Of a DNA stretch of 64,000 nucleotides, positions 1 through 64,000 are shown in pieces. The stretch comes from an uncultured Gammaproteobacteria bacterium (GTDB lineage Bacteria; Patescibacteriota; Patescibacteriia; SG8-24). Numbering within the stretch: position 1 is the stretch's first letter; the number at the start of each line of letters is the position of its first letter. The stretch spans positions 136,766 to 200,765 of the forward strand of contig CAZBFO010000003.1 in the NCBI GenBank assembly GCA_964491475.1. Reading direction: 5' to 3'. The notes under the pieces are model-generated. The model was not told the origin of the DNA. It was given only the letters and a program-made list of their open reading frames with translations, and ran no database searches. A program made the position numbers and the translations under genes.

Positions 1-5
1 ACGAC

Positions 6-443
6 ATGGCCGCCGCCGACGCGCTGCTCGCGTCTTCTGCGGCCGCGCTCGGCGACATCCGCGCCAAGATTTCCGGTCGGCCCGAACTGGCCGACGAGGG
101 CGCCTACCGCGCCGCGATGGAAGAGTACGCCGAGGCCGCGCTGTACCGCGCCTGGGTCAAGGACGGCACCGTCGGCCCCGTCGCTCTCGAAGGCGTCGAT
201 CACGAGATCTACCTCGGCGGCCTTTCCGACCTCACCGGAGAAATGCAGCGACGCCAGGTGCGCCTGGCGACCGAAGGCAAGCTCGACGAAGTGCGCGCCA
301 TCAAGGAATCGATCGAGGAAATAGTGGTGCAGCTGCTGGAGATGGACCTGACCGGCTACCTGCGCACCAAGTTCGACCAGGCCAAGAACAGCCTGCGCCG
401 CGCCGAAGACGTGCTTTACGAAGTGACGCTGCGTCGCAGCTGA
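6..443 (+). CDS. translin-family protein, C-terminal portion (probably 5-prime truncated by window edge)
   Basis: ORF 6..443. EIYLGGLSDLTGEMQRRQV and YLRTKFDQAKNSLRRAEDVLYEV resemble the conserved C-terminal helices of translin/TRAX (xYLLGxADLTGELMR pattern). Confidence 0.5.
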   Translation: MAAADALLASSAAALGDIRAKISGRPELADEGAYRAAMEEYAEAALYRAWVKDGTVGPVALEGVDHEIYLGGLSDLTGEMQRRQVRLATEGKLDEVRAIKESIEEIVVQLLEMDLTGYLRTKFDQAKNSLRRAEDVLYEVTLRRS

Positions 444-452
444 TCCGCACCT

Positions 453-1145
453 ATGCGCGCGCTGACCGCGGCCGCCGTCATTCCGGCGCACAACGAGGGC
501 AAGACCGTCGGCAACGTGGTGCTCACGCTGGTTGCCAGCGGCCTTTTCCGCGAGGTGATCGTGGTCAGCGACGGTTCCTCCGACGACACCGCCGCCGTCG
601 CCCGCGAGGCGGGAGCGACCTTGGTCCATGAGCTGTCGCACCGACGCGGCAAGGGTCTCGCCCTGGCGCACGGCGTCATGCACACCGATGCCGACGTCGT
701 CTGCTTCTTCGATGCCGACCTCCGCGGCCTGACCGCCGAGCATGTGCAGGCGGTGCTGGGTCCCGTCGCGCGCGGCGAGCGCTACATGAACGTCGGCATG
801 CGCGACCAGGGCGGGCTCCGCGGCTTCTTCGCCGCGGTGCTGCCGTGGGTCAGCGGCCAACGCGCGCTGCGCCGCGACGTTTTCGACGCCATTCCCGGAA
901 AATTTTTGGCGGGATACGGCGTCGAGATTTCCCTCAACTGGTTCTGTCAGGTGAACGGCCTGCCGTACGGCATCGTGCCGCTCAAGGGATTGGGAATCGT
1001 CACCAAGGTGGGGAAGGTCGGGCTGCTCCGCGCCGTGCCGCAGTACGCGCGCATGTGGTCGCAAGTGCTCGCCGGCATGCTGCGCCTGCGCCTGGCGCGC
1101 AGGCAGTTCGCGGAACACGGTACGCACATGAGTCATCATCATTAG
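453..1145 (+). CDS. family-2 glycosyltransferase
   Basis: ORF 453..1145. N-terminal IPAHNEGKTV, VVSDGSSDDT and DAD motifs are typical of GT-A fold GT2 enzymes. It immediately follows the upstream ORF. Confidence 0.75.
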   Translation: MRALTAAAVIPAHNEGKTVGNVVLTLVASGLFREVIVVSDGSSDDTAAVAREAGATLVHELSHRRGKGLALAHGVMHTDADVVCFFDADLRGLTAEHVQAVLGPVARGERYMNVGMRDQGGLRGFFAAVLPWVSGQRALRRDVFDAIPGKFLAGYGVEISLNWFCQVNGLPYGIVPLKGLGIVTKVGKVGLLRAVPQYARMWSQVLAGMLRLRLARRQFAEHGTHMSHHH

Positions 1146-1158
1146 CAAACAACCGCCA

Positions 1159-2655
1159 ATGCTCACCGTCGACTGGTTCAAGGACAAGAAGATCACCGTC
1201 ATGGGTCTGGGCGTCCACGGCGGCGGCCTTGGCATTGCCAAGTGGCTGCGCCGTCATGGCGCGGCCGTAACGGTCACCGACCTGCGCGACCAGCACGCGC
1301 TGGCTTCTTCGATCGAGGAGCTGGAGCGCAGCTACCTCCAGGACACGCGCACCATCGGCAAGCGCAACATGCATCGCATCCGCTACGTGCTCGGCTCGCA
1401 TCCCGAGGAGCTGTTCACGGGAGCCGACATGGTCATCCGCAACCCCGCAGTCCCGCGCGAGCATCCGTTGCTGGCGTTGGCCGCCAAGCACCGCGTGCCC
1501 GTCGAATCCGACATCTCCATTTTCTTCCTGCTCTGCCCGTTTCCGATCATCGCGGTATCCGGCACCAAGGGAAAGACCACCACCACCTCGCTCATCGCCG
1601 CGATGTGCAAGGAAGCGGACAAGCGCACCGTCATCGGCGGCAACATCCGCATCTCGCCGCTCGACAAGCTTGACGCGCTGCTGAAGCTGGCCGCCAAGCG
1701 CAAGGCCAAGGCGCCGCCCATCGTGCTCGAACTGTCCTCGTGGCAGCTCGAAGGCCTGGCGCCGCACCGCTTGAGCCCCCACATCGGCGTGCTCACCATG
1801 ATCGCCGAAGACCACCTCAACCGCTACGACGGCATGGCCGACTACGCCGCCGCCAAGGAAATCTGCGTGGCGTACCAAAAAGAAACTGACGTCGCCGTTC
1901 TCGGCGCGGACAACGTCTGGACCGCGGCCATCGGCAAGCGCAAGGGCCAAATCAAAGATGCGCCGAACGCCGGCCGACGCATGTGGTACTCCGTGAAGCC
2001 GCTGCCGCGCGGACAGGAAGGCGTGTGCGTCTCCGCCGGAAAAATAGTGCTGATGGAAAAGGGGAAGCGTACGGTCATCGCTCCCGTGTCTTCGATCGCG
2101 CTGCCGGGCGCGCACAACCGCGCCAATGTCGTCGCGGCAGTCGCGGCGGCGCACTCCGCCGGAGTTTCGCCAGCTATCATCCGAAAGATCATCCGCACGT
2201 TTGCCGGCGTGCCGTACCGGCTGGAGACCGTCGCCGTTAAGCGAGGCGTCCGCTTCGTGGACGACACCACCGCTACTGCGCCCGACGCTTCCGTCGCCGC
2301 CATCAGTACTTTTAAGAAAAAGGGCAAGCGCAACATCATCCTCATCTCCGGCGGTGCCGACAAGGCGCTCAACTTCGGCGCTTGGGCCGCAGCCGTGAAG
2401 GCCGGGGGAGTGAAGCACCTGATCCTGTTCGACGGCTCCGCCACGCCAAAGATGGAAGACGCCCTCAATGCCGTCGGCGACCTCACGCCGCGTGCCGGCG
2501 CCCGTTCCATGCGCGAAGCTTTCTCCGAAGCCATGCGTCACGCCGCCAAGGGCGACGTGGTGCTGCTCTCGCCCGGTTGCGCCAGCTTCGGCGTCTTCAA
2601 GAACGAGTTTGACCGCGGGGACCAGTTCAATGCGCTGGTTCGCAAGCTGCGCTGA
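1159..2655 (+). CDS. murD: UDP-N-acetylmuramoyl-L-alanine--D-glutamate ligase
   Basis: 498 aa. It has the N-terminal Rossmann motif ITVMGLGVHGGG, the Mur ligase P-loop GTKGKTTTTSLIAAM, and the C-terminal Mur ligase domain. Confidence 0.8.
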   Translation: MLTVDWFKDKKITVMGLGVHGGGLGIAKWLRRHGAAVTVTDLRDQHALASSIEELERSYLQDTRTIGKRNMHRIRYVLGSHPEELFTGADMVIRNPAVPREHPLLALAAKHRVPVESDISIFFLLCPFPIIAVSGTKGKTTTTSLIAAMCKEADKRTVIGGNIRISPLDKLDALLKLAAKRKAKAPPIVLELSSWQLEGLAPHRLSPHIGVLTMIAEDHLNRYDGMADYAAAKEICVAYQKETDVAVLGADNVWTAAIGKRKGQIKDAPNAGRRMWYSVKPLPRGQEGVCVSAGKIVLMEKGKRTVIAPVSSIALPGAHNRANVVAAVAAAHSAGVSPAIIRKIIRTFAGVPYRLETVAVKRGVRFVDDTTATAPDASVAAISTFKKKGKRNIILISGGADKALNFGAWAAAVKAGGVKHLILFDGSATPKMEDALNAVGDLTPRAGARSMREAFSEAMRHAAKGDVVLLSPGCASFGVFKNEFDRGDQFNALVRKLR

Positions 2656-2724
2656 TCCCAGGTCGCCACGATTGTGCCGAGCAAAAGAAAAACCCATCGA
2701 CATTTCGTCGATGGGTGTCGCGTT

Positions 2725-4683
2725 CTAGCGCCAGCGTCCTTGCCTTCGCCCGCGTTCGTCGTGCCGTCGCTGCTTCCGTCGAAACCTATCCTTTCGCGGC
2801 TTGCGATGCTTGTGCGTCTCGATGCCGAAGATCTCGTCGAGCCAGCGTGCCGGCACCGCTTGCACCTGCCGCGCGTAGGTCCGCGTCGTTTCCACGATTT
2901 CCGCCGCCACGATGAACTTCGGCGGCGGCTTTTTGTCGTAGACGACCGAGCCGGGGAAGATGAAGACCCCTTCGCATCGCGGCTTCCGATAAGCGCGACC
3001 GTCGCCGTGCTCGCCGGAGTTGGCGAGCAGGTTGGCGATCAGCCCGCAGGTCACGGCCATCTTCACGTTCTCGTTGTTGCCGGCGTCGGTCGAGTCGCTC
3101 GCGATGCAGCAGTCCTCGAGAATCGCCGCCAGCTGCGCTTCGGTCTTCTCGATTTCCTCGAGAGCCACCTGATGCAGGAAGTGGCGTTCCGCGAACGCGG
3201 CGCGGTCCGGAGCGATGCGCCACCGCTCGACGGCGTTCCGCAGCGTCAGGAAGTCCGAGTCGGAGTTCCTGAAGGAGCGATGCGCGATGTCGGACGCTTC
3301 CTCCTGTCCCATGGGGCGCAGGAATATCGGTCGCGTGGAGAACGACGCCGCGATGGTCAGCACCGGCTTCACGCACCGGTAGCGCCGGGCCGAGAGCACC
3401 ATCTTGGAGACGACCGGCGGCAGCGGGATCGCCGCCATCGTCAGGCCTTCTTCCGTGACGTCACCGTCGGCGTCGAGTGCGCCGAGCGCAGTCAGCGTCT
3501 CCTTGGCGTTGGCCCAGAACGCCCCGGCGGGGGAGTCCATGAAATCGATTTCGCGGACCTGCCGTTCGGAGAAGCCCATGGCCCGCAATTGCAGGAAGGC
3601 GTTGTCCAGGTTGGAGCGGAGCAGTTCCGGCTGGGTGAAGTCGCGTCGCCGTTCGAAGCTGCGCTCCGAGTACAGCCGGATGCACAATCCGGGCGCGGTG
3701 CGTCCGGCACGGCCGGCGCGCTGGTTGCAGCCGGCCTTGGAATGGTCGACTACCTTCAGCGCCGAGGTCGAGGTGCGCGGGAAGTAGCGCATCTCCTTGA
3801 TGAGTCCCGTGTCGATCACGCAGGTCACGCCGTCGAGCGTCACGGACGTTTCCGCGACGTTGGTCGAGACGATGACGCTGCGCTTCGTCCGGCTGAACAC
3901 CGACATCTGCTCCTCGGGCGACTGGTTGCCGTAGAGCGGCAGGACGTCGACGTGGTCGACCTCGTCCTGCAGGCGCGCCATGGTGTCGCGAATGGAAGCG
4001 TAGTCGGGCATGAACACCAGCAGGTCGCCGGGCGTCCGCGGCAGCGCGGACTTCACCGCGTCGACGGCGGCGCTGACATGGTCGTCTTCTCCGCCGGGCA
4101 GGTGCTCGACGGTCACCGGGTAGGTCCGCCCTTCGACGTGCACCACCGGCGCGTCGAAGTACTTGGCGAACTTCTCCTCGTTGATGGTCGCCGACATGAC
4201 GACCACGGTGAGGTCCGGCCGCTTCGGCAGCAGGCGCTTCACCAGCCCCATCAGCAGGTCCTGGAACAAGTTGCGTTCGTGCACCTCGTCCAGGATCAGC
4301 GCGTCGTAGCGGCTAAGCAGCGGGTCCGCCAGCAGCTCCCGCAGGATCACGCCTTCGGTCATGTAGGCAATCTTGGTGAGATCGGGGTCAGTGCGGTTCT
4401 CGTGACGGATGCGATAGCCGACCGTCGTGCCGAGCCCGCAGCCGAGCTGCCGCGCGACATACGTCGCCACCGAGACGGTGGCGATGCGTCGCGGCTCCGT
4501 CACGGCGATCGAGCCGCGTCCGCAGAAACCGCCCTCCAGCAGGAAGCGGGGGACCACCGTCGTTTTGCCGCTGCCGGTTTCGCCGACCACGACGATGACC
4601 TGATGCTCTTTGGCGAGCTGGACGATTTCGTCGCGATGCGCATGTATCGGGAGCGTTTGTTCCACGTCGACCTCCGTTCTCAC
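2725..4683 (-). CDS. ATP-dependent DEAH-box helicase (HrpA/HrpB family)
   Basis: 652 aa. Motif I is GETGSGKTT, motif II DEVHERN, motif III SATI, motif VI QRAGRAGR. The opposite-strand ORF 2674..4686 is a GC shadow. Confidence 0.8.
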   Translation of the reverse strand: MRTEVDVEQTLPIHAHRDEIVQLAKEHQVIVVVGETGSGKTTVVPRFLLEGGFCGRGSIAVTEPRRIATVSVATYVARQLGCGLGTTVGYRIRHENRTDPDLTKIAYMTEGVILRELLADPLLSRYDALILDEVHERNLFQDLLMGLVKRLLPKRPDLTVVVMSATINEEKFAKYFDAPVVHVEGRTYPVTVEHLPGGEDDHVSAAVDAVKSALPRTPGDLLVFMPDYASIRDTMARLQDEVDHVDVLPLYGNQSPEEQMSVFSRTKRSVIVSTNVAETSVTLDGVTCVIDTGLIKEMRYFPRTSTSALKVVDHSKAGCNQRAGRAGRTAPGLCIRLYSERSFERRRDFTQPELLRSNLDNAFLQLRAMGFSERQVREIDFMDSPAGAFWANAKETLTALGALDADGDVTEEGLTMAAIPLPPVVSKMVLSARRYRCVKPVLTIAASFSTRPIFLRPMGQEEASDIAHRSFRNSDSDFLTLRNAVERWRIAPDRAAFAERHFLHQVALEEIEKTEAQLAAILEDCCIASDSTDAGNNENVKMAVTCGLIANLLANSGEHGDGRAYRKPRCEGVFIFPGSVVYDKKPPPKFIVAAEIVETTRTYARQVQAVPARWLDEIFGIETHKHRKPRKDRFRRKQRRHDERGRRQGRWR

Positions 4684-4804
4684 TGATGCTTTTTCTTGAA
4701 AAGGGCGTTTCCCGGGGCCGCAAAAAAGCAGCCGGGGGAACAGCGAAGACTAGCCTGAAAACGGACGAATGTCAACGTGCGCTGAACGGCAGTGATACGG
4801 GAAA

Positions 4805-4850
4805 CCGGCGGATACTCCGTAAGTATCCGCCGGCCCTTTTGTGTTTTGTT
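4805..4850. terminator. bidirectional rho-independent terminator (perfect 12-bp stem ccggcggatact / agtatccgccgg, loop ccgta, T-rich tail)
   Basis: The perfect inverted repeat at 4805..4833 is followed by ccctttt gtgttttgtt. It lies between two minus-strand genes. Confidence 0.6.
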
Positions 4851-4867
4851 GGCTGTTTTATGAAGCG

Positions 4868-5563
4868 TTAGCGCCGCAGCGTGTTCGTATAGCTGGCCAG
4901 CGTGCCGTCGGCGTTGATGCCCACCTGCACAAAAGGCGGCAACTCCGATTCCTTCGCTGGCTGGGAGAAGTCATCCCAGCGAAAGAAGTAGGTCTCGCGG
5001 TTGCGATTGTCCTCCAACGGATGGTACTCGCTTCGCCTGCGCGCAAACCCTGCGACGTTGGCCTCGACGATGCTCACGGCCTTGGCTCGAAGCTCCGAAA
5101 CGGCGAGGCGGTCTTCTGGTCGAGTCTTCCGTGGCGTTGGATGCACACGCGCACTCGGACCTGCTTGGACCAGAACGTCGTCTGCCGGGTCGATCCAGTA
5201 TTCGTTTCCTCGGTCGTCTGCATAGATTTCCACTTTTTGCGCGTCGTCATCCCTGTACGGGTTTGGCGCGGCGCAGCGGTAGGCGAGCGCCAGCACGGGA
5301 TCGTCGCGAAAGACGCGGATGCGTTCGATGGCGGCCTTTCGCGCTTCCGGTGCACGGGCATCGGCAAGCAGCTGGTCGCCTTCGGTGCCGAAGTTCCCGC
5401 CGTCGAATTCCTGTTCGTCGTCGAGCTTTCGTTCAAGATGGCGGATGGCCTCTTCGTCCGGATCGTCGATGTCGGCATCTTCCGGTGCCCTGCTGTCTGG
5501 TACGGCCTTCGGCTTCATAGGGGCGTGCAGCAAACGTGGTGCGCCGTTGCCGTCCGCCGGCAC
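4868..5563 (-). CDS. hypothetical acidic protein
   Basis: 231-aa ORF with protein-like composition (DE-rich). The overlapping plus-strand ORF 4841..5620 is R/G/V-rich, typical of an antisense shadow. It shares strand and orientation with the adjacent NUDIX gene. Confidence 0.45.
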   Translation of the reverse strand: MPADGNGAPRLLHAPMKPKAVPDSRAPEDADIDDPDEEAIRHLERKLDDEQEFDGGNFGTEGDQLLADARAPEARKAAIERIRVFRDDPVLALAYRCAAPNPYRDDDAQKVEIYADDRGNEYWIDPADDVLVQAGPSARVHPTPRKTRPEDRLAVSELRAKAVSIVEANVAGFARRRSEYHPLEDNRNRETYFFRWDDFSQPAKESELPPFVQVGINADGTLASYTNTLRR

Positions 5564-5759
5564 GAGCCGAGCTCGCGCACAGAACCGATTCGTGATGACG
5601 TCGCGTGCAACCGGCGTTGAGTTATCCCTCTGACCTGCAGGTCACGACGAGAGTAGGGAAGCGCATAAAAAGTGTCAAGCAACTGACAGTATTTTACTGT
5701 GGATAACTCCCCATAAAACAAAAAGCCGCTCACTTACGTGATCGGCGCAACGACGGAAG

Positions 5760-6287
5760 TCAGTCGCAGTTGTAGTCGAGCCACTTGATCGCGGCCGAAA
5801 TGACAGGACGAAGATTCGTATAGCGGGTAGTGCGGAGCGCGTTGACTCGCTGCACCCAGATGATCCGGTCGATGCCCTTGGCGATCTCCGGACGGCCCAC
5901 CGCGTCGGTGGGCGTCTCCATCAGGTAGAAGTAGATGCGCTTCTGGATGCACATGCCCCGCAGTTCCTTGCGATGGCGCTCCAAGAAGCGGATGTCAACG
6001 TGACCGAGTGAAGCGACGACACGCAGGTCCGTCAGACCCATCTCTTCGCGCGTTTCGCGCAGCGCGGCCGTCTCCAGCGTTTCGCCGGGATCGACATGAC
6101 CCTTGGCGAATGCCCACTGGTGGTGCGAGTTGCGGATGAAGCCGATGCGGATGCCCATGGGGGTCCGCCTGAAGACCGTTCCGCCCGCGCAGGTTTCATC
6201 GACGACCTTGAGGCCTTCGGTGCACGGTTCGCCTATGCCGGCGTCGTCTGCGATAGCTCTCGTTATCAGCTGTTCAGTTGAAGACAT
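5760..6287 (-). CDS. NUDIX hydrolase
   Basis: 175 aa. The Nudix box is GHVDPGETLETAALRETREEMGL (GX5EX7REUXEEXGU). An SD-like gggag lies upstream of the ATG at 6287. Confidence 0.85.
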   Translation of the reverse strand: MSSTEQLITRAIADDAGIGEPCTEGLKVVDETCAGGTVFRRTPMGIRIGFIRNSHHQWAFAKGHVDPGETLETAALRETREEMGLTDLRVVASLGHVDIRFLERHRKELRGMCIQKRIYFYLMETPTDAVGRPEIAKGIDRIIWVQRVNALRTTRYTNLRPVISAAIKWLDYNCD

Positions 6288-6415
6288 GGTGACATGTCAC
6301 TCCCGTGTGGAAGGTGCAGCTTTGGGAAGGTGCGGCTTGATTGAGGCGTCACTGTACGCCTGCCGGACGCGAATGTCAATGCGAACGGTTTTGCACAGCT
6401 GCGGCAATTTTTAAC

Positions 6416-6454
6416 CCCCGGTCCGCAAGCGCGGACCGGGGGCGTTTTGTGTTG
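6416..6454. terminator. rho-independent terminator hairpin (11-bp stem ccccggtccgc/gcggaccgggg, loop aagc) followed by gcgttttgtgttg
   Basis: Perfect inverted repeat directly downstream of the minus-strand gene 6480..7067. A/T-rich flanks on both sides make it possibly bidirectional. Confidence 0.55.
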
Positions 6455-6479
6455 CGCCTCGTAGAGGCAAGCTGGGGGT

Positions 6480-7067
6480 TCAGGCGTGGCGCTGGCTCTG
6501 TTTGGGAGCCGGCGTCGTGGCCTTCCAGGACTTGCGGTCCCGTTCGAGATAGCGGTTGTCGAGTCGGATGATGGTCTTGCCGTCCGACAGGTGTCGGAAG
6601 CGGGGGTTGTTGGACTCGTGGTTGGACACGAGGACTCCGGAAGGCGCCGGGTTGGCGGGTTCGTAGTCGTCGTACTCCAGCGCGGGTCCGTCCTCCTCGA
6701 TGCCGAGGTGGTCGGCGAGCTGCGCGTAGTAGTCGAGAGGATTGACGTAAAGGTAGTAGCGCGTGAGCTCGTAAAGAGCTTGCTCCGCTTCGTCGTCCGC
6801 GAGATCGCAGACGTCGTTTTCCTCCTCCTCGATGTCCTCGGCGGTCTTCACGTACTCGCCGCGTTCCACGAACACTGCGAGGGGCGCACGGAAGACGCCG
6901 TCGGCGGAGCGGAGACACTGCGCGGTGCGGTCGGCACCCTGCTCGTCGAGACGTTCGTCTCGCTCGTCCTTCTGGAGCTCGATCCAGGCGTACGCCTTGG
7001 TGACGTCGCTGGAGAGGCCGTCGAGGATGATGGTCGAGTTGATGCCGGAACCGATGCCGTTGTTCAT
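6480..7067 (-). CDS. hypothetical acidic protein
   Basis: The internal ATG at 7067 (MNNGIGSGINS...) is preceded by a strong SD (aaggagaaaacgaATG). The longer ORF to 7157 lacks an RBS. 195 aa, Asp/Glu/Tyr-rich C-terminal half. Confidence 0.55.
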   Translation of the reverse strand: MNNGIGSGINSTIILDGLSSDVTKAYAWIELQKDERDERLDEQGADRTAQCLRSADGVFRAPLAVFVERGEYVKTAEDIEEEENDVCDLADDEAEQALYELTRYYLYVNPLDYYAQLADHLGIEEDGPALEYDDYEPANPAPSGVLVSNHESNNPRFRHLSDGKTIIRLDNRYLERDRKSWKATTPAPKQSQRHA

Positions 7068-7205
7068 TCGTTTTCTCCTTGGAAAGGGCTTGGGTATTCG
7101 TTTGGCACTTGCCGAACTTCGTGAAGGCACTATAGCACAAAATGACCGTTTTGTCAAGGGTGTCCCATAGATAAAATAAGCTTAAATTAGCCTAAAATTA
7201 GGCCT

Positions 7206-7233
7206 TTGCAAGGCCTTCCCTTTGTCGTATCCT
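7206..7233 (+). promoter_or_regulatory. sigma70-like promoter (-35 ttgcaa, 16-nt spacer, -10 tatcct) giving a near-leaderless holB transcript. It overlaps the near-palindrome aggcctttgcaaggcct.
   Basis: -35 at 7206..7211 and -10 at 7228..7233. The in-frame ATG at 7242 lies about 8 nt after the -10 element. Confidence 0.4.
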
Positions 7234-7241
7234 ATGCAGGT

Positions 7242-8252
7242 ATGAAAGGGGCTGCGCAGAAGCAAAAAATGACCGAGAGCGAGCCGGCTTCGGGCTGGCG
7301 GAATGGCGTAATTGGGCATGCGGCAGCGCTCGACGTGCTGGATCGCGCCATCGCCACCGGACGTCTGGCGCACGCCTATCTTTTGGTCGGTCCTGAAGGA
7401 GCGGGAAAGATGGCCGTGGCGAAGCGTTTTGCGGCCATGCTTTTGGGCGTGCAGTCGCCCGAAACCCATCCGGACTACGCCTTCGTGGAGCGCGTGCGCG
7501 ACGCCAAGACCGGAAAGCCCCATGCCGACATCCTTTTGAGCCAAGTCCAAGCGCTCACGGCGCGTTTGTCGTTGGCACCGATGATGGGCGGCTGGCGCGT
7601 GGCCATTCTCGACGGGGCGCAGCTGCTCAACAAGGAATCGGCCAACGCGCTGCTCAAGACGCTGGAAGAGCCGCACGAAAAGACGATGCTGCTGCTCACG
7701 GCGACTTCGGCAGAAGAAGTCATTGCCACCATCCGTTCGCGCTGCCAATTGCTCCGATTTAACCGCGTGGCTGCAGCAGAGATTTCTGCCGCGCTCCTTG
7801 CCCGGGGAACCGACGCCGGTCAGGCCGAGCTGTATGCGCGGCTGGCAGACGGCCGCCCCGGCGTCGCTGTCGGTTTCGCCGAAAAGGATGCGTCGCGATT
7901 CGAGGCCATGATGGCCATGCGCGAGACCATCTTGTCGATGCCGGCCGCCGCCGTGGCCGACCGGTTCATGGCGATCGAGAAGGCTATCCCTCCGAAACTG
8001 CCGTTCCAGGACGCCGTCGATCGTGCCACGGAATGGCTGGATCTTTTTGCCGAACTGTTGCGTGATGCCCTGCTCATCAGGCTGGGGGCGTCTGAACGCA
8101 TCGTCCACGTCGACGTGAGCAACAGGGTTGCGGCATGGTCGCGGCAGTGCGATCCGGCTGCTGTTTTGGCCAGGGTAGAGGAGTCTCGCAAGTTGCTCCT
8201 TGCCAACGTCTCTCCTCGGGCCGTTCTGGAACAGGTAGTGGCAGCCTTTTGA
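7242..8252 (+). CDS. holB: DNA polymerase III subunit delta-prime
   Basis: AAA+ clamp-loader fold with a degenerate Walker A LLVGPEGAGKMAVA and sensor regions. The ORF track begins at TTG 7206; the first in-frame ATG is 7242, with 7269 as an alternative. Confidence 0.75.
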   Translation: MKGAAQKQKMTESEPASGWRNGVIGHAAALDVLDRAIATGRLAHAYLLVGPEGAGKMAVAKRFAAMLLGVQSPETHPDYAFVERVRDAKTGKPHADILLSQVQALTARLSLAPMMGGWRVAILDGAQLLNKESANALLKTLEEPHEKTMLLLTATSAEEVIATIRSRCQLLRFNRVAAAEISAALLARGTDAGQAELYARLADGRPGVAVGFAEKDASRFEAMMAMRETILSMPAAAVADRFMAIEKAIPPKLPFQDAVDRATEWLDLFAELLRDALLIRLGASERIVHVDVSNRVAAWSRQCDPAAVLARVEESRKLLLANVSPRAVLEQVVAAF

Positions 8253-8313
8253 GCAGACGCGGGCCGTGCTAAGATAACCCCGACATTTACTCACTCCACG
8301 ATTCAATATCGGT

Positions 8314-9381
8314 ATGCATATCAGGCGACATCTCCTTTCCGCAGCAATGGTGGGAAGCTTGATCACCGTCGGTGCGGGCTGCATCTCCTTCAATTCCGGC
8401 CCCGCCAGCACCGGTCCGGACGGCGGCATGTTCAAGTCCGCCGACAAGGGCGTCAATTGGGCCCAAAAGTCGGCCATCGCCACCACCGGCGACAAGCGCT
8501 CCATCAGCAGTGTCAACGTCATCGCCATCGAGCAGGACCCCGAGGACGCTTCGGCCTTCTACATTGGCACCACCGACAACGGCATGTTCTACTCGTATGA
8601 TGCCGGCGAATCGTGGCTGCAGCCCGCGCAGCTTTCGCATGGACGCATCCCGTCCTTGGCGATAGATGCCAAGAACAAATGCGTCGTGTACGTCGCCGCC
8701 GAGAACAAGGTGCTGAAGACCGTCGACTGCTCCCGCACCTGGAACACGGCCTACTTCGAGACGCGCACCGACAAGCTGACCACCGCCGTGGCCGTCGACC
8801 ATTACGACCCCAACACCGTCTGGGTCGGCAACAGCTCCGGCGACCTGTCCAAGAGCACCGACGCCGGCCTTTCCTGGAAGCCCGTCAAGTCGTTCGACGG
8901 GCACCAGATCGTCCGCATCGCCATGAGCCCTGCTGACAGCCGCAAACTGTACGTCGCCACCAAGGATTCCGGCGTCTGGCGCAGCGCTGACGGAGGCGAC
9001 ACTTGGAAGGACTTGAGCGAGAACTACAAGGACTTCGAAGGCAGCCGCGACTTCGCCGACATGACCTTTGGCGTCTCCGACCCCGCCACCATCGTCATGG
9101 CCAGCAAGTACGGCCTGATCCGTTCGACCGACGGCGGCGACAAGTGGAGCAGCATTGAGCTTCTGACTCCGCCCAACACCGCCGCCATTTATTCCGTGGC
9201 GCTCGATCCCAAGGACACCAACGGCCTGTACTACGGTACCGCCACCACCTTCTACAGCTCGCCCAACGGCGGCGTGAACTGGGTCACCAAGAAGCTGCCC
9301 ACCAGCCGGGCGGCCACGGTGCTGCTGGTCGACAGCAGCAACCAGAACGTCATCTACCTCGGCGCCACCAAGTTCAAGTAG
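8314..9381 (+). CDS. BNR/Asp-box repeat lipoprotein (sortilin/Ycf48-like beta-propeller)
   Basis: Signal peptide with lipobox LITVGAGC. Six SxDxGxxW repeats: SADKGVNW, SYDAGESW, STDAGLSW, SADGGDTW, STDGGDKW, SPNGGVNW. Confidence 0.7.
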   Translation: MHIRRHLLSAAMVGSLITVGAGCISFNSGPASTGPDGGMFKSADKGVNWAQKSAIATTGDKRSISSVNVIAIEQDPEDASAFYIGTTDNGMFYSYDAGESWLQPAQLSHGRIPSLAIDAKNKCVVYVAAENKVLKTVDCSRTWNTAYFETRTDKLTTAVAVDHYDPNTVWVGNSSGDLSKSTDAGLSWKPVKSFDGHQIVRIAMSPADSRKLYVATKDSGVWRSADGGDTWKDLSENYKDFEGSRDFADMTFGVSDPATIVMASKYGLIRSTDGGDKWSSIELLTPPNTAAIYSVALDPKDTNGLYYGTATTFYSSPNGGVNWVTKKLPTSRAATVLLVDSSNQNVIYLGATKFK

Positions 9382-9432
9382 GGTTGAACTTGCTGCGGCC
9401 ATGGTGTAAGGTCCGTACACCTTATTTTTCCT

Positions 9433-18652: not shown

Positions 18653-19426
18653 ATGAAGTACCTCGTCGGCAACTGGAAAATGCAGCTCAACGAAAAGGAG
18701 TCCGAAGCGCTGGCCGCAGAAGTGGTTCGGCTGTGGGCGGCGCAGGGGGCCACCAAGCCAGGCGTCACCGTCGTGCTTTGCCCCTCGCACATGGCGCTGG
18801 AAGAAGCGGCCAAGGTCACGCGCGGCACGCCCGTGGCGCTCGGAGCGCAGGACGCCTTTTGGGAGGACAAGGGCGCCTTCACCGGCGAGATTTCGCCGAA
18901 GACGCTCAAGGAGCTCGGCTGCGAATTCAGCATCGTCGGTCATTCGGAACGTCGCCAGTATCTGGGCGAGACGGACGAGATGGTCAACAAGAAGGCGCTG
19001 GCGCTTCTCCGCAACGGCCTGACGCCGATCATCTGCGTGGGCGAGACGCTCGACGAGCGCAACGCCGGCCGCCGCGACGCGGTGGTCATCTCGCAGGTGC
19101 GCGCGGCATTGGCCGGCGTGCAGCTGGTCGGCACGCAGCGCGTCATCATCGCCTACGAGCCGCGCTGGGTCATCGGCAGCGGCAAGGCCGTTTCGCCGGA
19201 GGACGCCGCGGAAATGCATCACCTCATCATCGGTTCGCTCCAGGAGCTGTTCACCCCCGAAGTCGTTGACCGCCAGTTCTCGGTCATCTACGGCGGAGCC
19301 GCCGATTCCAAGAACCTCGCCGGCTTCTTGGCGATGGACGTCATTCACGGGGCTCTCGTGGGCGGCGCTTCGCTCAAGCCGCAGGAATTCGCGTCGATGG
19401 CCGAAATCGCGGCTGACGCAAAATAA
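18653..19426 (+). CDS. tpiA: triosephosphate isomerase
   Basis: MKYLVGNWKMQ N-terminus; active-site and loop-6 motifs IAYEPRWVIGSG and GGASLKP. The ORF-track N-terminal extension (18116) is non-coding R-rich sequence. Confidence 0.9.
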   Translation: MKYLVGNWKMQLNEKESEALAAEVVRLWAAQGATKPGVTVVLCPSHMALEEAAKVTRGTPVALGAQDAFWEDKGAFTGEISPKTLKELGCEFSIVGHSERRQYLGETDEMVNKKALALLRNGLTPIICVGETLDERNAGRRDAVVISQVRAALAGVQLVGTQRVIIAYEPRWVIGSGKAVSPEDAAEMHHLIIGSLQELFTPEVVDRQFSVIYGGAADSKNLAGFLAMDVIHGALVGGASLKPQEFASMAEIAADAK

Positions 19427-19433
19427 CGCGCCT

Positions 19434-20354
19434 ATGTGGATCGACGTTCTCATCGCCATCGTCGTTCTCGGTTGCCTCGGGGGCATCGGGTCCATCGTGA
19501 TGCGGAAGTTTCCGCAACTGACGCTCATCGACACCGAGGCGTTGCCGTTGGAACGCGACGCCAAGCGCAAGAAGGAAATCATCCGCCGCCGCGTCGACCA
19601 CATGACGGGCAGCTTCGGGCGCAAGCTCGCGGCATTCCTGGTCCGCCAGTTCGAGCGCGCGCAGGAGCGCTTCCGTTCCGCCTACCGTCAGCTGCTCATT
19701 TTGGAGCGGCAGTACCGCATGGAGAAGCCGACCACGCCCGAGGGCCTCGCCAACAAGATCATCCAGCTGCTGGACCAGGCCAACGCCGCCCGTCAGGACG
19801 GCGACTTCGGCGCGGCCGAGAAGCGCTACATCGAAGTGCTGTCCATAGATCGCCGCAAGCACGAGGCGTATTGGGGACTCGGCGAGCTGTACTTGGAAGC
19901 CAAACGCTACGAGGAGTCCAAGGAGACCTTTGCCTATCTGGTCCGCATGATCCGCAAGGAGTCGCGCTGCGCCCATTTGGAGACCGGCGCCGTCACCGAG
20001 AAGCCTTGCGAAGCCAGCCCTACGGCCCACTCCGACATCGCCACGGGCTGGTTCAACGCCGGTTTGGCCGCCGAGGCCGGGGGTGACGTCGTTTTCGCCC
20101 GCCAAGCCTTTGAGCGCGCAGTCGTCTTCGGCCCCGCAAACCCCCGCTACCTTGATTTGTTGCTGGACGCGTGTATACTGGGAGGCGACAAATCGAGGGC
20201 TGCAGAGGTGTTCGCCCAGCTGCAGGCCGCCAATCCCGACAACGGCAAGCTCGAGGCGTTCGCCCAGCGCATCGCGGAACTGCCCGATCCGCAGCGCAAA
20301 AAGGGAAAGGTGCGATTCGTCATGGCCGCCCGCGAGGAAGGTGGGGACAAGTAA
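19434..20354 (+). CDS. membrane-anchored TPR-repeat protein
   Basis: The ATG at 19434 follows the tpiA stop. One N-terminal TM helix (WIDVLIAIVVLGCLGGIGSIV) is followed by TPR-like helical repeats (EAYWGLGELYLEAKRYEES...). Confidence 0.55.
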   Translation: MWIDVLIAIVVLGCLGGIGSIVMRKFPQLTLIDTEALPLERDAKRKKEIIRRRVDHMTGSFGRKLAAFLVRQFERAQERFRSAYRQLLILERQYRMEKPTTPEGLANKIIQLLDQANAARQDGDFGAAEKRYIEVLSIDRRKHEAYWGLGELYLEAKRYEESKETFAYLVRMIRKESRCAHLETGAVTEKPCEASPTAHSDIATGWFNAGLAAEAGGDVVFARQAFERAVVFGPANPRYLDLLLDACILGGDKSRAAEVFAQLQAANPDNGKLEAFAQRIAELPDPQRKKGKVRFVMAAREEGGDK

Positions 20355-20426
20355 AAGCAGGCAGGGGAGTTGATACTTTTAAGGACATATCGTAGACTTT
20401 CCCCACATCCGAAACCAGACCATCAG

Positions 20427-20502
20427 GCCGACGTAGCTCAGCTGGTAGAGCATTTCCATGGTAAGGAAAAGGTCACCGGTTCAATCCCGGTCGTCGGCTC
20501 CA
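20427..20502 (+). tRNA. tRNA-Thr (anticodon GGT), CCA encoded
   Basis: Manual cloverleaf. Acceptor GCCGACG/CGTCGGC, D-arm GCTC-AGCTGGTA-GAGC, anticodon stem TTTCC/GGAAA with loop ATGGTAA, T-arm ACCGG-TTCAATC-CCGGT, discriminator T plus CCA. Confidence 0.85.
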
Positions 20503-20609
20503 CTCGATTTTCTTTCGGAACGGCAGCACAATGCGGCCGGTTCGGAAGGCAGCCGAGTGGCTACAAGTTTGCAGAGGCGGTGTCTTTGCGCAAAATAACC
20601 CTTTTATTG

Positions 20610-21074
20610 ATGAATGATGGGGATTTGCGAGAAAGAGAACTTCTGACGATGTGTGCCCTGGCCTTATATTGGGGTGAGGGCGCAAAAAGCATTCGTGCTC
20701 GCGTTGTCGATATTGCCAACAGCGAACCTGCGGTCATCAAGATTTTCCTTCGTTATCTTCGCGAAGTCGTGAAGGTGAATGAGGAGAGGCTGCGAGTCTA
20801 TCTTTATTGCTTCGACGATCAGGACGTAAATGCGCTTATGGACTTTTGGTCCGATCAACTGCGTATTCCACGTTCACAATTCGTTAAGCCGTATATTCGC
20901 GCAGGAGGTTCGGAAAGGACGCGCAAGATGGCTTTTGGCGTCGCTCATGTACGTTATAACGACAAGCGACTGCTAGAGGACATTTTGAAGCAGATAGAAG
21001 AGCTGAAAAACATGGGTAGGTACCGAAGCGGTCAACCGGGAGTGACTGTAAATCACTTGGCTATGCCTTCCTAG
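20610..21074 (+). CDS. LAGLIDADG-like homing-endonuclease candidate (single-motif, 155 aa), low-GC insert
   Basis: The ORF lies in the tRNA-Thr/tRNA-Tyr spacer. The ALYWGEGAKSI segment resembles a LAGLIDGDGSI helix. GC is about 47% against about 65% in the flanks. The last 61 nt, including the stop at 21072..21074, overlap tRNA-Tyr. No strong RBS. Confidence 0.35.
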   Translation: MNDGDLRERELLTMCALALYWGEGAKSIRARVVDIANSEPAVIKIFLRYLREVVKVNEERLRVYLYCFDDQDVNALMDFWSDQLRIPRSQFVKPYIRAGGSERTRKMAFGVAHVRYNDKRLLEDILKQIEELKNMGRYRSGQPGVTVNHLAMPS

Positions 21075-21098
21075 GTTCGAATCCTAGCCTACCCACCA
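21014..21098 (+). tRNA. tRNA-Tyr (anticodon GTA), type II with long variable arm, CCA encoded
   Basis: Acceptor GGGTAGG/CCTACCC, anticodon stem AGTGA/TCACT with loop CTGTAAA, variable arm TGGCTATGCCTTC (GGC/GCC stem), T-arm CTAGG-TTCGAAT-CCTAG, discriminator A plus CCA. 85 nt. Confidence 0.85.
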
Positions 21099-21116
21099 CC
21101 CAACTTTTCACCTCGG

Positions 21117-21192
21117 GCCACCTTAGCTCAGCTGGTAGAGCACCTGTTTTGTAAACAGAAGGTCCCGGGTTCGATCCCCGGAGGTGGCTCCA
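21117..21192 (+). tRNA. tRNA-Thr (anticodon TGT), CCA encoded
   Basis: Acceptor GCCACCT/AGGTGGC, D-arm GCTC-AGCTGGTA-GAGC, anticodon stem CCTGT/ACAGA (one C.A mismatch at the base) with loop TTTGTAA, T-arm CCGGG-TTCGATC-CCCGG. Confidence 0.75.
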
Positions 21193-21270
21193 CCCATCTG
21201 ATGAGGGGCGGCTCTGGACAGATTTCCGCAGATAAGATAGGCTCCTCCCATTGAGTGAACCAACCCCTGT

Positions 21271-21426
21271 ATGTCACAAGACAACCTCGTAAAACTGGAG
21301 TGCACGACCTGCCACCGGGTCAACTACTACTCCCACAAGAACAAGAAGAAGCTCAAGGCTCGCCTCGAGATCAAGAAGTTCTGTGAGTGGTGCGACAAGC
21401 ACGGCGGTCACAAGGAGACCAAGTAA
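21271..21426 (+). CDS. rpmG: 50S ribosomal protein L33 (too short for the ORF track)
   Basis: Translation MSQDNLVKLECTTCHRVNYYSHKNKKKLKARLEIKKFCEWCDKHGGHKETK (51 aa) carries the L33 zinc-ribbon CxxC...CxxC. Confidence 0.85.
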   Translation: MSQDNLVKLECTTCHRVNYYSHKNKKKLKARLEIKKFCEWCDKHGGHKETK

Positions 21427-21452
21427 GCTTGGTCCGCCTGGTCCGCAAAGAA

Positions 21453-21481
21453 GTCAGCCTTCACAAGGGGCTGATTTTTTG
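21453..21481 (+). terminator. rho-independent terminator after rpmG (tcagcc ... ggctga + tttttt)
   Basis: Hairpin 21454..21474 followed by T6. It overlaps the arfB promoter: -35 ttcaca at 21460..21465 and -10 tatact at 21483..21488 with a 17-nt spacer. Confidence 0.6.
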
Positions 21482-21497
21482 CTATACTTAGGCGCAT

Positions 21498-21995
21498 ATG
21501 GGTCCATTTGGTGGAGAAGGTCGCGGCGGGTACGTGCCTCCCGAACATATGACGGAGCCCCAACCGCAGCCCGAAAAACATGACGGTCCTGCCCCGTCCG
21601 TTCCCGAGAACGAGATGCAGTTTACGTTCTCCGCTTCCGGCGGCCCCGGCGGCCAGAACGTGAACAAGGTGGCATCCAAGGCGACCCTGCGTTGGAACGT
21701 CGGCGCTTCGGGAGCCTATTCCGAAGAGCAAAAGCAGCTCATACGCGAGTATGCCGGCAGCTACCTCAACAAAGCCGACGAGATCATCATCCAGTCCAAC
21801 GAACAGCGTTCCCAGCATCAAAACCGCGACAGCGCGGCCGAGCGTCTGCAAAACCTGGTGGCACAGGCGCTGATCCCCAAGAAGGAACGCAAGGAAACCA
21901 AGCCCAGCTGGGGCGCAAAACAAAAACGCCTCGACGAGAAGCGCATGGAAAGCAACAAGAAGAAGGAAAGGCGCCGCGGCGGGGATGACTTTTAA
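21498..21995 (+). CDS. arfB: peptidyl-tRNA hydrolase ArfB (alternative ribosome-rescue factor B, GGQ protein)
   Basis: A GGQ motif (SASGGPGGQNVNKVASKATLRW) and a basic C-terminal tail (KKERKETKPSWGAKQKRLDEKRME) match ArfB/YaeJ. The ATG at 21498 is only 9 nt after the -10, so the transcript may be leaderless. Internal starts at 21549 or 21617 are possible. Confidence 0.75.
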   Translation: MGPFGGEGRGGYVPPEHMTEPQPQPEKHDGPAPSVPENEMQFTFSASGGPGGQNVNKVASKATLRWNVGASGAYSEEQKQLIREYAGSYLNKADEIIIQSNEQRSQHQNRDSAAERLQNLVAQALIPKKERKETKPSWGAKQKRLDEKRMESNKKKERRRGGDDF

Positions 21996-22051
21996 ACGGC
22001 TGGACAAGCCCCAAAAGGCGCGTTATTATCGTCCCACGAAGCTGATCTCAT

Positions 22052-22125
22052 AGGGGATTGGTGAAATGGTATCACAAGGGTCTCCAAAACCCTTGTCGTA
22101 GGTTCGATTCCTACATCCCCTGCCA
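22052..22125 (+). tRNA. tRNA-Trp (anticodon CCA), CCA encoded
   Basis: Acceptor AGGGGAT/ATCCCCT, D-arm GTGA-AATGGTA-TCAC, anticodon stem AGGGT/ACCCT with loop CTCCAAA, T-arm GTAGG-TTCGATT-CCTAC, discriminator G plus CCA. 74 nt. Confidence 0.85.
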
Positions 22126-22220
22126 AGAGCTGATTTGGTGCCAAAGACCGGATACCCTGGCGCAATTGCGCGGTGGTGCCGGTGACTGGATCCCTGCCGC
22201 TCCCACCAAGTCGGCTGCTG

Positions 22221-22256
22221 AAAAATCGCCACGTTGAGTGGTGATTTTTCGTTTTT
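22221..22256 (+). terminator. rho-independent terminator ending the tRNA/rpmG/arfB/tRNA-Trp unit (aaaatcgccac ... gtggtgatttt + tttcgttttt)
   Basis: 10-11 bp stem with one G.U pair and a long T-run. Confidence 0.6.
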
Positions 22257-22329
22257 GGAGGGTTCGATTCCTGTATCCCTTCTTGCGTGCTCGTTTTGCC
22301 TGTCGTGAGCTACGCGCGTGCTACGCACA

Positions 22330-22358
22330 TTGACAAACGACCGAAATTACGCTACATT
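22330..22358 (+). promoter_or_regulatory. sigma70 promoter (-35 TTGACA, 17-nt spacer, -10 TACATT) with a long structured 5-prime UTR
   Basis: ttgaca at 22330..22335 and tacatt at 22353..22358. A UTR of about 185 nt contains the perfect nested hairpin gcagcgaaggc-cgttccggtaacggaac-t-gccttcgctgc at 22397..22436 and a second hairpin cggtcctcgcaggaccg. Confidence 0.5.
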
Positions 22359-22547
22359 TAGGCATCGTACACGTTGTCATGCATTGATAAGCAGGGCGCA
22401 GCGAAGGCCGTTCCGGTAACGGAACTGCCTTCGCTGCGACCATGCTGGTCAACGCCCCGCCTCGGGGTACGAGGATGCGCCGCAGAATGCGGCCTCGGTC
22501 CTCGCAGGACCGGGAACAGTGCCGGCTATCAGCCGGGGAGAATCGAC

Positions 22548-23168
22548 ATGGCAAAGTACGGGCATCGTCCATTGAACTGGTTTGAGGCGATCGTGAACAA
22601 GCTCGGCGGCGAGGAGGCGGCAGAACGTTTCCTCCGCGGCGAGCTGGCGGTCTCCGAGTCGCAACGCAAGTGGCGCGAAGAGGACGGGGTGATTTACCTC
22701 TCGGTCACCTCCGACGGCACCACCGGCCCGCAGTGGATCGAGCGTCTCGAAGCCGCCGGCAACCGCGTGAGCGATTACGCCAAACGGCTGCTTCGCTCCA
22801 AGGACTTCGCGCCGACGAGCGGCGTGAAGTACGAGATCGCCGTCCTGAAGGGCTTGCTCTTCGATGAGGATGTTCGCATCACTGCGAACATCCGCGCGGA
22901 AGCCGAGAAGCGCGGCCTCGCCAAGCCGAACGCGGAAGTCGCCTGCCTCATCCGCGCGAACTTCACGGACAAGGAGATCGAGGCGATGGGTCTCTGGTGG
23001 ATCGTGGTGATGCACGAACCTATCAAGGATTCTGACGGTGATCCGGGCCTCCTGAGCGTGGGCCGCGGCGTTGGCGGTCGTTGGCTCGGTGCCTATTGGG
23101 TCGAGCCTGGCGGCAGGTGGAGTCGCGAGCGCGGGTTCGCGTTCGTCGGGCCGCAAGTCAGCGCTTAG
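22548..23168 (+). CDS. hypothetical Trp-rich protein (paralog A)
   Basis: 206-aa ORF; ATG 22548. C-terminal segment GLWWIVVMHEPIKDSDGDPGLLSVGRGVGGRWLGAYWVEPGGRW. A terminator follows at 23209..23247. Confidence 0.55.
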   Translation: MAKYGHRPLNWFEAIVNKLGGEEAAERFLRGELAVSESQRKWREEDGVIYLSVTSDGTTGPQWIERLEAAGNRVSDYAKRLLRSKDFAPTSGVKYEIAVLKGLLFDEDVRITANIRAEAEKRGLAKPNAEVACLIRANFTDKEIEAMGLWWIVVMHEPIKDSDGDPGLLSVGRGVGGRWLGAYWVEPGGRWSRERGFAFVGPQVSA

Positions 23169-23210
23169 TGCCTTGATGCGTTGATCTTCTTGGAAACTTA
23201 GCCCTTAGCC
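23160..23210 (+). repeat. direct repeat copy 1 (gene 3-prime end plus flank: agcgcttag-tgccttgatgcg ... cttag-cccttag)
   Basis: It matches copy 2 at 24069..24112 (agcgcttag-cgcttggtgcg ... cttag-acccttag). Both copies start at the last Ser-Ala-stop codons of their gene. Confidence 0.55.
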
Positions 23211-23492
23211 CGTCTCTCACATGCGTGGGAGGCGGGTTTTTCATTTTGGCAAGTTCGATTCCCGTTACCGTTTCGTCCGCAGTTTAGGCGTCGGTCATAT
23301 TGACAAAATGGCATTTTTATGCAATAAATAAGGGTCAATAAGGGCCAAGAAGCATGAATCCCCGAATTCGCCCCAACGGGAAGCTGCCGGAAATCGGCCT
23401 CTTCCCGTCGCGGTGAACGTCGCTTATGGTGAGCGTCCGATCCTCGGCAAGCCGATGTGTCCCATAGTGGGATGAGTCGGCAAGGAGACAGC

Positions 23493-24077
23493 ATGGCAAG
23501 CGAACAGTTCAAGTTGGGAGTAGGCGCGGCGCACGAGTTCGAGATCGCCTTCCGCAAGGCCGGAGGAACGAACTCGGACTTCACTCGCATGACCCAGAAT
23601 GAGGAGAGGCTTCGACAGATCCTCGCCATCGTCAGGGGTGCGGTCAAGATCGAGATCGTCGGTCGCCTTATCGACTGCGACGCGGACCCCTTCGTCCCCG
23701 AGGGGTGGTCGGTCGAGGAGCACCGCAAGGGCGGGCTCATCGACCTCGCAACGATGAAACTGTCACTTTTCCTCGCGGAGCAGCAGAAGAAGGGCAGTAT
23801 CGGCTAGTCCGCGACCACCCTGCGGAGGTCGCGGGCGCCGATACTGAACGCCAACGTTCTGGATTACCTGGTCGCCAATTCCGAGCTCATTCCGAACGAG
23901 TGGAAGGGCAAGGACGTGTTCTTCTGGCGCACCATCTACCGCGACCGCGACGGCAGCCTGTTCGTCCGCTGCCTCCTCTGGCTCGGCGACGGCTGGGGAT
24001 GGGACTGGAACGACGTCTGGCTCGACGACGGCTGGGGCCCGTTCCGCCCGGCCGCGTGCGGGAAAGCTAGCGCTTAG
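23493..24077 (+). pseudogene. paralog B of gene 22548..23168, interrupted by an in-frame TAG at 23805..23807 (nonsense pseudogene or stop-codon readthrough candidate)
   Basis: ATG 23493 has a strong SD (caaggagacagcATG). The same frame continues across the TAG for 90 more codons, ending WRTIYRDRDGSLFVRCLLWLGDGWGWDWNDVWLDDGWGPF. That tail aligns with the C-terminus of paralog A, and the duplicated 3-prime flank follows. A perfect 8-bp hairpin ccgcgacc/ggtcgcgg lies 2 nt after the TAG (23809..23834). Terminator at 24134..24171. Confidence 0.45.
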
Positions 24078-24133
24078 CGCTTGGTGCGCTCTGCACTCTT
24101 AGACCCTTAGAACTGTGTCCTCGGACAAGCTTT

Positions 24134-24171
24134 CGCCCCGCGCATGCCATTGGCAGCGCGGGGCGTTTTCG
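24134..24171 (+). terminator. rho-independent terminator (cgccccgcgc ... gcgcggggcg + ttttcg)
   Basis: Perfect 10-bp GC stem with a 12-nt loop and T-run downstream of paralog B. Confidence 0.6.
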
Positions 24172-24282
24172 TATCATCGGCGCAATGGAAAAAATCAGAG
24201 ATTTGTTCTAAACACGGATGCTCCTGCCATAAAATCCGAAATAAAATAGCCGCCCAACGCATGAAGCGCAGGGCGGCCGTGG

Positions 24283-24651
24283 TCAGTTGATCAAGAGATT
24301 CACACGCCGCGCGACTACGGAGATGCCCCCATAGTAGCCGTTGTGCTCGTTGTGAGTGCAGACCGTGAACGTACCGTTGCTCGTCATGACAACGAGGAAC
24401 TGCACTTCATGGACGTGATCGGAGTCATCGTCCGCGCCTGAAGGCGCGTCTCGGACCTCGATCCCGTGCAGCACGCCGCCGACCGCCTCGGAGAGGTCGT
24501 CGTCGGTGTGCATGTAGCGGCACTCGCAACAAAGCCGCATGTCGTCGGCAAGGCAAAGCGCCATCCCGTCCGAAAACCGGATGGTCAGCTCGCCGTCCAA
24601 CTTAATGCAGGAGATCGTCTTGCCAATGAACTCACGGACTACGTTTTCCAT
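24283..24651 (-). CDS. hypothetical protein
   Basis: ATG at 24651 with ggag 8 nt upstream. The ORF-track start at 24663 is GTG without an RBS. 122 aa, Cys/His/Asp-rich. Confidence 0.45.
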   Translation of the reverse strand: MENVVREFIGKTISCIKLDGELTIRFSDGMALCLADDMRLCCECRYMHTDDDLSEAVGGVLHGIEVRDAPSGADDDSDHVHEVQFLVVMTSNGTFTVCTHNEHNGYYGGISVVARRVNLLIN

Positions 24652-24837
24652 GTTCTTCTCCACTCGGGTGAGGTGCGTTTACTAACGCGGCTCCCGGGCG
24701 GTCAGGTGCATGAAACACGCAGACATATATGCTTATCAGATTTTACGCGGTTTGTCAATGTTCGAAGGATGCTTTTACAAGCATTTCTCAACAAAAAACC
24801 GCCGACCCTAGTCGGCGGTCCGAAAGTTCCCTTCTAC

Positions 24838-25734
24838 TCAAGTCCCTCGCGGACCGACTTTCCACACCAAGGCCAAGTAATCCCGTACCCGCAGCAACCG
24901 TCCTTCGCCGCGATCACGCGCCTGCGTCCAATGGATCGCCGGCACCAGATGATGCTCGGCGTGCAAGTTCCTTTTGATGAGCAGGAACTCGATCGGCGCG
25001 GGGAAGGCCAAGTTCCAGGAGCGTGCGTACTGCTCGTCGAGGGAGACGATGCGGCGTAGTCCTTGGTCCGCGATCTCTTCGGTGCGGTAGTGCTCGCTTT
25101 GGGCGAACAGCACGTCGATGGGCAGGAGCAGGAACATCGGCAGGTACCAGGCCACGAAGACCTGGACCGGCAGCAAGTACCAGCTCGTTCCAGCAACGAA
25201 GCCGATCGCCACGATGGCAATCGGCACCGCCCAGCGAACGGCACGCACGAACGGCTTGTCGCCGCCGAAAGATGCCAGCGCCACGGCGGAGTAGGCGAGA
25301 ATGCCGCGGATGCGTCCGAGCTTCTGCCGCGCCGATAGCTCCGGCCAACCAGCCACCATTTCCAGGTACGCCGGCGCTTTGTAGAACGGGCGTTCCGGGT
25401 CGTTGACGGTGTTGGCGAAGCGGTGGTGGTCGAGGTGGAAGGTGCGGTAGGTGTCGAAGTCGATGCTTAACAGGGCGGCGGCGATCTTGCCGAGAGACCT
25501 GTTCCAGCCGCGGCTTCGGGCGAAGAGGTTGGCGTGCACCGTCTGGTGCACGAACTCGCTCAACCCCGAGAGGTGGCCGACGAACAGCGGCAGCAGCAGC
25601 AACGCCCACCAGGTGTTCCATAGCGCGATGAGCAGGCCCCACGATGCGGTGAAGGACGTGACCCAGAGGGCGTCGGCCAGCGCGAATCTTGCCTTGCCGG
25701 TCTTTGCGGACGCCGGCGTCTTTTTGTCATTCAT
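24838..25734 (-). CDS. membrane fatty-acid desaturase / hydroxylase family protein (di-iron histidine-box)
   Basis: Histidine boxes HLDHHRF and NLHAEHHLVP plus several TM helices. ATG at 25734 (MNDKKTPAS) has an aaagga RBS. Confidence 0.65.
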   Translation of the reverse strand: MNDKKTPASAKTGKARFALADALWVTSFTASWGLLIALWNTWWALLLLPLFVGHLSGLSEFVHQTVHANLFARSRGWNRSLGKIAAALLSIDFDTYRTFHLDHHRFANTVNDPERPFYKAPAYLEMVAGWPELSARQKLGRIRGILAYSAVALASFGGDKPFVRAVRWAVPIAIVAIGFVAGTSWYLLPVQVFVAWYLPMFLLLPIDVLFAQSEHYRTEEIADQGLRRIVSLDEQYARSWNLAFPAPIEFLLIKRNLHAEHHLVPAIHWTQARDRGEGRLLRVRDYLALVWKVGPRGT

Positions 25735-25880
25735 TCTGACCGGTCCTTTCTTGCGGGAGAGGTCGCGCGCAACATAGCAGTTTTTGCATCGAAAGTCAAA
25801 GGGTCGTGAATGCGGTTTGGCCACCCTGCCCTCGATGCTGTACACTAGCGGGCAGAGAGGTATTCCTAACCTAAGCGACT

Positions 25881-26300
25881 ATGGAACTCAACTACGGTGC
25901 CATCATGTTGGCGTCAGTCATCCAGTTCGTCATCGGCGGCATTTGGTACATGCCGATGTTCGGCGACACGTGGGGCAAGATCCACGGCTTCGACCGGAAG
26001 TCCAAGGAGGCGCAGGCGGCGATGAAGAAGGGAATGGCGCCCTTGTTGGGCGTGCAGTTCTTGGTAACCATCGTTACCACCTCCATCTTGGCGCTGTTCA
26101 TGCAGGCGCTGCCGCACGATTGGAACGCTTACGGCATGGCCGGCTTCTTCTGGCTTGGCTTCGTCCTGCCGACGCAGATCAGCGCGGTCATTTTTGGCGG
26201 CACCGATCCCAAGTGGGTCCGCACCAAGATCAGCATCGCGGCCGGCGGTTCGCTCGTCAGCCTGGAGGCAGCGGCTGCCGTGCTCGCTTATCTGAAGTAA
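25881..26300 (+). CDS. small integral membrane protein (DUF1761-like)
   Basis: 139 aa, four predicted TM helices. Putative promoter upstream (ttggcc ... tacact). Confidence 0.5.
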   Translation: MELNYGAIMLASVIQFVIGGIWYMPMFGDTWGKIHGFDRKSKEAQAAMKKGMAPLLGVQFLVTIVTTSILALFMQALPHDWNAYGMAGFFWLGFVLPTQISAVIFGGTDPKWVRTKISIAAGGSLVSLEAAAAVLAYLK

Positions 26301-26390
26301 CACGGATAGCAGGGAAAAGGGCGCCGGCATCGTGCTGGCGCCCTTTTTTGGCTCCTTTCGGAAATATTCCAGTCCGGTATACTCCCGGAC

Positions 26391-27071
26391 ATGTCAGTCA
26401 ACCTGCATGAGTCGTGGAAAAAGCGCCTTGCCGCCGAATTCGAGAAGCCGTACTTCGCGGCTTTGAGCGCTTTCGTGCGCGAGCAATACACGACCAAGGG
26501 CAAACGGATTTACCCTGCACCCAAGAACATTTTTGCCGCGCTCGACGCGGTGCCCTTCGACGACGTGCGCGTCGTCATTTTGGGCCAGGATCCGTATCAC
26601 GGTCCGGGCCAGGCACACGGCCTGTCGTTTTCCGTTCCTGATGGCGTGCAGATTCCGCCGAGCTTGCAGAACATCTACAAGGAAATCCGCAGCGACCTGG
26701 GCATTGAGCCGCCGCGCAACGGTAACCTCTCCGGCTGGGCGGCGCAGGGCGTGCTGCTGCTGAACGCCATGCTGACGGTCGAGGCGGGCCGTGCGGGCTC
26801 GCACCAGGGCAAGGGTTGGGAGGAATTCACGGACGCCGTCATCCGGGCGATTAACGACGGGCGCGAGGGGGTTGTGTTCATGCTGTGGGGGTCTTACGCG
26901 CAAAAGAAGGGCGCGCACATCGACCGGAAGCGTCATTTGGTGCTGACTGCGCCGCATCCCAGCCCGCTTTCGGCCTACGCGGGTTTTTTCGGCTGCAAGC
27001 ACTTCAGCAAGGCCAACGCGTACTTGCGCCAACGCGGTCAGCAGGAAATCGATTGGGGGAGAGAAGCCTGA
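26391..27071 (+). CDS. ung: uracil-DNA glycosylase, family 1
   Basis: Water-activating motif GQDPYHGPGQAHG, LLLNAMLTV, and the C-terminal leucine-loop HPSPLSA. Confidence 0.9.
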   Translation: MSVNLHESWKKRLAAEFEKPYFAALSAFVREQYTTKGKRIYPAPKNIFAALDAVPFDDVRVVILGQDPYHGPGQAHGLSFSVPDGVQIPPSLQNIYKEIRSDLGIEPPRNGNLSGWAAQGVLLLNAMLTVEAGRAGSHQGKGWEEFTDAVIRAINDGREGVVFMLWGSYAQKKGAHIDRKRHLVLTAPHPSPLSAYAGFFGCKHFSKANAYLRQRGQQEIDWGREA

Positions 27072-27136
27072 CGCGTCAAGCACGGCCACGGAATGAAAAA
27101 ACCTCCCCAAGCGGGGAGGTTTCGTTTTTGAGATCG

Positions 27137-28201
27137 TCACTGCAGCGTGACGTACAGCGGGTTGGTCCAAGCCCACTTGCGGTTGGGGCAGCGGACACGG
27201 GCGCGGACGTACCGTTCGGCTCCGGTCGCTTTGTAGCGGGACTCCGTCACTCCGCGCTCCGTCAGCGCGACTTCGCCGTCCTTGATGACGTAGTCGACGT
27301 CGCAGCTCTTGGGCAGCGTCACGATGACCTGCGGTCCGTCGACGGAGACGGAGCTGACCAGTGCGCCGCTGCTGGCGTAGAAGTTGCCGGCCTTGAGGTT
27401 GGCCATGATGTCCTCGCGCGTCTGGCGGTCCGCGAAGACGTTGACCGAAGCCGTCATGCAGTACGCCGAGCGCACGTCGTGGCAGTCGTCGACGGCCGTA
27501 AGGAAGGTGCGTTTGCCATGCGAGAGCAGGTAGTCGATGCGCGGTTCGGCGTTGTTGTTGGAGTCGTCGTCGCTGGCGTTCCAGACTTCGACGGCGTCGT
27601 AGTCGTGCACCTTGAGCAGCTCCAGGTCGGACCAGCAGGGGTCCTTGGGATAGCTGCCCGGCCAATCCGGGTGGTTGATCTGCACGAACCCGTCCTCGCT
27701 GCGCGACCGGTCGATGACTTCCTGCGGCCTGGCCTCGCCGACGGCGAAGGTCTTGGCGCCGATGCGGTTCTCGTGATGGCAGCGCAGGCGATCGTCGCCG
27801 CTCTGCCAGTTGTTCTCGACGCTCTGGATGAAGACGATGCCCGGCACGCCGGGGTCGGCGGTGATCCAGTTGTGGTCGGTGATGCCGATGAAGCCGTAGC
27901 CCGCCTTCTTGTAGGCGGCCACCACCTGGGCTGGCGGCTGGGTGCCGTCGGAATTGGTGGTGTGGGCGTGCAGCTGGCCGCGGTACATGTCGGCCTTGGG
28001 CCGGTACGGCGACTCGATCACGGCCTTGAGAGGGCCGCGCGGCTGCGCCGGAGGCGGAACCGTCGCTTGCTGCGCCGGGACCGGCGCAGTCTCGGGCTTG
28101 GTCGTTTCCTTATGCGCGCGGGCGGCGAGCAGCGCCAACGCACTCAAGATGGCCACGAACAGCGCGAGGAACGCGAGGCCCCTCATTTGATTTTGATTCA
28201 C
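27137..28201 (-). CDS. secreted/membrane-anchored PHP-domain phosphoesterase
   Basis: N-terminal TM/signal segment (GLAFLALFVAILSALALLAA). PHP metal-binding motif GQLHAHTTNSDG plus downstream His/Asp clusters (ITDHN, INHPDW). Start is either GTG 28201 (aaggag 8 nt upstream) or ATG 28186. Confidence 0.6.
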   Translation of the reverse strand: MNQNQMRGLAFLALFVAILSALALLAARAHKETTKPETAPVPAQQATVPPPAQPRGPLKAVIESPYRPKADMYRGQLHAHTTNSDGTQPPAQVVAAYKKAGYGFIGITDHNWITADPGVPGIVFIQSVENNWQSGDDRLRCHHENRIGAKTFAVGEARPQEVIDRSRSEDGFVQINHPDWPGSYPKDPCWSDLELLKVHDYDAVEVWNASDDDSNNNAEPRIDYLLSHGKRTFLTAVDDCHDVRSAYCMTASVNVFADRQTREDIMANLKAGNFYASSGALVSSVSVDGPQVIVTLPKSCDVDYVIKDGEVALTERGVTESRYKATGAERYVRARVRCPNRKWAWTNPLYVTLQ

Positions 28202-28347
28202 CGTACTTGCTCCTTCGGCGTACTGCCGAATTGGGGGAAAGGGCGATCCGTGCCGTGGCACGGGACGCGGGCATTCCAACAGAAATCGGCGCTTCGGTCA
28301 ATCATGGCATGGAAACAAAAAGCGGCCATGCTGGCCGCGAAGGAACG

Positions 28348-29157
28348 TCAGGCGTTCGGGTCGGTGGTGCTGTCGAAAAGCTTCGTCGCTGATGCTTCTA
28401 TGAAGCCTTCGAACAGTATGCCGCCGGGCATCGGGTATCGTTTGGCGAACTCGTAGTAGCACGCCGGAATGTCGCGCGCGCCGTCCGAGAAGCGGACGGG
28501 CACCGGTGCCGCCAACGTCGAGGATTGCTCCAGCAGCTGCGCGGGCGAACCTTTGACCTCGCCGCCCGACGAGTTCAGCGCGTGGCCGTTGGCCTTGAGG
28601 AAACGGTTGAGCGCGAAGATGTCCTGCATCTGCGGAAGGCGATGCACTGCCACCGTGAAGTGGTTGGCACGGTAGCCGAATGCGGCGACCCAGGCGGCGT
28701 ATTCCGACTCAAGCCGCAGCCGTTCGTAAGTGCCGTGCGTGACAGCGGGCCACGGCGTCCCGGACCACAGGAACTCCTGCCGCTGCACCAGGTTCGCAGG
28801 GAAGCTGTCGATCAGCTGCCGGACGGCGTACTGGAAGCCGGTGGAGAACGCGTCCGTTCGCAGCTGGCTGATGAACACCTTCGGCAGGGCCGCGTACGGC
28901 GGGTCGAGGTGGATGGCGACTGCCCGCTTTTCGGGCAGGTCGTAGTCGCCGCCGTGCCTGTAGCCGAGGCGAATGAAGTGGTAGGCGATCAGTTCCATGC
29001 GCACTTCCGGCAAATCGAAGGTGCGGAAGGCGACATGATCGTTGGGCACCTCGCCGCAGGCGCGCAGCAAGAGGTCATGGACCTCGCGGGCGCGGGGGTT
29101 CAGGTCGGCGTAGTCCGCCCAAAGGCGCTCGAGAAGCAGTTCGATGGCATGCATCAT
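28348..29157 (-). CDS. hypothetical protein
   Basis: Tandem ATG ATG at 29157 with a ggagac RBS. The longer ORF-track N-terminus is Ala/Gly-rich non-coding. Confidence 0.45.
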   Translation of the reverse strand: MMHAIELLLERLWADYADLNPRAREVHDLLLRACGEVPNDHVAFRTFDLPEVRMELIAYHFIRLGYRHGGDYDLPEKRAVAIHLDPPYAALPKVFISQLRTDAFSTGFQYAVRQLIDSFPANLVQRQEFLWSGTPWPAVTHGTYERLRLESEYAAWVAAFGYRANHFTVAVHRLPQMQDIFALNRFLKANGHALNSSGGEVKGSPAQLLEQSSTLAAPVPVRFSDGARDIPACYYEFAKRYPMPGGILFEGFIEASATKLFDSTTDPNA

Positions 29158-29302
29158 GACGTCTCCGTGTCTGAAAAAGGGCGACTCCTGGATGCAACGT
29201 AAGGCAAGACGGGCGATTTTGCAACATTCCGCGGGCGCGGTGCGGCCGCATTGCCAAATGACTGCCGAGCAGCTATATTTAGGTTTCCGAACTATCTCCA
29301 CT

Positions 29303-31072
29303 ATGGCCGAAAAGAATCCGACTGCGACCGCACCGCACGAAGCAGCGCCGAAGCCGAAAGGCCGAGGCCTTTTTTCGCTGCTCAAGCCGTATCGCGGCAC
29401 GGTCGCGTTGCTGGTGTGCCTGACCGTCGCCGCCAACGGGCTCGGCCTGGCGCTGCCCAAGATCGTCGCGGCGGCCATCGACGATTACGGCCGCGGCGGC
29501 GGCGTCGAGCCGAAGGTGGCCGCGTTTCTGGTCATCGCCGTCCTGGTCTTCGCGCTGACCTACCTGCAGAACGTGGTGCAGACCTACGCGTCCGAACGGG
29601 TGGCGCTCGACCTTCGCCGGCAGCTGGCCGCCAAGATTTCCGAGCACGAGTACGCCTACATTCAGAAGGTCACGCCCGCCAAGCTGCTCACCAACCTCAC
29701 CTCCGACGTCGACGCGGTCAAGTCGTTCGTGGCCCAGGCCATCGCCTCGATCATCTCGTCGCTGTTCCTGATCTTCGGCGCCAGCGCGCTGCTGCTCTAC
29801 ACCAATTGGAAGCTGGCAGTGCCGGTGCTGGCCGCGGTGCCGTTCATTGCCGCGCTCTTTTCGGTGGTGCTCGGCAAGGTCCGCAAGCTGTTCCGCAAAG
29901 TGCAGGAGGCCATCGACTGGCTGAACCGCGTCATCAACGAGAGCGTCTTCGGCGCCGCGCTGGTGCGCCTGCAGAACTCGCAGCAGTTCGAGTTCCAGAA
30001 GTTCCTGGACGCCAACGCCCGGGCGCGCGACATCGGCATGGGCATTTTGCGCCTGTTCGCCACGCTGATTCCCGTCGTCACGCTTGCTTCCAACTTGGCT
30101 TCGCTGGCGATTTTGCTGCTCGGCGGCCACTTCGTCATCGGCGGTTCGATGTCGCTGGGCGACTTCACCGCCTTCAACAGCTACCTGGCCATCCTCATCT
30201 TCCCGATATTCGTCATCGGCTTCATGAGCAACATCATCGCCCAGGCGCAGGCGTCGTACGGGCGCGTGGCCGAGGTGCTGCACAGCGAGGTCACCAAGGT
30301 GACCGGCGCGGCGCAGGCAGCCGCCGGCGGCGACCTGGCCCTCAAGAACGTCACCGTCATCTTCGGCAATCGCAGCGCCCTCAAGGACGTCTCGATGACC
30401 GTGAAGGCCGGCACCCGTACGGCCATCATCGGTCCGACCGCTGCGGGCAAGACCCAGCTGCTGTACCTGCTCACCGGCCTGCTCGCGCCCACTTCCGGCA
30501 CCGTCGAATACGGCGGCAGGAACGTCACCGACTACGACCCCGTCAGCCTGCACAGGCAGATCGGTTTCGTCTTTCAGGACAGCATCATCTTCAACCTGAC
30601 GGTGCGCGAGAACATCGCCTTCAGCGCCGCCGTGAGCGACGCCGACCTGGCCAAGGCCGTCGCCACCGCCGAACTGACCGACTTCATCGAGACGCTGCCG
30701 CAGAAGCTGGACACGGTGGTGTCCGAGAGGGGAACCAGCTTGTCCGGCGGGCAGAAGCAGCGCATCATGCTGGCGCGCGCCCTGGCGCTGAACCCCAGCG
30801 TGCTGCTGCTCGACGACTTCACCGCCCGCGTCGACACGCGTACCGAAAAGAAGATACTGGAGAACGTCCGTCGCAATTACCCGGGCATCACTTTGCTTTC
30901 CGTCACCCAGAAGGTCGCCACCATCGAGGATTACGACCAGATCGTGGTGCTGATGGAGGGCGACCTGCTGGCCGCCGGCACCCACGAGCAGCTGATGAAG
31001 ACCTCGCACGACTACGTGCTGATTCACGACTCGCAGCGCAGCACCAACGCCTATGAACTACACGTTGAGTAA
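29303..31072 (+). CDS. ABC exporter, fused permease-ATPase (type I exporter, half of a heterodimer)
   Basis: Six TM helices then an NBD with Walker A GPTAAGKT, signature LSGGQKQR and Walker B LLLDD. The ATG at 29303 overlaps the next gene by 20 nt. Confidence 0.85.
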   Translation: MAEKNPTATAPHEAAPKPKGRGLFSLLKPYRGTVALLVCLTVAANGLGLALPKIVAAAIDDYGRGGGVEPKVAAFLVIAVLVFALTYLQNVVQTYASERVALDLRRQLAAKISEHEYAYIQKVTPAKLLTNLTSDVDAVKSFVAQAIASIISSLFLIFGASALLLYTNWKLAVPVLAAVPFIAALFSVVLGKVRKLFRKVQEAIDWLNRVINESVFGAALVRLQNSQQFEFQKFLDANARARDIGMGILRLFATLIPVVTLASNLASLAILLLGGHFVIGGSMSLGDFTAFNSYLAILIFPIFVIGFMSNIIAQAQASYGRVAEVLHSEVTKVTGAAQAAAGGDLALKNVTVIFGNRSALKDVSMTVKAGTRTAIIGPTAAGKTQLLYLLTGLLAPTSGTVEYGGRNVTDYDPVSLHRQIGFVFQDSIIFNLTVRENIAFSAAVSDADLAKAVATAELTDFIETLPQKLDTVVSERGTSLSGGQKQRIMLARALALNPSVLLLDDFTARVDTRTEKKILENVRRNYPGITLLSVTQKVATIEDYDQIVVLMEGDLLAAGTHEQLMKTSHDYVLIHDSQRSTNAYELHVE

Positions 31073-32810
31073 GCCTTCCGGGCCGGCCGCACCCTCGTCG
31101 GGCTGGTCCGCGTTCAAGCGCTTGCTTCCGCTCCTCAAGGGCGAGAAGCGCGATTTGGCGTTGGCTGCGGCGACGGTGCTGATCGGCGCCGGCGGCACTT
31201 TGGCCGCGCCGTACATCATCGGCCGCACCGTCGACGGCGCCATCCGCGACAGGAACTTCAACGGCGTACTGCTGTCTGCGGTGCTGCTGCTCGCCATCTA
31301 CCTGGTGACCATGGTGGCCAACTACGTCCAGACCATCTGCATGGGCAAGGTCGGCCGTCATCTCCTGTTCAGCCTGCGCAACCTGCTGTTCAGCAAGCTC
31401 CAGGAGCTGCCGGTGGCCTTCTTCAACCAGAACAAGTCCGGCGACCTGATTTCGCGCATCAACAACGACACCGAAAAGCTGAACCAGTTCTTCGCGCAGA
31501 GCATCGTGCAGTTCACCCGCAGCTTCTTCATGATGCTGGGCACGGGCGTGTTCCTGCTGGCGCTCAATCCCAGGCTGGGCGCGGCGGCATTAGCTCCGGC
31601 GCTGGGCGTGCTGCTGCTCACGCAGGCGCTTTCACCGTGGGTGAAGAGCAAGAACCAGCGCAGCCTGCAGACCGTCGGCGGCATGAGCGCCGAGATTCAG
31701 GAGAGCTTGAGCAACTTCAAGGTCATCGTGGCCTTCAACCGCCTCGACTACTTCCGTGAAAAGTTCAACCAAGTCAACGAGCAGAACTTCACTTCTTCCG
31801 TGGGGGCCGGATTGGCCAACGGCATCTTCGTTCCCGTCTACGGCCTCGCCTCCAGCGTGGCGCAAGTCGTGGTGCTGGCCTACGGCATCGCGCTGATCGC
31901 CTCCGGCCACCTCACCGTCGGCTTGCTCATCGGTTTCCTGCTGTACGTCGACAACTTCTACATGCCGCTGCGCCAGGTGGCCGCCATCTGGTCGTTCTTC
32001 CAGCTGGCCATGGCCGCGGTGGACCGCATCTCCGAAGTGCTGGCCATGGAATCCGACATGAGCGTGATCCCCGCCGAACCCGTCGACTCGTCGGCCGTGC
32101 TGGAGTTCCGTGACGTCTCTTTCCGCTACGACGACGGCAAGGACGTGCTGCGCCACGTGCACTTCGCGCTGGAGGCCGGCAAGACTTACGCGCTGGTCGG
32201 TCCCACCGGCGGCGGCAAGACCACCACCGCCTCGCTGATGGCCCGCCTGTACGACCCGTCGGAAGGCGTGGTGCTGCTCGGTGGTCGCGACATCCGTTCC
32301 TACGCGCCCGAGGAACGCACCAAGAAGGTCGGTTTCATCCTGCAGGAGCCGTTCCTCTTTTCGGGCAGCATCCTCGACAACGTCTTCTACGGCCACACCG
32401 GTTTCGTAGGCAGCAGCGACGAGCAGAAGATCGCGGCCGTCAAGGAAGCCGGACTCGGCGGCCTGCTGGATCGCTTCGGCCGCGGTCTCGACACGCGGAT
32501 AGAGACCGGCGGCGAGAGCGTCAGCCTCGGTCAGCGCCAGCTGATCGCCTTCATGCGCGCCGTGCTCCGCAAGCCGGAGTTCCTGGTGCTCGACGAGGCC
32601 ACCGCCAACATCGACACCGTCACCGAGCAGCTGCTCGAAGAGACGCTCCGCGCCCTGCCCAAGACCACCACCAAGGTGATCATCGCCCACCGCCTCAACA
32701 CCATCGAGAACGCCGACGAGATTTTCTTCGTGAACGGCGGCGAACTGATGCGCGCAGGTTCGTTGCAAAATGCCGTGGATCTGCTGATGAAAGGGAAGCG
32801 GGAGAGCTAG
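31053..32810 (+). CDS. ABC exporter, fused permease-ATPase (partner subunit)
   Basis: TMD plus NBD with Walker A GPTGGGKTT, signature LSLGQRQL and Walker B LVLDEAT. Translationally coupled to the upstream exporter. Confidence 0.85.
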   Translation: MNYTLSKPSGPAAPSSGWSAFKRLLPLLKGEKRDLALAAATVLIGAGGTLAAPYIIGRTVDGAIRDRNFNGVLLSAVLLLAIYLVTMVANYVQTICMGKVGRHLLFSLRNLLFSKLQELPVAFFNQNKSGDLISRINNDTEKLNQFFAQSIVQFTRSFFMMLGTGVFLLALNPRLGAAALAPALGVLLLTQALSPWVKSKNQRSLQTVGGMSAEIQESLSNFKVIVAFNRLDYFREKFNQVNEQNFTSSVGAGLANGIFVPVYGLASSVAQVVVLAYGIALIASGHLTVGLLIGFLLYVDNFYMPLRQVAAIWSFFQLAMAAVDRISEVLAMESDMSVIPAEPVDSSAVLEFRDVSFRYDDGKDVLRHVHFALEAGKTYALVGPTGGGKTTTASLMARLYDPSEGVVLLGGRDIRSYAPEERTKKVGFILQEPFLFSGSILDNVFYGHTGFVGSSDEQKIAAVKEAGLGGLLDRFGRGLDTRIETGGESVSLGQRQLIAFMRAVLRKPEFLVLDEATANIDTVTEQLLEETLRALPKTTTKVIIAHRLNTIENADEIFFVNGGELMRAGSLQNAVDLLMKGKRES

Positions 32811-32900
32811 CTTCGGATTGACTTTCGGCCTCCCCCGGGCTTCACTACCCGCGTTCCGCCTTTCGCGGGACCGTTCCTTTCCCACGCAAGGAGTGCATCA

Positions 32901-34376
32901 ATGTCGCAGGCAAGCGAAACCCCGTCCCGCCAGATTTTGTCGCGGACGCCGATTGACGGAACCGTCATCGGCTACGTGACTGTCCGTCCGCGGGAGGAGT
33001 GCCCCGATGCAGTGGCAGCCGCGCAACGGGCATTTGAGCAGTGGCGGACGGTTCCTGCCCCCAAAAGAGGGGAGCTGATCCGTCATTTTGGCGAAGTGCT
33101 GCGTGAACATAAGCACGAGCTCGGCACGCTCATCTCCAGGGAAACCGGCAAGATCCTGCCGGAAGGCCTGGGCGAAGTGCAGGAGATGATCGACATCTGC
33201 GAATTCGCGGTCGGCCTCTCGCGGCAGCTGTACGGCCTGACCATCGCCTCGGAGCGGCCAGGGCACGTGATGCTCGAACAGTGGCACCCTCTCGGTCCGA
33301 TCCTGGTGATCAGCGCCTTCAACTTTCCGGCGGCGGTCTGGGCCTGGAACGCGGCTCTGGCCGTCGTCTGCGGCAATCCCGTCATCTGGAAGCCGTCAGA
33401 GCTGGCTCCGCTCACTGCGGAAACCTGCCAACACCTGTTTGCCCTCGCCAAAAAGCGCTTTCAGGGGACCGTCCCCTCGAACCTTTCGCAAGTGGTGCAG
33501 GGGGGAAGGGAGCATGCCGCAGCCCTGACCGCCGATTCGCGCGTGCGTTTGGTCTCGGCCACCGGCAGTTGCGACATGGGGCGGGCAATCAGGCGACTGG
33601 TCGCCGACGATCTCGGCAAGCGCTGCCTGCTCGAGCTCGGCGGCAACAACGCCATGATCGTCGCGCCCAGCGCCGACCTGGATTTGGCACTCCGGGCCAT
33701 CGTCTTCAGCGCAGTCGGCACTGCCGGCCAGCGCTGCACCACGCTGCGGCGCCTGTTCGTCCACGAAAGCGTTCGCGGAAAGCTGCTGCCCCGGCTGGTC
33801 GAGGCGTATCGGTCGCTGCGCGTCGGCAACCCGTTGGAGGAGGGCGTGCTGGTCGGCCCGCTTCGTACGCAGGCGGCTTATTCGTCCTTCCGATCGGCGA
33901 TCTTCAACGCCCAGCGCGAAGGCGGCCGGCTGCTGGTCGGCGGAACCGACGTGTTGCCGGAAATGACCGAAACGTTCTACGTCCGTCCGGCAATCATCGA
34001 CATGCCGGTCCAGACGCAAGGCATGTTGCAGGAAACCTTTGCTCCGCTGCTGTACGTCATGAGCTATGCCGATCTCGGCGAGGCCATCGCCCTGCAGAAC
34101 GCGGCGCACCACGGCCTGTCGTCGTCGATTTTCACCAACGACGTGCGCGAGGAGTGGCAGTTCCTTTCGGCGGCCGGTTCCGACTGCGGCATCGCCAACG
34201 TCAACATCGGCCCTTCCGGTGCCGAAATCGGCGGCGCCTTCGGGGGCGAGAAAGATACCGGAGGCGGACGCGAGTCCGGCACCGATTCCTGGCGCAATTA
34301 CATGCGCCGGGCCACCAACACCGTCAATCATTCGCGCGAACTCCCGCTCGCGCAGGGCATCACCTTCGGTGAATGA
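32901..34376 (+). CDS. aldehyde dehydrogenase (ALDH7/aminoadipate-semialdehyde dehydrogenase-like)
   Basis: ELGGNNAMIV, catalytic-Cys region GQRCTTLRRLFVHE, and NAD-binding GNPVIWKPSE. RBS caaggagtgcatcaATG. Confidence 0.8.
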   Translation: MSQASETPSRQILSRTPIDGTVIGYVTVRPREECPDAVAAAQRAFEQWRTVPAPKRGELIRHFGEVLREHKHELGTLISRETGKILPEGLGEVQEMIDICEFAVGLSRQLYGLTIASERPGHVMLEQWHPLGPILVISAFNFPAAVWAWNAALAVVCGNPVIWKPSELAPLTAETCQHLFALAKKRFQGTVPSNLSQVVQGGREHAAALTADSRVRLVSATGSCDMGRAIRRLVADDLGKRCLLELGGNNAMIVAPSADLDLALRAIVFSAVGTAGQRCTTLRRLFVHESVRGKLLPRLVEAYRSLRVGNPLEEGVLVGPLRTQAAYSSFRSAIFNAQREGGRLLVGGTDVLPEMTETFYVRPAIIDMPVQTQGMLQETFAPLLYVMSYADLGEAIALQNAAHHGLSSSIFTNDVREEWQFLSAAGSDCGIANVNIGPSGAEIGGAFGGEKDTGGGRESGTDSWRNYMRRATNTVNHSRELPLAQGITFGE

Positions 34377-34566
34377 CCCCGACTCGGCTTAGGGCCGAGT
34401 CTTTTTTATGAACGGCTATTTCGTCCACAGGCAATCTTGGGTAGGGAGGGAGGCTTGCGAAGGGTGTGGATAAATGGTATACTTACGGAGTAAACAAAAA
34501 TAAATAAAGCGTGTCTCGTTCCGCCAAAAGAAAGGCGAACGGCTTGGGCATGCGTAAAAACGCTCT

Positions 34567-35325
34567 ATGCAGCACGATTCTCTTTCCAAGGCAGAGCCGC
34601 AAAAGTCGTTGCCTCACCATGTCCATCCGCTGGTGGCTTGGACGGCAATCTTTAACTTCGCGCTGATTTTCAGCCTCGCGCCGACGATGATTTTGGCCCA
34701 GACTACCACTTCCGCGATGTCGGAGGGCAGTGAGGCCGTGGCCATGCGTCTGCCGGAATCGTCCAAGTTGGCTTATGCCCGCCACATCGCCATGGAGCAG
34801 GAGGGCGTGACGCCTTCCGATTCCCAGCATGGCAGCATGGAAGCTGACCGCAAGGGCGACCACAACAAGGGCGGCAAGGACATGGGCATGACGAAGAAGA
34901 TGGGCGACGGCGACACGGCGTCCTCGTGCGTCCGCAGCTGCCGAATCACCAAGTCCGATTGCACTCGCACCGCCGAGAGCAACGGTCCGGCCCTCCATGT
35001 CTGCTACGAGAAGTTCGCCAAGTGCATGGATGCCTGCGGCGTCAGCTTGGTCGCCGGCAGCAAGGGTGCCAAGTTCCTGATGTCCACCGGTCTCAAGGAT
35101 GCTGAACAGGCATATAAGGATGCGGCCGCCGCAGCCCGCAAGAAGCGCTCCGACGCCTTCAAGAAGGCGCAGGCGGACTTTGAGGCCGACATGAAGGCCG
35201 CGCAGGACGCTTTCAAGGCGGCGAAGGACGCCGCCAAGGCTGCAGCCAAGGAGACGTCCGCTTCCACCGACACGACCGGTACGACCACGGCCACCACGAC
35301 GACCGACAGCGGCAGCTCCAACTAA
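34567..35325 (+). CDS. membrane-anchored/secreted hypothetical protein with Cys-rich module and amphipathic Ala/Lys-rich helical repeats
   Basis: TM segment LVAWTAIFNFALIFSLAPTMILA; six Cys in SSCVRSCRITKSDCTRT...HVCYEKFAKCMDACG; a DAFKKAQADFEADMKAAQDAFKAAKDAAKAAAKE tail and a Thr-rich C-terminus. Confidence 0.45.
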   Translation: MQHDSLSKAEPQKSLPHHVHPLVAWTAIFNFALIFSLAPTMILAQTTTSAMSEGSEAVAMRLPESSKLAYARHIAMEQEGVTPSDSQHGSMEADRKGDHNKGGKDMGMTKKMGDGDTASSCVRSCRITKSDCTRTAESNGPALHVCYEKFAKCMDACGVSLVAGSKGAKFLMSTGLKDAEQAYKDAAAAARKKRSDAFKKAQADFEADMKAAQDAFKAAKDAAKAAAKETSASTDTTGTTTATTTTDSGSSN

Positions 35326-35529
35326 AGCTTTAACCAAAAGCGGCCCGAAGCTCATCGGGCCGCTTTTTCAGTTCTTGTATCGCTTCTCCCGGGCGTCCAC
35401 CCAGTACGGCATCGCAAAGAGGGAGGGAAAGGGTTGACGAACGGGAGAAAGCGTGGTAGGCATAGACGTTCGGGAAAGCCCATTTTTTGGCCTGGACACA
35501 GGTCGTTCACAACACAGAAAGGAAAAGCG

Positions 35530-36558
35530 ATGAGCGGAGGAAGTTACAGGGACTACGAAGGGTCGGTGGGAAAGGCCTACCGGGACTTGAACAGCGACGA
35601 TACGGCGGAGCGCGAACGCGCGGAACGAGCACGGATGTCGCGGCTCAACGAGGCCCGCAGCCGCATCGACCGCGGCGAGACAGCACCGCCTCCCGTCCGC
35701 GAGACGCGTGAGGTCTACGACCGGAAGCTGGCGAGGAACAAGATCACCGTGCCGTCTGCGAAGACCAAGAGCTTGCATGTCGTATTGATGGACAACTCCG
35801 GCTCAAACCAGAGGATCGCCGAGCACGCCAAGAAGAGCTCGGGCTACATGCTGTCCATCCTGGGCATCATCGACCCGACTTCGCAGATCGCCTTCGACTA
35901 CTTCAGCGACCACTGCGACGGCGACGGGCTGATGCAGGAGGTCGACTACGTCTCGCCGGGCGAGAAGGGCGACAAGATCATGCATTCGTCGATCGCCTGC
36001 GTCAGGCCGGCGGGCGGCGGCGACGCGCCCGAGGCCATCGAGTGCGCGTTGTGGTCGGCCTGCGAGTACGACTTCGGTCACGTGCAGGACCGCCACCTCT
36101 ACCTCGTTTCCGACGTGGTGGCCCACGGCATGGGGATGCGCGAAGACGACGGCTGTCCGGACGGCCGCGACTGGAAGGAGGCGCTGGCCCGCGTCCGGAA
36201 GACCTACCGTTCGTTCGAGGTCGTCGGCAGCGGCAGCGACACGCAGACGGCGAGGCTGCAGCATCAGTTCGTGGCCAAGGATCGCGTCGGGTTCGATTTC
36301 ATCGACCTGTCCGAGATTCCCACCCACGAGCATCGCTGCGGCATCACCGTCAACACGCTGCTGTTCCTGATCGCGCGGCGACGGGGAATGCAGTGCGTCG
36401 AGACCTTCCTGATGACGCTCTACGAGAAGTGGCTGACCGAGCCGATCTTCGGCGCAAACACCGACCTGGGAGCCCGCGAAGCCATCACGCGCTTCGTCCA
36501 GTTCCTGGAGGTCGACGAGCCGGCGCGGAAGAAGCTGCTCGAGCGCATCTTCGCCTGA
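35530..36558 (+). CDS. von Willebrand factor A (vWA/MIDAS) domain protein, TerY-like
   Basis: The ATG at 35530 has RBS aaaggaaaag. MIDAS motif LHVVLMDNSGSN (DxSxS), later GGGDAPEAIECAL and SDVVAHG (Rossmann-like vWA fold). Confidence 0.65.
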   Translation: MSGGSYRDYEGSVGKAYRDLNSDDTAERERAERARMSRLNEARSRIDRGETAPPPVRETREVYDRKLARNKITVPSAKTKSLHVVLMDNSGSNQRIAEHAKKSSGYMLSILGIIDPTSQIAFDYFSDHCDGDGLMQEVDYVSPGEKGDKIMHSSIACVRPAGGGDAPEAIECALWSACEYDFGHVQDRHLYLVSDVVAHGMGMREDDGCPDGRDWKEALARVRKTYRSFEVVGSGSDTQTARLQHQFVAKDRVGFDFIDLSEIPTHEHRCGITVNTLLFLIARRRGMQCVETFLMTLYEKWLTEPIFGANTDLGAREAITRFVQFLEVDEPARKKLLERIFA

Positions 36559-36589
36559 CGGCGTCGCGGAATAGGCCGTGACGCACCTT

Positions 36590-36619
36590 GGCCGCGGCGA
36601 AAGTCGCGGCCGTTTTTTA
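36590..36619 (+). terminator. intrinsic terminator/attenuator hairpin between the vWA and kinase genes (ggccgcg-gcgaaagt-cgcggcc + gtttttta)
   Basis: Perfect 7-bp GC stem plus T6. The kinase gene has its own RBS 20 nt later. Confidence 0.5.
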
Positions 36620-36650
36620 TCCCGGCAGTCATGCCAAGAAGGAGAAAGTC

Positions 36651-38258
36651 ATGACGGTGATGTTGCCGGAGTTTCGGCTGAATGAAGAAGCGATGCACGA
36701 ATACTGCGAACGCCGCGGAGCAACGCTGCTTCGCGTGCTGCAGGAAGCGCGCGGGGGCACCGATGCCTGCAGCGGCGTGTTCCTGGCGATCGATGCCGAC
36801 GGCATCGTGAAGGTGTTCAAGGAGGAGCTGCCGCACAAGGATGCCGAGGTCGGCGCGACCGAAAAGGAATCCGAAGTGCACGCACGATTGGAAGGGCTTC
36901 CGTTTTTTCCAAGGCTCTACGGGGTTGAGGATTTCGGAGGCATTTCGGTGATGCGACAGTCGGTAGCATACGGACAAGAGCTGCAGGCCTGGCTCGATGC
37001 CGGAGTGCAGTTCGCACCGCAGGAGGTTCGTTCGATCATGGGACGGGTTGCCGGAGCGTTGGCTGTCATGCATGAACGGGGAGTCCTGCATCAGGACATT
37101 CGTCCGGCCAACATCAGGATCGATGGCGACGCGCTGTCGCTGATTGATGTCGGTGACGGTCGTATCTGCAAGGCAGGCAAGGTCATATCCGCGACTCCCA
37201 GCGATCCGGTCTACGCGCCGCCTGAAACGGCTTCGCAAGGGCAGGCGTCAGTCGTATCTGACGTGTTCCAGTTGGGGGCAGTCGGCCGGCAGTTAGCCGA
37301 CAGACGGGCCTTCCAGTACGCGCAACTGAACTCCTGGATCGACCGTATGGTCAATCCTGACCCGAACGGCCGTCCGAGCGCAGCGTCCGTTGCCAGCGGC
37401 TTGGGCGAAACGGGGCGATTGCGCATCCATGCCCCGCGCGGATCGCGCCGTACCTTGCCAGATGCGGGCATCGTGCTGTTCCCGGCAAGGATGGGAATCC
37501 CGCACCAAGGCCACGTCGATTTTATCGCACGGGTCATGGAGTTGGGATTTCCCGTCATCATCTCGCTGCAGCGGTCGTACACGATAACCGACCGCGACCC
37601 GTTGCCGAAGTGGCAGGTGATGAAGATGGTGGCGGCGTCGCTGGTCGAGAAGGGCTTCGTGCCGGACCAGGACTTCAGCTTCGTCTTCACGCCCCTGTTC
37701 GGGAGCGACGAGGCGCATCGGATGCACTTCGCCATGATGCCCGGAATGGACCGGGTGGTCGCGGTGGCGTCGGGCAACCCCGACGTGCAGGCGCTGTTTC
37801 CGGAGCTGCCGTTCATCGACCAGCGCGCGGTGTTCGGTCACGAAGGCGAGGACTATCTGGAACGGTCGTGGGGCGAAGGGCTCCGGGACGCGGTCCGTCT
37901 CGGCGTGCGCGGCACGTTTTCCGCGCTCGCGGCCTCCGGCGTCGAGAAGGTCCTCTCGTTTGCGGAGCTGCGCCGCGATTACGCCGCCGTGCAGGTCGAG
38001 TTCGTGCGAGGCTCGGTGACGGTCGTCGTCATCGACGGTGCCGGCAACGAGGCCGCTCGCGGGCGTGCGCTTCGTTATCTCGCGCCGCAACAGTCTGCCG
38101 TCCGCCACCTGGCGGCGACCGGCCTGCAGACGCGGGTCACCGACCTGTATGCGCGTGACACCGCCGTCGAGGTCGACGGCGTGCCTCGCGTCCTGCGGGA
38201 TGCCGGAACGACCGTCGACGCCGAAGGGAACGTCGAAATCAGCTTCGCGCTCGTTTGA
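36651..38258 (+). CDS. Hanks-type Ser/Thr protein kinase fused to a C-terminal cytidylyltransferase-like (HxGH nucleotidyltransferase) domain
   Basis: Kinase: beta3 Lys GIVKVFKEE, catalytic loop HQDIRPANIRI, DVG in place of DFG, APPE, and DVFQLG. C-terminal: GIVLFPARMGIPHQGHVDFIARVMELGFPVIISLQRSYTITDRDPLPKWQVMKMV matches the NMNAT/CTP-transferase HxGH ... ISxxR pattern. RBS ggagaaagtcATG. Confidence 0.65.
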   Translation: MTVMLPEFRLNEEAMHEYCERRGATLLRVLQEARGGTDACSGVFLAIDADGIVKVFKEELPHKDAEVGATEKESEVHARLEGLPFFPRLYGVEDFGGISVMRQSVAYGQELQAWLDAGVQFAPQEVRSIMGRVAGALAVMHERGVLHQDIRPANIRIDGDALSLIDVGDGRICKAGKVISATPSDPVYAPPETASQGQASVVSDVFQLGAVGRQLADRRAFQYAQLNSWIDRMVNPDPNGRPSAASVASGLGETGRLRIHAPRGSRRTLPDAGIVLFPARMGIPHQGHVDFIARVMELGFPVIISLQRSYTITDRDPLPKWQVMKMVAASLVEKGFVPDQDFSFVFTPLFGSDEAHRMHFAMMPGMDRVVAVASGNPDVQALFPELPFIDQRAVFGHEGEDYLERSWGEGLRDAVRLGVRGTFSALAASGVEKVLSFAELRRDYAAVQVEFVRGSVTVVVIDGAGNEAARGRALRYLAPQQSAVRHLAATGLQTRVTDLYARDTAVEVDGVPRVLRDAGTTVDAEGNVEISFALV

Positions 38259-38266
38259 GCGCAATG

Positions 38267-38296
38267 AGCCCACGGAATCTTCCGTGGGCTTTTTTC
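38267..38296 (+). terminator. rho-independent terminator (agcccacgga atct tccgtgggct + ttttt)
   Basis: Perfect 10-bp stem and T5, 8 nt after the kinase stop. Confidence 0.7.
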
Positions 38297-38340
38297 ATGG
38301 CCGCGACGATGCTACTATTGGCCAGTAACCTAACGTTTGC

Positions 38341-40233
38341 ATGCCCGAAGCTTCCGCAACCACCGGCCGAAAGCTCCTGCGGCTGTTCGAAGAGCCTTGG
38401 CGCGATGCCGCGATCATCATCGCGCTGACATTGGCGGTCTCCGCCGACTACTTTGGTTTCCGTGAGCCGTGGGTGCTCGCGCTCTTCGCAGTGCTCGGCG
38501 CATTGCCTACCGTGCTTTCCGCCCTGGCTTCTTTGCGCAAGCGCACGGTCGGCATCGACGCGTTCAACGCCGTCGCGGTGGTCATTTCCTTCGCCACCGG
38601 AGAACTGCGCTCGGCGGCCTTCATCGCCCTGATGCTGTCGTTCGCGCGCCTGCTCGACTGGCGCACGCAGACTCGCGCCCGCGATGCCATCAGCGAGCTG
38701 CTCAAGCTCAAGCCGCTCAAGGCCGTACGCGAAGTCGGTGAAAAGCTGGAAGACGTGGCCGTCGACGATGTGAAGAAGGGCGACATCCTGCTGGTACGTC
38801 CGGGCAGCCGCGTGCCGGTCGACGGCCGTATCGTTTTCGGCCAAGTGTCGATCAACGAGTCTTCCGTTACGGGGGAGTCGGCGCTGGTCGAAAAGACCGT
38901 CGGCGACGCGGTCATCAGTTCCACGCTGGTGGAGTCCGGCGTGCTCAAGATGGAGGCTACCGGTGTCGGCGCCGATTCGACCATTGAGCGGATGGCGGCG
39001 CTGATGCGCCAGGCTGCCCAGAACAAGTCGCGCACCGAACGCCTGGCCGACCGCTATGCCGGCTGGTTCCTCCCGTTCGTTGCGGTGCTCGGCCTGGTCA
39101 CCTATCTCGTCACGCGCGATGCCGGCAAGACGGCGGCGCTGTTCCTGGTCGCCTGCGCCGACGACATGGCCGTGGCCGTTCCGCTGGCGATGACCGCCGC
39201 GCTCGGCCGCGCCGCCAGCCGCGGCGTTGTGGTGAAGGGCGGCGAGTGGCTCGAGGCGCTCCACAACATGAAAACGCTGGTGCTCGACAAGACCGGCACG
39301 CTCACCTACGGCCGCCTGGAAATCCGCGACGTGCATCCCGAACCGTGGATCGCCGAGGACGAGTTCCTGCGATTGGCGGCGGCTGCGGAAAAATTCTCCG
39401 AACATCCCATCGGGCGCGCCATCTACCGCACCGTCAAACGCAGGCAGGGCACGGTCTCCGATCCCGATACCTTCGAGTCGTTCAAGAGCGCGGGCGTGGT
39501 CGCCATGGTCGACGGCCAGAGCGTCGTTGCCGGCAACGAGCGCATCGTCGCCGAGCGCGGGCTGTCGCTGCCGCCGGAGATGCTGGCGAAGTTCGAAGCG
39601 GAGAAAGACGAGCATGGACAGACCACGGTGCTGGTGATGGTCGACGGGAAGTTCGCCGGGCTGATCACGGTGGCGGACGTGCCTCGCCACGAAGCTGCCG
39701 AGGCCATGCGCGGCCTGAAGGCCCTCGGCGTGGAGCGCATCGTCATGTTCACCGGCGACAACGAGCGCACCGCCGCCGACGTCGCCAGGACGCTGGGCAT
39801 CGGCGAGTTCCGGTCGTCGATGACTCCGGAATCCAAGCTGGCGGAGCTGCGCGCGCTGCAGAAGCAAGGCGCGGTCGGCATGGTCGGCGACGGCGTGAAC
39901 GACGCGCCGGCGCTGGCCGCGTCCGACGTCGGCATCGCCATGGGCGGCGGCGGCACCGCGGTCGCCGTCGAGGCGGCCGACGTGGTGGTACTGACTGACG
40001 ACTTGGAGCGCCTGCCGGAAATGGTCGACCTTGGGCACCGCGTCATGAAAGTGGTGCGGAACGACACGGTCATCTGGATCGCCACCAACCTGTTCGGCTT
40101 CGCGCTGGTTCTCACCGGCTTCATGGGACCGGCCTTCGCCGCCGCATACAACTTCGCCACGGACTTCCTGCCGATTCTCAATTCCAGCCTGCTGTTCGGC
40201 GGGGGCAAGGGCAGGGAAAAGAAGGGGGCGTGA
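38341..40233 (+). CDS. P1B-type (heavy-metal-like) P-type ATPase lacking the N-terminal metal-binding domain, with CPC replaced by CAD
   Basis: DKTGTLT phosphorylation site, SEHPIGRAI (the P1B HP motif), and GDGVNDAPALA hinge. TM6 reads ACADDMAVAVP where CopA/ZntA have ACPCALGLATP. The protein begins directly with TM helices. Confidence 0.75.
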   Translation: MPEASATTGRKLLRLFEEPWRDAAIIIALTLAVSADYFGFREPWVLALFAVLGALPTVLSALASLRKRTVGIDAFNAVAVVISFATGELRSAAFIALMLSFARLLDWRTQTRARDAISELLKLKPLKAVREVGEKLEDVAVDDVKKGDILLVRPGSRVPVDGRIVFGQVSINESSVTGESALVEKTVGDAVISSTLVESGVLKMEATGVGADSTIERMAALMRQAAQNKSRTERLADRYAGWFLPFVAVLGLVTYLVTRDAGKTAALFLVACADDMAVAVPLAMTAALGRAASRGVVVKGGEWLEALHNMKTLVLDKTGTLTYGRLEIRDVHPEPWIAEDEFLRLAAAAEKFSEHPIGRAIYRTVKRRQGTVSDPDTFESFKSAGVVAMVDGQSVVAGNERIVAERGLSLPPEMLAKFEAEKDEHGQTTVLVMVDGKFAGLITVADVPRHEAAEAMRGLKALGVERIVMFTGDNERTAADVARTLGIGEFRSSMTPESKLAELRALQKQGAVGMVGDGVNDAPALAASDVGIAMGGGGTAVAVEAADVVVLTDDLERLPEMVDLGHRVMKVVRNDTVIWIATNLFGFALVLTGFMGPAFAAAYNFATDFLPILNSSLLFGGGKGREKKGA

Positions 40234-40302
40234 CCCCCTTTTTCTTTTTCGGCGAAGCGCGTATTATGGGTCAGCCGCTTACTTTCATCATCATTTCCGC
40301 AC

Positions 40303-40905
40303 ATGCCTAGCATTGTCGTTTACGGGGGCCGCATGGGCTCGTCCTTCCGCGTTCACTGGATGCTCGCCGAGCTCGGTCTCACCTACGAAACCAAGTCCTT
40401 GGACATGGCCAACGGCGAACACAAGAAGCCGGAGTTTTTGGCCGTCAATCCCGCCGGTCAGATCCCCGTCATGATCTACGACGGTTTCACGCTGACCGAA
40501 TCCGCCGCCATCGCCCACTACCTCGCCGAAAAGCACAGGCCCGAACTGCTCGGTGCCACTCCCGAAGTCCGTGCCACCGGCATGCGCTGGGAGCTGTTCA
40601 CCCTGCTCAACCTCAACCCGCACTTCACCACGCTGGCCTTGGAGAAGTGGGGCCGCGCCGTGTCCGGCGACGAGAAGGCCAAGGCCAACGAGGCGCTGGC
40701 GCAGAAGCTGCCGGTGCTCGAGGGCTGGCTGGCCAAGAACGCCTGGGTCGCCGGCGATGCCTTCACCGTTGCCGACGTGGTGGTGCGCGCCACCTTCGAT
40801 TACGCCGGCTTCGTTGGGTACGACCTCTCGGCCTACTCGGCCCTTTCGGCCTGGGTCAGGAAGTGCGCCGAGCGTCCGGCGTATCTTGCCGCGCACCAGT
40901 CGTAA
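40303..40905 (+). CDS. glutathione S-transferase family protein
   Basis: Thioredoxin-like N-domain with the VNPAGQIPVMIYDGFTLTESAAI G-site and a C-terminal helical domain. Confidence 0.75.
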   Translation: MPSIVVYGGRMGSSFRVHWMLAELGLTYETKSLDMANGEHKKPEFLAVNPAGQIPVMIYDGFTLTESAAIAHYLAEKHRPELLGATPEVRATGMRWELFTLLNLNPHFTTLALEKWGRAVSGDEKAKANEALAQKLPVLEGWLAKNAWVAGDAFTVADVVVRATFDYAGFVGYDLSAYSALSAWVRKCAERPAYLAAHQS

Positions 40906-40910
40906 CCGTT

Positions 40911-41828
40911 ATGGAAGCGCTGCGAATCGAAACACTGCGCAAGACCTATCCCGGCGGGCAGGGGAGCCAGCCGGTCGAGGCGCTCAAGGGAGTCGACCTT
41001 TCCATCGCGGAAGGCGACTTTTTTGCGCTCCTGGGAGCCAACGGCGCAGGCAAGACCACGCTCATCAACATCACCGTCGGCCTGGTCACCAAGACCTCCG
41101 GCAAGGTGAAGGTGTTCGGCTTCGATCAGGACACCGACCCGGACGGCGCCAAGTCGCAGATCGGCGTGGTGCCGCAGGAGTTCAATTTCAACTTCTTCGA
41201 AAAGGTCCGCGACATCGTCATCACCCAGGGCGGCTTTTACGGCATGAACCGCGACGAGGCCGCCGCGCGTGCCGACGAGGTCATCAAGGACCTCGGCCTG
41301 TGGGACAAGAAGGACACCGTCTCGATGCGCCTCTCCGGCGGCATGAAGCGCCGCCTGATGATCGCCCGCGCGCTGGTGCACCGCCCCAAGCTGCTGATTC
41401 TCGACGAGCCCACGGCCGGCGTGGACGTGGAGCTGCGCCGCGGCATGTGGGAGTACCTGGTGAAGCTCAATAAGGAGGGGATGACCATCTTGCTCACCAC
41501 GCACTATCTCGAAGAGGTGGAGCAGTTGTGCCGCAACATGACCATCATTCAGCGCGGCACGGTGGTGAAGTCCGGCGCGGTGTCCGCGCTGCTGGCCGAA
41601 GCACAGGGCGCGCGCTACAAACTGACGCTCAACGCGGCCCCGTCCGAGGCGCAGGCCAAGGCCATCGGTGCCGAAGAGATCAAGGACAAGACGGTCACCG
41701 TTCCGCTTTCCGCCGGCAGCACGCTCGACGCGCTCTTCGCAAAGGTGCGCGAGGCCGGCCTGCACGTGATCGACGTCGCTCACGCCCAGAACCGCGTCGA
41801 GGAGCTGTACCTCTCAACCCTCAAGTGA
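40911..41828 (+). CDS. ABC transporter ATP-binding protein (ABC-2 type)
   Basis: The ATG at 40911 lies 6 nt after the GST stop. Walker A GANGAGKTT, signature LSGGMKRR, Walker B LILDEPT. Confidence 0.8.
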   Translation: MEALRIETLRKTYPGGQGSQPVEALKGVDLSIAEGDFFALLGANGAGKTTLINITVGLVTKTSGKVKVFGFDQDTDPDGAKSQIGVVPQEFNFNFFEKVRDIVITQGGFYGMNRDEAAARADEVIKDLGLWDKKDTVSMRLSGGMKRRLMIARALVHRPKLLILDEPTAGVDVELRRGMWEYLVKLNKEGMTILLTTHYLEEVEQLCRNMTIIQRGTVVKSGAVSALLAEAQGARYKLTLNAAPSEAQAKAIGAEEIKDKTVTVPLSAGSTLDALFAKVREAGLHVIDVAHAQNRVEELYLSTLK

Positions 41829-41829
41829 T

Positions 41830-42606
41830 ATGCGACGCATCGACATCATCAAGAACGGCTACCTGACCATCGTACGCCGCGAGGCGCACCGCATCTTCCG
41901 CATCTGGTCGCAGACGCTGCTGCCGCCGCTCATTACGCAGTCGCTGTACTTCCTGATCTTCGGCGGCTTCATCGGCTCGCGCGTCGGATTGGTAGACGGC
42001 GTTCCCTACATGGCCTTCATCGTGCCCGGCCTGGTCATGATGGCCGTGATTCAGAACAGCTTCGCCAACGTGGTCAGCTCGTTCTTCGGCTCCAAGTTCC
42101 AGCGCAGCATCGAGGAGATCCTGGTGTCGCCCACGCCCGACTGGGTGATGCTGGCCGGCTACGTCTCCGGCGGCATCGTCCGCGGAACCACCGTCGGCAT
42201 ACTGGTGTACGCGGTCTCGGCCGTGTTCTCGCATCCGCCGATGCTGCATCCTTGGGCGGTGCTGCTCTTCCTGGTGCTGACGGCCGCGCTGTTCTCGCTG
42301 GCCGGATTCCTCAACGGCATCTTCGCCAAGAAATTCGACGACATCAGCATCTTCACCACCTTCGTACTGGTGCCGCTGACGTATTTGGGAGGAGTGTTCT
42401 ACTCGATCAGGCAGCTGCCGCCGTTCTGGCAGCAGGTCTCGCACCTGAATCCCATCCTGTACATGGTCGACGGCTTCCGTTACGGCTTCTTCGGCGTCGC
42501 CAGCGTGGCGGTGTGGTGGAGCGCGCTGCTGCTCCTGGTCATCAACGCCGCGCTGATCGTCATCAACCTGCGGCTGCTCAAGAAAGGCACCGGAATGAAG
42601 AACTAG
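41830..42606 (+). CDS. ABC-2 family transporter permease
   Basis: The start overlaps the ATPase stop (tgatATG). Six TM helices; ABC-2 signature region around ILVSPTP. Confidence 0.75.
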   Translation: MRRIDIIKNGYLTIVRREAHRIFRIWSQTLLPPLITQSLYFLIFGGFIGSRVGLVDGVPYMAFIVPGLVMMAVIQNSFANVVSSFFGSKFQRSIEEILVSPTPDWVMLAGYVSGGIVRGTTVGILVYAVSAVFSHPPMLHPWAVLLFLVLTAALFSLAGFLNGIFAKKFDDISIFTTFVLVPLTYLGGVFYSIRQLPPFWQQVSHLNPILYMVDGFRYGFFGVASVAVWWSALLLLVINAALIVINLRLLKKGTGMKN

Positions 42607-42610
42607 CCGG

Positions 42611-43258
42611 TCAGCGCCGGGTCGGCTTTCGCCACTCGACGATTTCGCCGGCGCGAATCTCGACGTCGTCCGCTTTCCGAAGCGCGGCGACGTCTTTCGT
42701 TTTGAGGATGCTGACGTGCGGAACCGCGCAGAGGTGCTCCGGCACGAACCAGACCGGATCCTCGGAAGTCATCCAGCCGTGCTTGTCGAAGCGCGCCAGG
42801 TTCACGGGACGGGAGAAGGTCCGCATGGTCTTGCGCCCGTTCTGGAGGAAGTATTCGTGAAAGTAGGACATTACCAGCTCGCGGACGTTGGCGTAGACGG
42901 GTTCGCGGTAGCGCAGCACGCCGTGGTTGGTCTTGGAGAGGGCGCCCCAGCGTCCGCGCTCGCGGAACACGGTGATGACGTGGTCGTAATCGCCATCGGC
43001 GGCCTCGATGTCGACGATCAGCGGCGGATGGCCGATGAGCCGCAGCGCGGCGGCCGCGAACATCGCGCCTTCCATGCATTGCGCGTTGCGCTCGGCCAGC
43101 ACGCGGCGCGGCGACTTGCAGGTGTCGCCGTCCGGCTCGAAGTTGAACGGCATGGCGTTCAGGAAGTCCTGGATTTTGGCAGGCGCGGTCAGCCGTCGCA
43201 GCACTTTCATCTCCGCAGGCGTGAATCCGAAGTCGCGCATATGCGGGTAGTGTAGCAT
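42611..43258 (-). CDS. hypothetical protein, possibly a papain-like thiol enzyme fold (weak)
   Basis: The first ATG is at 43258 (MLHYPHM...). The ORF-track TTG at 43318 would overlap the divergent promoter. A conserved-looking AQCMEGAMFAAAA segment and downstream DYDHVITVF carry candidate Cys/His residues. Confidence 0.4.
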   Translation of the reverse strand: MLHYPHMRDFGFTPAEMKVLRRLTAPAKIQDFLNAMPFNFEPDGDTCKSPRRVLAERNAQCMEGAMFAAAALRLIGHPPLIVDIEAADGDYDHVITVFRERGRWGALSKTNHGVLRYREPVYANVRELVMSYFHEYFLQNGRKTMRTFSRPVNLARFDKHGWMTSEDPVWFVPEHLCAVPHVSILKTKDVAALRKADDVEIRAGEIVEWRKPTRR

Positions 43259-43282
43259 GCGCCTTGCATGCGGGGCACGGTA

Positions 43283-43311
43283 TTGACTTTGGGTTTTTTT
43301 GCTGCTAGCTT
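43283..43311 (+). promoter_or_regulatory. sigma70 promoter (-35 TTGACT, 17-nt spacer, -10 TAGCTT) for the gene at 43340
   Basis: ttgact at 43283..43288 and tagctt at 43306..43311, followed by a strong RBS ccaggaggaaacaATG. Confidence 0.5.
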
Positions 43312-43339
43312 TCGGCAACGTCCTTTCCAGGAGGAAACA

Positions 43340-44241
43340 ATGTCATTTCTGCAAACGTTGCGCGGCGTCGCGTCCATCGTCGGGGCCGGCGTCGACCTGT
43401 GGGTCGAACCGCCGGGAACCGACGGTCTGACCGTCACGTTAGACCGAGGCTGGGCCGAACGGCACGCGGCCGCGCGCAAAGAGTTCCGCCGGAACAATCC
43501 CGAGTTTGCCGAGCGGCAACGGAGGCAGACGGAGGACTTTCGCAAGAGAGGGCTCCTACGCGAGGTGCCGAAGAACCTGCACGAATACATCTGCGCCTGA
43601 AACATGCGGCGACGGGCGGGGAGTGGGAAGCGCGGCTTTCCATCGACGCCGACCAGGAGCGCGTCGACTGGACATACACGTCCGGCGAGCTGTTCAGCCG
43701 CAGGCACCTGGGTTCCGCCGCCATTGGCGTGTTTTTCATCACCCTGCCCGCGGCGGTGCTGCTGTCGCCGTACCTGTTCGTGCGGTCGCGCCTGTACGCC
43801 GCCGAGGAAGAGCGCCTGCAGATGTCTCGTCACGCCATCGCTCTTCTCAAAGCGCTCGGTGATCAGATCACCTTCGACGAGCAGCGCGAGCTGACCGTGG
43901 CGTTCAAGAACGAGTGGCAGTACGAATGGCTGATGAAGCAATCCATCGGTTTCGAACGCGCCAAGGAGTTCCTGAAGGCGCTGCCGCTCACCGAAGAGCG
44001 CGTTACTGCCGACGCCGCCAAGGACTACGACGACTGCGGCGCGACGAGCCTGCACTGGTTCGGCGAACAGGGCGACTGCCTGGCTAGCGGAAGCTTTTAC
44101 GGCGAACGCGACCACTACGTCGACGTGCTCGCCTCGCGTTTCGAAGGTAAAGAGGCCGACGTGCTGGCCGCCTGCTATGCCAAGCGCAGGCTGCGGATCG
44201 ACGGCAAAGACCAAGACGAACAGGAAGAAAAGAAGGCATAA
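43340..44241 (+). pseudogene. hypothetical gene split by a -1 frameshift near 43595 (ORF1 43340..43600, continuation in the -1 frame to 44241); alternatively two adjacent genes
   Basis: ORF1 ends ...KNLHEYICA at 43600. The overlapping -1 frame reads ...RIHLRLKHAATGGEWEARLSIDADQERVDW... with no ATG before 43822. The downstream part has a TM-like segment (AAIGVFFITLPAAVLLSPYLFV) and an acidic C-terminus. Confidence 0.4.
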
Positions 44242-44312
44242 AAAAGAACCGCACTGCATGTGCGGTCCGAGCGCCAAGCGGCGCTCTTTTTCTTTTTCTC
44301 CGGTCGCCGAGG

Positions 44313-45506
44313 TCAGTAGACCTTGGGCTTGCCGGCGTCGAAGCCGGCGGAACGTTTGCCGTTACCGGTCGGTTTGACGGGAACGCCGCGGAGCATGTCC
44401 CAGGGGATGTGCACGCCGATCTGCACCAGCGCGTTGAGGATGTAGGGGACGCGCGCCGGCGACTCCGTCGGCAGACGGTAGATCGCCGCCGCGTAGGACT
44501 TGAGCGCGTCCTCGCTCTGGGTGATGTCGTCCGAGACGGCGAGGTCGAGCAGGTTGACCAGCTCCTCGCGGTTCATGCAGCCGGTCGCGGAGACCAGCTC
44601 TGGCCGTTCGAAGATCGTCTGGAAGTGGTCCGCCTCGGCGGCCAGGCCGCGCGAGACCAGGACGCCCGGCCCGCAGAACACCTCGTTGTACCCGTCGATC
44701 ACCTTCTTTGCCGACGCGATGATCGGGTTGATGTCCGGCATGTTGTTGACCGGGGGAGGGGCGCCCATCTGCATCCCGCCGCCGGCCAGCTGCTGCACCA
44801 TCGTCTGCATCGCCTGCTGGAACGCGAGCGGGTTCGCCGACTGCGTCAGCCACGAGTCGTTCCAGGCCTTGGCCCGATCGTGGAAACCCGAGATGAGCGA
44901 CCAGAAGCTCTCCGCCTTGGAGAGAAATTCCCGCTTGTTCTTCTCGGTGTAGATGCGCGAGGTTGAGACCTTGGCCGCCGCGAACACGTCGCGGTAGGCC
45001 TTCTGCGTGAACAGGTCCTGGAGCTCGTAGTAGACCGGAGGGTACTGCTCCTTGTTCTTGGCGGTGCGGTACTCGATCGCCGACATGAGGTTCTCTTCGA
45101 GGTCGAAGAGGCCCATGCGGTAGGCGAGCAGGACGCTCACGGCGGCCGCGACGTCGTTCTCCTCCATCTTGGGGACGCCGCCGACCTGCAGGAGCTTGAT
45201 GAGCGATTTGCCCCTCGGGATGACCGGGAGCAGGCTTGCGGCTCCGGCGATCGGATCCATAGGGGCGGCCGTGCCCGCCAGGTTGGCGGGCGGCGTCGGC
45301 GCGGGTTTGAGCTCGATGATGAGCTTGCGCGCCTTGACGAGCGGGACGCCGAAGCCGGTCCAGTCGTTTTCGGTGAGCAGCGCCGCGTCCTCGAGCGTCT
45401 CGACCCCGGCGGCCTTGGCCTTGGCAGCCACGTCGGCCACCTTCGCCTTGGCCTCGTCCGTATCGCTGCCGAACAGGGCAGTCAGTTTCGCGAGCAACTC
45501 GTCCAT
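44313..45506 (-). CDS. hypothetical protein
   Basis: The ATG at 45506 (MDELLAKLTALFG...) has RBS gacggagacatctcATG. 397 aa. The longer ORF-track N-terminus (to 45626) is basic low-complexity. Confidence 0.5.
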   Translation of the reverse strand: MDELLAKLTALFGSDTDEAKAKVADVAAKAKAAGVETLEDAALLTENDWTGFGVPLVKARKLIIELKPAPTPPANLAGTAAPMDPIAGAASLLPVIPRGKSLIKLLQVGGVPKMEENDVAAAVSVLLAYRMGLFDLEENLMSAIEYRTAKNKEQYPPVYYELQDLFTQKAYRDVFAAAKVSTSRIYTEKNKREFLSKAESFWSLISGFHDRAKAWNDSWLTQSANPLAFQQAMQTMVQQLAGGGMQMGAPPPVNNMPDINPIIASAKKVIDGYNEVFCGPGVLVSRGLAAEADHFQTIFERPELVSATGCMNREELVNLLDLAVSDDITQSEDALKSYAAAIYRLPTESPARVPYILNALVQIGVHIPWDMLRGVPVKPTGNGKRSAGFDAGKPKVY

Positions 45507-45921
45507 GAGATGTCTCCGTCTTTCGTTGTGGTTGCGCGATCGTATTGGAAGGAACAGACGCTGCAGTACACCCTTTTCTGCCCCGATTGTCAAGCGTTTT
45601 CGACGAGCGCTGCGGCTTGTCCACAACGCGCCCCGCCGGCGCTGCTTGACGGCATTCCTGCGAGTGGTACAACTGCAGGTGTTAGTGTACTACATACACA
45701 AACTAACAAACCGGCACGGCGCGTCAAGGCCGCATGTGGACAGACGCATTGATGGCCGGCGAAGATTGACTTTCGACCGCTTTCTCCGTAGATTTCCGTT
45801 GCCTCTTTTTCTCCCTCGTCCGGTCCACCGCGCCGCGCGGCCGTCCGGGGGAGGCAAAGAACTCCGGTTCGGCCTCGAATTTCGCAACTTGAAAACCAGC
45901 AAAGCAAACCAAGGAGGAAAC

Positions 45922-47577
45922 ATGGCTGCTGCCATCGACATCAGCGCGGTACCGTTGCCGCCGCCGTGGAAGGAGGCGCTCGTCCTGCTCGTCGGCCGCT
46001 GCATCGGCGACCCGGGCTCGTACGCAGACGCAGCCTCTGCCGCGGGCGCGATCATCTCGGCGCTGTTCGGCAAGGGCGCACCCGCCTTCGGGCAGGTGGC
46101 CCGCACCGGCGAGGCCGAGCTGAAGACCGCCTGCGGTCAGGCCGGTCTCGGCGCCGACGCCCTGCCGGTTGCCAAGCTGCGGGAGCTCGCGGAGCTGCTG
46201 CCGCTGGTCCGGCCGGAAACGCCGATCTGCGACGAATGCGGGAACTACCCGCTCTCGTGCGTCGGCGGCAAGGTCATGACGCTGGCGGCCGGCGCGAGCT
46301 GCCCGTTCTGCGTCGGCGGCAAGCTGGCCGTCGTGCCCATGCGCCTGCGCAAGCTGGCCTGGACCGACGGCCGCCTGGTCGAGCCGCAGGTCGCGCACGA
46401 CCTTCGCGCCTTTCCCGGCACGAGCATCCCGCTCGACGACGCCGAGATCGTCGCCTGGGTCGGCGGCATCATCAGCAAGCCGCTGGAGATCGCCCTGCGC
46501 GACGCCGGCGTGCCTCTGTACGGCTGGCTGGCGCACATGCACCTGAACGAGAAGGCGCTCCCGTCCTACGTGGAAGTCGCCGACATCCTGCAGGACATGC
46601 GTGCCGCGGGACTCGATGGCGACGCGGCACTTCGCCGCAGCGTAGCCGAGGCGGGGGAGTTCCTTGCATCCAAGGAAGTCACCAACCTGCCCAGGCGGAC
46701 GCGGTTGCCGTTCATCAACGGCGACATCGACGCGCTGCCGCGCCTGACCGTCGCCGGACGCACCTACGTCCTCGAAGGCAAGGTCGGCAGCGGAGACGCG
46801 TCCGACGTCTATCGCGGCGCGTGGGACAGTCCCAACACCGAACGGGTCGTCATCAAGGTGAGCCGCGGCGGGAAGGACGGCCAGGACGGCAAGGACGAGG
46901 CCAAGCGCCTGGCGCGCGAGGTCTCCGTGCTCTCCACGCTGGCTAACAGCAAGGAGAACGGCGCGGCGTTCATGTCGCGCCTGCTCCCGGAAGTCGTCGC
47001 CGCGGGCTCGGTGCCCGGCAGCGACGGCGCGCTCAAGGCCGTCACGGTGTTCCGGTACAAGAACGGCTTCGACTGGACGCTGGCAGACGCCATCGCGGAG
47101 TATCCCGAAGGCGTCGAGCCACAGACCATGGTCTGGATGATGAACCGCTGCCTGCTGCTGCTTCGGTGGCTGCAGATGAACCAGACGGTGCACGGCGCGC
47201 TCTCACCGGAGCACGTCCTCATCCATCCCGGCTATCACGCGGCCACCTTCGTCGACTGGACCCATGCGGTCCGCGTCGGCGGACGGAAAGCAGCGCTCAT
47301 CGACGGTCAGCCGGCGACGTTCGACACGGACGTGGCCGCGCTGTGCCGCTGCATGATCGCCGTGCTCGGGGGCGACCCTGCGAGCGGCGACATGCCGGCC
47401 GCGGTGCCGCAGGTCATCGCCGAGTTCCTGCGTTTGCACGCACGTTGCGAAGCCGGTGACGGTTCACGGCGCTTCGTCGATGCCGAAGATCTCGAAAAGG
47501 AATTCGGCAAGGCCGCGACTGCGGCTTACGGCAAGCGCCGCTTTCATCCTTTCTTCTTGCCCCGGCCGAAACGGTGA
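45922..47577 (+). CDS. Zn-ribbon plus protein-kinase-like (probable pseudokinase) protein
   Basis: Strong RBS aaggaggaaacATG. N-terminal CDECGNYPLSC ... CPFCVGGK (CxxC-x25-CxxC). Kinase-like region: Gly-loop GKVGSGDASDVY, VVIKV Lys, and catalytic loop HGALSPEHVLI, where the catalytic Asp of HRD is Ala and the N is His. The DFG position reads FVDWTHA. Confidence 0.6.
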   Translation: MAAAIDISAVPLPPPWKEALVLLVGRCIGDPGSYADAASAAGAIISALFGKGAPAFGQVARTGEAELKTACGQAGLGADALPVAKLRELAELLPLVRPETPICDECGNYPLSCVGGKVMTLAAGASCPFCVGGKLAVVPMRLRKLAWTDGRLVEPQVAHDLRAFPGTSIPLDDAEIVAWVGGIISKPLEIALRDAGVPLYGWLAHMHLNEKALPSYVEVADILQDMRAAGLDGDAALRRSVAEAGEFLASKEVTNLPRRTRLPFINGDIDALPRLTVAGRTYVLEGKVGSGDASDVYRGAWDSPNTERVVIKVSRGGKDGQDGKDEAKRLAREVSVLSTLANSKENGAAFMSRLLPEVVAAGSVPGSDGALKAVTVFRYKNGFDWTLADAIAEYPEGVEPQTMVWMMNRCLLLLRWLQMNQTVHGALSPEHVLIHPGYHAATFVDWTHAVRVGGRKAALIDGQPATFDTDVAALCRCMIAVLGGDPASGDMPAAVPQVIAEFLRLHARCEAGDGSRRFVDAEDLEKEFGKAATAAYGKRRFHPFFLPRPKR

Positions 47578-47641
47578 ACCGTGAGGCCGTGGCGAAGGTT
47601 CGTTCCTTTGATAAGCAACCACACAGTTCCGGAGGTACGTC

Positions 47642-48646
47642 ATGGGCGGAGGATTGTATGACAGGGCGGCGCACGACGCCATCACCACCACGCGTGCGGA
47701 GCTGCCGCGCGAACAGGTGTTCCGTGCCAGCGAGATGAACCCGCTGATGGACCCGAAAGGCGTGAAGTACCGGGAGAGCTGCGACAGCGCGGCGCACCCC
47801 AACTCCAACGCCATCATCTTCGTGGTCGACGAGACCGGCTCGATGCAGCGCATTCCCGAGTACCTGGCCAAGACCGGCCTGCCGCCGCTCATGGGCATGC
47901 TGTACGACGCCAAGCTCATCGAGGACCCGCAGCTGATGCTGGCTGCCGTCGGCGACGCGATTCACGGCAACGGCTGCGAACGCTCGCCGCTGCAGGTCGG
48001 GCAGTTCGAGTCCGAAGCGGCGCTGATGGACAAGTGGCTCACGGCCATCCACCTGGAAGGCATCGGCGGCGGCAACGGAGGCGAGTCGTACGACCTGGCC
48101 CTGTACTTCGCAGCGCGCCACACCAAGATCGACTGCTACGAGAAGCGCGGCAAGAAGGGCTACCTCTTCATCTCCGGCGACGAGCCGCACCTGCGGCAGG
48201 TCGACAGGGAAGCGGTGCTCCGGCGAATCGGCGACGATCTCCCCGCGAACATCCCGATCGCCGACATCGTCGCCGAAGCCTCGGAGAAGTATCACTGCTT
48301 CTTCCTGGTTCCCGACAAGCGGCGCGCCGGGCAGTGCGAACGCTACTGGCGCGACGTGCTCGGCGACAACGTCGTCGTGCAGGACACCGAGGTCGACACG
48401 GCCGCCGTGACGGCGGTGCTCGTCGGACTGACCGAAGGCACCATCGCCTCGGTCAACGACGTCGAGGACGTGCTCGTCGGACTGGGCTGCGACGCGGCCC
48501 AGGCAAACCGCGTACGCGGGACCGTCGAGGCGTACGCGGCGGCCATCGGCCGCGGCGGGCAGTCGCGGCCGGTGCAGGGAACGGAGCAGCCGGACGCGTC
48601 CGATCCCAAGTCCAAAGGCAAGGGCAAGAAGCGCGGTCGGGTCTGA
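47642..48646 (+). CDS. von Willebrand factor A (vWA/MIDAS) domain protein, paralogous module to 35530..36558
   Basis: RBS ggaggtacgtcATG, 64 nt after the kinase-like gene with no terminator. MIDAS IIFVVDETGSMQ (DxTGS), GGGNGGESYDLAL, and FISGDEPH. A terminator follows at 48692..48722. Confidence 0.65.
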   Translation: MGGGLYDRAAHDAITTTRAELPREQVFRASEMNPLMDPKGVKYRESCDSAAHPNSNAIIFVVDETGSMQRIPEYLAKTGLPPLMGMLYDAKLIEDPQLMLAAVGDAIHGNGCERSPLQVGQFESEAALMDKWLTAIHLEGIGGGNGGESYDLALYFAARHTKIDCYEKRGKKGYLFISGDEPHLRQVDREAVLRRIGDDLPANIPIADIVAEASEKYHCFFLVPDKRRAGQCERYWRDVLGDNVVVQDTEVDTAAVTAVLVGLTEGTIASVNDVEDVLVGLGCDAAQANRVRGTVEAYAAAIGRGGQSRPVQGTEQPDASDPKSKGKGKKRGRV

Positions 48647-48691
48647 CGGTCGTTGACCGTTTGACCTGACGCTTCCGAAAGGTTACGGTAC

Positions 48692-48722
48692 GGGGTCCTG
48701 CGGTGCAGGGCCCCTTTTTCTT
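48692..48722 (+). terminator. rho-independent terminator (ggggtcctgc ggt gcagggcccc + tttttcttcc)
   Basis: 10-bp stem with one G.U pair and a T-run. It sits between the vWA and the PurA-like gene. Confidence 0.6.
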
Positions 48723-48749
48723 CCCGAAAAAGGAAAGGAGTTCTTTGTC

Positions 48750-50162
48750 ATGACAGGCAAGACCAAGAAGGCATTCATCGTCGTCGACCTCGGTTATGGC
48801 GACGCCGGCAAGGGCACCATGACCGACTGGCTGGCGCGCACCGAGCAGGTGCACGCGGTCATCCGCTTCAACGGCGGCTCGCAGGCCGCCCACAACGTGG
48901 TCACGCCGGACGGCCGGCACCACACCTTCTCGCAATTCGGTGCGGCCACTTTTGTTCCGGGCGTGCGCACGCACCTGTCGCAGTTCATGATCGTCAATCC
49001 GCTGGCGATGGTGCGCGAAGCGGCGGTGCTGGCAGGCAAGGGAGTTCCCGACGCCTTCGCCAGAACCACGATTCACGCGCGGGCACTGGTGACCACGCCG
49101 TTCCACGTCGCCGCCAACCGGCTCAAGGAAATCGGCCGGGGAGCGGCGAGGCACGGCAGCTGCGGCGGCGGCATCAGCGAGACTGCGGCGGACGCGCTGA
49201 CGCTCGGCGAATCGGTCGTCCGCGTGGGCGACCTGCGCGATCGCGACGCGCTGTCGCGCAAGCTCGCCTTCGTGCAACGCCACAAGCGCGGGCAGCTCGA
49301 CGCGCTCATCAGGACGTGCGCAGGCGAACCGCAGGCGCAGGCCGAGATTGCGGTGCTCGAAAGCGCCGACGTCATCGATGCTTACTGCCGGCAGATCGAG
49401 GCGTTCCTGGCACAGGCCGACATCGTGGCCGGAAACGGGCATTTGAAGGACCTCGCGGGCAGCGTCGTCTTCGAAGGCGCGCAGGGCGTGCTGCTCGACG
49501 AGTGGCACGGGTTCCATCCGTACACCACTTGGAGCACCTGCACGTTCGCCAACGCGCTTGAAATCAGCCGCGAGTGCGGAGACGCGCTCGGCGAAATCGT
49601 GCGCGTCGGCGTGACGCGAGGCTACGCCACGCGGCACGGCGCCGGCCCGTTCGTCACCGAAGACGCCGATCTGACCAAGAAGATTCCCGACCGCCACAAC
49701 GTCATGGACGACTGGCAGCAGGGATTCCGCGTCGGCTGGTTCGACGCGGTGGCGACGCGTTACGCGATCGCGGCTTGTCAGGGCATCGACACGTTGGCGG
49801 TGACCTGCATGGACCGCCTGCTCGAAGTCGGCCCCGAATGGCAGATGTGCGACGCTTACGCGCTCAAAGCGGCATCGCCCTCCGAGAAGCGCATGGTCAG
49901 AAAGTTGTTCGAGGAAGACAGCGCGGCGGAGCGCCATAGCCACATCAAGTCAGGCGCGGAGCGTGACCTTTCGCTTCAGGAGGAGCTGACCAAGCTGCTG
50001 CGGCTGGCGAGGCCGGAGTACGTCACGTTCCGCCCCACGGACAGGGCCGGCGTGCGGCGTGCGGTCAGCGACTATCTGGAGCTGATCGGCGACGGCCTCG
50101 GAATCATGCCGAGCTACGCCTCGTTCGGGCCTTCGGCCACGGACAAGAAGGTACTGAAGTAG
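48750..50162 (+). CDS. adenylosuccinate synthetase (PurA) family paralog, divergent
   Basis: RBS aaaggaaaggag. VVDLGYGDAGKGTMTDWL matches the PurA N-terminal GDEGKGK P-loop. IRFNGGSQAAHNVV matches the GGHNAGH region. FEGAQGVLLDEWHGFHPYTTWS matches FEGAQGxLLDIDHGTYPYVTSS. ATRHGAGPFVTE matches STRVGxGPFPTE. Where PurA has the GTTTGRxRRxGWLD loop, this protein reads WQQGFRVGWFD. Confidence 0.6.
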   Translation: MTGKTKKAFIVVDLGYGDAGKGTMTDWLARTEQVHAVIRFNGGSQAAHNVVTPDGRHHTFSQFGAATFVPGVRTHLSQFMIVNPLAMVREAAVLAGKGVPDAFARTTIHARALVTTPFHVAANRLKEIGRGAARHGSCGGGISETAADALTLGESVVRVGDLRDRDALSRKLAFVQRHKRGQLDALIRTCAGEPQAQAEIAVLESADVIDAYCRQIEAFLAQADIVAGNGHLKDLAGSVVFEGAQGVLLDEWHGFHPYTTWSTCTFANALEISRECGDALGEIVRVGVTRGYATRHGAGPFVTEDADLTKKIPDRHNVMDDWQQGFRVGWFDAVATRYAIAACQGIDTLAVTCMDRLLEVGPEWQMCDAYALKAASPSEKRMVRKLFEEDSAAERHSHIKSGAERDLSLQEELTKLLRLARPEYVTFRPTDRAGVRRAVSDYLELIGDGLGIMPSYASFGPSATDKKVLK

Positions 50163-50322
50163 ATGCGAGGGCGGCTTCGGCCGTCCTTTTTTCTTTGCAT
50201 GAAAACTGCTCGACGAAGATCGATCCGGAAAGCGTAAGCGGTTCAATTGAGGTCCTCGTCCTCCTCGCTCGGCACGGCATGAACCCCTTTACCCGGGCAC
50301 GTTCGGATGCTACCTTGCGCCC

Positions 50323-52116
50323 ATGAGCACGCTGCTTCAGGTCAACGACGTCACCAAGCGCTACGGCCCGCACGTGGTTCTCGACCACGCGCGCATTTCG
50401 TTTGCCGACGGGCAGAAAGTGGGCGTCATCGGACGCAACGGCGCCGGCAAATCCACGCTGGTTCGCATCATCGTGGGCGACGACGAGGCCGACGAAGGCG
50501 GCGTCACGCGGCACTCCTCCCTGCGATTGGGGTACCTTGAACAGCACGCGCCGTACCGCGAAGAAGAGACGGCCATGGCCTTCCTGACGCGTTACGCCGC
50601 AGTCGAGACTTGGCGGGCCGCCAAAGCCGCCAGCCGATTCGAGATGAAAGGCGAGATGCTCGAGCGTCGCATCTCCGAGCTGTCCGAAGGCTATCGCATG
50701 CGCGTGCGCCTGACCGGCATGCTGCTGCGTGAGCCGAACTTTTTGGTGCTCGACGAGCCCACCAACTATCTCGACCTCCGCACCCAGATGCTGCTCGAGG
50801 AATTCCTGCGCACCTTTCGCGGCGGGTTCCTGGTCGTCTCGCACGACCGCGAGTTCCTCAAGAACACCTGCCTCGAGACGCTGGAGGTGGATCGCGGCCG
50901 GCTGTTCCTGTATCCGCAGGGCATCGAGGCGTACTTGGCGTACAAGGAACAGCGCGCCGGGGAAATCGAACGCGAGAACAAAAAGATCGACGCGCGCCGC
51001 CGCCACCTGCAGGAGTTCGTGGACCGCTTCCGCTACAAGGCCAAAAAGGCCTCGCAGGCGCAGTCCAAGCTGAAGCAGATCGCGCGGCTCCGAAACATCG
51101 AGATCGAGCACCCGATGGCTACCGCGCGCATCGTCATTCCCGCGCCGAAGATCAAGAAGGGGATCGCCGTGCATTGCGAGAACCTTGCCATCGGCTATCC
51201 GGGCAAGACCGTGGCCGACGGCATCTCGATCGACTTGGAGCGCACGCGGCACATCGCCGTGCTCGGCGACAACGGGCAGGGAAAGACCACTTTTTTGCGC
51301 ACGCTTGCGGGTCTGCTCGAACCGCAGGGCGGTTCTTACCGCTGGGGCGCCGATTTGCAGGTGGCCTACTACGGTGAAAGCGTCTTTCGCTCGATGGAGC
51401 AGCACGACAAAGTCGGCCCGTACCTGATGCGCAAGGCCGCGTCGGGCGTGACCACCGAAGAAGTGCATCAGATGGCCGGCAACTTCCTGTTCAGCGACGA
51501 CGACATGGAGAAGACCGTCGCCACGCTTTCCGGCGGCGAGCGCAGCCGCCTGTGCCTGGCCGGACTGCTGCTGACCGGCAGCACCGTCTTCCTGCTCGAC
51601 GAGCCCACCAACCATCTCGACTTCGAGACGGTCGAAGCGCTGGGCATGGCGCTCGCGGACTATCCCGGCACCATCGTCTTCGTCAGCCACAACCGCACTT
51701 TCGTGAACCTGATCGCCACGGCCATCATCGAGGTGCAGGACGGCCGCGTACGCGCCTTCTCCGGCACGTACGAGGAGTACGTCTACATGATCGAGGAGCA
51801 CATTCACGAGACGCAGCCCGCCGCCGCGCCGAAAGCGGTCGCCGCCGCGACCAAACCCGTCGAACCGGAAAAGCCGACGGCCCGCGAGATCCACGAGGAG
51901 ATCAAGGAGCAGAAAAAGAAGATGCGCAAGATCGAGGAACGCGTGGCAGGTCACGAATCGGAACGTGAGACCATCTTGGCCAAGATGGCGATGAATCCCA
52001 CGGTCTTCTCGCCCTCGCTCAACCAGCGCCTGCACGAGATCGGCCAGCTCATCGCAAGGGACGAAGAGGAGTGGTTCAACGCGCGGCAGGCCATCGAGTG
52101 GTTGGAGAAGGAGTGA
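50323..52116 (+). CDS. ABC-F family ATPase (tandem NBDs; EttA/Uup/YheS-like translation factor)
   Basis: Two ABC cassettes (Walker A GRNGAGKST and GDNGQGKTT, signatures LSEGYRMR and LSGGERSR) joined by a charged linker. No TMD; C-terminal coiled coil. Confidence 0.8.
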   Translation: MSTLLQVNDVTKRYGPHVVLDHARISFADGQKVGVIGRNGAGKSTLVRIIVGDDEADEGGVTRHSSLRLGYLEQHAPYREEETAMAFLTRYAAVETWRAAKAASRFEMKGEMLERRISELSEGYRMRVRLTGMLLREPNFLVLDEPTNYLDLRTQMLLEEFLRTFRGGFLVVSHDREFLKNTCLETLEVDRGRLFLYPQGIEAYLAYKEQRAGEIERENKKIDARRRHLQEFVDRFRYKAKKASQAQSKLKQIARLRNIEIEHPMATARIVIPAPKIKKGIAVHCENLAIGYPGKTVADGISIDLERTRHIAVLGDNGQGKTTFLRTLAGLLEPQGGSYRWGADLQVAYYGESVFRSMEQHDKVGPYLMRKAASGVTTEEVHQMAGNFLFSDDDMEKTVATLSGGERSRLCLAGLLLTGSTVFLLDEPTNHLDFETVEALGMALADYPGTIVFVSHNRTFVNLIATAIIEVQDGRVRAFSGTYEEYVYMIEEHIHETQPAAAPKAVAAATKPVEPEKPTAREIHEEIKEQKKKMRKIEERVAGHESERETILAKMAMNPTVFSPSLNQRLHEIGQLIARDEEEWFNARQAIEWLEKE

Positions 52117-52139
52117 GTCGCGTGGTATCATGGTCGCGT

Positions 52140-53036
52140 ATGCAGCCATTCGGCGTGGCGATCATCGGAGTGGGAAGCATCGGCAAGGCGCTGGCGTTCT
52201 CGCTGACAAAGCGCGAGGACGTCACTTTGCGTCTGTGGGACAAGGATCCCCTGCGCGTGCCGAGGCAGGCATCTTTGGAAAACACCGTGTCCGGCGCCGA
52301 CGCGGTCTTCCTGTGCGTGCCCTCCTGGATAGCCGCATTCGCGCTTCGCGACATCGCCCCGTTCCTTTCGCCCGACACCGTCGTGGTGACGCTCACTAAG
52401 GGCGTGGAGCCGGAACAGGCGCGCTTCGTGCCCGAGGTGCTGGACGCGACGCTGCCTGCGGGGCAGCCGTGGGTGCTCTTGGGCGGTCCGATGCTCGCCG
52501 CGGAAATCGTCGAGGGACAGCCGTCGGTGGGCGTCGCGGCATCGCCGCGCCGAGACGCGGCGCAAAAAATCGCGGCGCTTTTCGCCGGCACCGGCATCAG
52601 CATCGAGGCGTCCGAAGACGTCATCGGCGTCGCGTTGCTGGGGGTGCTCAAGAACGTCTTTGCGATCGGGTTGGGCATCGCCGAGGCTCTGGAGTGGGAG
52701 GGAAACGCCTGCGGCTGGTACGTGTCCCAGGCGCTGCGCGAATGCGCCGCCGTCGTCGGACGGGCGGGCGGCTCGGTCGACACGGTCCTCGGCTCCGCCG
52801 GCGCCGGCGACCTCGTGGCCACCGGCTTCAGCCGGCACTCGCGCAACCGCACTTACGGGCGCGCCCTGGTGAAGGGCGGCATCTGCCCGACGGACAGCGA
52901 AGGCTGCGCGTCGCTCCCGCATCTGCTCAAGCGCCTGGGACCGTCGGCGGAAGCGCACCTGCTGCTCAAGTCCCTCGCGGCCATCATCATCGAAAAGAAA
53001 GACGCTCGCGCGGTGTTCGGCGCGTTGCTTACCTGA
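52140..53036 (+). CDS. gpsA: NAD(P)H-dependent glycerol-3-phosphate dehydrogenase
   Basis: N-terminal Rossmann GVAIIGVGSIGKALA, LTKGVE, and a C-terminal GpsA helical domain with LKNVFAIGLGI. The first ATG after the ABC-F stop. Confidence 0.75.
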   Translation: MQPFGVAIIGVGSIGKALAFSLTKREDVTLRLWDKDPLRVPRQASLENTVSGADAVFLCVPSWIAAFALRDIAPFLSPDTVVVTLTKGVEPEQARFVPEVLDATLPAGQPWVLLGGPMLAAEIVEGQPSVGVAASPRRDAAQKIAALFAGTGISIEASEDVIGVALLGVLKNVFAIGLGIAEALEWEGNACGWYVSQALRECAAVVGRAGGSVDTVLGSAGAGDLVATGFSRHSRNRTYGRALVKGGICPTDSEGCASLPHLLKRLGPSAEAHLLLKSLAAIIIEKKDARAVFGALLT

Positions 53037-53041
53037 CCGTT

Positions 53042-53335
53042 ATGATCCTGACTTTCAAGGCGGACATCTGGATATATCCCGGCATGGCCGGTTGGCATTT
53101 CGTTACGCTCGACAAGAAGGCATCCGCCAAAGTGCGGAAGAGCCAGGATGGGAAGAAGCGGAACGGTTGGGGCTCCGTCCCCGTGACCGTCACCTTGGGC
53201 AAGAGCAAGTGGTGCACCTCCATTTTTCCCGACAAGTCCGGCACCTACCTGCTGCCGCTTAAGGCGGCTGTACGGAAAAAGGAAGGCGTGGGACGAGGCG
53301 ATACGGTGCGTATAGCCTGCGAAATTGCAGATTGA
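53042..53335 (+). CDS. DUF1905-family small protein
   Basis: 97 aa; MILTFKADIWIYPGMAGWHFVTLDKK ... GRGDTVRIACEI matches the DUF1905 beta-barrel family. The ORF-track N-terminal extension is non-coding. Confidence 0.6.
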   Translation: MILTFKADIWIYPGMAGWHFVTLDKKASAKVRKSQDGKKRNGWGSVPVTVTLGKSKWCTSIFPDKSGTYLLPLKAAVRKKEGVGRGDTVRIACEIAD

Positions 53336-53448
53336 TGAGGCCCGCTCCCGGCGGGCCTTTTGCCATGCGCGGCGTTGACTTTTGGCAGTTCTTTTAGTAG
53401 TTTTGCGGCGTCCTCCCAATGGACGAACGTCGCGTAAAGGAGTTCGAA

Positions 53449-55218
53449 ATGCAGTTCATTTTTATCGCGCTTGTCGTGGCAGTTCTGGGCACGAGCCCCC
53501 TGCTCATAGCCCGGAAACGGAGCTATCTCGGCATGTATCCGGTTGTTGCTCTCGTGGGTACGCTGGTGCTTTCCGGCATCTTTTACCTCGCGCCGCCAGA
53601 CCTAGTGAACCCGTTTTGGGGCGGTGCGGCCATCGCGGCCCTGTCGCTCTCCGTCTTGACCGCCTTTCTCGTCATCGCGAGCGACCGGTCAGATGACGGC
53701 GGTGTGCGCAGGCGCAGGCTCACGGCCGGCGCAGGGCAACCGGCTGCCAGGCGTCACGGCCTGCTCATCCTGGTGCCCGTGCTGATCGTGCTCTGTCTCG
53801 TCGGCCGTTGGGTCGGCAGCTGGGCCATGTTCCGCGCGGGAGATTATGCCGCCATGCTCGGCCAGGTGCAGTCGCGGGTTTGGACGCAGGACGTCCAGCC
53901 CAAGGATCCGAACCACGTCCGCAAGGTGCCGGAGGCGTACGCGTCCTGGGTCGCCAACAAGCAGCTCGGCGCCGCGGACAGCGCCCTCGGCAGCCAGTTC
54001 GAACTGGATTCGGCGCACATGACCATCCAGATGGTCCGCGGCGAAATCTGGTTCATCGTGCCTCTCAAGTTCAAGGACTGGGGTACCTGGCGAGCCAGGC
54101 CGACGGCACCGGGATTCATCATGGTCAGCGCGGAGGATCCGAACCGCGATCCGGTGTCGGTGCTCGACCGGCAGTACGCCTACATGCCCAGCGCCTACTT
54201 CGGGAACTCCCTGTCGCGTCACTTGTGGACGCACGGCTTTTCCGACAAGGAGCTGTCCGACTTCACCTTCGAGGTGGACGAGGACAACAACGGCTGGTGG
54301 GTGGTGACCGTGACGCATCCGACCATCGGTTGGAGCGGCGATGAGGTGGAGGGCGTCGTCATCGTCAACCCGACGGACGGCAGCTTCCGCTTCTACGGCC
54401 TGAACGAGGTTCCCAAGTGGGTCGATCGCGTGATGCCGTCGGAGCTGCTGGGGTCGTACATGGCCTGGCACGGCAAGTATGCCGGCGGCTGGCTGAACAG
54501 CTGGTTCAGCGAGGTCAACCTGACCCAGCCGGAGGACATCACCTTCGTGCACGGGTCGGACAACGAACCGTACTTCGTGGCCGACATCACCTCGACCAAT
54601 GCCAAGGACGAGGCGCTGCTGGGGCTGATGTACGTCAGCGCCCGCAGCGGCAAGGCCACCTACTACAAGGCCAAGGGCGTCACTTCGCACGCGGCTTTGC
54701 AGGCGGTCGATGCCAAGGTGGCCTACCGCAAGTGGCAGGGCCAGACGCCGGTGCTGTACAACATGTACGGGACCATGGCTGACATCGTGCCGCTGATTGC
54801 CGCCAACTCCACCTATCAGGGCGTGGCCATCGTCAACATCGCCAAGCCGCAGGACGTGGCAGTCGGCGCCGACATGGCCGAAGCGCTGCGCGAGTACCAG
54901 AAGCTGCTCACGGCCGGGACCGATCCCGCGCCGGAGCTGGCCAAGAAGACGCGCAGCGTCAGCGGGACGGTGGTGCGCTTCTCGCGCGAGAGCGGCGGGC
55001 AGGGCACTTCGTATTACCTGCTGCTCAAGGACGGCAGGACCATCTTTACCGCAGGCGGCGAGCTTTCCCCCAAGCTGCCGCTGACGCGGGAAGGGGACAC
55101 CGTCACGCTCACCTACGTCGATTCCGGAGAAGCGGTCGAGCCGCTGCTGGCCTTCGACAACGCCTCGATCCAGCTCGAGGGGACTCCGGCGCGCCGGACG
55201 CAGACCGACAAGCGGTAA
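53449..55218 (+). CDS. membrane-anchored hypothetical protein (N-terminal TM helices, large extracytoplasmic domain)
   Basis: RBS aaaggagttcgaaATG. Three or four N-terminal TM helices are followed by about 480 aa of soluble Trp/Tyr-rich domain. Confidence 0.55.
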   Translation: MQFIFIALVVAVLGTSPLLIARKRSYLGMYPVVALVGTLVLSGIFYLAPPDLVNPFWGGAAIAALSLSVLTAFLVIASDRSDDGGVRRRRLTAGAGQPAARRHGLLILVPVLIVLCLVGRWVGSWAMFRAGDYAAMLGQVQSRVWTQDVQPKDPNHVRKVPEAYASWVANKQLGAADSALGSQFELDSAHMTIQMVRGEIWFIVPLKFKDWGTWRARPTAPGFIMVSAEDPNRDPVSVLDRQYAYMPSAYFGNSLSRHLWTHGFSDKELSDFTFEVDEDNNGWWVVTVTHPTIGWSGDEVEGVVIVNPTDGSFRFYGLNEVPKWVDRVMPSELLGSYMAWHGKYAGGWLNSWFSEVNLTQPEDITFVHGSDNEPYFVADITSTNAKDEALLGLMYVSARSGKATYYKAKGVTSHAALQAVDAKVAYRKWQGQTPVLYNMYGTMADIVPLIAANSTYQGVAIVNIAKPQDVAVGADMAEALREYQKLLTAGTDPAPELAKKTRSVSGTVVRFSRESGGQGTSYYLLLKDGRTIFTAGGELSPKLPLTREGDTVTLTYVDSGEAVEPLLAFDNASIQLEGTPARRTQTDKR

Positions 55219-55341
55219 TCGGACGCCGCGCCTTCACGCGACCTGCCACGTTCGGCAGGTCTTTTTCTTTCCGGCGGCGATTGACCGTATCGTCCGGCCG
55301 TGGTACGGTCCGGCGTCGGTCTTTCAAAGAAAGGAAACGAC

Positions 55342-56235
55342 ATGTCCAAGAGTTTCGCCAAGGATATCGCCGACGCGGCAGTCGTCGCGATCGGCGTGGT
55401 ACGCCACGTCATGGAGTACATTCGCCGCGAACGGTTCACGTTCGTGCGCGAGGACAAGGGAGGGCTTGACGGAGGCACCGATATCGTCACCAACGTCGAC
55501 AAGCAGGCGCAGCGGATCTACGTCGAGCGCCTTTCTGCACTGTTCCCGACCTTCGGCTTCATCGGCGAGGAGGACGAGTTGAATCGGAAGTGCCGGTACA
55601 AGGGCAACGACGCCTATTGGGTCGTTGACCCCATCGACGGTACCGAAGCCTTCAGCCGCAAGCAATCGCACGGCATCGGCACGATGCTCGCGCTGGTGGC
55701 CAACGGCAAGGTCGCGGCCTCGTTCATCGGCGACGTCTGCACCGACGAGCTGTACGCCTATGGCCCGGAGGACTCCGGCGCCTGGCGTTTCGACGGGACC
55801 GGCCTGATGATTCCGCTGGAACCCGTTGCGGACAAGGCCCTGGTCGAGCAGTTCGTGCTGCTGGGGCAGCGCCCCGAGACCTACTCGTCGACGATGCAGC
55901 GGCTGATCGACTTCTCGACGCGCAAGGGGCTGTTCAAGGACATCGAGATCGACAAGGGCAGTATCGGCATCCGCATGGCGCGCCTGTGGAAGGGCGAGGT
56001 CGGCGGGCAGGTGTTCCGGTCGGACAGCTACGAGACTCCCTGGGACAACACCCCGCTGATCGGCTTCTGCAAGCAGCTGGGCTTCGTCTTCCTCCGGCAG
56101 GACGGTTCGCGGCGCTACGTGGAGTTCGAGCCGCGGCTGCTCAAGTCACCCAGGAAGGTTCCTTACGAGACCCTCATCATCCACCAGTCCCGCCTCGGCG
56201 ACCTCCGCCAGTGGGAACAGAAGTTGCGCGGCTAG
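55342..56235 (+). CDS. inositol monophosphatase family protein (SuhB/CysQ-like)
   Basis: RBS aaaggaaacgacATG. Li-sensitive phosphatase motifs GEEDE and WVVDPIDGT. Confidence 0.85.
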   Translation: MSKSFAKDIADAAVVAIGVVRHVMEYIRRERFTFVREDKGGLDGGTDIVTNVDKQAQRIYVERLSALFPTFGFIGEEDELNRKCRYKGNDAYWVVDPIDGTEAFSRKQSHGIGTMLALVANGKVAASFIGDVCTDELYAYGPEDSGAWRFDGTGLMIPLEPVADKALVEQFVLLGQRPETYSSTMQRLIDFSTRKGLFKDIEIDKGSIGIRMARLWKGEVGGQVFRSDSYETPWDNTPLIGFCKQLGFVFLRQDGSRRYVEFEPRLLKSPRKVPYETLIIHQSRLGDLRQWEQKLRG

Positions 56236-56337
56236 CCGCGTTCGCTCCGTGACATCCGTCGCGGAGCCTTTTCTTTTTGCCAGGAACGCGGGTATCCTGA
56301 CAGCAGCTCATTCTCTCGCAAGGAAAAGAGGCATGGC

Positions 56338-56997
56338 ATGCGATTCGCCATCCTTCGTGTTTTGGCCCTGCTCGCCTTGGCGCTGCTGCCGTTCGTCGCC
56401 TGCAGCAACGTGCCGCCGCCGCGCTACGTCAATCCCCAGCACGGAAAGCCGACGACCGTGACCGTCTGGCTCGACCCCAGGACGGGTCTTCCGCCGCAGG
56501 ACACTTTGGCCGGCTGCAACTACTGGAACGAGACGGACGTCCGCTGCGTCCTGACGCACAACGTCGTCGAGTCGGACGTCGCCATCATCGCCGACGATCA
56601 CCCCTGCTCGCCCAACGAGAAGGGCTCGTATGACATCGCCTTCGCCAGTCCGGCGCGGGTCATATCGGTGCGGATCGACTGTTTCTACGACACCTCGCGC
56701 GTTGCAGGCTTCGATGCCGAGGAGTACCGATCGGTGATCGCCCACGAAGTGGGCCATGAGATCGGCATCTGGGACCACGTGCCGCATTCATGCGAAAAGC
56801 CCGAAGAGAAGGCCAAGCCTCCGGCTTCGCGCCTCTGCGGCGACGCCATCATGAACCCGTCGTACGATCCCCGGGTGTCGTACCTGACGCCGGCCGACGC
56901 CGTAGCCTTCGCCCGGCGTGACCGCCACTATACGGTGGTGCCGCCGCGAGCCGGCATCGAGAATCGCGCCTGCGTGATCTCCACCCCGAAAAAGTGA
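56338..56997 (+). CDS. lipoprotein zinc metalloprotease, metzincin-like
   Basis: Signal peptide plus lipobox LLPFVAC. The zinc motif HEVGHEIGIWDH is HExxHxxGxx(D)H. Several Cys suggest disulfides. Confidence 0.55.
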   Translation: MRFAILRVLALLALALLPFVACSNVPPPRYVNPQHGKPTTVTVWLDPRTGLPPQDTLAGCNYWNETDVRCVLTHNVVESDVAIIADDHPCSPNEKGSYDIAFASPARVISVRIDCFYDTSRVAGFDAEEYRSVIAHEVGHEIGIWDHVPHSCEKPEEKAKPPASRLCGDAIMNPSYDPRVSYLTPADAVAFARRDRHYTVVPPRAGIENRACVISTPKK

Positions 56998-56998
56998 A

Positions 56999-57023
56999 TC
57001 TCTCCGCTCGGAGGGATTTTTTT
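56999..57023 (+). terminator. weak hairpin plus T7 run after the metalloprotease gene
   Basis: ctcc gctc ggag followed by ggatttttttg. Confidence 0.4.
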
Positions 57024-57054
57024 GCGCCTGCGGGCGTAAAAAAAGTCGCCCCCT

Positions 57055-57666
57055 TCATGGAGACGACGGCCGTTTCTTGCCGAAGCGGGCGAGCAGGCCG
57101 ACTCCGGAATGGGTGATGCCGCAGCTGATCGGATAGACCAGGTCGGGCCAGTGGCCGTGCCAGCGGAGCAGCACCGTGGCCAGGATGAAGACGTAGACGG
57201 AACCCCACAGCAGCCAGGCGGTCGGTTTTTCCGAATTCGGGTCGGCCAACACTCTGCGATAGGTGGGGATCATCGAGATGGCGATGGCCACTTGCATGAT
57301 CAGGTTGGCCAGCGTGGCGTTGCGCCAGTGCCACCATACGCCCGCCGTCGAGAGGCCAGCGATGAACAGGAAGACGTCCAGCCTGTCAAAACGGGCGGTG
57401 CTCTTTCTGGCGAGCGCCAGGCAGAACACCACCGTGCAGGCCGCCGCGCCCGCGAACGAGGCGAAGGCCTTGGGCGCGTCGCCGCTCATGATCAGGTAGC
57501 TGCTGGCGTTGAGCCAGGTCAGGATCACCCACAGGCCCCAGGTGGCCGGGTTCAGGGGCTGCTGGCCGTTCCAGATGGCGCGGCCGTAAATGACGTAGCC
57601 GGTCAGCTTGATGACCGCCGCGGTGATGCCGCAGAGCATGCCGGCCGTTTCCAAAACAGGGGACAT
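57055..57666 (-). CDS. integral membrane protein (hypothetical)
   Basis: The ATG at 57666 (MSPVLETAGML...) has RBS aaaggagg. Six predicted TM helices. The ORF-track upstream extension is not supported. Confidence 0.55.
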   Translation of the reverse strand: MSPVLETAGMLCGITAAVIKLTGYVIYGRAIWNGQQPLNPATWGLWVILTWLNASSYLIMSGDAPKAFASFAGAAACTVVFCLALARKSTARFDRLDVFLFIAGLSTAGVWWHWRNATLANLIMQVAIAISMIPTYRRVLADPNSEKPTAWLLWGSVYVFILATVLLRWHGHWPDLVYPISCGITHSGVGLLARFGKKRPSSP

Positions 57667-57822
57667 CGTGCCTCCTTTGCAGGCAGTCGTCCGCATCGAA
57701 TGAGCTGCAGTCGGTGTAGCGCATGGGGGAGATTCTGTCCATGCGCGGCCCGGCGGCGACCGTTGACCGCCGCAGTGAAACGTGGCAAGCTGCCTGCGGC
57801 TCATTCAAAAGGAGGACCAGGA

Positions 57823-58530
57823 ATGCAAGCCCATGAACGCATCATCGTCGCGTTGGACGTCGACAGCCTCGACGCCGCCAAACGGCACATCGAGGCGCTG
57901 GCGCCCCACGTCGGTTACTTCAAAGTCGGGCTCGAGCTGATCACTGCGGTCGGCGGTCCGGCGGCCGTTGCTGCCGTCAGGGCCGCGGGCGGCAGGGTGA
58001 TGTACGACGCCAAGTTCCACGACATTCCCGCCACCATGGCGGGCGCGGCACGCTCGGCGGTCAAGGCGCAGCAGGTGGATTTCTTCACCGTCCACGCCTC
58101 CGCCTCCAAGGCCGGCATGATCGCGGCCGTCGACGCCGTCGGCGGCGAGAAGGTCATCGGCGTCACCGTGCTGACCAGCCTGACCGACGGGCAGTGCATG
58201 GAAGTGTACGGCACCAAGGTCGACACCGCCGTGCTGCAGTTCGCATACTCCATGGTCGAGGCGGGCGTGCATTGGATCGTCTGCTCTCCCAAGGAACTTG
58301 GCGCGCTTGCCAAGGCGGGACTGCCTCTCAAGCCGATTACGCCCGGCGTCCGTCCGGTTTGGGCCGATGCCAACGATCAGAAGCGGGTGATGACGCCGGC
58401 GGAGGCCGTGAAGGGCGGCGCGCAGATGCTGGTCATCGGCCGTCCCATTCTCAAGCCGCCCTCCTCGCTCGGTTCGCCGGTCGAGGCGGCCAAACGGATC
58501 GCGGACGAGATCGCGGGAGCGCTGCAATGA
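57823..58530 (+). CDS. pyrF: orotidine 5-prime-phosphate decarboxylase
   Basis: RBS aaaggagga. IIVALDV, the catalytic region YDAKFHDIPATM (DxKxxDIPxT), and a C-terminal GRPI loop. Confidence 0.9.
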   Translation: MQAHERIIVALDVDSLDAAKRHIEALAPHVGYFKVGLELITAVGGPAAVAAVRAAGGRVMYDAKFHDIPATMAGAARSAVKAQQVDFFTVHASASKAGMIAAVDAVGGEKVIGVTVLTSLTDGQCMEVYGTKVDTAVLQFAYSMVEAGVHWIVCSPKELGALAKAGLPLKPITPGVRPVWADANDQKRVMTPAEAVKGGAQMLVIGRPILKPPSSLGSPVEAAKRIADEIAGALQ

Positions 58531-59192
58531 GCTTCGAGTCGTTTGCCGCCTACGAGGCCGGCAGGCTGCTCAAGGAGTGCGGTGCGATCATTCGTGATGA
58601 CCATTTCGTCTACGCTTCGGGCCGGCACGGTTCGGCGTACGTGGACAAGAAACTGGTTCTTGACGACCGCGAAGCGCTCGGCGAGCTTTGCCACCTGATC
58701 GCCTGCAGCTTTTCCGACGCTGACTACGCCGTCGTGGTCGGTCCGGAGAGCGGCGGCATCAAGATCGCCGACGGCGTGGCTGCCTGCCTACGCCGCGGCT
58801 ACGGCGGCAGGAAACGTGCGGCGTTCTCGGTGCACGCCAAGAAGACGCCGGACGGCGGGTTCGCCTTCGATGCCGAGTCGCGCTCCGTGGTCTATGCCCG
58901 GAACGTGCTGGTGGTCGAGGACGTGCTCACCACCGGCGGCAGCTGCCGCAAGACGGTGGAGCTGGTCCGCGCTGCCGGCGGCAATGTGGTCGGCGTCGGC
59001 GCCTTCGTGAACCGCGGACACGTGGACGCGAACGCCGTCGGCGGCGCGCTGCGGCTGGTGACGCTGGTGGACCTGCCGCTGGCATCATGGGCCGAGGAAG
59101 AGTGTCCGCTTTGCGCTTCGGGCGTGCCCGTGCGTGCGGACCTCGGCAAGGGACAGGCCTTTCTGGACAGGAAGCGCCTGCAGGAGAAGTGA
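58527..59192 (+). CDS. pyrE: orotate phosphoribosyltransferase
   Basis: ATGA overlap with the pyrF stop. Type I PRTase PRPP-binding motif VLVVEDVLTTGGS. Confidence 0.85.
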   Translation: MSFESFAAYEAGRLLKECGAIIRDDHFVYASGRHGSAYVDKKLVLDDREALGELCHLIACSFSDADYAVVVGPESGGIKIADGVAACLRRGYGGRKRAAFSVHAKKTPDGGFAFDAESRSVVYARNVLVVEDVLTTGGSCRKTVELVRAAGGNVVGVGAFVNRGHVDANAVGGALRLVTLVDLPLASWAEEECPLCASGVPVRADLGKGQAFLDRKRLQEK

Positions 59193-59317
59193 CCGCTTGA
59201 CCGTTCCTGATCAGGAACGGTTTTTCTTTTCTTTTTTTTGGGCCGCGATTGACCTCGCGCGTCGGCGCGTGATACAACGATGCCGAGCTCTTTCAAGAAA
59301 GGTTTACGGAGGCCCAC

Positions 59318-60031
59318 ATGGACCAACTTGTCCAGGCATTGCAGGGCTTCGGCCTGCTGATGCTGCTGCTGTTCGGCATCGCGCTGGTGCACCTGTTCGT
59401 CAACGCCTTGAGCGGACCGACCGCGCAGGAACACCGTCGGCCGGCGGGGTCGTACCTGCCGCTCGACGAGCTGGTGGCGATGATCTGCGGCAGGAACGGC
59501 AAAGGCTGCGCCCGCATCCTGGCCGACAACCGTCGGCTGTTCGAGACCGTTCAGGGATCGACCAACAACCACCAGGACTGGCCGGGCGGTTACGTCGACC
59601 ACGTCACCGACGGCATGAACGTGGCGGTGGTGCTCTACGCGGCGCTGTCCGCCAAGCGGCCGCTGCCGTTCACGCTCTCCGACGCCCTGCTGGTGTTCTT
59701 CCTCCACGACATCGAAAAGCCGTGGAAGTACCAAGTCGGCGAAGACGGCGAGCTGCACCATCGGCCGGAATTCAAGACCAAGGAGGACGCGCACGCCTTC
59801 CGCGCCCTCAAGTTGCGCGAGTACGGCATCGCATTGAGCGACGACCAGCAGAACGGCCTGCACTACGTCGAGGGCGAGCTGGACGACTACTCCAGCCGCC
59901 GCCGCGTGATGGGACCGCTGGCCGCCTTCTGCCACCTGTGCGACGTCACCAGCGCTCGCATCTGGTTTGACCGCCCGATTTCGGACGGCGATCCGTGGCC
60001 GGGAGCCGGGCGATTCCGCACGCGCCCTTAA
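59318..60031 (+). CDS. hypothetical protein with a possible HD-type phosphohydrolase motif and an N-terminal TM helix
   Basis: H...HD...D-like pattern (HQDWPGGYVDHVTDG ... FFLHDIEK). TM segment GFGLLMLLLFGIALVHLFV. Confidence 0.4.
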   Translation: MDQLVQALQGFGLLMLLLFGIALVHLFVNALSGPTAQEHRRPAGSYLPLDELVAMICGRNGKGCARILADNRRLFETVQGSTNNHQDWPGGYVDHVTDGMNVAVVLYAALSAKRPLPFTLSDALLVFFLHDIEKPWKYQVGEDGELHHRPEFKTKEDAHAFRALKLREYGIALSDDQQNGLHYVEGELDDYSSRRRVMGPLAAFCHLCDVTSARIWFDRPISDGDPWPGAGRFRTRP

Positions 60032-60118
60032 ACGAAAGGACCCTCACTGGGGGTCCTTTTTTTTCGGCTGGATGTCTTTCGCTCCGCCATTGCCGGTTCG
60101 GCGGCCGGCCCGTCGCCC

Positions 60119-61486
60119 TCACCATCCGAACAGCTTACCGACGTCCTCGGCGGTCTCGCGCTTGCGGCCGACGGTCACGTCGCCGTCCTTGCAGACGATC
60201 TTGGCCGGACGGGACAGCAGGCAGTGGTGGCTGGAAAGCGCGTCCTGATAGGCGCCGGTGTCGAGCACGGCCACCAGCGGGCGGTCGCCCTCCTCGATCT
60301 TGGGCAGTTGGACGCCGGTGCCGCCGGCGGTGTACTTGTCGTCGGAATCGCAGCTGGAACCGGCCAGCCAGACCTTCTGTACGCGACGCGTGTCCATGCC
60401 GGTGGCCGGAATGACGTGCCAGCGCTGGTGGATCGCCCAGGTGTCGACCAGGTCGTTCATGAAGCTGCCGTCGATGGTGTACCAGCGCTTGGCGTAGCCC
60501 TCCTGTACCGGCTTCTCGGCGATGACCGAGTAAACGGAAATTTGCGCGGGCGCGGCCACGTGGCGCCCCCACTCGCAGATGATGTTCGGCTCGCGCACGT
60601 TCAGCTTGACGCAGGCGCTCTTGAACGTCTTGACGATGCGCTGCACCGCCGCCTTGGTGGAGTAGAAGCGCTTTTTTTCGTAGGGCACTCCGCCCCCTCC
60701 GCCGATGTTGATGGTGTCGAGGTTGGGATTCTTCTCGCGCAGCTTGGCGTAGAGCATCACCGCGCGCTTGATCGGGTCGGTGAAGCCGTCCATGTTCTCG
60801 ATCTGGCTGGAGATATGGTAGGAGAGCACCGCCAGGTTGCGTATCTTGCCCATGCCCATCAGGTCGTCCTCGCGGATGCCGAAGACGTTGAACTTCTTGT
60901 CCCAGTGCGACTTCACGCGCAGGTTCATGTCGACGCGCACGCCGACCTCTCCCTTGTAGCGCTTGAAGAAGTCGAACTCCGAAGCTTCCTCGATGATCGG
61001 GGTGATCATCAGCCCCTTGCGGTCGAGCTCGTCGATGAGGGTGAGGTACTTTTCGGTCTTGGGGCCGTTGCAGAGCACGCGGGTGCGGTCGGCGAACTTT
61101 TCCTGCTCCCACAGCTTCTTCACGATCCACAGCTCGTTGGCCGAGGAGGTTTCCAGGTTGGCGCCTTCGGAGATGAGCGAGAGCACGAACTCCTTGCTCT
61201 GGTTGACCTTCATCGGGTAGTGGTAGAGGAACCGCCCGCGGTAGTCGTTCAGCTTGATGTAGGCGTTGAAAATTTCGATCAGGTTGCGCACGCGGCGTTC
61301 GATGATGTGCGGGAAAACCAGCTCCAGCGGCGATCCGTACTTTTTTACCAGCTCGGCGACGTTGTACTGGTAGAACCCTTCCTTCACCAGCAGGTCGCCT
61401 TTCTTGGAGACGTCGAACCACTGGGTGTTGAATTCCTCCTTGCCCAGTTTCCAGAATTGCTTGAACCCGTTGCGTTTTTTCTTCAT
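60119..61486 (-). CDS. PLP-dependent Orn/Lys/Arg/DAP decarboxylase family enzyme (fold type III)
   Basis: PLP-Lys region YHYPMKVNQSK, glycine-rich loop IGGGGGVPY, substrate-site CDSDDKY, and VLDTGAY. It has an unusual Lys/Phe/Tyr/Asn-rich composition compared with its neighbours. Confidence 0.65.
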   Translation of the reverse strand: MKKKRNGFKQFWKLGKEEFNTQWFDVSKKGDLLVKEGFYQYNVAELVKKYGSPLELVFPHIIERRVRNLIEIFNAYIKLNDYRGRFLYHYPMKVNQSKEFVLSLISEGANLETSSANELWIVKKLWEQEKFADRTRVLCNGPKTEKYLTLIDELDRKGLMITPIIEEASEFDFFKRYKGEVGVRVDMNLRVKSHWDKKFNVFGIREDDLMGMGKIRNLAVLSYHISSQIENMDGFTDPIKRAVMLYAKLREKNPNLDTINIGGGGGVPYEKKRFYSTKAAVQRIVKTFKSACVKLNVREPNIICEWGRHVAAPAQISVYSVIAEKPVQEGYAKRWYTIDGSFMNDLVDTWAIHQRWHVIPATGMDTRRVQKVWLAGSSCDSDDKYTAGGTGVQLPKIEEGDRPLVAVLDTGAYQDALSSHHCLLSRPAKIVCKDGDVTVGRKRETAEDVGKLFGW

Positions 61487-61752
61487 AGGAAAACAAAACG
61501 AACGTCCCTCAAGGGCGTTCGTCCACCAAAAAACAAACCGAAGGCATTGCGCCGCGACGCTCGTAACACGTGATGGGGAAGTCGTCTTTGTTGCTCATCA
61601 CCGTCATGCGGAGTGTGTCCGCTGTGACTATAGCATGCGCCGTTTTAGGGGCACAATATGCCGCACTATTGCAGGACCGTCAAGGGGAAAACACGGTAAG
61701 GCGGCTTGCCGGGCATTTTTTATTTTTGCCTCGCGCGGTACGATGACCGCGT

Positions 61753-62061
61753 ATGAAGACGAAACGCTGGCACGTCTACCTGCTCCGGTGCGCCGACGGC
61801 ACCCTGTATTGCGGCGTCACCAACGACCTGCCGCGTCGGCTCGCCGCGCATCTTGCAGGCAAGGGCGCCAAGTACACCAGGCCGCGCAGGCCGGTGAAAC
61901 TGGCGTGGAGCGTGCGGGTTCGGGACAAGTCGGCCGCGCTGAAGCGGGAGCATGCGGTGAAAGCCTTAAGCCGAGGGCAGAAGTTGCGTCTGATATCCGT
62001 GCGATCGACGGCCTCAGCCTCAGGCAAAAGAAAAGCGCGGACCAGGAAGGTCCGCGCGTGA
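61753..62061 (+). CDS. GIY-YIG nuclease superfamily protein (UPF0213/YhbQ-like)
   Basis: WHVYLLRCADGTLYCGVTNDLPRRLAAHLAGKGAKYT matches the GIY-YIG motif, with R and E (KREHAVK) downstream. Confidence 0.75.
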   Translation: MKTKRWHVYLLRCADGTLYCGVTNDLPRRLAAHLAGKGAKYTRPRRPVKLAWSVRVRDKSAALKREHAVKALSRGQKLRLISVRSTASASGKRKARTRKVRA

Positions 62062-62064
62062 TTG

Positions 62065-63090
62065 TCAGCCGGCCACCCGCCAGGGGATCGTACGACCTGC
62101 AAGGAACGGCACGACGCCGTATTCGCATTCCGTCGGCACTTCCGTGGGGAGGCGTTCGAGCGTCACTTTGCTTTTGTTGCGGGGCAGCCCGTAATGGTCT
62201 GCGCCTGCGGCAGAGGTGAAGTACTCCAACCAGAGGGATCCGCCGTCGAGCGCGCCTTGCCGTTCGAAAATGTCCGTCAGCGCGGCATGCGCCAGGAACG
62301 AGGTGTAGACGCCGGCGCAACCGCTGGCGCATTCCTTGCGACCGCGGAGGTGCGGCGCCGAGTCCGTGCCGAGAAAGAACTTTCGACTGCCGGACATCGC
62401 CGCGCCAAGCAGCGCTGCGCGATCTTCGCGCGTCTTTGCGATCGGCTTGCAGAAATGGTGCGGCTGCAGCATGCCGCCGACGACGTCGTCGAGCGTCAGC
62501 AGCAGGTGATGGACGGTGATGGTCGCGGCGACGTTGTCCGGGGCGGCCAGCACGAACCGTACGGCATCGGCGCAAGAGACGTGCTCTAGCACGATCTTGA
62601 GCTTGGGGAAGTCACGTGCGATTTCGCCGAGCGTCGGCAGAAAAGCGCGCTCGCGGTCCAGGCAGAACGCGCCGGGCAGCTCGCCGTGGAGGCAGAGCAC
62701 CATTTCGCAATCCCGCATCGTCTCGAATACGGGATACAGCCTGCGAATGTCGGTCACGCCGTCTGCGGAGTTGGTGGTCACTCCTTCGGGGTACAGTTTG
62801 CCTGCCACGGCTCCCGCCTTCTTGGCGCGCAGCAACTGCTCCGGCTGCGTCGCTTCGACCAGCTTGACGGTCATGAGCGGCTGGAAAGTCGTTCCCATGG
62901 GGACCGCCGCGAGGATTTGCGTCCGGTAGACTTCTACCTGCGCTTCGCTGCGTATCGGCTTTTCGGTGTTGGGCATGACCAGCGCGCGGGCAAAATGCCT
63001 CGCGGTCGCCGGCACGACGGACTTCAGCATGTCGTGCTCGCGAAAATGCACGTGGAAGTCGTCCCATCGTCGCATGGTGATCGTTCGCAT
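62065..63090 (-). CDS. pyrC: dihydroorotase (type II, E. coli-like)
   Basis: RBS aaaggagtaccgaaATG. WDDFHVHFRE (metal-binding HxH), KLVEAT, and downstream His/Asp ligands (VLCLHGE, GTDSAPH). Confidence 0.85.
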   Translation of the reverse strand: MRTITMRRWDDFHVHFREHDMLKSVVPATARHFARALVMPNTEKPIRSEAQVEVYRTQILAAVPMGTTFQPLMTVKLVEATQPEQLLRAKKAGAVAGKLYPEGVTTNSADGVTDIRRLYPVFETMRDCEMVLCLHGELPGAFCLDRERAFLPTLGEIARDFPKLKIVLEHVSCADAVRFVLAAPDNVAATITVHHLLLTLDDVVGGMLQPHHFCKPIAKTREDRAALLGAAMSGSRKFFLGTDSAPHLRGRKECASGCAGVYTSFLAHAALTDIFERQGALDGGSLWLEYFTSAAGADHYGLPRNKSKVTLERLPTEVPTECEYGVVPFLAGRTIPWRVAG

Positions 63091-63220
63091 TTCGGTACTC
63101 CTTTGCGGTCGTTCGGGGTCCGCATCAATTCGTGGACATGAGAAAGGACGGCGGGAACACGATAGCGGCCGACGGACCTTCCGTCAAAGCGAATCTTCGC
63201 GTCTTGTGTTTCCCAGATGA

Positions 63221-63253
63221 AACAAAAAAAACCTCCCGTAAAGGAGGCTTTTT
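63221..63253. terminator. bidirectional rho-independent terminator (A9-cctcc-cgtaaa-ggagg-T5)
   Basis: The stem is flanked by an A-run and a T-run. On the minus strand it reads gcctcc-tttacg-ggaggt followed by T8, directly after the helicase stop. Confidence 0.65.
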
Positions 63254-63256
63254 CCG

Positions 63257-64000
63257 TTAGCGCTTGCGGCGGAAGTCGCGATTGCGCGCGGGCTTCTTCT
63301 TGAGGTCGCCGGAGGCGTGGGGGCCGAAGAAGCCGACGCCGCCGTCCGCGCCGGCGTTGCCGATGATGTCGGACTCGCTCTTGGCGGGACGCTGCGAGGG
63401 GCTGTTCGGGGTGACGACGATCGGCTTGGGTGCCGGGCCGGACGGGGCCGTTCGCGGCTTGACCACCATCACGCCCGGGCGCTTGGGATCGGGCTTCACG
63501 TAGTTGCCGCCGTAGGGCTTGTTGCTGTGCGGGCGGGAACCGGCGTCGCGGCGGCCGAGCGCGTTGGTGCGATTGGTGCGGCCGTATCCGCGTTCGTTGT
63601 CGCGTTCCGTCGGGGGAAGCGAGCGGTGCGGGGGGAGGTCGGCGGGGAGTTTGGTGATGGGAAGCTGGATGCGGGTGACGCGCTCGATGGAGCGGACCTC
63701 GTCGCCCTGGTCGGGCATGGCGAAGGTGATGGCATGGCCCGTCAGGCCGGCGCGGCCGGTGCGGCCGATGCGGTGGACGTAGTCTTCCGGATTTTCCGGA
63801 ACGTCATAGTTGATGACGGCGGCGATGCCGGAGACGTCGATGCCGCGGGCGGCGATGTCGGTGGCCACCAGCACGCGGTATTTGCCAGACTTGAATCCGT
63901 CGAGCGCCTCGCGGCGCTGGGCCAGCGAGCGGTTCGAGTGGATTTCGGCGGCGCTGTGGCCCATCGACTTCACGGCGCGCATGATCTTCTTGGCGCCGAA
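63257..64000 (-). CDS. DEAD-box RNA helicase, C-terminal part (N-terminus lies beyond window end)
   Basis: The coding frame is open to the window edge. It shows the RecA-2 domain motifs VLVATDIAARGIDV (motif V) and HRIGRTGRAG (motif VI), followed by a basic Gly/Arg/Pro-rich tail. Confidence 0.8.
   Translation of the reverse strand, partial: FGAKKIMRAVKSMGHSAAEIHSNRSLAQRREALDGFKSGKYRVLVATDIAARGIDVSGIAAVINYDVPENPEDYVHRIGRTGRAGLTGHAITFAMPDQGDEVRSIERVTRIQLPITKLPADLPPHRSLPPTERDNERGYGRTNRTNALGRRDAGSRPHSNKPYGGNYVKPDPKRPGVMVVKPRTAPSGPAPKPIVVTPNSPSQRPAKSESDIIGNAGADGGVGFFGPHASGDLKKKPARNRDFRRKR

Follow-up and report, generated by a model that had tools for sequence, protein, structure and literature searches.

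When a gene for a vWA-fold protein lies beside a gene that joins a protein kinase to a nucleotidyltransferase, do the two form a real module, and what could such a module do? The question is raised by a locus within a stretch of 64,000 nucleotides, which we call the window. An earlier note, made from the letters alone, read a vWA protein, a kinase-nucleotidyltransferase fusion and a P-type ATPase here as one signalling module tied to cation stress. The features at issue are the following:

35530 to 36558, + strand: cytosolic protein of the vWA fold, 342 aa, whose MIDAS is complete (D88xS90xS92, D165, D195)
36589 to 36618, + strand: intrinsic-terminator-like hairpin in the gap from the vWA stop to the kinase start, a 10-bp stem with 8 GC pairs (stem-loop at 36589 to 36612), then T6
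36651 to 38258, + strand: kinase::NMNAT-fold fusion, 535 aa (kinase, transferase, Nudix-like remnant)
about 36723 to 37415, + strand: Hanks-type Ser/Thr kinase domain, with a Pkinase match
about 37470 to 37988, + strand: NadM/archaeal-type NMNAT-fold HxGH nucleotidyltransferase domain
about 38016 to 38252, + strand: degenerate Nudix-like remnant of ~80 aa, catalytic box absent
38266 to 38297, + strand: terminator-like hairpin 3' of the fusion and before the ATPase gene, an 11-bp stem, then T6
38341 to 40233, + strand: P1B-type ATPase with DKTGT and no HMA domain, outside the conserved module

Together, the vWA gene and the kinase-NMNAT-fold gene form a genuine module that is conserved and, so far, undescribed. 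We found ~68 full-length homologs of the fusion, covering both domains, in NCBI, JGI, ENA and Logan assemblies, and the vWA gene is directly followed by the fusion gene in all 22 related loci fetched, as well as in L033 to L037. The related loci that carry the pair are mostly labelled Patescibacteria, and the closest named relative of the ABC-F protein in the window is labelled 'Candidatus Parcubacteria' (78%), the other labels being inconsistent. The earlier note had not recognised the fusion as a described architecture, and the literature searched indeed holds no description of it, nor of the phage triad considered below. The note had also named a chimeric assembly, or genes that are never co-located, as outcomes that would overturn its reading; instead, the vWA-kinase-transferase linkage is conserved in every related locus. 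An artefact, whether a chimeric contig, an ORF merged through a frameshift or genes that are neighbours by chance, might be suspected in a metagenome assembly, the more so as the fusion here lacks a ~180-aa N-terminal region present in most homologs (this extension of the long-form kinases gave no Pfam match). We regard such an artefact as almost inconceivable, because the same architecture recurs across the collected proteins, a contig from an independent assembly carries an identical fusion sequence, short forms of 520 to 561 aa are found elsewhere (P0056, P0059, P0065), and the vWA gene is adjacent in every locus.

The family is rare, with 26 loci among 185,579 species representatives in a scan by sequence pattern, which may overlook members; its function is accessory rather than core. 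The setting is chromosomal, among genes for RNase Y, HU, TruB and IF-2; housekeeping synteny is conserved, and neither mobile-element boundaries nor a GC shift were found around the module.

How secure are the individual assignments? The earlier note called the first protein TerY-like with an intact DxSxS MIDAS. The MIDAS half of that description stands: D88, S90, S92, D165 and D195 are invariant across 34 vWA sequences, with D165 (within GGD) occupying the slot that is normally the Thr of the MIDAS, and the product has a Rossmann-like vWA fold, resolved only through structure prediction. The TerY half does not, as the protein matched no TerY or VWA profile. It likewise had no match in Pfam/NCBIfam, even at E 10, or in PADLOC and PHROGs; its family profile returned only noise against PDB sequences, and a fold search of the model against BFVD returned generic vWA proteins only. 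The sole link to a curated profile is indirect, through BLAST similarity (E 1e-17 to 1e-18) to L028 proteins that themselves match VWA_2 at E 1e-5. Outside the vWA fold, the protein has an S/Y-rich N-terminal tail, in which an MSGxSY motif is kept, followed by a long helix, and a C-terminal extension of four helices.

The kinase assignment is on firmer ground. Translation of the fusion likely starts at the ATG at 36651, downstream of AAGGAG; an alternative TTG at 36588 falls inside the terminator stem. The Pfam check proposed in the earlier note confirmed Pkinase (E 1.8e-16; 60.8 bits against a gathering score of 31.7), and the motifs HQDIRPAN, DVG and APPE are all seen. Across 60 homologs, the catalytic Lys, the alphaC Glu, the catalytic Asp and Asn, the DFG Asp and the PE of APE are each at least 95% conserved. 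The catalytic loop reads HQD/YLD, making this a non-RD kinase, DFG reads DxG, and the candidate for the canonical GxGxxG loop is only a loose G..G..R.S.VY stretch before the VFK lysine. SDVFQLG (subdomain IX), DPxxRP (subdomain XI) and APE are conserved in the family. The best profile matches are to the LanL, PknB, MADS6 and PD-T4-6 protein kinases; the PADLOC matches to defence kinases (PD-T4-6 at E 1e-17, MkoA, mad6) span the generic kinase core only. Judged from these residues, the domain seems catalytically intact, which agrees with the earlier description of an apparently active Ser/Thr kinase.

The C-terminal half had been described as a (T/H)xGH nucleotidyltransferase of the NMNAT type, and this too is upheld: the PHxGH motif is present in 68 of 68 fusion homologs, a second motif (S145-W-G...R151) is invariant in the transferase family, and the domain has an NMNAT fold, with NMNATs, including NadR, as its closest structural neighbours. 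The profile evidence anticipated by the earlier note did not materialise, as neither the vWA protein nor the C-domain matched VWA or CTP_transf_like; the C-domain alone had no Pfam match (PF01467 included) and stayed below the NCBIfam cut-offs (TIGR00125, 15.3 against 27.7 bits; NF002243, 14.7 against 127 bits). NadM-Nudix proteins (2qjt, 2qjo) and archaeal NMNATs (1f9a, 1ej2) share its fold and domain order, with HxGH, SGN and S..R motifs and an NMNAT followed by a Nudix-type sheet. However, the fusion lacks the catalytic Nudix box (Gx5Ex7REUxEExGU), its Nudix-like domain is cut to ~80 aa, a protein kinase has been added at the N-terminus, and the similarity lies below every curated cut-off. 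The aligned nicotinamide contacts also appear to differ from those of the archaeal enzyme 1ej2: the residues that we take to contact nicotinamide in 1ej2 are N84 and W87, and the corresponding positions in the fusion family are D and variable, respectively, in an HMM alignment whose loop is poorly aligned. Since the residues so aligned are not conserved, the acceptor may not be NMN. NadR, which consists of HTH, NMNAT and ribosylnicotinamide kinase domains, is differently built, in that its kinase is a P-loop small-molecule kinase C-terminal to the NMNAT, whereas the kinase of the fusion is N-terminal and has a Hanks-type protein-kinase fold.

The terminator or attenuator hairpin that the earlier note placed between the vWA and kinase genes is there, and RNAfold inspection found a hairpin at the same position in ~15 of 19 related loci. 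A strict detector that accepts only perfect stems found it in 7 of 20 loci, against a background of 0.15 per kb. An Rfam search returned four tRNAs only, so the hairpin does not belong to any known RNA family. A strong terminator closes every gene here, and these terminators could reflect genes that are transcribed separately and not as one operon.

Does the ATPase belong with the pair? The earlier note was right about the protein itself, a P-type ATPase with an altered ion-selectivity motif. It scores 510 bits against TIGR01525 (cut-off 346), its DKTGT aligns with CopA, and CPC has become CAD in TM4 (ACAD, against ACPC in 3rfu and ASPC in 7qbz), with loss of the conserved Pro; an N-terminal HMA was not found, and Pfam gives E1-E2_ATPase and Hydrolase only. 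For a three-gene unit in which vWA, kinase-transferase and ATPase link phospho- or nucleotide signalling to cation stress, one can cite the adjacency of the three genes on one strand in the window, the known association of vWA and kinase with metal stress in Ter systems, and the divalent cations that vWA MIDAS sites bind. Yet homologs of the ATPase, or of the GST and ABC genes of the same block, adjoin the pair in 0 of 22 related loci and in none of L033, L035, L036 and L037, and strong terminators separate every gene. The ATPase is an unrelated neighbour, and the claim that it is part of the module must be given up. As it is unlinked elsewhere and every gene has a terminator to itself, the reading as a cation-stress unit lacks support; nothing was found that links the module to cation stress, and we consider a three-gene unit very improbable. 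The ATPase-GST-ABC block has the look of an insertion by which the pair was cut off from the gene that elsewhere is usually its third partner:

44313 to 45506, - strand: orphan protein p437, 397 aa, apparently helix-rich, the usual third module member elsewhere

Next to the vWA-kinase pair, a homolog of this orphan is found in 14 of the 22 loci and also in L033 and L034, and its family counts 263 representatives; in the window the gene is inverted and displaced from the pair by the block. Beyond a weak Rad51/RadA HhH-like N-terminus (E 0.2 to 0.5), the protein had no Pfam or PDB match. The earlier note missed this partner.

The closest described systems are of limited help. The TerY-P triad of Anantharaman, Iyer and Aravind (2012) is said to comprise the vWA protein TerY, a Ser/Thr kinase and a PP2C, within Ter clusters. 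The module resembles it in the genomic pairing of a cytosolic MIDAS vWA protein with a Hanks-type kinase and in the association with enzymes of nucleotide-like metabolite synthesis. It differs in that the kinase bears an NMNAT-fold domain, the orphan of 397 aa takes the place of the third partner, the vWA protein matches no TerY/VWA profile, and PP2C and ter genes are missing: no ORF tested matched the TerY or TerD families, and no ter genes were found. The earlier note's remark that no PP2C is present is borne out, since none adjoins the pair. Neither the window region nor the gene tables of L002, L003, L032, L033 and L035 to L037 contain one, one weak match lies ~5 kb from the pair in the P0041 locus, and no phosphatase partner is consistently present. 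In Sulfolobus, the vWA protein of the ArnA/ArnB pair is under Ser/Thr phosphorylation by the kinases ArnC and ArnD. The module is bacterial, has neither an FHA partner nor an archaellum context, and carries a transferase fused to its kinase.

An unfused set, with a vWA protein, a stand-alone NadM-like transferase and a homologous kinase, occurs in Planctomycetota and Myxococcota. The corresponding loci (L027, L028) contain AAA, vWA, CTP_transf_like, Pkinase, PK-barrel, second vWA and radical SAM genes, together with genes of no assigned family that had no Pfam match. The CTP_transf_like protein matches its Pfam family at E 7.5e-9; an hhalign comparison of the two stand-alone transferases of these loci with the fusion C-domain family was non-significant and misaligned.

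The wider neighbourhood holds a further set of three genes:

45922 to 47577, + strand: triad gene 1, a predicted pseudokinase with a kinase fold lacking the catalytic Asp (HGALSPEH) and a Cys-rich N-terminal region
47642 to 48646, + strand: triad gene 2, a second MIDAS vWA-like protein (DETGSM), distantly paralogous to the first vWA
48750 to 50162, + strand: triad gene 3, a divergent adenylosuccinate-synthetase-like enzyme

This triad is common to many module loci and to mycobacteriophages, and the pseudokinase gene accompanies the module in L002, L007, L013 to L016, L025 and L034. By hhalign, the two vWA families are related at 86% probability (E 5e-6, 149 columns). The second vWA-like protein matches phrog_2971 (E 9e-47), and 219 phage records contain a homolog of it, of which 201 are from mycobacteriophages. 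The PurA-like protein matches Pfam Adenylsucc_synt (E 5e-60) and phrog_1211, but falls below the equivalog cut-offs (PurA, 168 against 402 bits; PurZ, 36 against 300 bits). Bixzunavirus (cluster C) mycobacteriophages carry homologs of the triad in the same order (e.g., Gizmo gp267, gp268 and gp270), whereas neither the first vWA nor the fusion C-domain was matched in any phage record by tblastn against 50,697 phage genomes. An IMG/VR scan gave one contig with the full six-gene cluster, whose flanking genes show no clear phage hallmarks.

Genes of NAD metabolism also recur. A NadE+NMNAT fusion adjoins the extended cluster in L013, L014/L032 and L025, the last with nine contiguous genes on the same strand. 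L015 has a stand-alone match to the transferase part of this fusion, an NrtR-like gene is near the module in L002, L007 and L015, and L033 has a PARP gene. The extended cluster also includes a separate PRK/uridine-kinase-like gene. NAD genes are absent within the 64-kb window and from several related neighbourhoods. Where NadE-NMNAT, or a match to its transferase part, is already next door (L013, L014/L032, L025; L015), a housekeeping NMNAT role for the module would be redundant. The associations with the triad and with NAD genes are not in the earlier note.

What, then, might the module do? Our preferred reading, which we hold tentatively, is a conserved, chromosomal, lineage-specific module of vWA protein and fusion, usually with the orphan, that links signalling by Ser/Thr phosphorylation with an NAD-type adenylyltransferase. 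The kinase would phosphorylate itself and/or the vWA protein (at the MSGxSY tail) or else the orphan. The vWA MIDAS may clamp a motif that is acidic or phosphorylated and in this way bring a complex together. That complex would control the transferase, which is predicted to join the AMP of ATP to the phosphate of a mononucleotide, most likely NMN or NaMN, giving NAD or NaAD. The hairpin 3' of the vWA gene probably raises the vWA partner above the enzyme in abundance. The nucleotide-signal role that the earlier note proposed is possible.

It is tempting to see a conflict or immunity module instead, directed at phages or acting between host and symbiont, in which a vWA sensor and the kinase would activate the transferase to make a nucleotide signal or restore NAD, by analogy with TerY-P and phage NAD reconstitution. 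The family is rare and accessory, its kinase matches defence profiles, the triad is common to Bixzunavirus mycobacteriophages, a full cluster sits on an IMG/VR contig, and PARP, GmrSD, GIY-YIG or serine recombinase genes lie nearby in some loci. On the other hand, those kinase matches cover only the generic core, and PADLOC models left the vWA, the orphan and the PurA-like protein unmatched. Housekeeping synteny without mobile-element boundaries or GC shift, the lack of tblastn matches to the vWA and C-domain in the phage genomes searched, and the absence of a consistently linked effector domain (nuclease, pore or NADase) argue in the same direction. We judge an immunity function possible but unlikely.

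We think it rather unlikely that the fusion is a sequential small-molecule enzyme like NadR or RibF, whose kinase would phosphorylate a nucleoside (e.g., nicotinamide or nicotinate riboside) for the transferase to adenylylate into a dinucleotide, with the vWA as an accessory. Kinase-transferase fusions are common (NadR, RibF, HldE), HxGH transferases use phosphate or sulfate acceptors, the C-domain fold is nearest to NMNATs, NadR included, and NAD-salvage genes adjoin the extended cluster. However, the kinase shows features typical of protein kinases, not of small-molecule kinases (Pkinase above cut-off, APE, SDVFQLG, DPxxRP and protein kinases as best matches), an unrelated gene separates kinase and transferase in the unfused relatives, and the extended cluster already has its PRK/uridine-kinase-like gene. 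Quite unlikely, in our view, is that kinase and NadM-like transferase act sequentially on a phosphorylated acceptor other than NMN, making a novel NAD-like dinucleotide or a protein modification that vWA/MIDAS proteins would read, in a pathway partly common to mycobacteriophages. In one version, phospho-Ser/Thr on the vWA or orphan would be adenylylated, giving a protein-linked ADP-type modification; in another, the acceptor would be an unusual mononucleotide from the PurA-like, PK-barrel-like and PRK-like enzymes.

The ultra-small Patescibacteria live as episymbionts on a minimal metabolism, a lifestyle in which the supply of nucleotides and cofactors is central. Three families that have no Pfam domain are here given a fold, namely the vWA family, the NMNAT-like domain at the C-terminus of the fusion and phrog_2971, which is vWA-like, and the unfused version suggests that the association of kinase, vWA and NMNAT-like transferase is broader than one phylum. 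The module offers a testable handle on how Patescibacteria might regulate NAD or a related dinucleotide.

A protein kinase, a NadM-type adenylyltransferase and a degenerate Nudix remnant are fused in a single protein of the window, whose gene is the second of three open reading frames (ORFs) on one strand at 35.4-40.3 kb. A strong intrinsic-terminator-like hairpin lies behind each:

35530-36558, +, vWA gene, ATG start behind a Shine-Dalgarno-like GAAAGGA; hairpin 36589-36612 + T6
36651-38258, +, fusion gene, most plausible start ATG 36651 with AAGGAG twelve bases upstream; hairpin 38266-38291 + T6
38341-40233, +, P1B ATPase gene; hairpin 40219-40243

We prefer ATG 36651 for the fusion gene because the upstream TTG 36588 falls within the hairpin. 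The 535-aa fusion protein lacks the ~180-aa helical N-terminal extension of most homologs, and such short forms also occur in other genomes. It scores 60.8 bits against Pkinase (gathering score 31.7). Across 60 full-length homologs, the beta-3 Lys, alphaC Glu, catalytic Asp and Asn, DFG-equivalent Asp, PE of APE, SDVFQLG, and the DPxxRP of subdomain XI are at least 95% conserved. The catalytic loop reads HQDIRPAN in the window and YLDLRPEN in the consensus, making the kinase non-RD. With its catalytic residues kept, the domain looks like an active protein kinase, in agreement with the earlier note, which had called it an apparently active Ser/Thr kinase.

The C-terminal domain, previously read as an HxGH nucleotidyltransferase, can be specified as a NadM-type adenylyltransferase, but confirmation by Pfam failed (no match), and two models, TIGR00125 and NF002243 (archaeal NMNAT), matched below their cut-offs (each E 0.017). 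A 15-sequence profile of the domain, searched against all PDB sequences, retrieved six archaeal NMNAT entries only (best E 0.038). Taken alone, the sequence evidence for the identity of this domain is marginal. Positions aligned by HMM to N84 and W87 of 1ej2, which we take to be nicotinamide contacts, are not conserved in the family. Proteins matching both domains at ≥85% query coverage number 68 (30-44% identity; NCBI, JGI, ENA and Logan assemblies), and one is annotated by JGI as an NMN adenylyltransferase. Precomputed Pfam annotations of these homologs give Pkinase alone, so architecture databases would not reveal the fusion. An assembly chimera was rejected, given the 68 two-domain homologs, an independent Logan assembly with the identical gene trio, and the adjacency of vWA and fusion genes across loci.

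The vWA protein does have an intact DxSxS motif, visible from structure only, and the label "TerY-like" finds no sequence support. Its other parts are a conserved MSGxSY tail at the N-terminus, a long helix, and four helices that extend the C-terminus. When 185,579 species-representative genomes were scanned with the vWA alignment, by a pattern-based search able to miss members, 26 loci were found; those reliably labelled are Patescibacteria (Uhrbacteria, Falkowbacteria, Minisyncoccota). The proposed linkage of vWA and kinase is borne out by gene neighborhoods: the fusion gene directly follows the vWA gene on the same strand in all 22 close loci, and the order is the same in loci L033, L034, L036 and L037.

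The hairpin reported between the two genes is present and recurs in position. By RNAfold inspection, ∼15 of 19 loci have a GC-rich hairpin in this spacer, with a T run after most; a strict perfect-stem detector finds it in 7 of 20 (background, 0.15 per kb). Its position is conserved among loci and its sequence is variable. Strong GC hairpins with a T run end nearly every gene here (another is at 34381-34401), and a bidirectional pair lies at 44246-44286. Transcription in this stretch seems largely monocistronic or attenuated. GC content is uniform (0.61-0.67), with no island signature seen in it.

The third gene encodes a genuine P1B enzyme (TIGR01525, 510 bits) with no HMA domain. Its ion-selectivity motif is altered, as had been noticed: TM4 reads ACAD, compared with ACPC in CopA and ASPC in sCoaT. 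This replacement of CPC/SPC by C-A-D loses the near-universal TM4 proline. In the window, the ATPase, a GST, an ABC-2 transporter and two small ORFs separate the vWA-fusion pair from an orphan gene at 44313-45506. This ATPase-GST-ABC-2 block was found in no other related locus, and none has an ATPase homolog near the pair. We therefore reject the cation-stress module that the earlier note had built from the ATPase and the pair.

Further genes lie beyond this block:

44313-45506, -, orphan-protein gene, 397 aa counted from an internal ATG
45922-50162, +, triad of pseudokinase, second vWA and PurA-like genes

A homolog of the orphan gene adjoins the pair in 14 of the 22 loci and in L033 and L034. 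The family comprises 263 representatives at 50% clustering, and searches of Pfam and PDB gave no relative except a weak Rad51/RadA-type HhH-like N-terminus. In L002, L007, L013-L016, L025 and L034, the triad genes also lie close to the pair (within 6 kb). The first has a kinase fold and is a predicted pseudokinase, since the catalytic Asp is missing from the family (HG[GA]L.P.[NH]). The second (334 aa, DETGSM MIDAS) belongs to a family that matches the first vWA family with an hhalign probability of 86% (E 5e-6, 149 columns). The third is divergent and adenylosuccinate-synthetase-like, at 168 bits versus a PurA cut-off of 402. This gene set recurs, in unchanged order, in Bixzunavirus mycobacteriophages, e.g., Gizmo gp267 (annotated as an active "ser/thr kinase"), gp268 and gp270 ("PurA"); no phage match to the first vWA or to the transferase domain was obtained by tblastn.

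In loci L013, L014/L032 and L025, an extended cluster opens with an 817-aa fusion of NadE (CN_hydrolase + NAD_synthase) and CTP_transf_like, and holds PRK/uridine-kinase-like and pyruvate-kinase (PK)-barrel-like genes. Two of these clusters are contiguous on one strand, with the PRK- and PK-barrel-like genes interleaved with six module genes:

L025, 325-13344, same strand, nine-gene array
L032, 4679-17945, same strand

Upstream in L002, L007 and L015 is an NrtR-like gene (Nudix + WHD_NrtR), which in L002 lies directly 5' of the pseudokinase gene. L033, a 416-kb contig of 30% GC that may belong to a symbiont or a giant phage, has genes for a eukaryotic-type topoisomerase IB and PARP_reg+PARP at 997-5269, followed a few kb downstream by a short-form trio of vWA, kinase-transferase and orphan genes. 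No NAD genes were seen beside the trio in other loci, where it sits amid RNase Y, HU, TruB and IF-2, and none were found in the window itself. Inositol-monophosphatase and OMP-decarboxylase genes lie a few kb downstream of the window cluster and also near the L036 trio. For the ABC-F protein of the window, the nearest named match (78%) is from 'Candidatus Parcubacteria', next to third-party-annotated (TPA) assemblies with inconsistent labels. The window probably derives from a high-GC Patescibacteria-like MAG. The OMP-decarboxylase domain of the 473-aa ORF at 57109-58530 (+) is confined to residues 244-463, and its N-terminal 240 aa have no Pfam match at E 0.001. Elsewhere, the window holds a tRNA cluster at 20427-22125 (+; Thr(GGT), Tyr(GTA), Thr(TGT), Trp(CCA)). 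An HGLS-family 2-oxoadipate dioxygenase/decarboxylase-like gene (28348-29478, -; Pfam HGLS, E 4e-26) and a putative aldehyde dehydrogenase gene (32901-34376, +; 491 aa) flank two ABC exporter genes, somewhat unexpected content for a reduced Patescibacteria-like genome.

Four distant loci, from Planctomycetota, Polyangiaceae and one proteobacterial MAG, bear on the age of the association. Two have a conserved array, unfused and larger than the module, in Polyangiaceae and Planctomycetota MAGs:

L027, 2392-10777
L028, 1925-11312

The order is AAA+ ATPase, vWA, unknown, stand-alone NadM-like CTP_transf_like protein (Pfam E 7.5e-9), unknown, Hanks kinase, PK-barrel protein and second vWA; L028 adds a radical SAM protein. 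The Hanks kinase is homologous to the fusion kinase, and its N-terminal region is comparably long. L029 matches in the AAA+ ATPase and one vWA gene only, and L030 in one vWA gene only. The array in other phyla indicates that vWA, kinase and NMNAT-type transferase were associated before the fusion arose, and in more than one phylum; the fused and stand-alone transferases could not be demonstrated to be orthologous.

What might the fusion do? It may be a NadR-like enzyme acting sequentially on a small molecule, although the protein-kinase hallmarks of the kinase domain speak against this. A conflict or defence module may also be considered, as the kinase matches defence-type profiles and the triad is shared with phages; however, the synteny is with housekeeping genes and an effector is absent. 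The transferase may instead adenylylate a phosphate made by the kinase, on a protein or an unusual nucleotide. The analysis shows the folds, motifs and synteny; the substrates, the product and the direction of regulation are inferred. A full-text literature search turned up no account of the fusion, of the trio or of the triad in phages. The module is akin to known vWA-kinase pairs and to NadM/NadR-type enzymes. The best-supported interpretation is a phospho-signalling pair, an active Hanks kinase and a MIDAS vWA protein with an orphan adaptor, that has a physical link to an adenylyltransferase of NAD type and is surrounded by a broader set of genes related to NAD or nucleotides.

Follow-up and report, generated by a model that had tools for sequence, protein, structure and literature searches.

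The three genes at 45922-50162 make up a copy of a module that is widespread and horizontally mobile. The module links a PurA-family enzyme genetically to a dedicated vWA/MIDAS protein and, usually, also to a degenerate kinase-fold protein. NrtR-type ADP-ribose-responsive regulators and NAD-salvage genes are recurrently adjacent to the module; therefore, a role in NAD+/ADP-ribose-linked nucleotide homeostasis is the likeliest reading of the module as a whole, with a probability a little below one half (about 0.45). With the residues for the normal PurA substrates lost and this NAD/ADP-ribose linkage, the module points to a new nucleotide chemistry.

Organization and conservation of the locus

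The window, the whole 64,000-nucleotide stretch of DNA analyzed, has the following features at the locus:

45766..45794, + strand: sigma-70-like promoter candidate 5' of gene 1 (TTGACT-17-TAGATT, 9/12 consensus matches)
45922..47577, + strand: gene 1, kinase-fold protein (551 aa, long-form subfamily), GC3 0.83
46228..46311, + strand: Zn-ribbon segment of gene 1, residues 103-130, CDEC...CPFC (conserved Cys; AF2 strands)
46738..47574, + strand: kinase-fold domain of gene 1, about residues 273-551 (Myxococcus alignment; Foldseek)
47642..48646, + strand: gene 2, divergent vWA/MIDAS protein (334 aa), GC3 0.90 (AF2/Foldseek; phrog_2971)
47642..47662, + strand: N-terminal motif of the vWA protein, MGGGLYD (family M-G-[SYG]-[GS]-x-[WYF]-[SD])
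47828..47842, + strand: MIDAS motif D63-E-T-G-S67 of the vWA protein (conservation in homologs)
48692..48724, + strand: terminator-like hairpin (48692-48714) and T tract in the vWA/PurA-like gap
48750..50162, + strand: gene 3, PurA-family GTP-dependent ligase, distinct subfamily (470 aa; PF00709)
50167..50198, + strand: terminator-like hairpin (50167-50188) at the module end

All three + strand ORFs at 45922-50162 have a coding-type GC3 (0.83-0.90), and RBS-like elements lie 5' of the starts of genes 1 (AAGGAGG), 2 (GGAGG), and 3 (AAGGAG). The promoter candidate, a consensus match only, is the sole such site in 45500-50500 (shuffled mean 0.2). As claimed in the initial annotation, the 64-nt spacer between the kinase-like and vWA genes is without a terminator-like hairpin in our scan, and the PurA-like gene lies behind a terminator-like hairpin with its own RBS. 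The hairpin at 48692-48714 has a 10-bp stem (8 G-C pairs) and a 3-nt loop followed by TTTTTCTT / TTTTTCTTCC, while that at 50167-50188 has a 9-bp stem (6 G-C pairs) followed by TTTTCTTTGC. The former allows separate expression of the vWA and PurA-like genes here. Such a terminator-like gap is absent in many relatives, and in Myxococcus both genes overlap.

The three genes had been proposed to form a conserved linked unit, and our neighborhood analysis agrees. All three are together in 66 of the 76 informative genome loci with the PurA-like family, six others have only the vWA and PurA-like genes, and in four the PurA-like gene has no adjacent vWA gene. The loci span at least six phyla, including Chloroflexota, Myxococcota, Actinomycetota, Patescibacteria, and Proteobacteria, with a near-constant gene order (one rearrangement, L008). 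The order is identical in Leptospira, Accumulibacter, three metagenomic contigs, and Myxococcus, where the vWA, kinase-like, and PurA-like proteins are 44%, 38% (pairwise BLASTP), and ~50% identical to those of the window. Module copies are also on Rhodococcus megaplasmids. The flanks, the window's own included, are mostly housekeeping or metabolic genes; AbiEii/AbiEi genes and a NB-ARC-TPR gene are near two copies. If the genes were unrelated chance neighbors and the PurA-like gene an independently transcribed paralog, the strong terminator-like hairpin and separate RBS splitting the vWA and PurA-like genes in the window would be accounted for. However, adjacency is kept in 72/76 loci for the pair and 66/76 for the triad, across phyla and phages, and stop and start codons of module genes overlap in some copies; the conservation data already contradict this reading, which can practically be dismissed.

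The module is also found in ~200 Bxz1-type mycobacteriophages, which are lytic myoviruses; in total, 219 phage records have the vWA protein and 240 the PurA-like protein. In mycobacteriophage Cali, gp251 combines a J-domain with a HGA kinase-like domain, gp252 is the vWA protein and, after gp253, gp254 is the PurA-like protein, with 40% identity to the gene 3 product over 99% of the length. Rhizobium and Vibrio phages retained the vWA and PurA-like pair alone. The 'PurZ-like' and '2-aminooxy adenylosuccinate synthetase' labels of phage copies are annotation transfer. The lytic-phage copies, the J-domain pseudokinase variants, the NrtR/NAD-salvage linkage, and the invariant vWA N-terminus were all missed in the initial annotation. 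Its statement that the composition is not a described system holds, as we found no publication describing a kinase-like/vWA/PurA-like module in the literature and neither the vWA nor the PurA-like protein has a PADLOC model.

The three protein families

The sequence motifs named initially are all present (CDEC...CPFC, VVIKV, HGALSPEH, VDWT, DETGSM, GDAGKG, GGSQAAH, FEGAQG, and DDWQQGFRVGW). The gene 3 product matches PF00709 (5e-60) and phrog_1211 (5e-74) and is 45-59% identical to homologs from many phyla. Based on 89 family members mapped in E. coli PurA numbering, the PurA-like family keeps the P-loop GDxGKG, D13, K16, H41, Q224, the guanine-specific D333, and the SxGP element, so at the level of residues it retains the machinery for GTP binding and phosphorylation of a lactam oxygen; the 5'-phosphate ligand T239 is also kept. 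The other IMP 5'-phosphate ligands are replaced across the family (N38 by Q, T129 by C, and R143 by D/E), as are those for L-aspartate (V273 by H, T300/T301 by W/Q, and R305 by F, with R303 lost). Therefore, the family is neither housekeeping PurA nor PurZ. Scores of 168 and 138 bits against the NCBIfam purA models (cutoffs 402 and 396) and 36 bits against the PurZ model NF038379 (cutoff 300), along with different PurZ signature residues, likewise rule out both for gene 3. The enzyme had been described as a divergent PurA in which WQQGFRV takes the place of the GTTTGRxRR loop; we find a distinct subfamily with remodeled substrate loops rather than a sole housekeeping purA with a normal active site.

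Retention of D13, H41, Q224, D333, and the 5'-phosphate ligand T239 could instead mean that the enzyme forms AMP, converting IMP to an adenine nucleotide for salvage with ammonia or another donor. Such a salvage route would fit the presence of the module in Patescibacteria, which may often lack de novo purine synthesis. The vWA protein and J-domain pseudokinase would then serve only as chaperones for assembly or maturation, as MoxR-vWA pairs do; both J-domain and vWA proteins are well-known types of co-chaperone (PMC7824862). However, R143 is acidic, N38, T129, V273, T300, T301, R303, and R305 are changed family-wide, and the scores are far under the purA equivalog cutoffs. In addition, the organisms and phage hosts carrying the module presumably also possess a normal purA. 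AMP synthesis is thus unlikely, and we rank it second among the alternatives; classical phospho-signaling is also an unlikely role for the module.

For the gene 2 product, Pfam gives no VWA match, the sole hint being DUF444 at 0.024, below threshold. Its AF2 model (pLDDT 89, pTM 0.87) supports a vWA fold of a divergent family, as the best Foldseek matches are integrin beta I-like domains (E 5e-7), and phrog_2971 matches at 9e-47. The family comprises 1515 clusters (50% identity) at E<=1e-3. The MIDAS residues D63, G66, and S67 are invariant among homologs, with DVTGS or DETGS in almost all copies, and so is a second MIDAS element, G179-D180, the site of intein insertion in two homologs. At the N-terminus, G2, G4, and Y6 are invariant (32 homologs), and a Met-Gly-x-x-x-aromatic motif is found there in nearly all 82 vWA copies, phage ones included. 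Among the homologs examined, no fusion buries this N-terminus.

Such a terminus raises the possibility that Met removal exposes Gly2, whose alpha-amine the PurA-like enzyme would use instead of aspartate, attaching a purine nucleotide via C6 to the vWA protein, a mark then controlled or read by the pseudokinase or J-domain partner. The near-universal M-G-[SYG]-[GS]-x-[WYF]-[SD] terminus, which no fusion buries, is consistent with such protein-nucleotide conjugation, as are the loss of all Asp carboxylate ligands with retention of the catalytic residues and the invariant core of vWA and PurA-like genes, retained where the kinase-like gene is missing. Yet the scheme is purely inferential, four PurA-like genes are without an adjacent vWA gene, and a docking or autoinhibitory function would explain the conserved terminus equally well. 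We consider it improbable and place it third.

The gene 1 product begins with a helical region, continues with the Zn ribbon, and ends in a degenerate kinase domain. A zinc ribbon had been reported at the very N-terminus; the ribbon is present, with C103, C106, C127, and C130 unchanged or almost unchanged across 28 long-form homologs and short beta strands in the AF2 model, but it follows ~100 helical residues. Elsewhere in the family, a short CxxC...CxxC or a J-domain replaces this long region, and 10 of 28 partners have a DnaJ domain with the HPD motif. The kinase-fold domain is 38% identical to the 339-aa Myxococcus partner (pairwise BLASTP). A kinase fold is indicated by the AF2 model (pLDDT 87), which matches PknB (E 2e-8, TM 0.72) with Foldseek kinase matches over residues ~273-551, by the match of the family profile to CK2alpha in the PDB (1e-12), and by phrog_3043 'kinase' (7e-11). 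Conserved residues are K312, E333, H424, G425, A426, P429, H431, H439, and D470. Family-wide, HGA replaces HRD, the catalytic-loop Asn is His, and the catalytic Asp is absent. The glycine loop, initially called intact, is noncanonical, with only G291 kept. Sequence and model thus support a catalytically degenerate kinase fold, in line with the proposed pseudokinase, although K312/E333 and three invariant His residues may permit atypical catalysis of the SelO kind.

The initial annotation also placed this module in one cassette family with a module 1 elsewhere in the window and took gene 2 as a paralog of the module 1 vWA protein. Neither idea is borne out. The similarity is remote (E 4e-4 over 104 aa), the vWA family HMM does not match the module 1 protein, its kinase is an ordinary Pkinase, and no cytidylyltransferase was detected beside that kinase. 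The further idea that the module makes or senses a modified nucleotide is a plausible hypothesis.

Possible function

A NrtR-type regulator or pncB/nadE/nadM is a neighbor in 32 of 86 loci (about a third); many of the NrtR-linked ones are in related actinobacteria, so that the 32 represent ~5-7 independent associations; at ~60% of loci a NAD-related neighbor is absent. A NUDIX + NrtR_WHD regulator adjoins the module at loci L025 and L087, on the same strand in Actinomycetota, and in divergent orientation in Saccharibacteria. A TCTCA-N3-TGAGA palindrome, the putative conserved operator, occurs upstream at 22 of 24 loci and only once elsewhere in ~370 kb. In Accumulibacter the module follows pncB-nadE-nadM/Nudix, and in two Patescibacteria loci pncB and/or nadE adjoin the PurA-like gene. 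No NrtR gene, NAD gene, or operator copy was found in the window, and the mycobacteriophage copies have no NAD gene context. In Rhizobium phage RHph_TM30, the 'NMN adenylyltransferase/NUDIX' gene shows NUDIX only, and the PRTase is ComF-like.

These neighborhoods suggest an NAD/ADP-ribose-linked role. The PurA-like enzyme would activate a nucleotide of the 6-oxopurine type that is not free IMP; candidates are hypoxanthine compounds that are dinucleotides or resemble ADP-ribose, such as deamino-NAD or IDP-ribose. The amine that it joins to this nucleotide would not be aspartate. The vWA protein may be the enzyme's obligate partner, as presenter, acceptor, or regulator via the MIDAS and N-terminal Gly motif. 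The pseudokinase could be a nucleotide-binding adaptor, with the J-domain forms tying the pair to Hsp70. Such homeostasis would help bacteria and phages during NAD consumption.

Alternatively, the module may be for anti-phage defense, in which a phage cue detected by the pseudokinase/vWA pair would free the PurA-like enzyme to deplete GTP/IMP or make a toxic or signaling nucleotide, leading to abortive infection. The patchy, horizontally transferred distribution, Rhodococcus megaplasmids included, would fit, as would the AbiEii/AbiEi and NB-ARC-TPR neighbors and weak PD-T4-6 and MADS6 kinase matches of the kinase-like protein. In addition, ADPr-linked conflict systems are described as including Nudix-HTH regulators and vWA 'peptide-binding chaperones' (PMC9503650). 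However, those kinase matches are generic, PADLOC has no vWA or PurA-like model, flanks are mostly housekeeping or metabolic, and the module is in small Patescibacteria genomes and in ~200 lytic mycobacterial myoviruses. Defense is thus unlikely, though it ranks first among the alternatives to NAD+/ADP-ribose-linked homeostasis.

Relation to known systems

The module shares with PurA (EC 6.3.4.4) the fold (PF00709), P-loop GDxGKG, Asp13, His41, Gln224, Asp333, and SxGP, but differs in its replaced IMP 5'-phosphate and L-Asp ligands, sub-cutoff scores, and tie to a vWA partner gene in 72/76 loci. Like PurZ of the phage 2-aminoadenine pathway, it has a phage-borne PurA-family enzyme with altered substrate specificity; however, NF038379 gives 36 rather than 300 bits, the signature residues are others, and no DpoZ/DatZ/MazZ context was seen.

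In 2012, Anantharaman, Iyer and Aravind reportedly described the TerY-P triad of vWA, Ser/Thr kinase, and PP2C phosphatase, and Ter-linked nucleoside-metabolite genes. Here too a vWA gene adjoins a kinase-fold gene, and one phage pair copy is beside HAD-like, PRTase_3 (ComF-like), and NUDIX genes. However, the module is without a PP2C phosphatase, its kinase is degenerate, its vWA protein is a separate family without a Pfam VWA match, and the window has no Ter genes; the module is not a TerY-P triad, whose logic it was first said to resemble.

As with MoxR AAA+/vWA systems and J-domain/Hsp70 co-chaperones, a MIDAS vWA adaptor is beside a chaperone-recruiting protein, but the module has no AAA+ ATPase, its J-domain is fused to a pseudokinase, and the window copy has a Zn ribbon rather than a J-domain. 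The PrkA/YeaG-YeaH (DUF444 vWA)-YcgB (SpoVR) stress operon also has a kinase-like gene followed by a vWA gene, and DUF444 is the subthreshold Pfam hint for gene 2 (0.024); the module, however, has a PurA-like enzyme instead of an AAA+/PrkA domain or SpoVR partner.

The module resembles NrtR regulons where it adjoins a NUDIX + NrtR winged-helix regulator with a conserved palindromic operator, or pncB/nadE/nadM, although the window copy is without a NrtR gene and we only infer the module's NAD chemistry. Its proteins are unlike Adps, Namat, Nampt, NMNAT, and PnuC/NadR of the phage NAD reconstitution pathways NARP1, NARP2, and NARP3 (PMC13464706; bioRxiv 10.1101/2024.02.11.579819), with which it shares an occurrence in both bacteria and phages.

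Organization of the locus

Three forward-strand genes (window positions 45922-50162) encode a kinase-like, a vWA and a PurA-like protein, each supported by frame-specific GC3 in a window of ~64% GC and each preceded by a Shine-Dalgarno-like element.

Features of the module, in window coordinates
45922-47577, + strand: gene 1, kinase-like protein, 551 aa
47642-48646, + strand: gene 2, vWA protein, 334 aa
48692-48714: strong terminator-like hairpin between genes 2 and 3, 10-bp stem and T tract
48750-50162, + strand: gene 3, PurA-like protein, 470 aa
3' of gene 3: second terminator-like hairpin

The initial annotation had described this trio, and the observation was confirmed as a whole: every motif it quoted was found in the encoded proteins, and the 64-nt spacer between genes 1 and 2 is free of a terminator. 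An Rfam search of 45400-50400 gave no match, and gene 3 is the only PurA homolog found in the 64-kb window. The flanks are those of an ordinary chromosome, with genes for a P-type ATPase, a GST, an ABC-2 transporter, ABC-F, gpsA, an inositol monophosphatase and pyrF. A tRNA cluster (Thr-Tyr-Thr-Trp, 20427-22125), which we take to be characteristic of the conserved tuf/secE/nusG region of the chromosome, argues that the window is core chromosome and not a mobile element. Directly upstream of the module, following the ABC-2 transporter genes, lie three successive, divergent minus-strand ORFs (42611-45626; 235, ~356 and 437 aa) with good GC3; they match no Pfam or NCBIfam family and are not kept beside the module in other genomes.

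A second pair in the window had been taken for a paralogous cassette that included a cytidylyltransferase. It consists of a remotely vWA-like 374-aa protein (35434-36558) with a DNSGS MIDAS-like motif and no family match, and a 556-aa kinase (36588-38258) with a canonical Pkinase domain (1.8e-16). As both proteins fall outside the families of the present module, this kinship was rejected, and Pfam and NCBIfam detected no cytidylyltransferase at 34483-35355.

Distribution and conservation of the module

Searching with the PurA-like protein returned more than 7000 homologs, canonical PurA among them. The top matches listed share 45-57% identity over the full length; their sources are Myxococcus, Chloroflexota, Ktedonobacterales, Patescibacteria and Binatia. 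From one genome per species, 80 PurA-like loci were collected and their flanks searched by tblastn and HMM. The complete triad was present in 66 of the 80, nearly always with the kinase-like gene first, the vWA gene second and the PurA-like gene last, all on one strand; in one rearranged triad (locus L008) the kinase-like gene lies downstream. Six loci encode the vWA and PurA-like pair, four the PurA-like protein alone, and the remaining four were uninformative as they lie at contig ends. In Myxococcus faecalis the genes overlap and follow the window's order, with 44% (vWA), 38% (kinase-like) and ~50% (PurA-like) identity to the window proteins; the same order recurs in Leptospira, Ca. Accumulibacter and three long metagenomic contigs. 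The linkage that had been predicted for the three genes is thus borne out by the locus counts.

The PurA-like gene is nearly always tied to a gene for a MIDAS protein and usually to one for a pseudokinase. The pair without the kinase-like gene occurs in Rhizobium and Vibrio jumbo phages and in a few bacteria, and the vWA and PurA-like proteins are the invariant core of the module. With triads recurring at such a rate, a chance adjacency of the three genes is extremely improbable, and it is near certain that they form a conserved functional module with a reaction other than that of PurA. In Ca. Sungbacteria (L057:5415-7595), two tandem vWA paralogs precede the PurA-like gene, nadE lies directly downstream and there is no kinase-like gene. 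PurA-like genes with ~42% identity to that of the window are also carried on Rhodococcus megaplasmids and a Variovorax plasmid (PLSDB H1-H12).

A PurA-like enzyme with an altered substrate pocket

The window PurA-like protein has the PF00709 Adenylsucc_synt fold (E 5.4e-60, residues 10-375) and matches PurA chains in the PDB down to 4e-33. Its scores are far under the NCBIfam purA equivalog cutoffs (168 versus 402 bits for NF002223; 138 versus 395.6 for TIGR00184) and under that for PurZ (36 versus 300 bits for NF038379). To map the active site, 89 members of the family were aligned to E. coli PurA, the sequence of which was taken from the PDB alignment; residue numbers below are those of E. 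coli PurA, and their roles in catalysis and in binding of GTP, the IMP 5'-phosphate and L-Asp are those in the E. coli enzyme.

The catalytic and GTP residues D13, K16, H41, Q224 and D333 are kept in 88-89 of the 89 members and in the window protein, while T239 and R306 are essentially invariant among the 89. The machinery for GTP binding and lactam O-phosphorylation is therefore kept. Of the ligands for the IMP 5'-phosphate (N38, T128/T129, R143' and T239), T239 alone is retained: N38 is replaced by Q in 89/89, T129 by C in 88/89, T128 by S and R143 by D/E in 70/89, and S240 is W. The L-aspartate pocket is likewise changed, with V273 replaced by H in all 89, T300/T301 by W/Q and R305 by F in 78, and with R303 opposite a gap or at a variable position. 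By this alignment, the IMP 5'-phosphate and L-Asp ligands have been exchanged for a different and equally conserved set of residues. The suggestion that the active site departs from that of normal PurA thus held on alignment. Given the scores together with the replaced ligands, the protein is neither a housekeeping PurA nor a PurZ. The retained catalytic residues, along with the J-domains found in some of the kinase-like partners, could also be read as an alternative AMP-forming enzyme working with chaperones; with both substrate sites altered, this is quite unlikely.

To our knowledge, two pairs of substrates are so far on record for PurA chemistry: IMP plus Asp and, for PurZ, dGMP plus Asp. 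PurZ led to the discovery of Z-genomes. The family described here is a third PurA lineage, with a completely remodelled substrate pocket, that is widespread and common to bacteria and large lytic phages.

The vWA protein

For the window vWA protein, an AF2 model (pLDDT 89, pTM 0.87) gave matches to vWA domains of the integrin beta I-like kind (probability 1.0, E 5e-7). No Pfam VWA model matched the protein at E<=0.1, DUF444 alone appearing at 0.024 (14 bits versus a cutoff of 27). As the family profile found no match among PDB sequences, the predicted vWA fold derives from the structure model. At E<=1e-3, 1515 clusters (50% identity) of the family were counted in a set of 1.84 billion representatives. 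Its MIDAS is of the DxTxS form (D63-E-T-G-S67), with D63, G66 and S67 invariant, as are the distal G179-D180. Two homologs, that of mycobacteriophage Ronan (gp258, L092:22338-24122) and a metagenomic protein (P0394), carry a Hint/intein insertion exactly at the conserved KKGY|LFxGDE MIDAS strand, a position which underlines the importance of the site. No true vWA-PurA fusion was found; the long vWA homologs contain inteins or are frameshifted.

In nearly every copy, phages included, the protein starts M-G-[SYG]-[GS]-x-[WYF]-[SD], so removal of the Met would expose an N-terminal glycine. This raises the possibility of a protein 'purinylation', in which the PurA-like enzyme would be a ligase acting on its vWA partner: a 6-oxopurine nucleotide, activated with GTP, would be attached through C6 to the alpha-amine of this glycine. 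The J-domain or Zn-ribbon pseudokinase would then read or control the mark, which bacteria and phages might deploy in NAD/ADP-ribose-related conflict. Such a conjugation through Gly would be a previously unknown protein N-terminal modification, and it is considered quite unlikely.

The kinase-like partner

The initial annotation's proposal of a kinase fold proved genuine. An AF2 model of the window protein (pLDDT 87) matched M. tuberculosis PknB with Foldseek (E 2e-8, TM 0.72), and the family profile matched CK2alpha and other kinases in the PDB at 1e-12. All of ~64 homologs keep the beta3 Lys (K312) and the alphaC Glu (E333), and the catalytic loop, degenerate throughout the family, reads H424-G-A-x-x-P-x-H431 in ~60 of the 64, the HRD Asp being replaced by Ala and the Asn by His. 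At the DFG position the window protein has VDW (D445); this residue is Asp in J-domain forms and Gly in short Zn-ribbon forms. By canonical criteria, judged from these residues, the protein is a pseudokinase, one that could conceivably retain an atypical catalysis.

Across lineages the partner has three N-terminal forms. A J-domain form with HPD is found in Chloroflexota, Actinomycetota, Saccharibacteria and mycobacteriophages; a short CxxC...CxxC ribbon form in Myxococcota, Leptospira and Accumulibacter; and a long form of ~270 aa, helical with a Zn-ribbon, in the window, Uhrbacteria, Binatia, Eisenbacteria and one gammaproteobacterial MAG. Of 28 aligned relatives, 10 have a DnaJ domain with HPD, as does gp251 of mycobacteriophage Cali; the window protein gave no DnaJ match and has no HPD motif.

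Phage-encoded copies

Matches to phage families were obtained for all three proteins of the module in the window: phrog_3043 ('kinase') for the kinase-like, phrog_2971 (unknown function) for the vWA and phrog_1211 for the PurA-like protein. The module is encoded by about 200 mycobacteriophages of cluster C (Bxz1-type). In Cali, gp251 combines a J-domain with an HGA kinase-like domain and is 37% identical to an actinobacterial member, gp252 is the vWA protein, gp253 is an 88-aa protein and gp254 bears the label 'PurA-like adenylosuccinate synthetase'. In these phages, the PurA-like proteins share ~40% identity with that of the window over 99% of its length, and the genes surrounding the module are not NAD-specific. 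In Rhizobium phage RHph_TM30 (L090:915-3242), genes for a HAD-like hydrolase, a PRTase_3 protein and a NUDIX protein lie upstream of the vWA and PurA-like pair, with a HIRAN-domain gene in between. The label 'NMN adenylyltransferase/NUDIX' in this phage is unsupported, Pfam giving NUDIX alone, and the PRTase is not NadV, as it is a ComF-like PRTase_3 (9e-46). With a NUDIX-only gene and a ComF-like PRTase, the phage NAD link is weaker than the annotation implies.

The module could also be seen as an anti-phage defence system. Its maintenance by lytic myoviruses is, however, hard to square with a purely abortive-infection defence. In PADLOC-DB v2, the vWA and PurA-like proteins had no matches and the kinase-like protein weak generic ones only (1e-3). 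A defence role is therefore considered unlikely.

The NAD and ADP-ribose neighborhood

When gene neighborhoods were clustered, the sole recurrent extra gene encoded a NUDIX and NrtR winged-helix regulator (NrtR_WHD), which lies beside the module in at least 29 loci. In Actinomycetota and in two further loci (L025, L087) it immediately precedes the module and shares its strand; in Saccharibacteria it is mostly divergent, being upstream on the other strand, and in one locus (L039) it follows the module. In 22 of 24 loci, the 120 nt preceding the NrtR-like gene contain a TCTCA-N3-TGAGA palindrome, often in 2-3 copies 16 bp apart (L023, L037, L041, L049-L052, L056, L059, L060, L065, L066, L069, L073, L074, L076, L077, L079, L081-L083 and L025). 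It occurs once in the remaining ~370 kb, a density of 0.003 versus 6.5 per kb. The palindrome, which extends to approximately TGTTCTCA-N3-TGAGAACA, is a candidate operator for the Nudix regulator encoded at the head of the operon and is distinct from the site of mycobacterial NrtR, GTTTTCGA-N7-TCGAAAAC (PMC6800001). NrtR proteins repress NAD genes and respond to ADP-ribose (PMC2330246, PMC6800001). [quoted passage not shown]

The Ca. Accumulibacter operon consists of pncB, nadE, nadM-Nudix and the kinase-like, vWA and PurA-like genes, and in two Patescibacteria loci pncB and/or nadE adjoin the PurA-like gene. In total, 32 of 86 loci have an NAD-related or NrtR neighbor, which we count as ~5-7 independent arrangements; by a rough estimate, a few percent would be expected by chance. 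The 64-kb window itself has no homolog of NrtR, pncB, nadE or nadM and no copy of the operator. The odds that the module is linked to NAD are about even. In M. faecalis, genes for a PF25302 NADase_transloc protein and a PIN-domain protein lie just upstream of the module (L003:5924-7450), which may be another NAD-related neighbor or a coincidence.

A proposed role for the module

Under the reading we favor, the PurA-like enzyme would activate a hypoxanthine-type nucleotide without a free 5' phosphate, for example deamino-NAD or IDP-ribose, these names being guesses. An acidic residue in place of R143 would fit ribose hydroxyls or the pyridinium of such a dinucleotide. The activated nucleotide would then be joined to an amine other than aspartate, with the vWA protein presenting, accepting or gating the reaction. 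The pseudokinase may bind a nucleotide, and its J-domain forms may also recruit Hsp70. The module might in this way serve NAD/ADP-ribose-linked nucleotide homeostasis under heavy NAD turnover. We hold this mechanism as a whole tentatively, at a probability of roughly 0.45. NAD+ depletion and reconstitution are a central current theme of phage-host conflict, and given its recurrent position under ADP-ribose-sensing NrtR regulators and next to NAD-salvage genes, the module could be a so far overlooked branch of NAD or nucleotide repair, or else of counter-defence.

Comparison with known systems

No description of the module turned up in full-text literature searches, in which the label 'PurA-like' appears in phage genome announcements only. 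NARP3, made up of PnuC and NadR, is unrelated (PMC13464706). The TerY-P system needs a PP2C phosphatase and an active kinase with its vWA protein, whereas here no PP2C or other phosphatase was found among the neighbors (35434-56997) and the kinase is degenerate; membership was therefore rejected. The module does not belong to PrkA-YeaH-YcgB either, as DUF444 is below threshold and neither PrkA nor SpoVR was matched. Of the earlier interpretation, then, the conserved linkage, the pseudokinase and the divergent PurA-like enzyme stand, while the kinship with the second pair falls away. The likeness to an NrtR regulon lies with the relatives, the modules of which are accompanied by the regulator and operator, unlike that of the window; similarly, the DnaJ domain and HPD of J-domain co-chaperones are features of relatives and not of the window copy. 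The module's working is best likened to that of a ligase of the PurA/PurZ type joined to a pair resembling co-chaperones. Its folds are known ones, while the module itself is undescribed and widespread and has a putative new specificity in the PurA family.

Follow-up and report, generated by a model that had tools for sequence, protein, structure and literature searches.

A widespread clade of PurA-like proteins with a replaced aspartate loop, encoded together with a vWA protein and a pseudokinase in bacteria and phages

The open reading frame at positions 48750..50162 (plus strand) of the window, by which we mean the whole stretch of 64,000 nucleotides that was analysed, encodes an intact member (470 amino acids) of a distinct and widespread clade of the PF00709 superfamily, as judged from its sequence. 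The superfamily includes adenylosuccinate synthetase (PurA; EC 6.3.4.4), and the databases mislabel the clade, calling its members adenylosuccinate synthases or PurZ-type enzymes. Our explanation is that the clade would catalyze a GTP-driven reaction with an altered acceptor and that it would act in NAD+/ADP-ribose turnover as part of a module with a vWA protein and a pseudokinase; taken as a whole, we give this explanation an even chance of being correct. To our knowledge, PurZ, which revealed a new DNA base, is the only known functional offshoot of the textbook enzyme PurA. The clade described here is a second and much larger offshoot with a swapped acceptor site (thousands of proteins, hundreds of phages), has a vWA protein and a catalytically dead kinase as fixed partners, and is found repeatedly inside clusters that are devoted to NAD salvage or controlled by NrtR. 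What it does bears on NAD+ depletion and reconstitution in the conflict between phages and bacteria. Metabolic reconstructions in which the PurA-like gene is counted as purA, e.g., those of CPR genomes, are affected.

The ORF begins with ATG, is preceded by the Shine-Dalgarno-like sequence GGAAAGGAG and has a codon-position GC content of 0.66/0.47/0.86, like the real genes of the window. PF00709 matches residues 10–375 of the protein (E = 5.4e-60; 203.7 bits versus a cut-off of 27). The equivalog models for PurA are all failed, every score being below half of the respective cut-off: NF002223 (168 versus 402 bits), TIGR00184 (138 versus 395.55 bits), NF010357 (102.9 versus 700 bits), NF010355 (98.4 versus 445 bits) and NF003295 (65.7 versus 368 bits). 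With PurA from E. coli (1ADE/1CG0) the protein is 27% identical in the alignment. Both have in common the fold-level HMM PF00709, a GDxGKG P-loop, the guanine-specificity residue Asp333, the S414-x-G416 element, a similar length and an alignable C-terminal GTP-binding segment, ahead of which the PurA-like protein carries an insertion of about 40 residues.

The conserved residues are those required for binding GTP and for phosphotransfer. Relative to E. coli PurA, whose residue is given first, D13 = D18, K16 = K21, H41 = H48, Q224 = Q245, D333 = D355 and S414/G416 = S458/G460 are kept, and the set G12-D13-x-G15-K16-G17, H41, Q224, D333, S414/G416 is invariant in an alignment of 120 homologues. 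The residues around the acceptor are replaced: K18→T, N38→Q45, T129→C138, R143→E154, S240→W261, V273→H296, T301-G302→W322-Q323, R303→Q324, R304→G325 and R305→F326; only at the end of this last stretch does an arginine stay, R306 (R327). The L-aspartate loop T300-T301-G302-R303-R304-R305 thus reads D-W-Q-Q-G-F in the query, with W, Q and F invariant in the clade, and TTGRRRR of PurA has become WQxxFRV in the family. Thr301 and Arg305 are replaced in 119–120 of the 120 members and Thr300 and Arg304 show no conservation, while Arg303 is present in 60 and Arg306 in all of them. As for the ligands of the IMP 5′-phosphate, N38 is Q in 120/120 and T129 is C in 118/120, R143, which the partner subunit contributes, is D, E or S, and T239 alone is kept. 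Since the residues now at these sites (Q45, C138, W261, H296, W322, Q323, F326, R327) are themselves invariant or nearly so in the 120 homologues, the substitutions are not the result of random drift.

A preliminary description of this DNA had quoted the motifs GDAGKGTMTD, GGSQAAHN, FEGAQGVLLD and WQQGFRVGWFD, all of which are found, and had called the protein a divergent PurA paralogue without the canonical loop. This holds, as neither the aspartate loop nor the 5′-phosphate ligands are recovered by proper alignment. It had also considered the region around the catalytic Lys16 to be different, which is true for the residues following Lys16 but not for Lys16 itself.

The PurA-like protein is not the housekeeping enzyme of the AMP branch, because a canonical purA coexists in three related genomes, in each of them at most 10 kb away from the PurA-like gene. 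These canonical copies are 45–47% identical to E. coli PurA, contain the motifs GDEGKG and TTGR and cluster with E. coli PurA, whereas the family forms a clade of its own in a neighbor-joining tree (a distance tree without support values). The grouping with housekeeping PurA, which would have refuted the preliminary description, is therefore not seen in the tree. Identities are 46–48% between canonical enzymes, 36–68% within the family and 19–32% between the two groups.

The protein could nevertheless be an isozyme of adenylosuccinate synthetase (IMP + L-Asp + GTP) whose aspartate loop has been reshaped and which would serve as a back-up or under stress in cells and as an auxiliary metabolic gene in phages. 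The complete set of phosphotransfer residues and the intact GTP site would fit, as would the invariant Arg306, Arg303 in half of the family and the database annotation as adenylosuccinate synthase; moreover, NAD is itself built in part from adenylate, which would suit the NAD-salvage genes near the module in relatives (see below), and by boosting their adenylate supply phages could gain, e.g., ATP or AMP for NAD resynthesis. We regard such an isozyme as quite improbable, however. Of the loop residues, Thr301 and Arg305 are replaced in practically all members and Thr300 and Arg304 lack conservation; the phosphate ligands N38, T129 and R143 are changed as well, the scores lie far under every equivalog cut-off, a canonical purA is present in the same genomes, no purB was found beside the PurA-like gene in any locus examined, and the nearly obligate vWA partner has no role in the synthesis of adenylosuccinate.

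The family comprises more than 7000 database proteins from at least 587 species of many phyla; its range covers at least 10 bacterial phyla, including the genome-reduced CPR bacteria, and many members belong to the Actinomycetota. The closest genome match is a Myxococcota MAG (59%), and the closest homologues of the partner proteins are from MAGs of Binatia, Eisenbacteria and Patescibacteria. The clade is also found on 220 viral contigs of IMG/VR and in 239 GenBank phages, 201 of which are Mycobacterium phages, and the module occurs in lytic as well as in jumbo phages. Literature searches for PurA-like proteins or paralogues, for vWA and kinase in combination with adenylosuccinate, for defence and for jumbo phages yielded no functional study. 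Members of the family are dealt with in genome announcements and in one phylogeny, where they served as outgroup, and in these papers there is no biochemistry.

The best-sampled relatives are the "PurA-like adenylosuccinate synthetases" of cluster C1 mycobacteriophages (Bixzunavirus; e.g., Mangeria gp264, Catera, ScottMcG), for which no function is reported in the literature. They belong to the same clade and to phrog_1211, which the window's protein matches with E = 5e-74. Of the mycobacteriophage proteins, 200 are 40% identical to it over 99% of the protein, and they have the clade residues in GGSQAGHN, GSCG, TTWST, TRHG and WQGKFR. In Mangeria the trio has the same order, J-domain pseudokinase (gp261), vWA-like protein (gp262) and PurA-like protein (gp264), but there is an additional gene for 90 amino acids (gp263) between the latter two, and the HPD motif of the J domain is intact, whereas the window's pseudokinase has a zinc-ribbon N-terminal region with RPET at this position. 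Because about 200 cultured, genetically tractable phages of Mycobacterium smegmatis carry the module, its function is directly testable.

Is the PurA-like protein then a PurZ-type enzyme that makes precursors of 2-aminoadenine (Z)? The name seems to say so: the best PHROG, phrog_1211, is labelled "2-aminooxy adenylosuccinate synthetase", and RefSeq gives the same name to the homologues from mycobacteriophages and a Rhizobium phage. PurZ and PurZ0 of the Z-genome phages (6FM1, 7ODX, 7VF6) are indeed phage-carried enzymes of the PurA superfamily with a changed substrate specificity. However, in all phage PurZ/PurZ0 the catalytic Asp is replaced by Ser (PMC12884076) and aspartate is still the co-substrate, whereas in the PurA-like family Asp18 is invariant and the aspartate loop is lost. 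The PurZ model NF038379 scores 36.1 bits versus a cut-off of 300, the match to the PurZ structures is confined to the first 60 residues of the protein (E ~ 3e-3), and datZ, mazZ or dpoZ-like neighbours were not seen in the loci examined. PurZ identity is refuted at the sequence level, and we consider it hardly conceivable that the clade makes Z precursors. PurZ, to which the preliminary description had compared the protein, thus serves as an analogy only, being another PurA relative whose specificity has changed.

PurA usually stands alone; the PurA-like gene is fixed in an operon with a gene for a vWA protein and, as a rule, one for a pseudokinase. This vWA-kinase context, which the preliminary description had pointed out, is the key feature of the gene: the two partner genes are immediately adjacent (45922–48646), and the partnership is conserved across phyla and phages. 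A vWA homologue is encoded directly upstream and on the same strand in 73 of the 75 assessable genome loci, and one is present in 78 of 80 viral loci. The window's vWA gene (47642..48646, plus strand) encodes 334 amino acids with a conserved N-terminal MGxGx[YW][SD] tail; an MG start is found in 220 of the 232 homologues of full length. The protein matches phrog_2971 (E = 9e-47). Searching the PDB with sequences and profiles of the vWA family gave no match and the Pfam vWA models match only weakly, so the fold had to come from structure prediction and Foldseek. The AF2 model (pLDDT 90) has as top matches the I-domains of integrin beta, the vWA domain of SpaC, the vWF A3 domain and the vWA domain of Ku80 (E ~ 1e-6). 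Invariant in the family are a MIDAS-like motif D63-x-T-G-S67 (D63-E-T-G-S67 in the window) and D180-E181. By this predicted structure the protein has a vWA alpha/beta fold with a MIDAS motif.

The third gene (45922..47577, plus strand; 551 amino acids) has a ribosome-binding site AAGGAGG, and the same start is called in Logan assemblies. Its product consists of a helical N-terminal region, a CxxC...CxxC zinc ribbon and a C-terminal protein-kinase fold (AF2 model, pLDDT 87), the C-terminal half resembling PknB, TNIK and CK1 in Foldseek searches (E ~ 1e-8); it matches phrog_3043 "kinase" (E = 7e-11). The beta3 lysine is kept. Every aligned member has HGA in place of HRD, and at the DFG position some members have D, others G or N. 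Because the Asp of HRD is absent and that of DFG is variable, the product is treated as a pseudokinase. About 65 genome loci encode a homologue of it next to the vWA protein. In most lineages the pseudokinase is fused to a J domain, in that of the window to a zinc ribbon; most other members have HPD and a match to PF00226 (e.g., 32.1 bits and above cut-off in one related locus). PADLOC models find nothing for the PurA-like or the vWA proteins and only generic kinase matches for the kinase-fold proteins, so the module is not a catalogued defence system. The window contains a second vWA-like/Pkinase pair at 35434–38258. Its vWA-like protein (35434–36558) was considered as a member of the partner family, but the profile comparison is not significant (E = 0.06), and the pair is therefore treated as separate and unrelated.

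The domains of the partners (MIDAS-vWA, pseudokinase and J domain) are of the kinds that bind proteins or act as scaffolds, which would also be expected if the PurA-like protein were a regulatory or chaperone-type GTPase. By analogy to the MoxR-vWA pairs and the SIMIBI GTPases, it could be a nucleotide-gated switch that, with the vWA protein as adaptor and the J-domain pseudokinase, remodels or sequesters a target protein. The aromatic residues filling the acceptor pocket could simply close it, and the truncated copies from Vibrio and Rhizobium phages (378–416 amino acids), which lack C-terminal sequence, keep the P-loop. In PurA, however, D13, H41 and Q224 serve the chemistry on the substrate rather than GTP hydrolysis, as known from the structures of the E. 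coli enzyme. These three residues are invariant in the 120 members, which favors a retained chemistry on a bound substrate. We consider a GTPase switch unlikely, albeit the least unlikely of the alternatives.

The evidence for a connection to NAD comes from relatives. In 52 genome loci a gene for NrtR (NUDIX + NrtR_WHD), a regulator of an ADP-ribose-sensing family, lies upstream of the module, and a double palindrome TTCTCA-N3-TGAGAA, the putative operator, is conserved in 47 of 53 cases. For example, in Accumulibacter the order on one strand is pncB-nadE-nadM-pseudokinase-vWA-PurA-like, and in Sungbacteria nadE follows directly downstream of the module. Three jumbo-phage loci have the order NrtR-NAMPT-vWA-PurA-like-pseudokinase-NMNAT-like and another locus NadM-NAMPT-...-vWA-PurA-like; among the Pfam families of the genes flanking the viral modules, NAMPT is the most frequent. 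In the Vibrio and Rhizobium phages, NADAR or a PRTase and a cytidylyltransferase are encoded near the vWA/PurA-like pair. It should be noted, however, that the NrtR association comes largely from one phylum, the Actinomycetota, and could partly reflect inherited synteny. In a Pfam census of 27 non-actinobacterial loci, one of the 68 flanking genes is NAD-related (nadE), and there is no recurrent fourth partner among them, so the flanks of the module are lineage-specific. No homologue of NrtR, pncB, nadE, nadM or NAMPT is found in the 64 kb of the window, and for the window's gene the link to NAD is therefore by homology of context only. Neither the NAD/ADP-ribose linkage nor the distribution in phages had been foreseen in the preliminary description.

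The varying flanks around a constant trio also speak against a tailoring role in the biosynthesis of nucleoside natural products. PurA homologues are known in the clusters for deazapurine antibiotics, such as that of the toyocamycin cluster, and many members of the family are from Actinomycetota, which are rich in secondary metabolism. But there is no biosynthetic cluster around the gene, either in the window or in the relatives examined, and the module is also carried by CPR bacteria, whose genomes are reduced, and by lytic phages. Such a role appears very improbable.

Phages reportedly reconstitute NAD+ by the pathways NARP1 (Adps + Namat) and NARP2 (Nampt + Nmnat), which are said to have been described by Osterman et al. 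in 2024. The trio resembles these in being a phage-borne set, found in bacteria too, beside NAMPT and NMNAT; in the jumbo phages it stands between the genes for NAMPT and the NMNAT-like protein, behind that for NrtR. It would likewise be a plausible response to the cleavage of NAD+ into ADP-ribose and nicotinamide. It differs in that none of its proteins is homologous to Adps or Namat and that its link to NAD is known only from gene context. The pairing of a vWA protein with a kinase-fold protein is reminiscent of the TerY-P triad, which consists of vWA protein, kinase and phosphatase. A combination of an ADPr-sensing Nudix-HTH regulator with a vWA protein and an enzyme is found in the NrtR/WYL-regulated ADP-ribosylglycohydrolase systems, which contain a vWA "peptide-binding chaperone" and in whose description PurA is not mentioned (Aravind laboratory, Viruses 2022, PMC9503650). 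The enzymes of these systems and of TerY-P are an ADP-ribosylglycohydrolase, or a PP2C phosphatase with an active kinase, whereas the module has a PurA-like protein and a catalytically dead kinase. NrtR regulons also include the genes nrtX-nrtY of unknown function (Rodionov 2008, PMC2330246), which were considered as possible counterparts of the module genes.

Since the PurA-like gene adjoins NAD-recycling genes in relatives, the enzyme probably performs a hitherto undescribed nucleotide reaction that is tied to NAD/ADP-ribose turnover. The best inference from residues and gene context would be a GTP-driven ligase with an acceptor other than aspartate. The elements for GTP (P-loop, D333, S414/G416) and for phosphotransfer and lactam activation (D13, K16, H41, Q224) being kept, the enzyme would transfer phosphate from GTP to an oxygen on a substrate of the nucleotide type, the most parsimonious candidate being a 6-oxopurine nucleotide whose 5′ substituent is altered. 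The phosphate would then be displaced by a nucleophile other than L-aspartate, for which ammonia, nicotinamide or a peptide amine, e.g., the conserved N-terminal glycine of the vWA partner, are candidates. Because Arg303 is present in half of the family and Arg306 in all of it, the enzyme may still bind a carboxylate to some extent, conceivably even aspartate in a different pose. The vWA protein could be a metal-dependent peptide-binding adaptor and the pseudokinase a scaffold, which would recruit Hsp70 where the J domain is present. The module would serve NAD+/ADP-ribose turnover by restoring the pools in cells and by counter-defence or host takeover in phages. It may be added that roles for the vWA protein and the pseudokinase follow from no simple metabolic scheme.

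A more specific version of this proposal, which we put forward as a speculation with little more probability than the isozyme, is that the module is an unrecognised GTP-driven system for rebuilding or repairing NAD+ after its cleavage, common to bacteria and phages that face NAD-depleting immunity. The PurA-like enzyme would act on a nucleotide that derives from ADP-ribose or contains inosine and would phosphorylate one of its oxygens, nicotinamide or ammonia in the new aromatic pocket (W261, H296, W322, Q323, F326) would displace the phosphate, and the vWA protein and the J-domain pseudokinase would deliver or regulate the enzyme. If instead the N-terminal glycine of the vWA partner were the acceptor, the product would be a new protein-nucleotide modification.

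With respect to transcription, several signals in the window are of interest, all on the plus strand. Upstream of the pseudokinase gene there is an AT-rich block TGTTAGT-N15-ACTAACA (45680..45708) with a perfect inverted repeat of 7 nt, which is a candidate for an operator or for an element of a promoter; a related locus has nearly the same block TGTTAGTGT..ATACACAAACTA, while the remaining intergenic region has diverged. A sigma-70-like match, TTGACT-17-TAGATT, at 45766..45794 upstream of the module is the sole promoter-like site between 45400 and 50500, where 0.3 would be expected by chance; it is a consensus match only. Between the vWA and the PurA-like gene lies a terminator-like hairpin (48692..48714; 10-bp stem with 8 GC pairs, 3-nt loop) followed by the T-run TTTTTCTT, and the whole spacer of 113 nt has a folding energy of −47.6 kcal/mol (z = −3.2). 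Since the vWA and PurA-like genes share 4 bp in the majority of the other loci, this spacer may act as an attenuator particular to the lineage. A second terminator-like hairpin (50167..50188; 9-bp stem, 4-nt loop, then TTTTCTTT) is located 5 nt past the stop codon of the PurA-like gene and probably ends the transcription unit.

The PurA-like open reading frame at 48750-50162 (plus strand, 470 aa) starts with ATG, has GGAAAGGAG just before it, shows codon-position GC values of 0.66/0.47/0.86 as do other genes of the window (about 64% GC), and is called as the same gene in public assemblies. It is a real gene, and its translation contains all four motifs quoted in the preliminary description. 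Pfam places the protein in the adenylosuccinate-synthetase family (PF00709, E=5.4e-60), among proteins of known structure it best matches those of E. coli PurA (E about 1e-33), and E. coli PurA is 27% identical over the window protein (tblastn). The NCBIfam PurA equivalog models give 168, 138, 103, 98, and 66 bits, with cut-offs in the same order of 402, 396, 700, 445, and 368 bits, and the PurZ model gives 36 bits against a cut-off of 300.

When E. coli PurA, the window protein and 119 homologues are aligned, G12, D13, G15, K16, G17, H41, Q224, D333, S414, and G416 (E. coli numbering) are invariant in all sequences; we take this set, from the E. coli enzyme literature, to be the GTP site together with the residues activating the 6-oxo group of IMP. 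The aspartate loop of PurA (T300-T301-G302-R303-R304-R305-R306) reads x-W-Q-(R/Q/G)-x-F-R in the PurA-like clade, with the W, the Q, the F and the final R invariant, so the alignment bears out the replacement of TTGRRRR proposed in the preliminary description. The differences it reported around Lys16 hold for the residues that follow; Lys16 itself is conserved. Among the ligands of the IMP phosphate, N38 is Q in 120/120 PurA-like sequences, T129 is C in 118/120, and R143 is lost; moreover, S240 has become W (120/120) and V273 has become H (119/120). Judged from the aligned sequences, these changes are clade-fixed substitutions and not decay.

Distinctness from housekeeping PurA, on which the preliminary description was to stand or fall, is recovered in a neighbour-joining tree: E. 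coli PurA and the canonical copies fall together, apart from a single clade that contains every PurA-like member, whether from cells or from viruses. Identities are 46–48% between canonical copies, 36–68% within the family and 19–32% between the two. Three of the fetched loci have a canonical purA no more than 10 kb away from the PurA-like gene: L026 (19699-21135, minus strand), L007 (6134-7399, plus) and L059 (20380-21195, minus). Two Micromonospora genomes and an Anaerolineae MAG are the sources of these copies, which carry the GDEGKG and TTGR motifs and are 45–47% identical to E. coli PurA. The proximity could be chance or the remnant of an old tandem duplication. Identity with PurZ is excluded because the family keeps the catalytic Asp, which is Ser in all phage PurZ and PurZ0 (PMC12884076). 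More than 7000 relatives of the family are in the databases (45–76% identity in full-length matches), and it occurs in at least 587 species in a scan using one genome per species. Its hosts include Actinomycetota (Micromonospora, Actinomadura, Streptosporangium, Streptomyces, Frankia), Chloroflexota, Myxococcota, Saccharibacteria, Uhrbacteria, Sungbacteria, Abditibacteriota, Armatimonadota, Planctomycetota, Acidobacteriota, and Pseudomonadota.

Synteny was assessed in 75 genome loci, after four of the 79 whose PurA-like gene is intact were set aside because that gene touches the end of its contig. In 73/75 loci (all but L022 and L070) the gene immediately upstream of the PurA-like one, in the same orientation, is a vWA homologue, frequently overlapping it by 4 bp, and a pseudokinase homologue is found in about 65 genome loci. 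The vWA-kinase context recognized from the window alone is therefore a conserved module, the kinase-fold partner being a pseudokinase. That the PurA-like proteins are a distinct clade, neither PurA nor PurZ, and part of this module is in our judgement very probable.

In the window the vWA partner (47642-48646, 334 aa) is directly upstream of the PurA-like gene. It has no above-threshold Pfam match; its MIDAS-like D-x-T-G-S motif and a confident AlphaFold model (pLDDT 90), matched by Foldseek to integrin beta I-like domains, vWF A3, the SpaC vWA domain and Ku80 vWA (E about 1e-6), give the fold. The family counts 2123 representatives at 50% clustering, and its N-terminus is near-invariant, with an MG start in 220/232 full-length members and the motif M-G-[YGS]-[GS]-x-[YW]-[SD] (window 47642-47665 and homologues), which may serve for docking or be the target of a modification. 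In many members, the window copy not among them, a disordered tail closes with -RL. The pseudokinase partner (45922-47577, 551 aa; model pLDDT 87) is the next gene upstream. Its C-terminal half resembles the kinase domains of PknB, TNIK and CK1 (E about 1e-8); the family keeps the beta3 lysine, has HGA in place of HRD, and carries D, G or N at the DFG position, which is why it is best called a pseudokinase. Most members begin with a J-domain (YRxLAxxxHPD; PF00226 above cut-off in L011). The window's own subgroup (29 relatives from Binatia, Eisenbacteria and Patescibacteria MAGs) has a helical region and a CxxC...CxxC zinc ribbon, and RPET where others have HPD.

The module is also carried by phages. 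Clade-specific PurA-like motifs, searched for in IMG/VR, occur on 220 viral contigs, many of which measure 100–500 kb, and of 80 viral loci fetched, 78 have the vWA homologue and about 59 the pseudokinase. The flanking genes are typical of phages (intein-containing RtcB, DNA polymerase III alpha, RecA, phage metallopeptidase, HNH endonucleases). On one jumbo-phage contig (L091), an RtcB RNA ligase split by an intein (Hint plus LAGLIDADG; 2293-5001, plus strand) is immediately upstream of the vWA/PurA-like pair. In GenBank, tblastn found 239 phage records, 201 of them from cluster C1 mycobacteriophages (Bixzunavirus), whose copies match 99% of the protein at 40% identity. For example, in the C1 phage Mangeria the "serine/threonine kinase" gp261 (J-domain HPD, HGA, and DW motifs) is followed by hypothetical gp262, the vWA partner (MGSGAW start, LDVTGS inside, ...DRL end), by gp263 (90 aa), and by gp264, which is PurA-like with the full clade signature. 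The trio proteins of the window match phrog_1211, phrog_2971, and phrog_3043. Rhizobium and Vibrio phages have a shorter, more divergent vWA/PurA-like pair, and a Met-rich protein replaces the pseudokinase; the module therefore has the vWA/PurA-like pair as its core. The Met-rich protein, which is conserved (6217-6930 in Vibrio phage phiKT1024, L172; 5777-6568 in Rhizobium phage RHph_TM30, L173) has an N-terminal RKVDGVVWDxMxG motif, a very Met/Gly-rich C-terminus, and no PHROG match.

The cluster C1 proteins are annotated as "PurA-like adenylosuccinate synthetase" and in RefSeq as "2-aminooxy adenylosuccinate synthetase", a PurZ-type name that phrog_1211 likewise bears. No Z-pathway genes lie near the PurA-like gene in phages with this label, which, on proteins keeping the catalytic Asp, looks like a propagated annotation error. 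In the searchable literature we found only genome announcements carrying the "PurA-like" name and one phylogeny, in which the roughly 330 non-PurZ phage homologues serve as outgroup. Membership in the PurA superfamily and the loose "PurA-like" label are thus already known; for the clade-specific remodelling of the active site, the near-obligate partnership with vWA and pseudokinase, the breadth across bacteria and phages, and the recurrent NAD/ADP-ribose context, we found no report in the searchable literature. What makes the clade highly interesting is that it is common, carries wrong annotations, and can be tested directly in mycobacteriophages.

The NAD/ADP-ribose context is as follows. In 52 genome loci, mostly of Actinomycetota but also in a Terriglobales MAG and, in divergent orientation, a Saccharibacteria MAG, an NrtR-type regulator (NUDIX domain with intact Nudix box plus NrtR winged-helix domain) precedes the trio as a fourth same-strand gene. 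NrtR regulators sense ADP-ribose (PMC2330246). A conserved palindrome pair of the TTCTCA-N3-TGAGAA type lies about 36 nt upstream of nrtR in 47/53 loci and is a probable operator of one NrtR subgroup; the "nrtX-nrtY" genes that Rodionov et al. 2008 describe may be the counterpart of its regulon. Its longer form (GTTCTCA-N3-TGAGAAC type) is seen ahead of the nrtR-pseudokinase-vWA-PurA-like operon in L012-L082 (e.g., L053, about 7215-7260). In Candidatus Accumulibacter, pncB, nadE, nadM (cytidylyltransferase plus NUDIX), pseudokinase, vWA and PurA-like genes follow on one strand, and in a Sungbacteria MAG nadE comes directly after the PurA-like gene. NAMPT adjoins the module in eight distinct viral loci and is the commonest Pfam family in 131 viral flanking genes, where NADAR and the PRTase-associated wHTH domain also occur. 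The order is NrtR, NAMPT, vWA, PurA-like, pseudokinase, and a protein with a cytidylyltransferase-like (NMNAT-type) domain in L104, L109, and L112, and NadM, NAMPT, ..., vWA, PurA-like in L160. In phage phiKT1024 a NADAR gene lies three positions upstream of the vWA gene, and in phage TM30 a PRTase-like gene and a cytidylyltransferase precede the pair by about 3–4 kb. Searches for NrtR and NAD-salvage homologues in the window found none, and the flanks of most non-actinobacterial bacterial loci are unrelated. A 2022 survey describes NrtR-like regulators and vWA "peptide-binding chaperones" in ADP-ribose-processing systems (PMC9503650), which, unlike the module, have no PurA-like enzyme. We consider a link of the module to NAD/ADP-ribose somewhat probable.

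The comparisons show that the family conserves the residues of GTP binding and phosphotransfer, has the acceptor and phosphate sites replaced, and has a near-obligate vWA partner. The enzyme would still spend GTP on phosphorylating a nucleotide-type substrate at an oxygen atom; a 6-oxopurine nucleotide whose 5' substituent differs would depart least from PurA. A non-aspartate nucleophile would then displace the phosphate. The new pocket (W261, H296, W322, Q323, and F326 of the window protein), aromatic and polar, would suit an amine that is small or aromatic, for example ammonia or nicotinamide, or else a peptide amine. Such retained ligase chemistry with a non-aspartate acceptor is a tentative proposal, to which we give at best an even chance. 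The MIDAS-vWA protein is probably a binder of a peptide or acidic ligand, and the pseudokinase probably a complex scaffold that recruits Hsp70 where the J domain is present; genomic context would tie expression and function to ADP-ribose/NAD+ status. Since lytic phages carry the module beside NAMPT/NMNAT genes, a role in a contest over NAD+ is plausible, be it pool restoration, repair of damaged nucleotides, or interference with a nucleotide signal.

In the window, an AT-rich block (45680-45708) conserved with the related locus L083 and a promoter-like site (45766-45794) precede the pseudokinase gene. The vWA/PurA-like spacer, unlike that of most relatives, is 103 nt long and contains a strong terminator-like hairpin (48692-48714); a second hairpin (50167-50188) follows the PurA-like stop codon. 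The locus is not a prophage, since the surrounding genes (P-type ATPase, GST, ABC transporters, ABC-F protein, gpsA, inositol-monophosphatase-family protein, pyrF) are ordinary chromosomal ones. Eight kb upstream of the module is a second vWA-like/kinase pair (35434-38258, plus strand). Its first protein (374 aa, MIDAS-like MDNSGS motif) has no Pfam match and is treated as unrelated to the partner vWA family, the profile comparison not being significant (E=0.06); the second (556 aa) has a genuine Pkinase domain (E=2e-16) and also matches the PADLOC kinase models PD-T4-6 and MkoA. The 473-aa frame at 57109-58530 (plus strand) has an OMP-decarboxylase domain confined to residues 244-463 and no Pfam match in its N-terminal 240 residues, so it is an unusual fusion or has an over-extended start codon. 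Neither Pfam nor PADLOC matches a 599-aa frame downstream of the module (53419-55218, plus strand) or the 235-, 356-, and 437-aa frames at 42611-45626 (minus strand), homologues of which also flank the module in L083.
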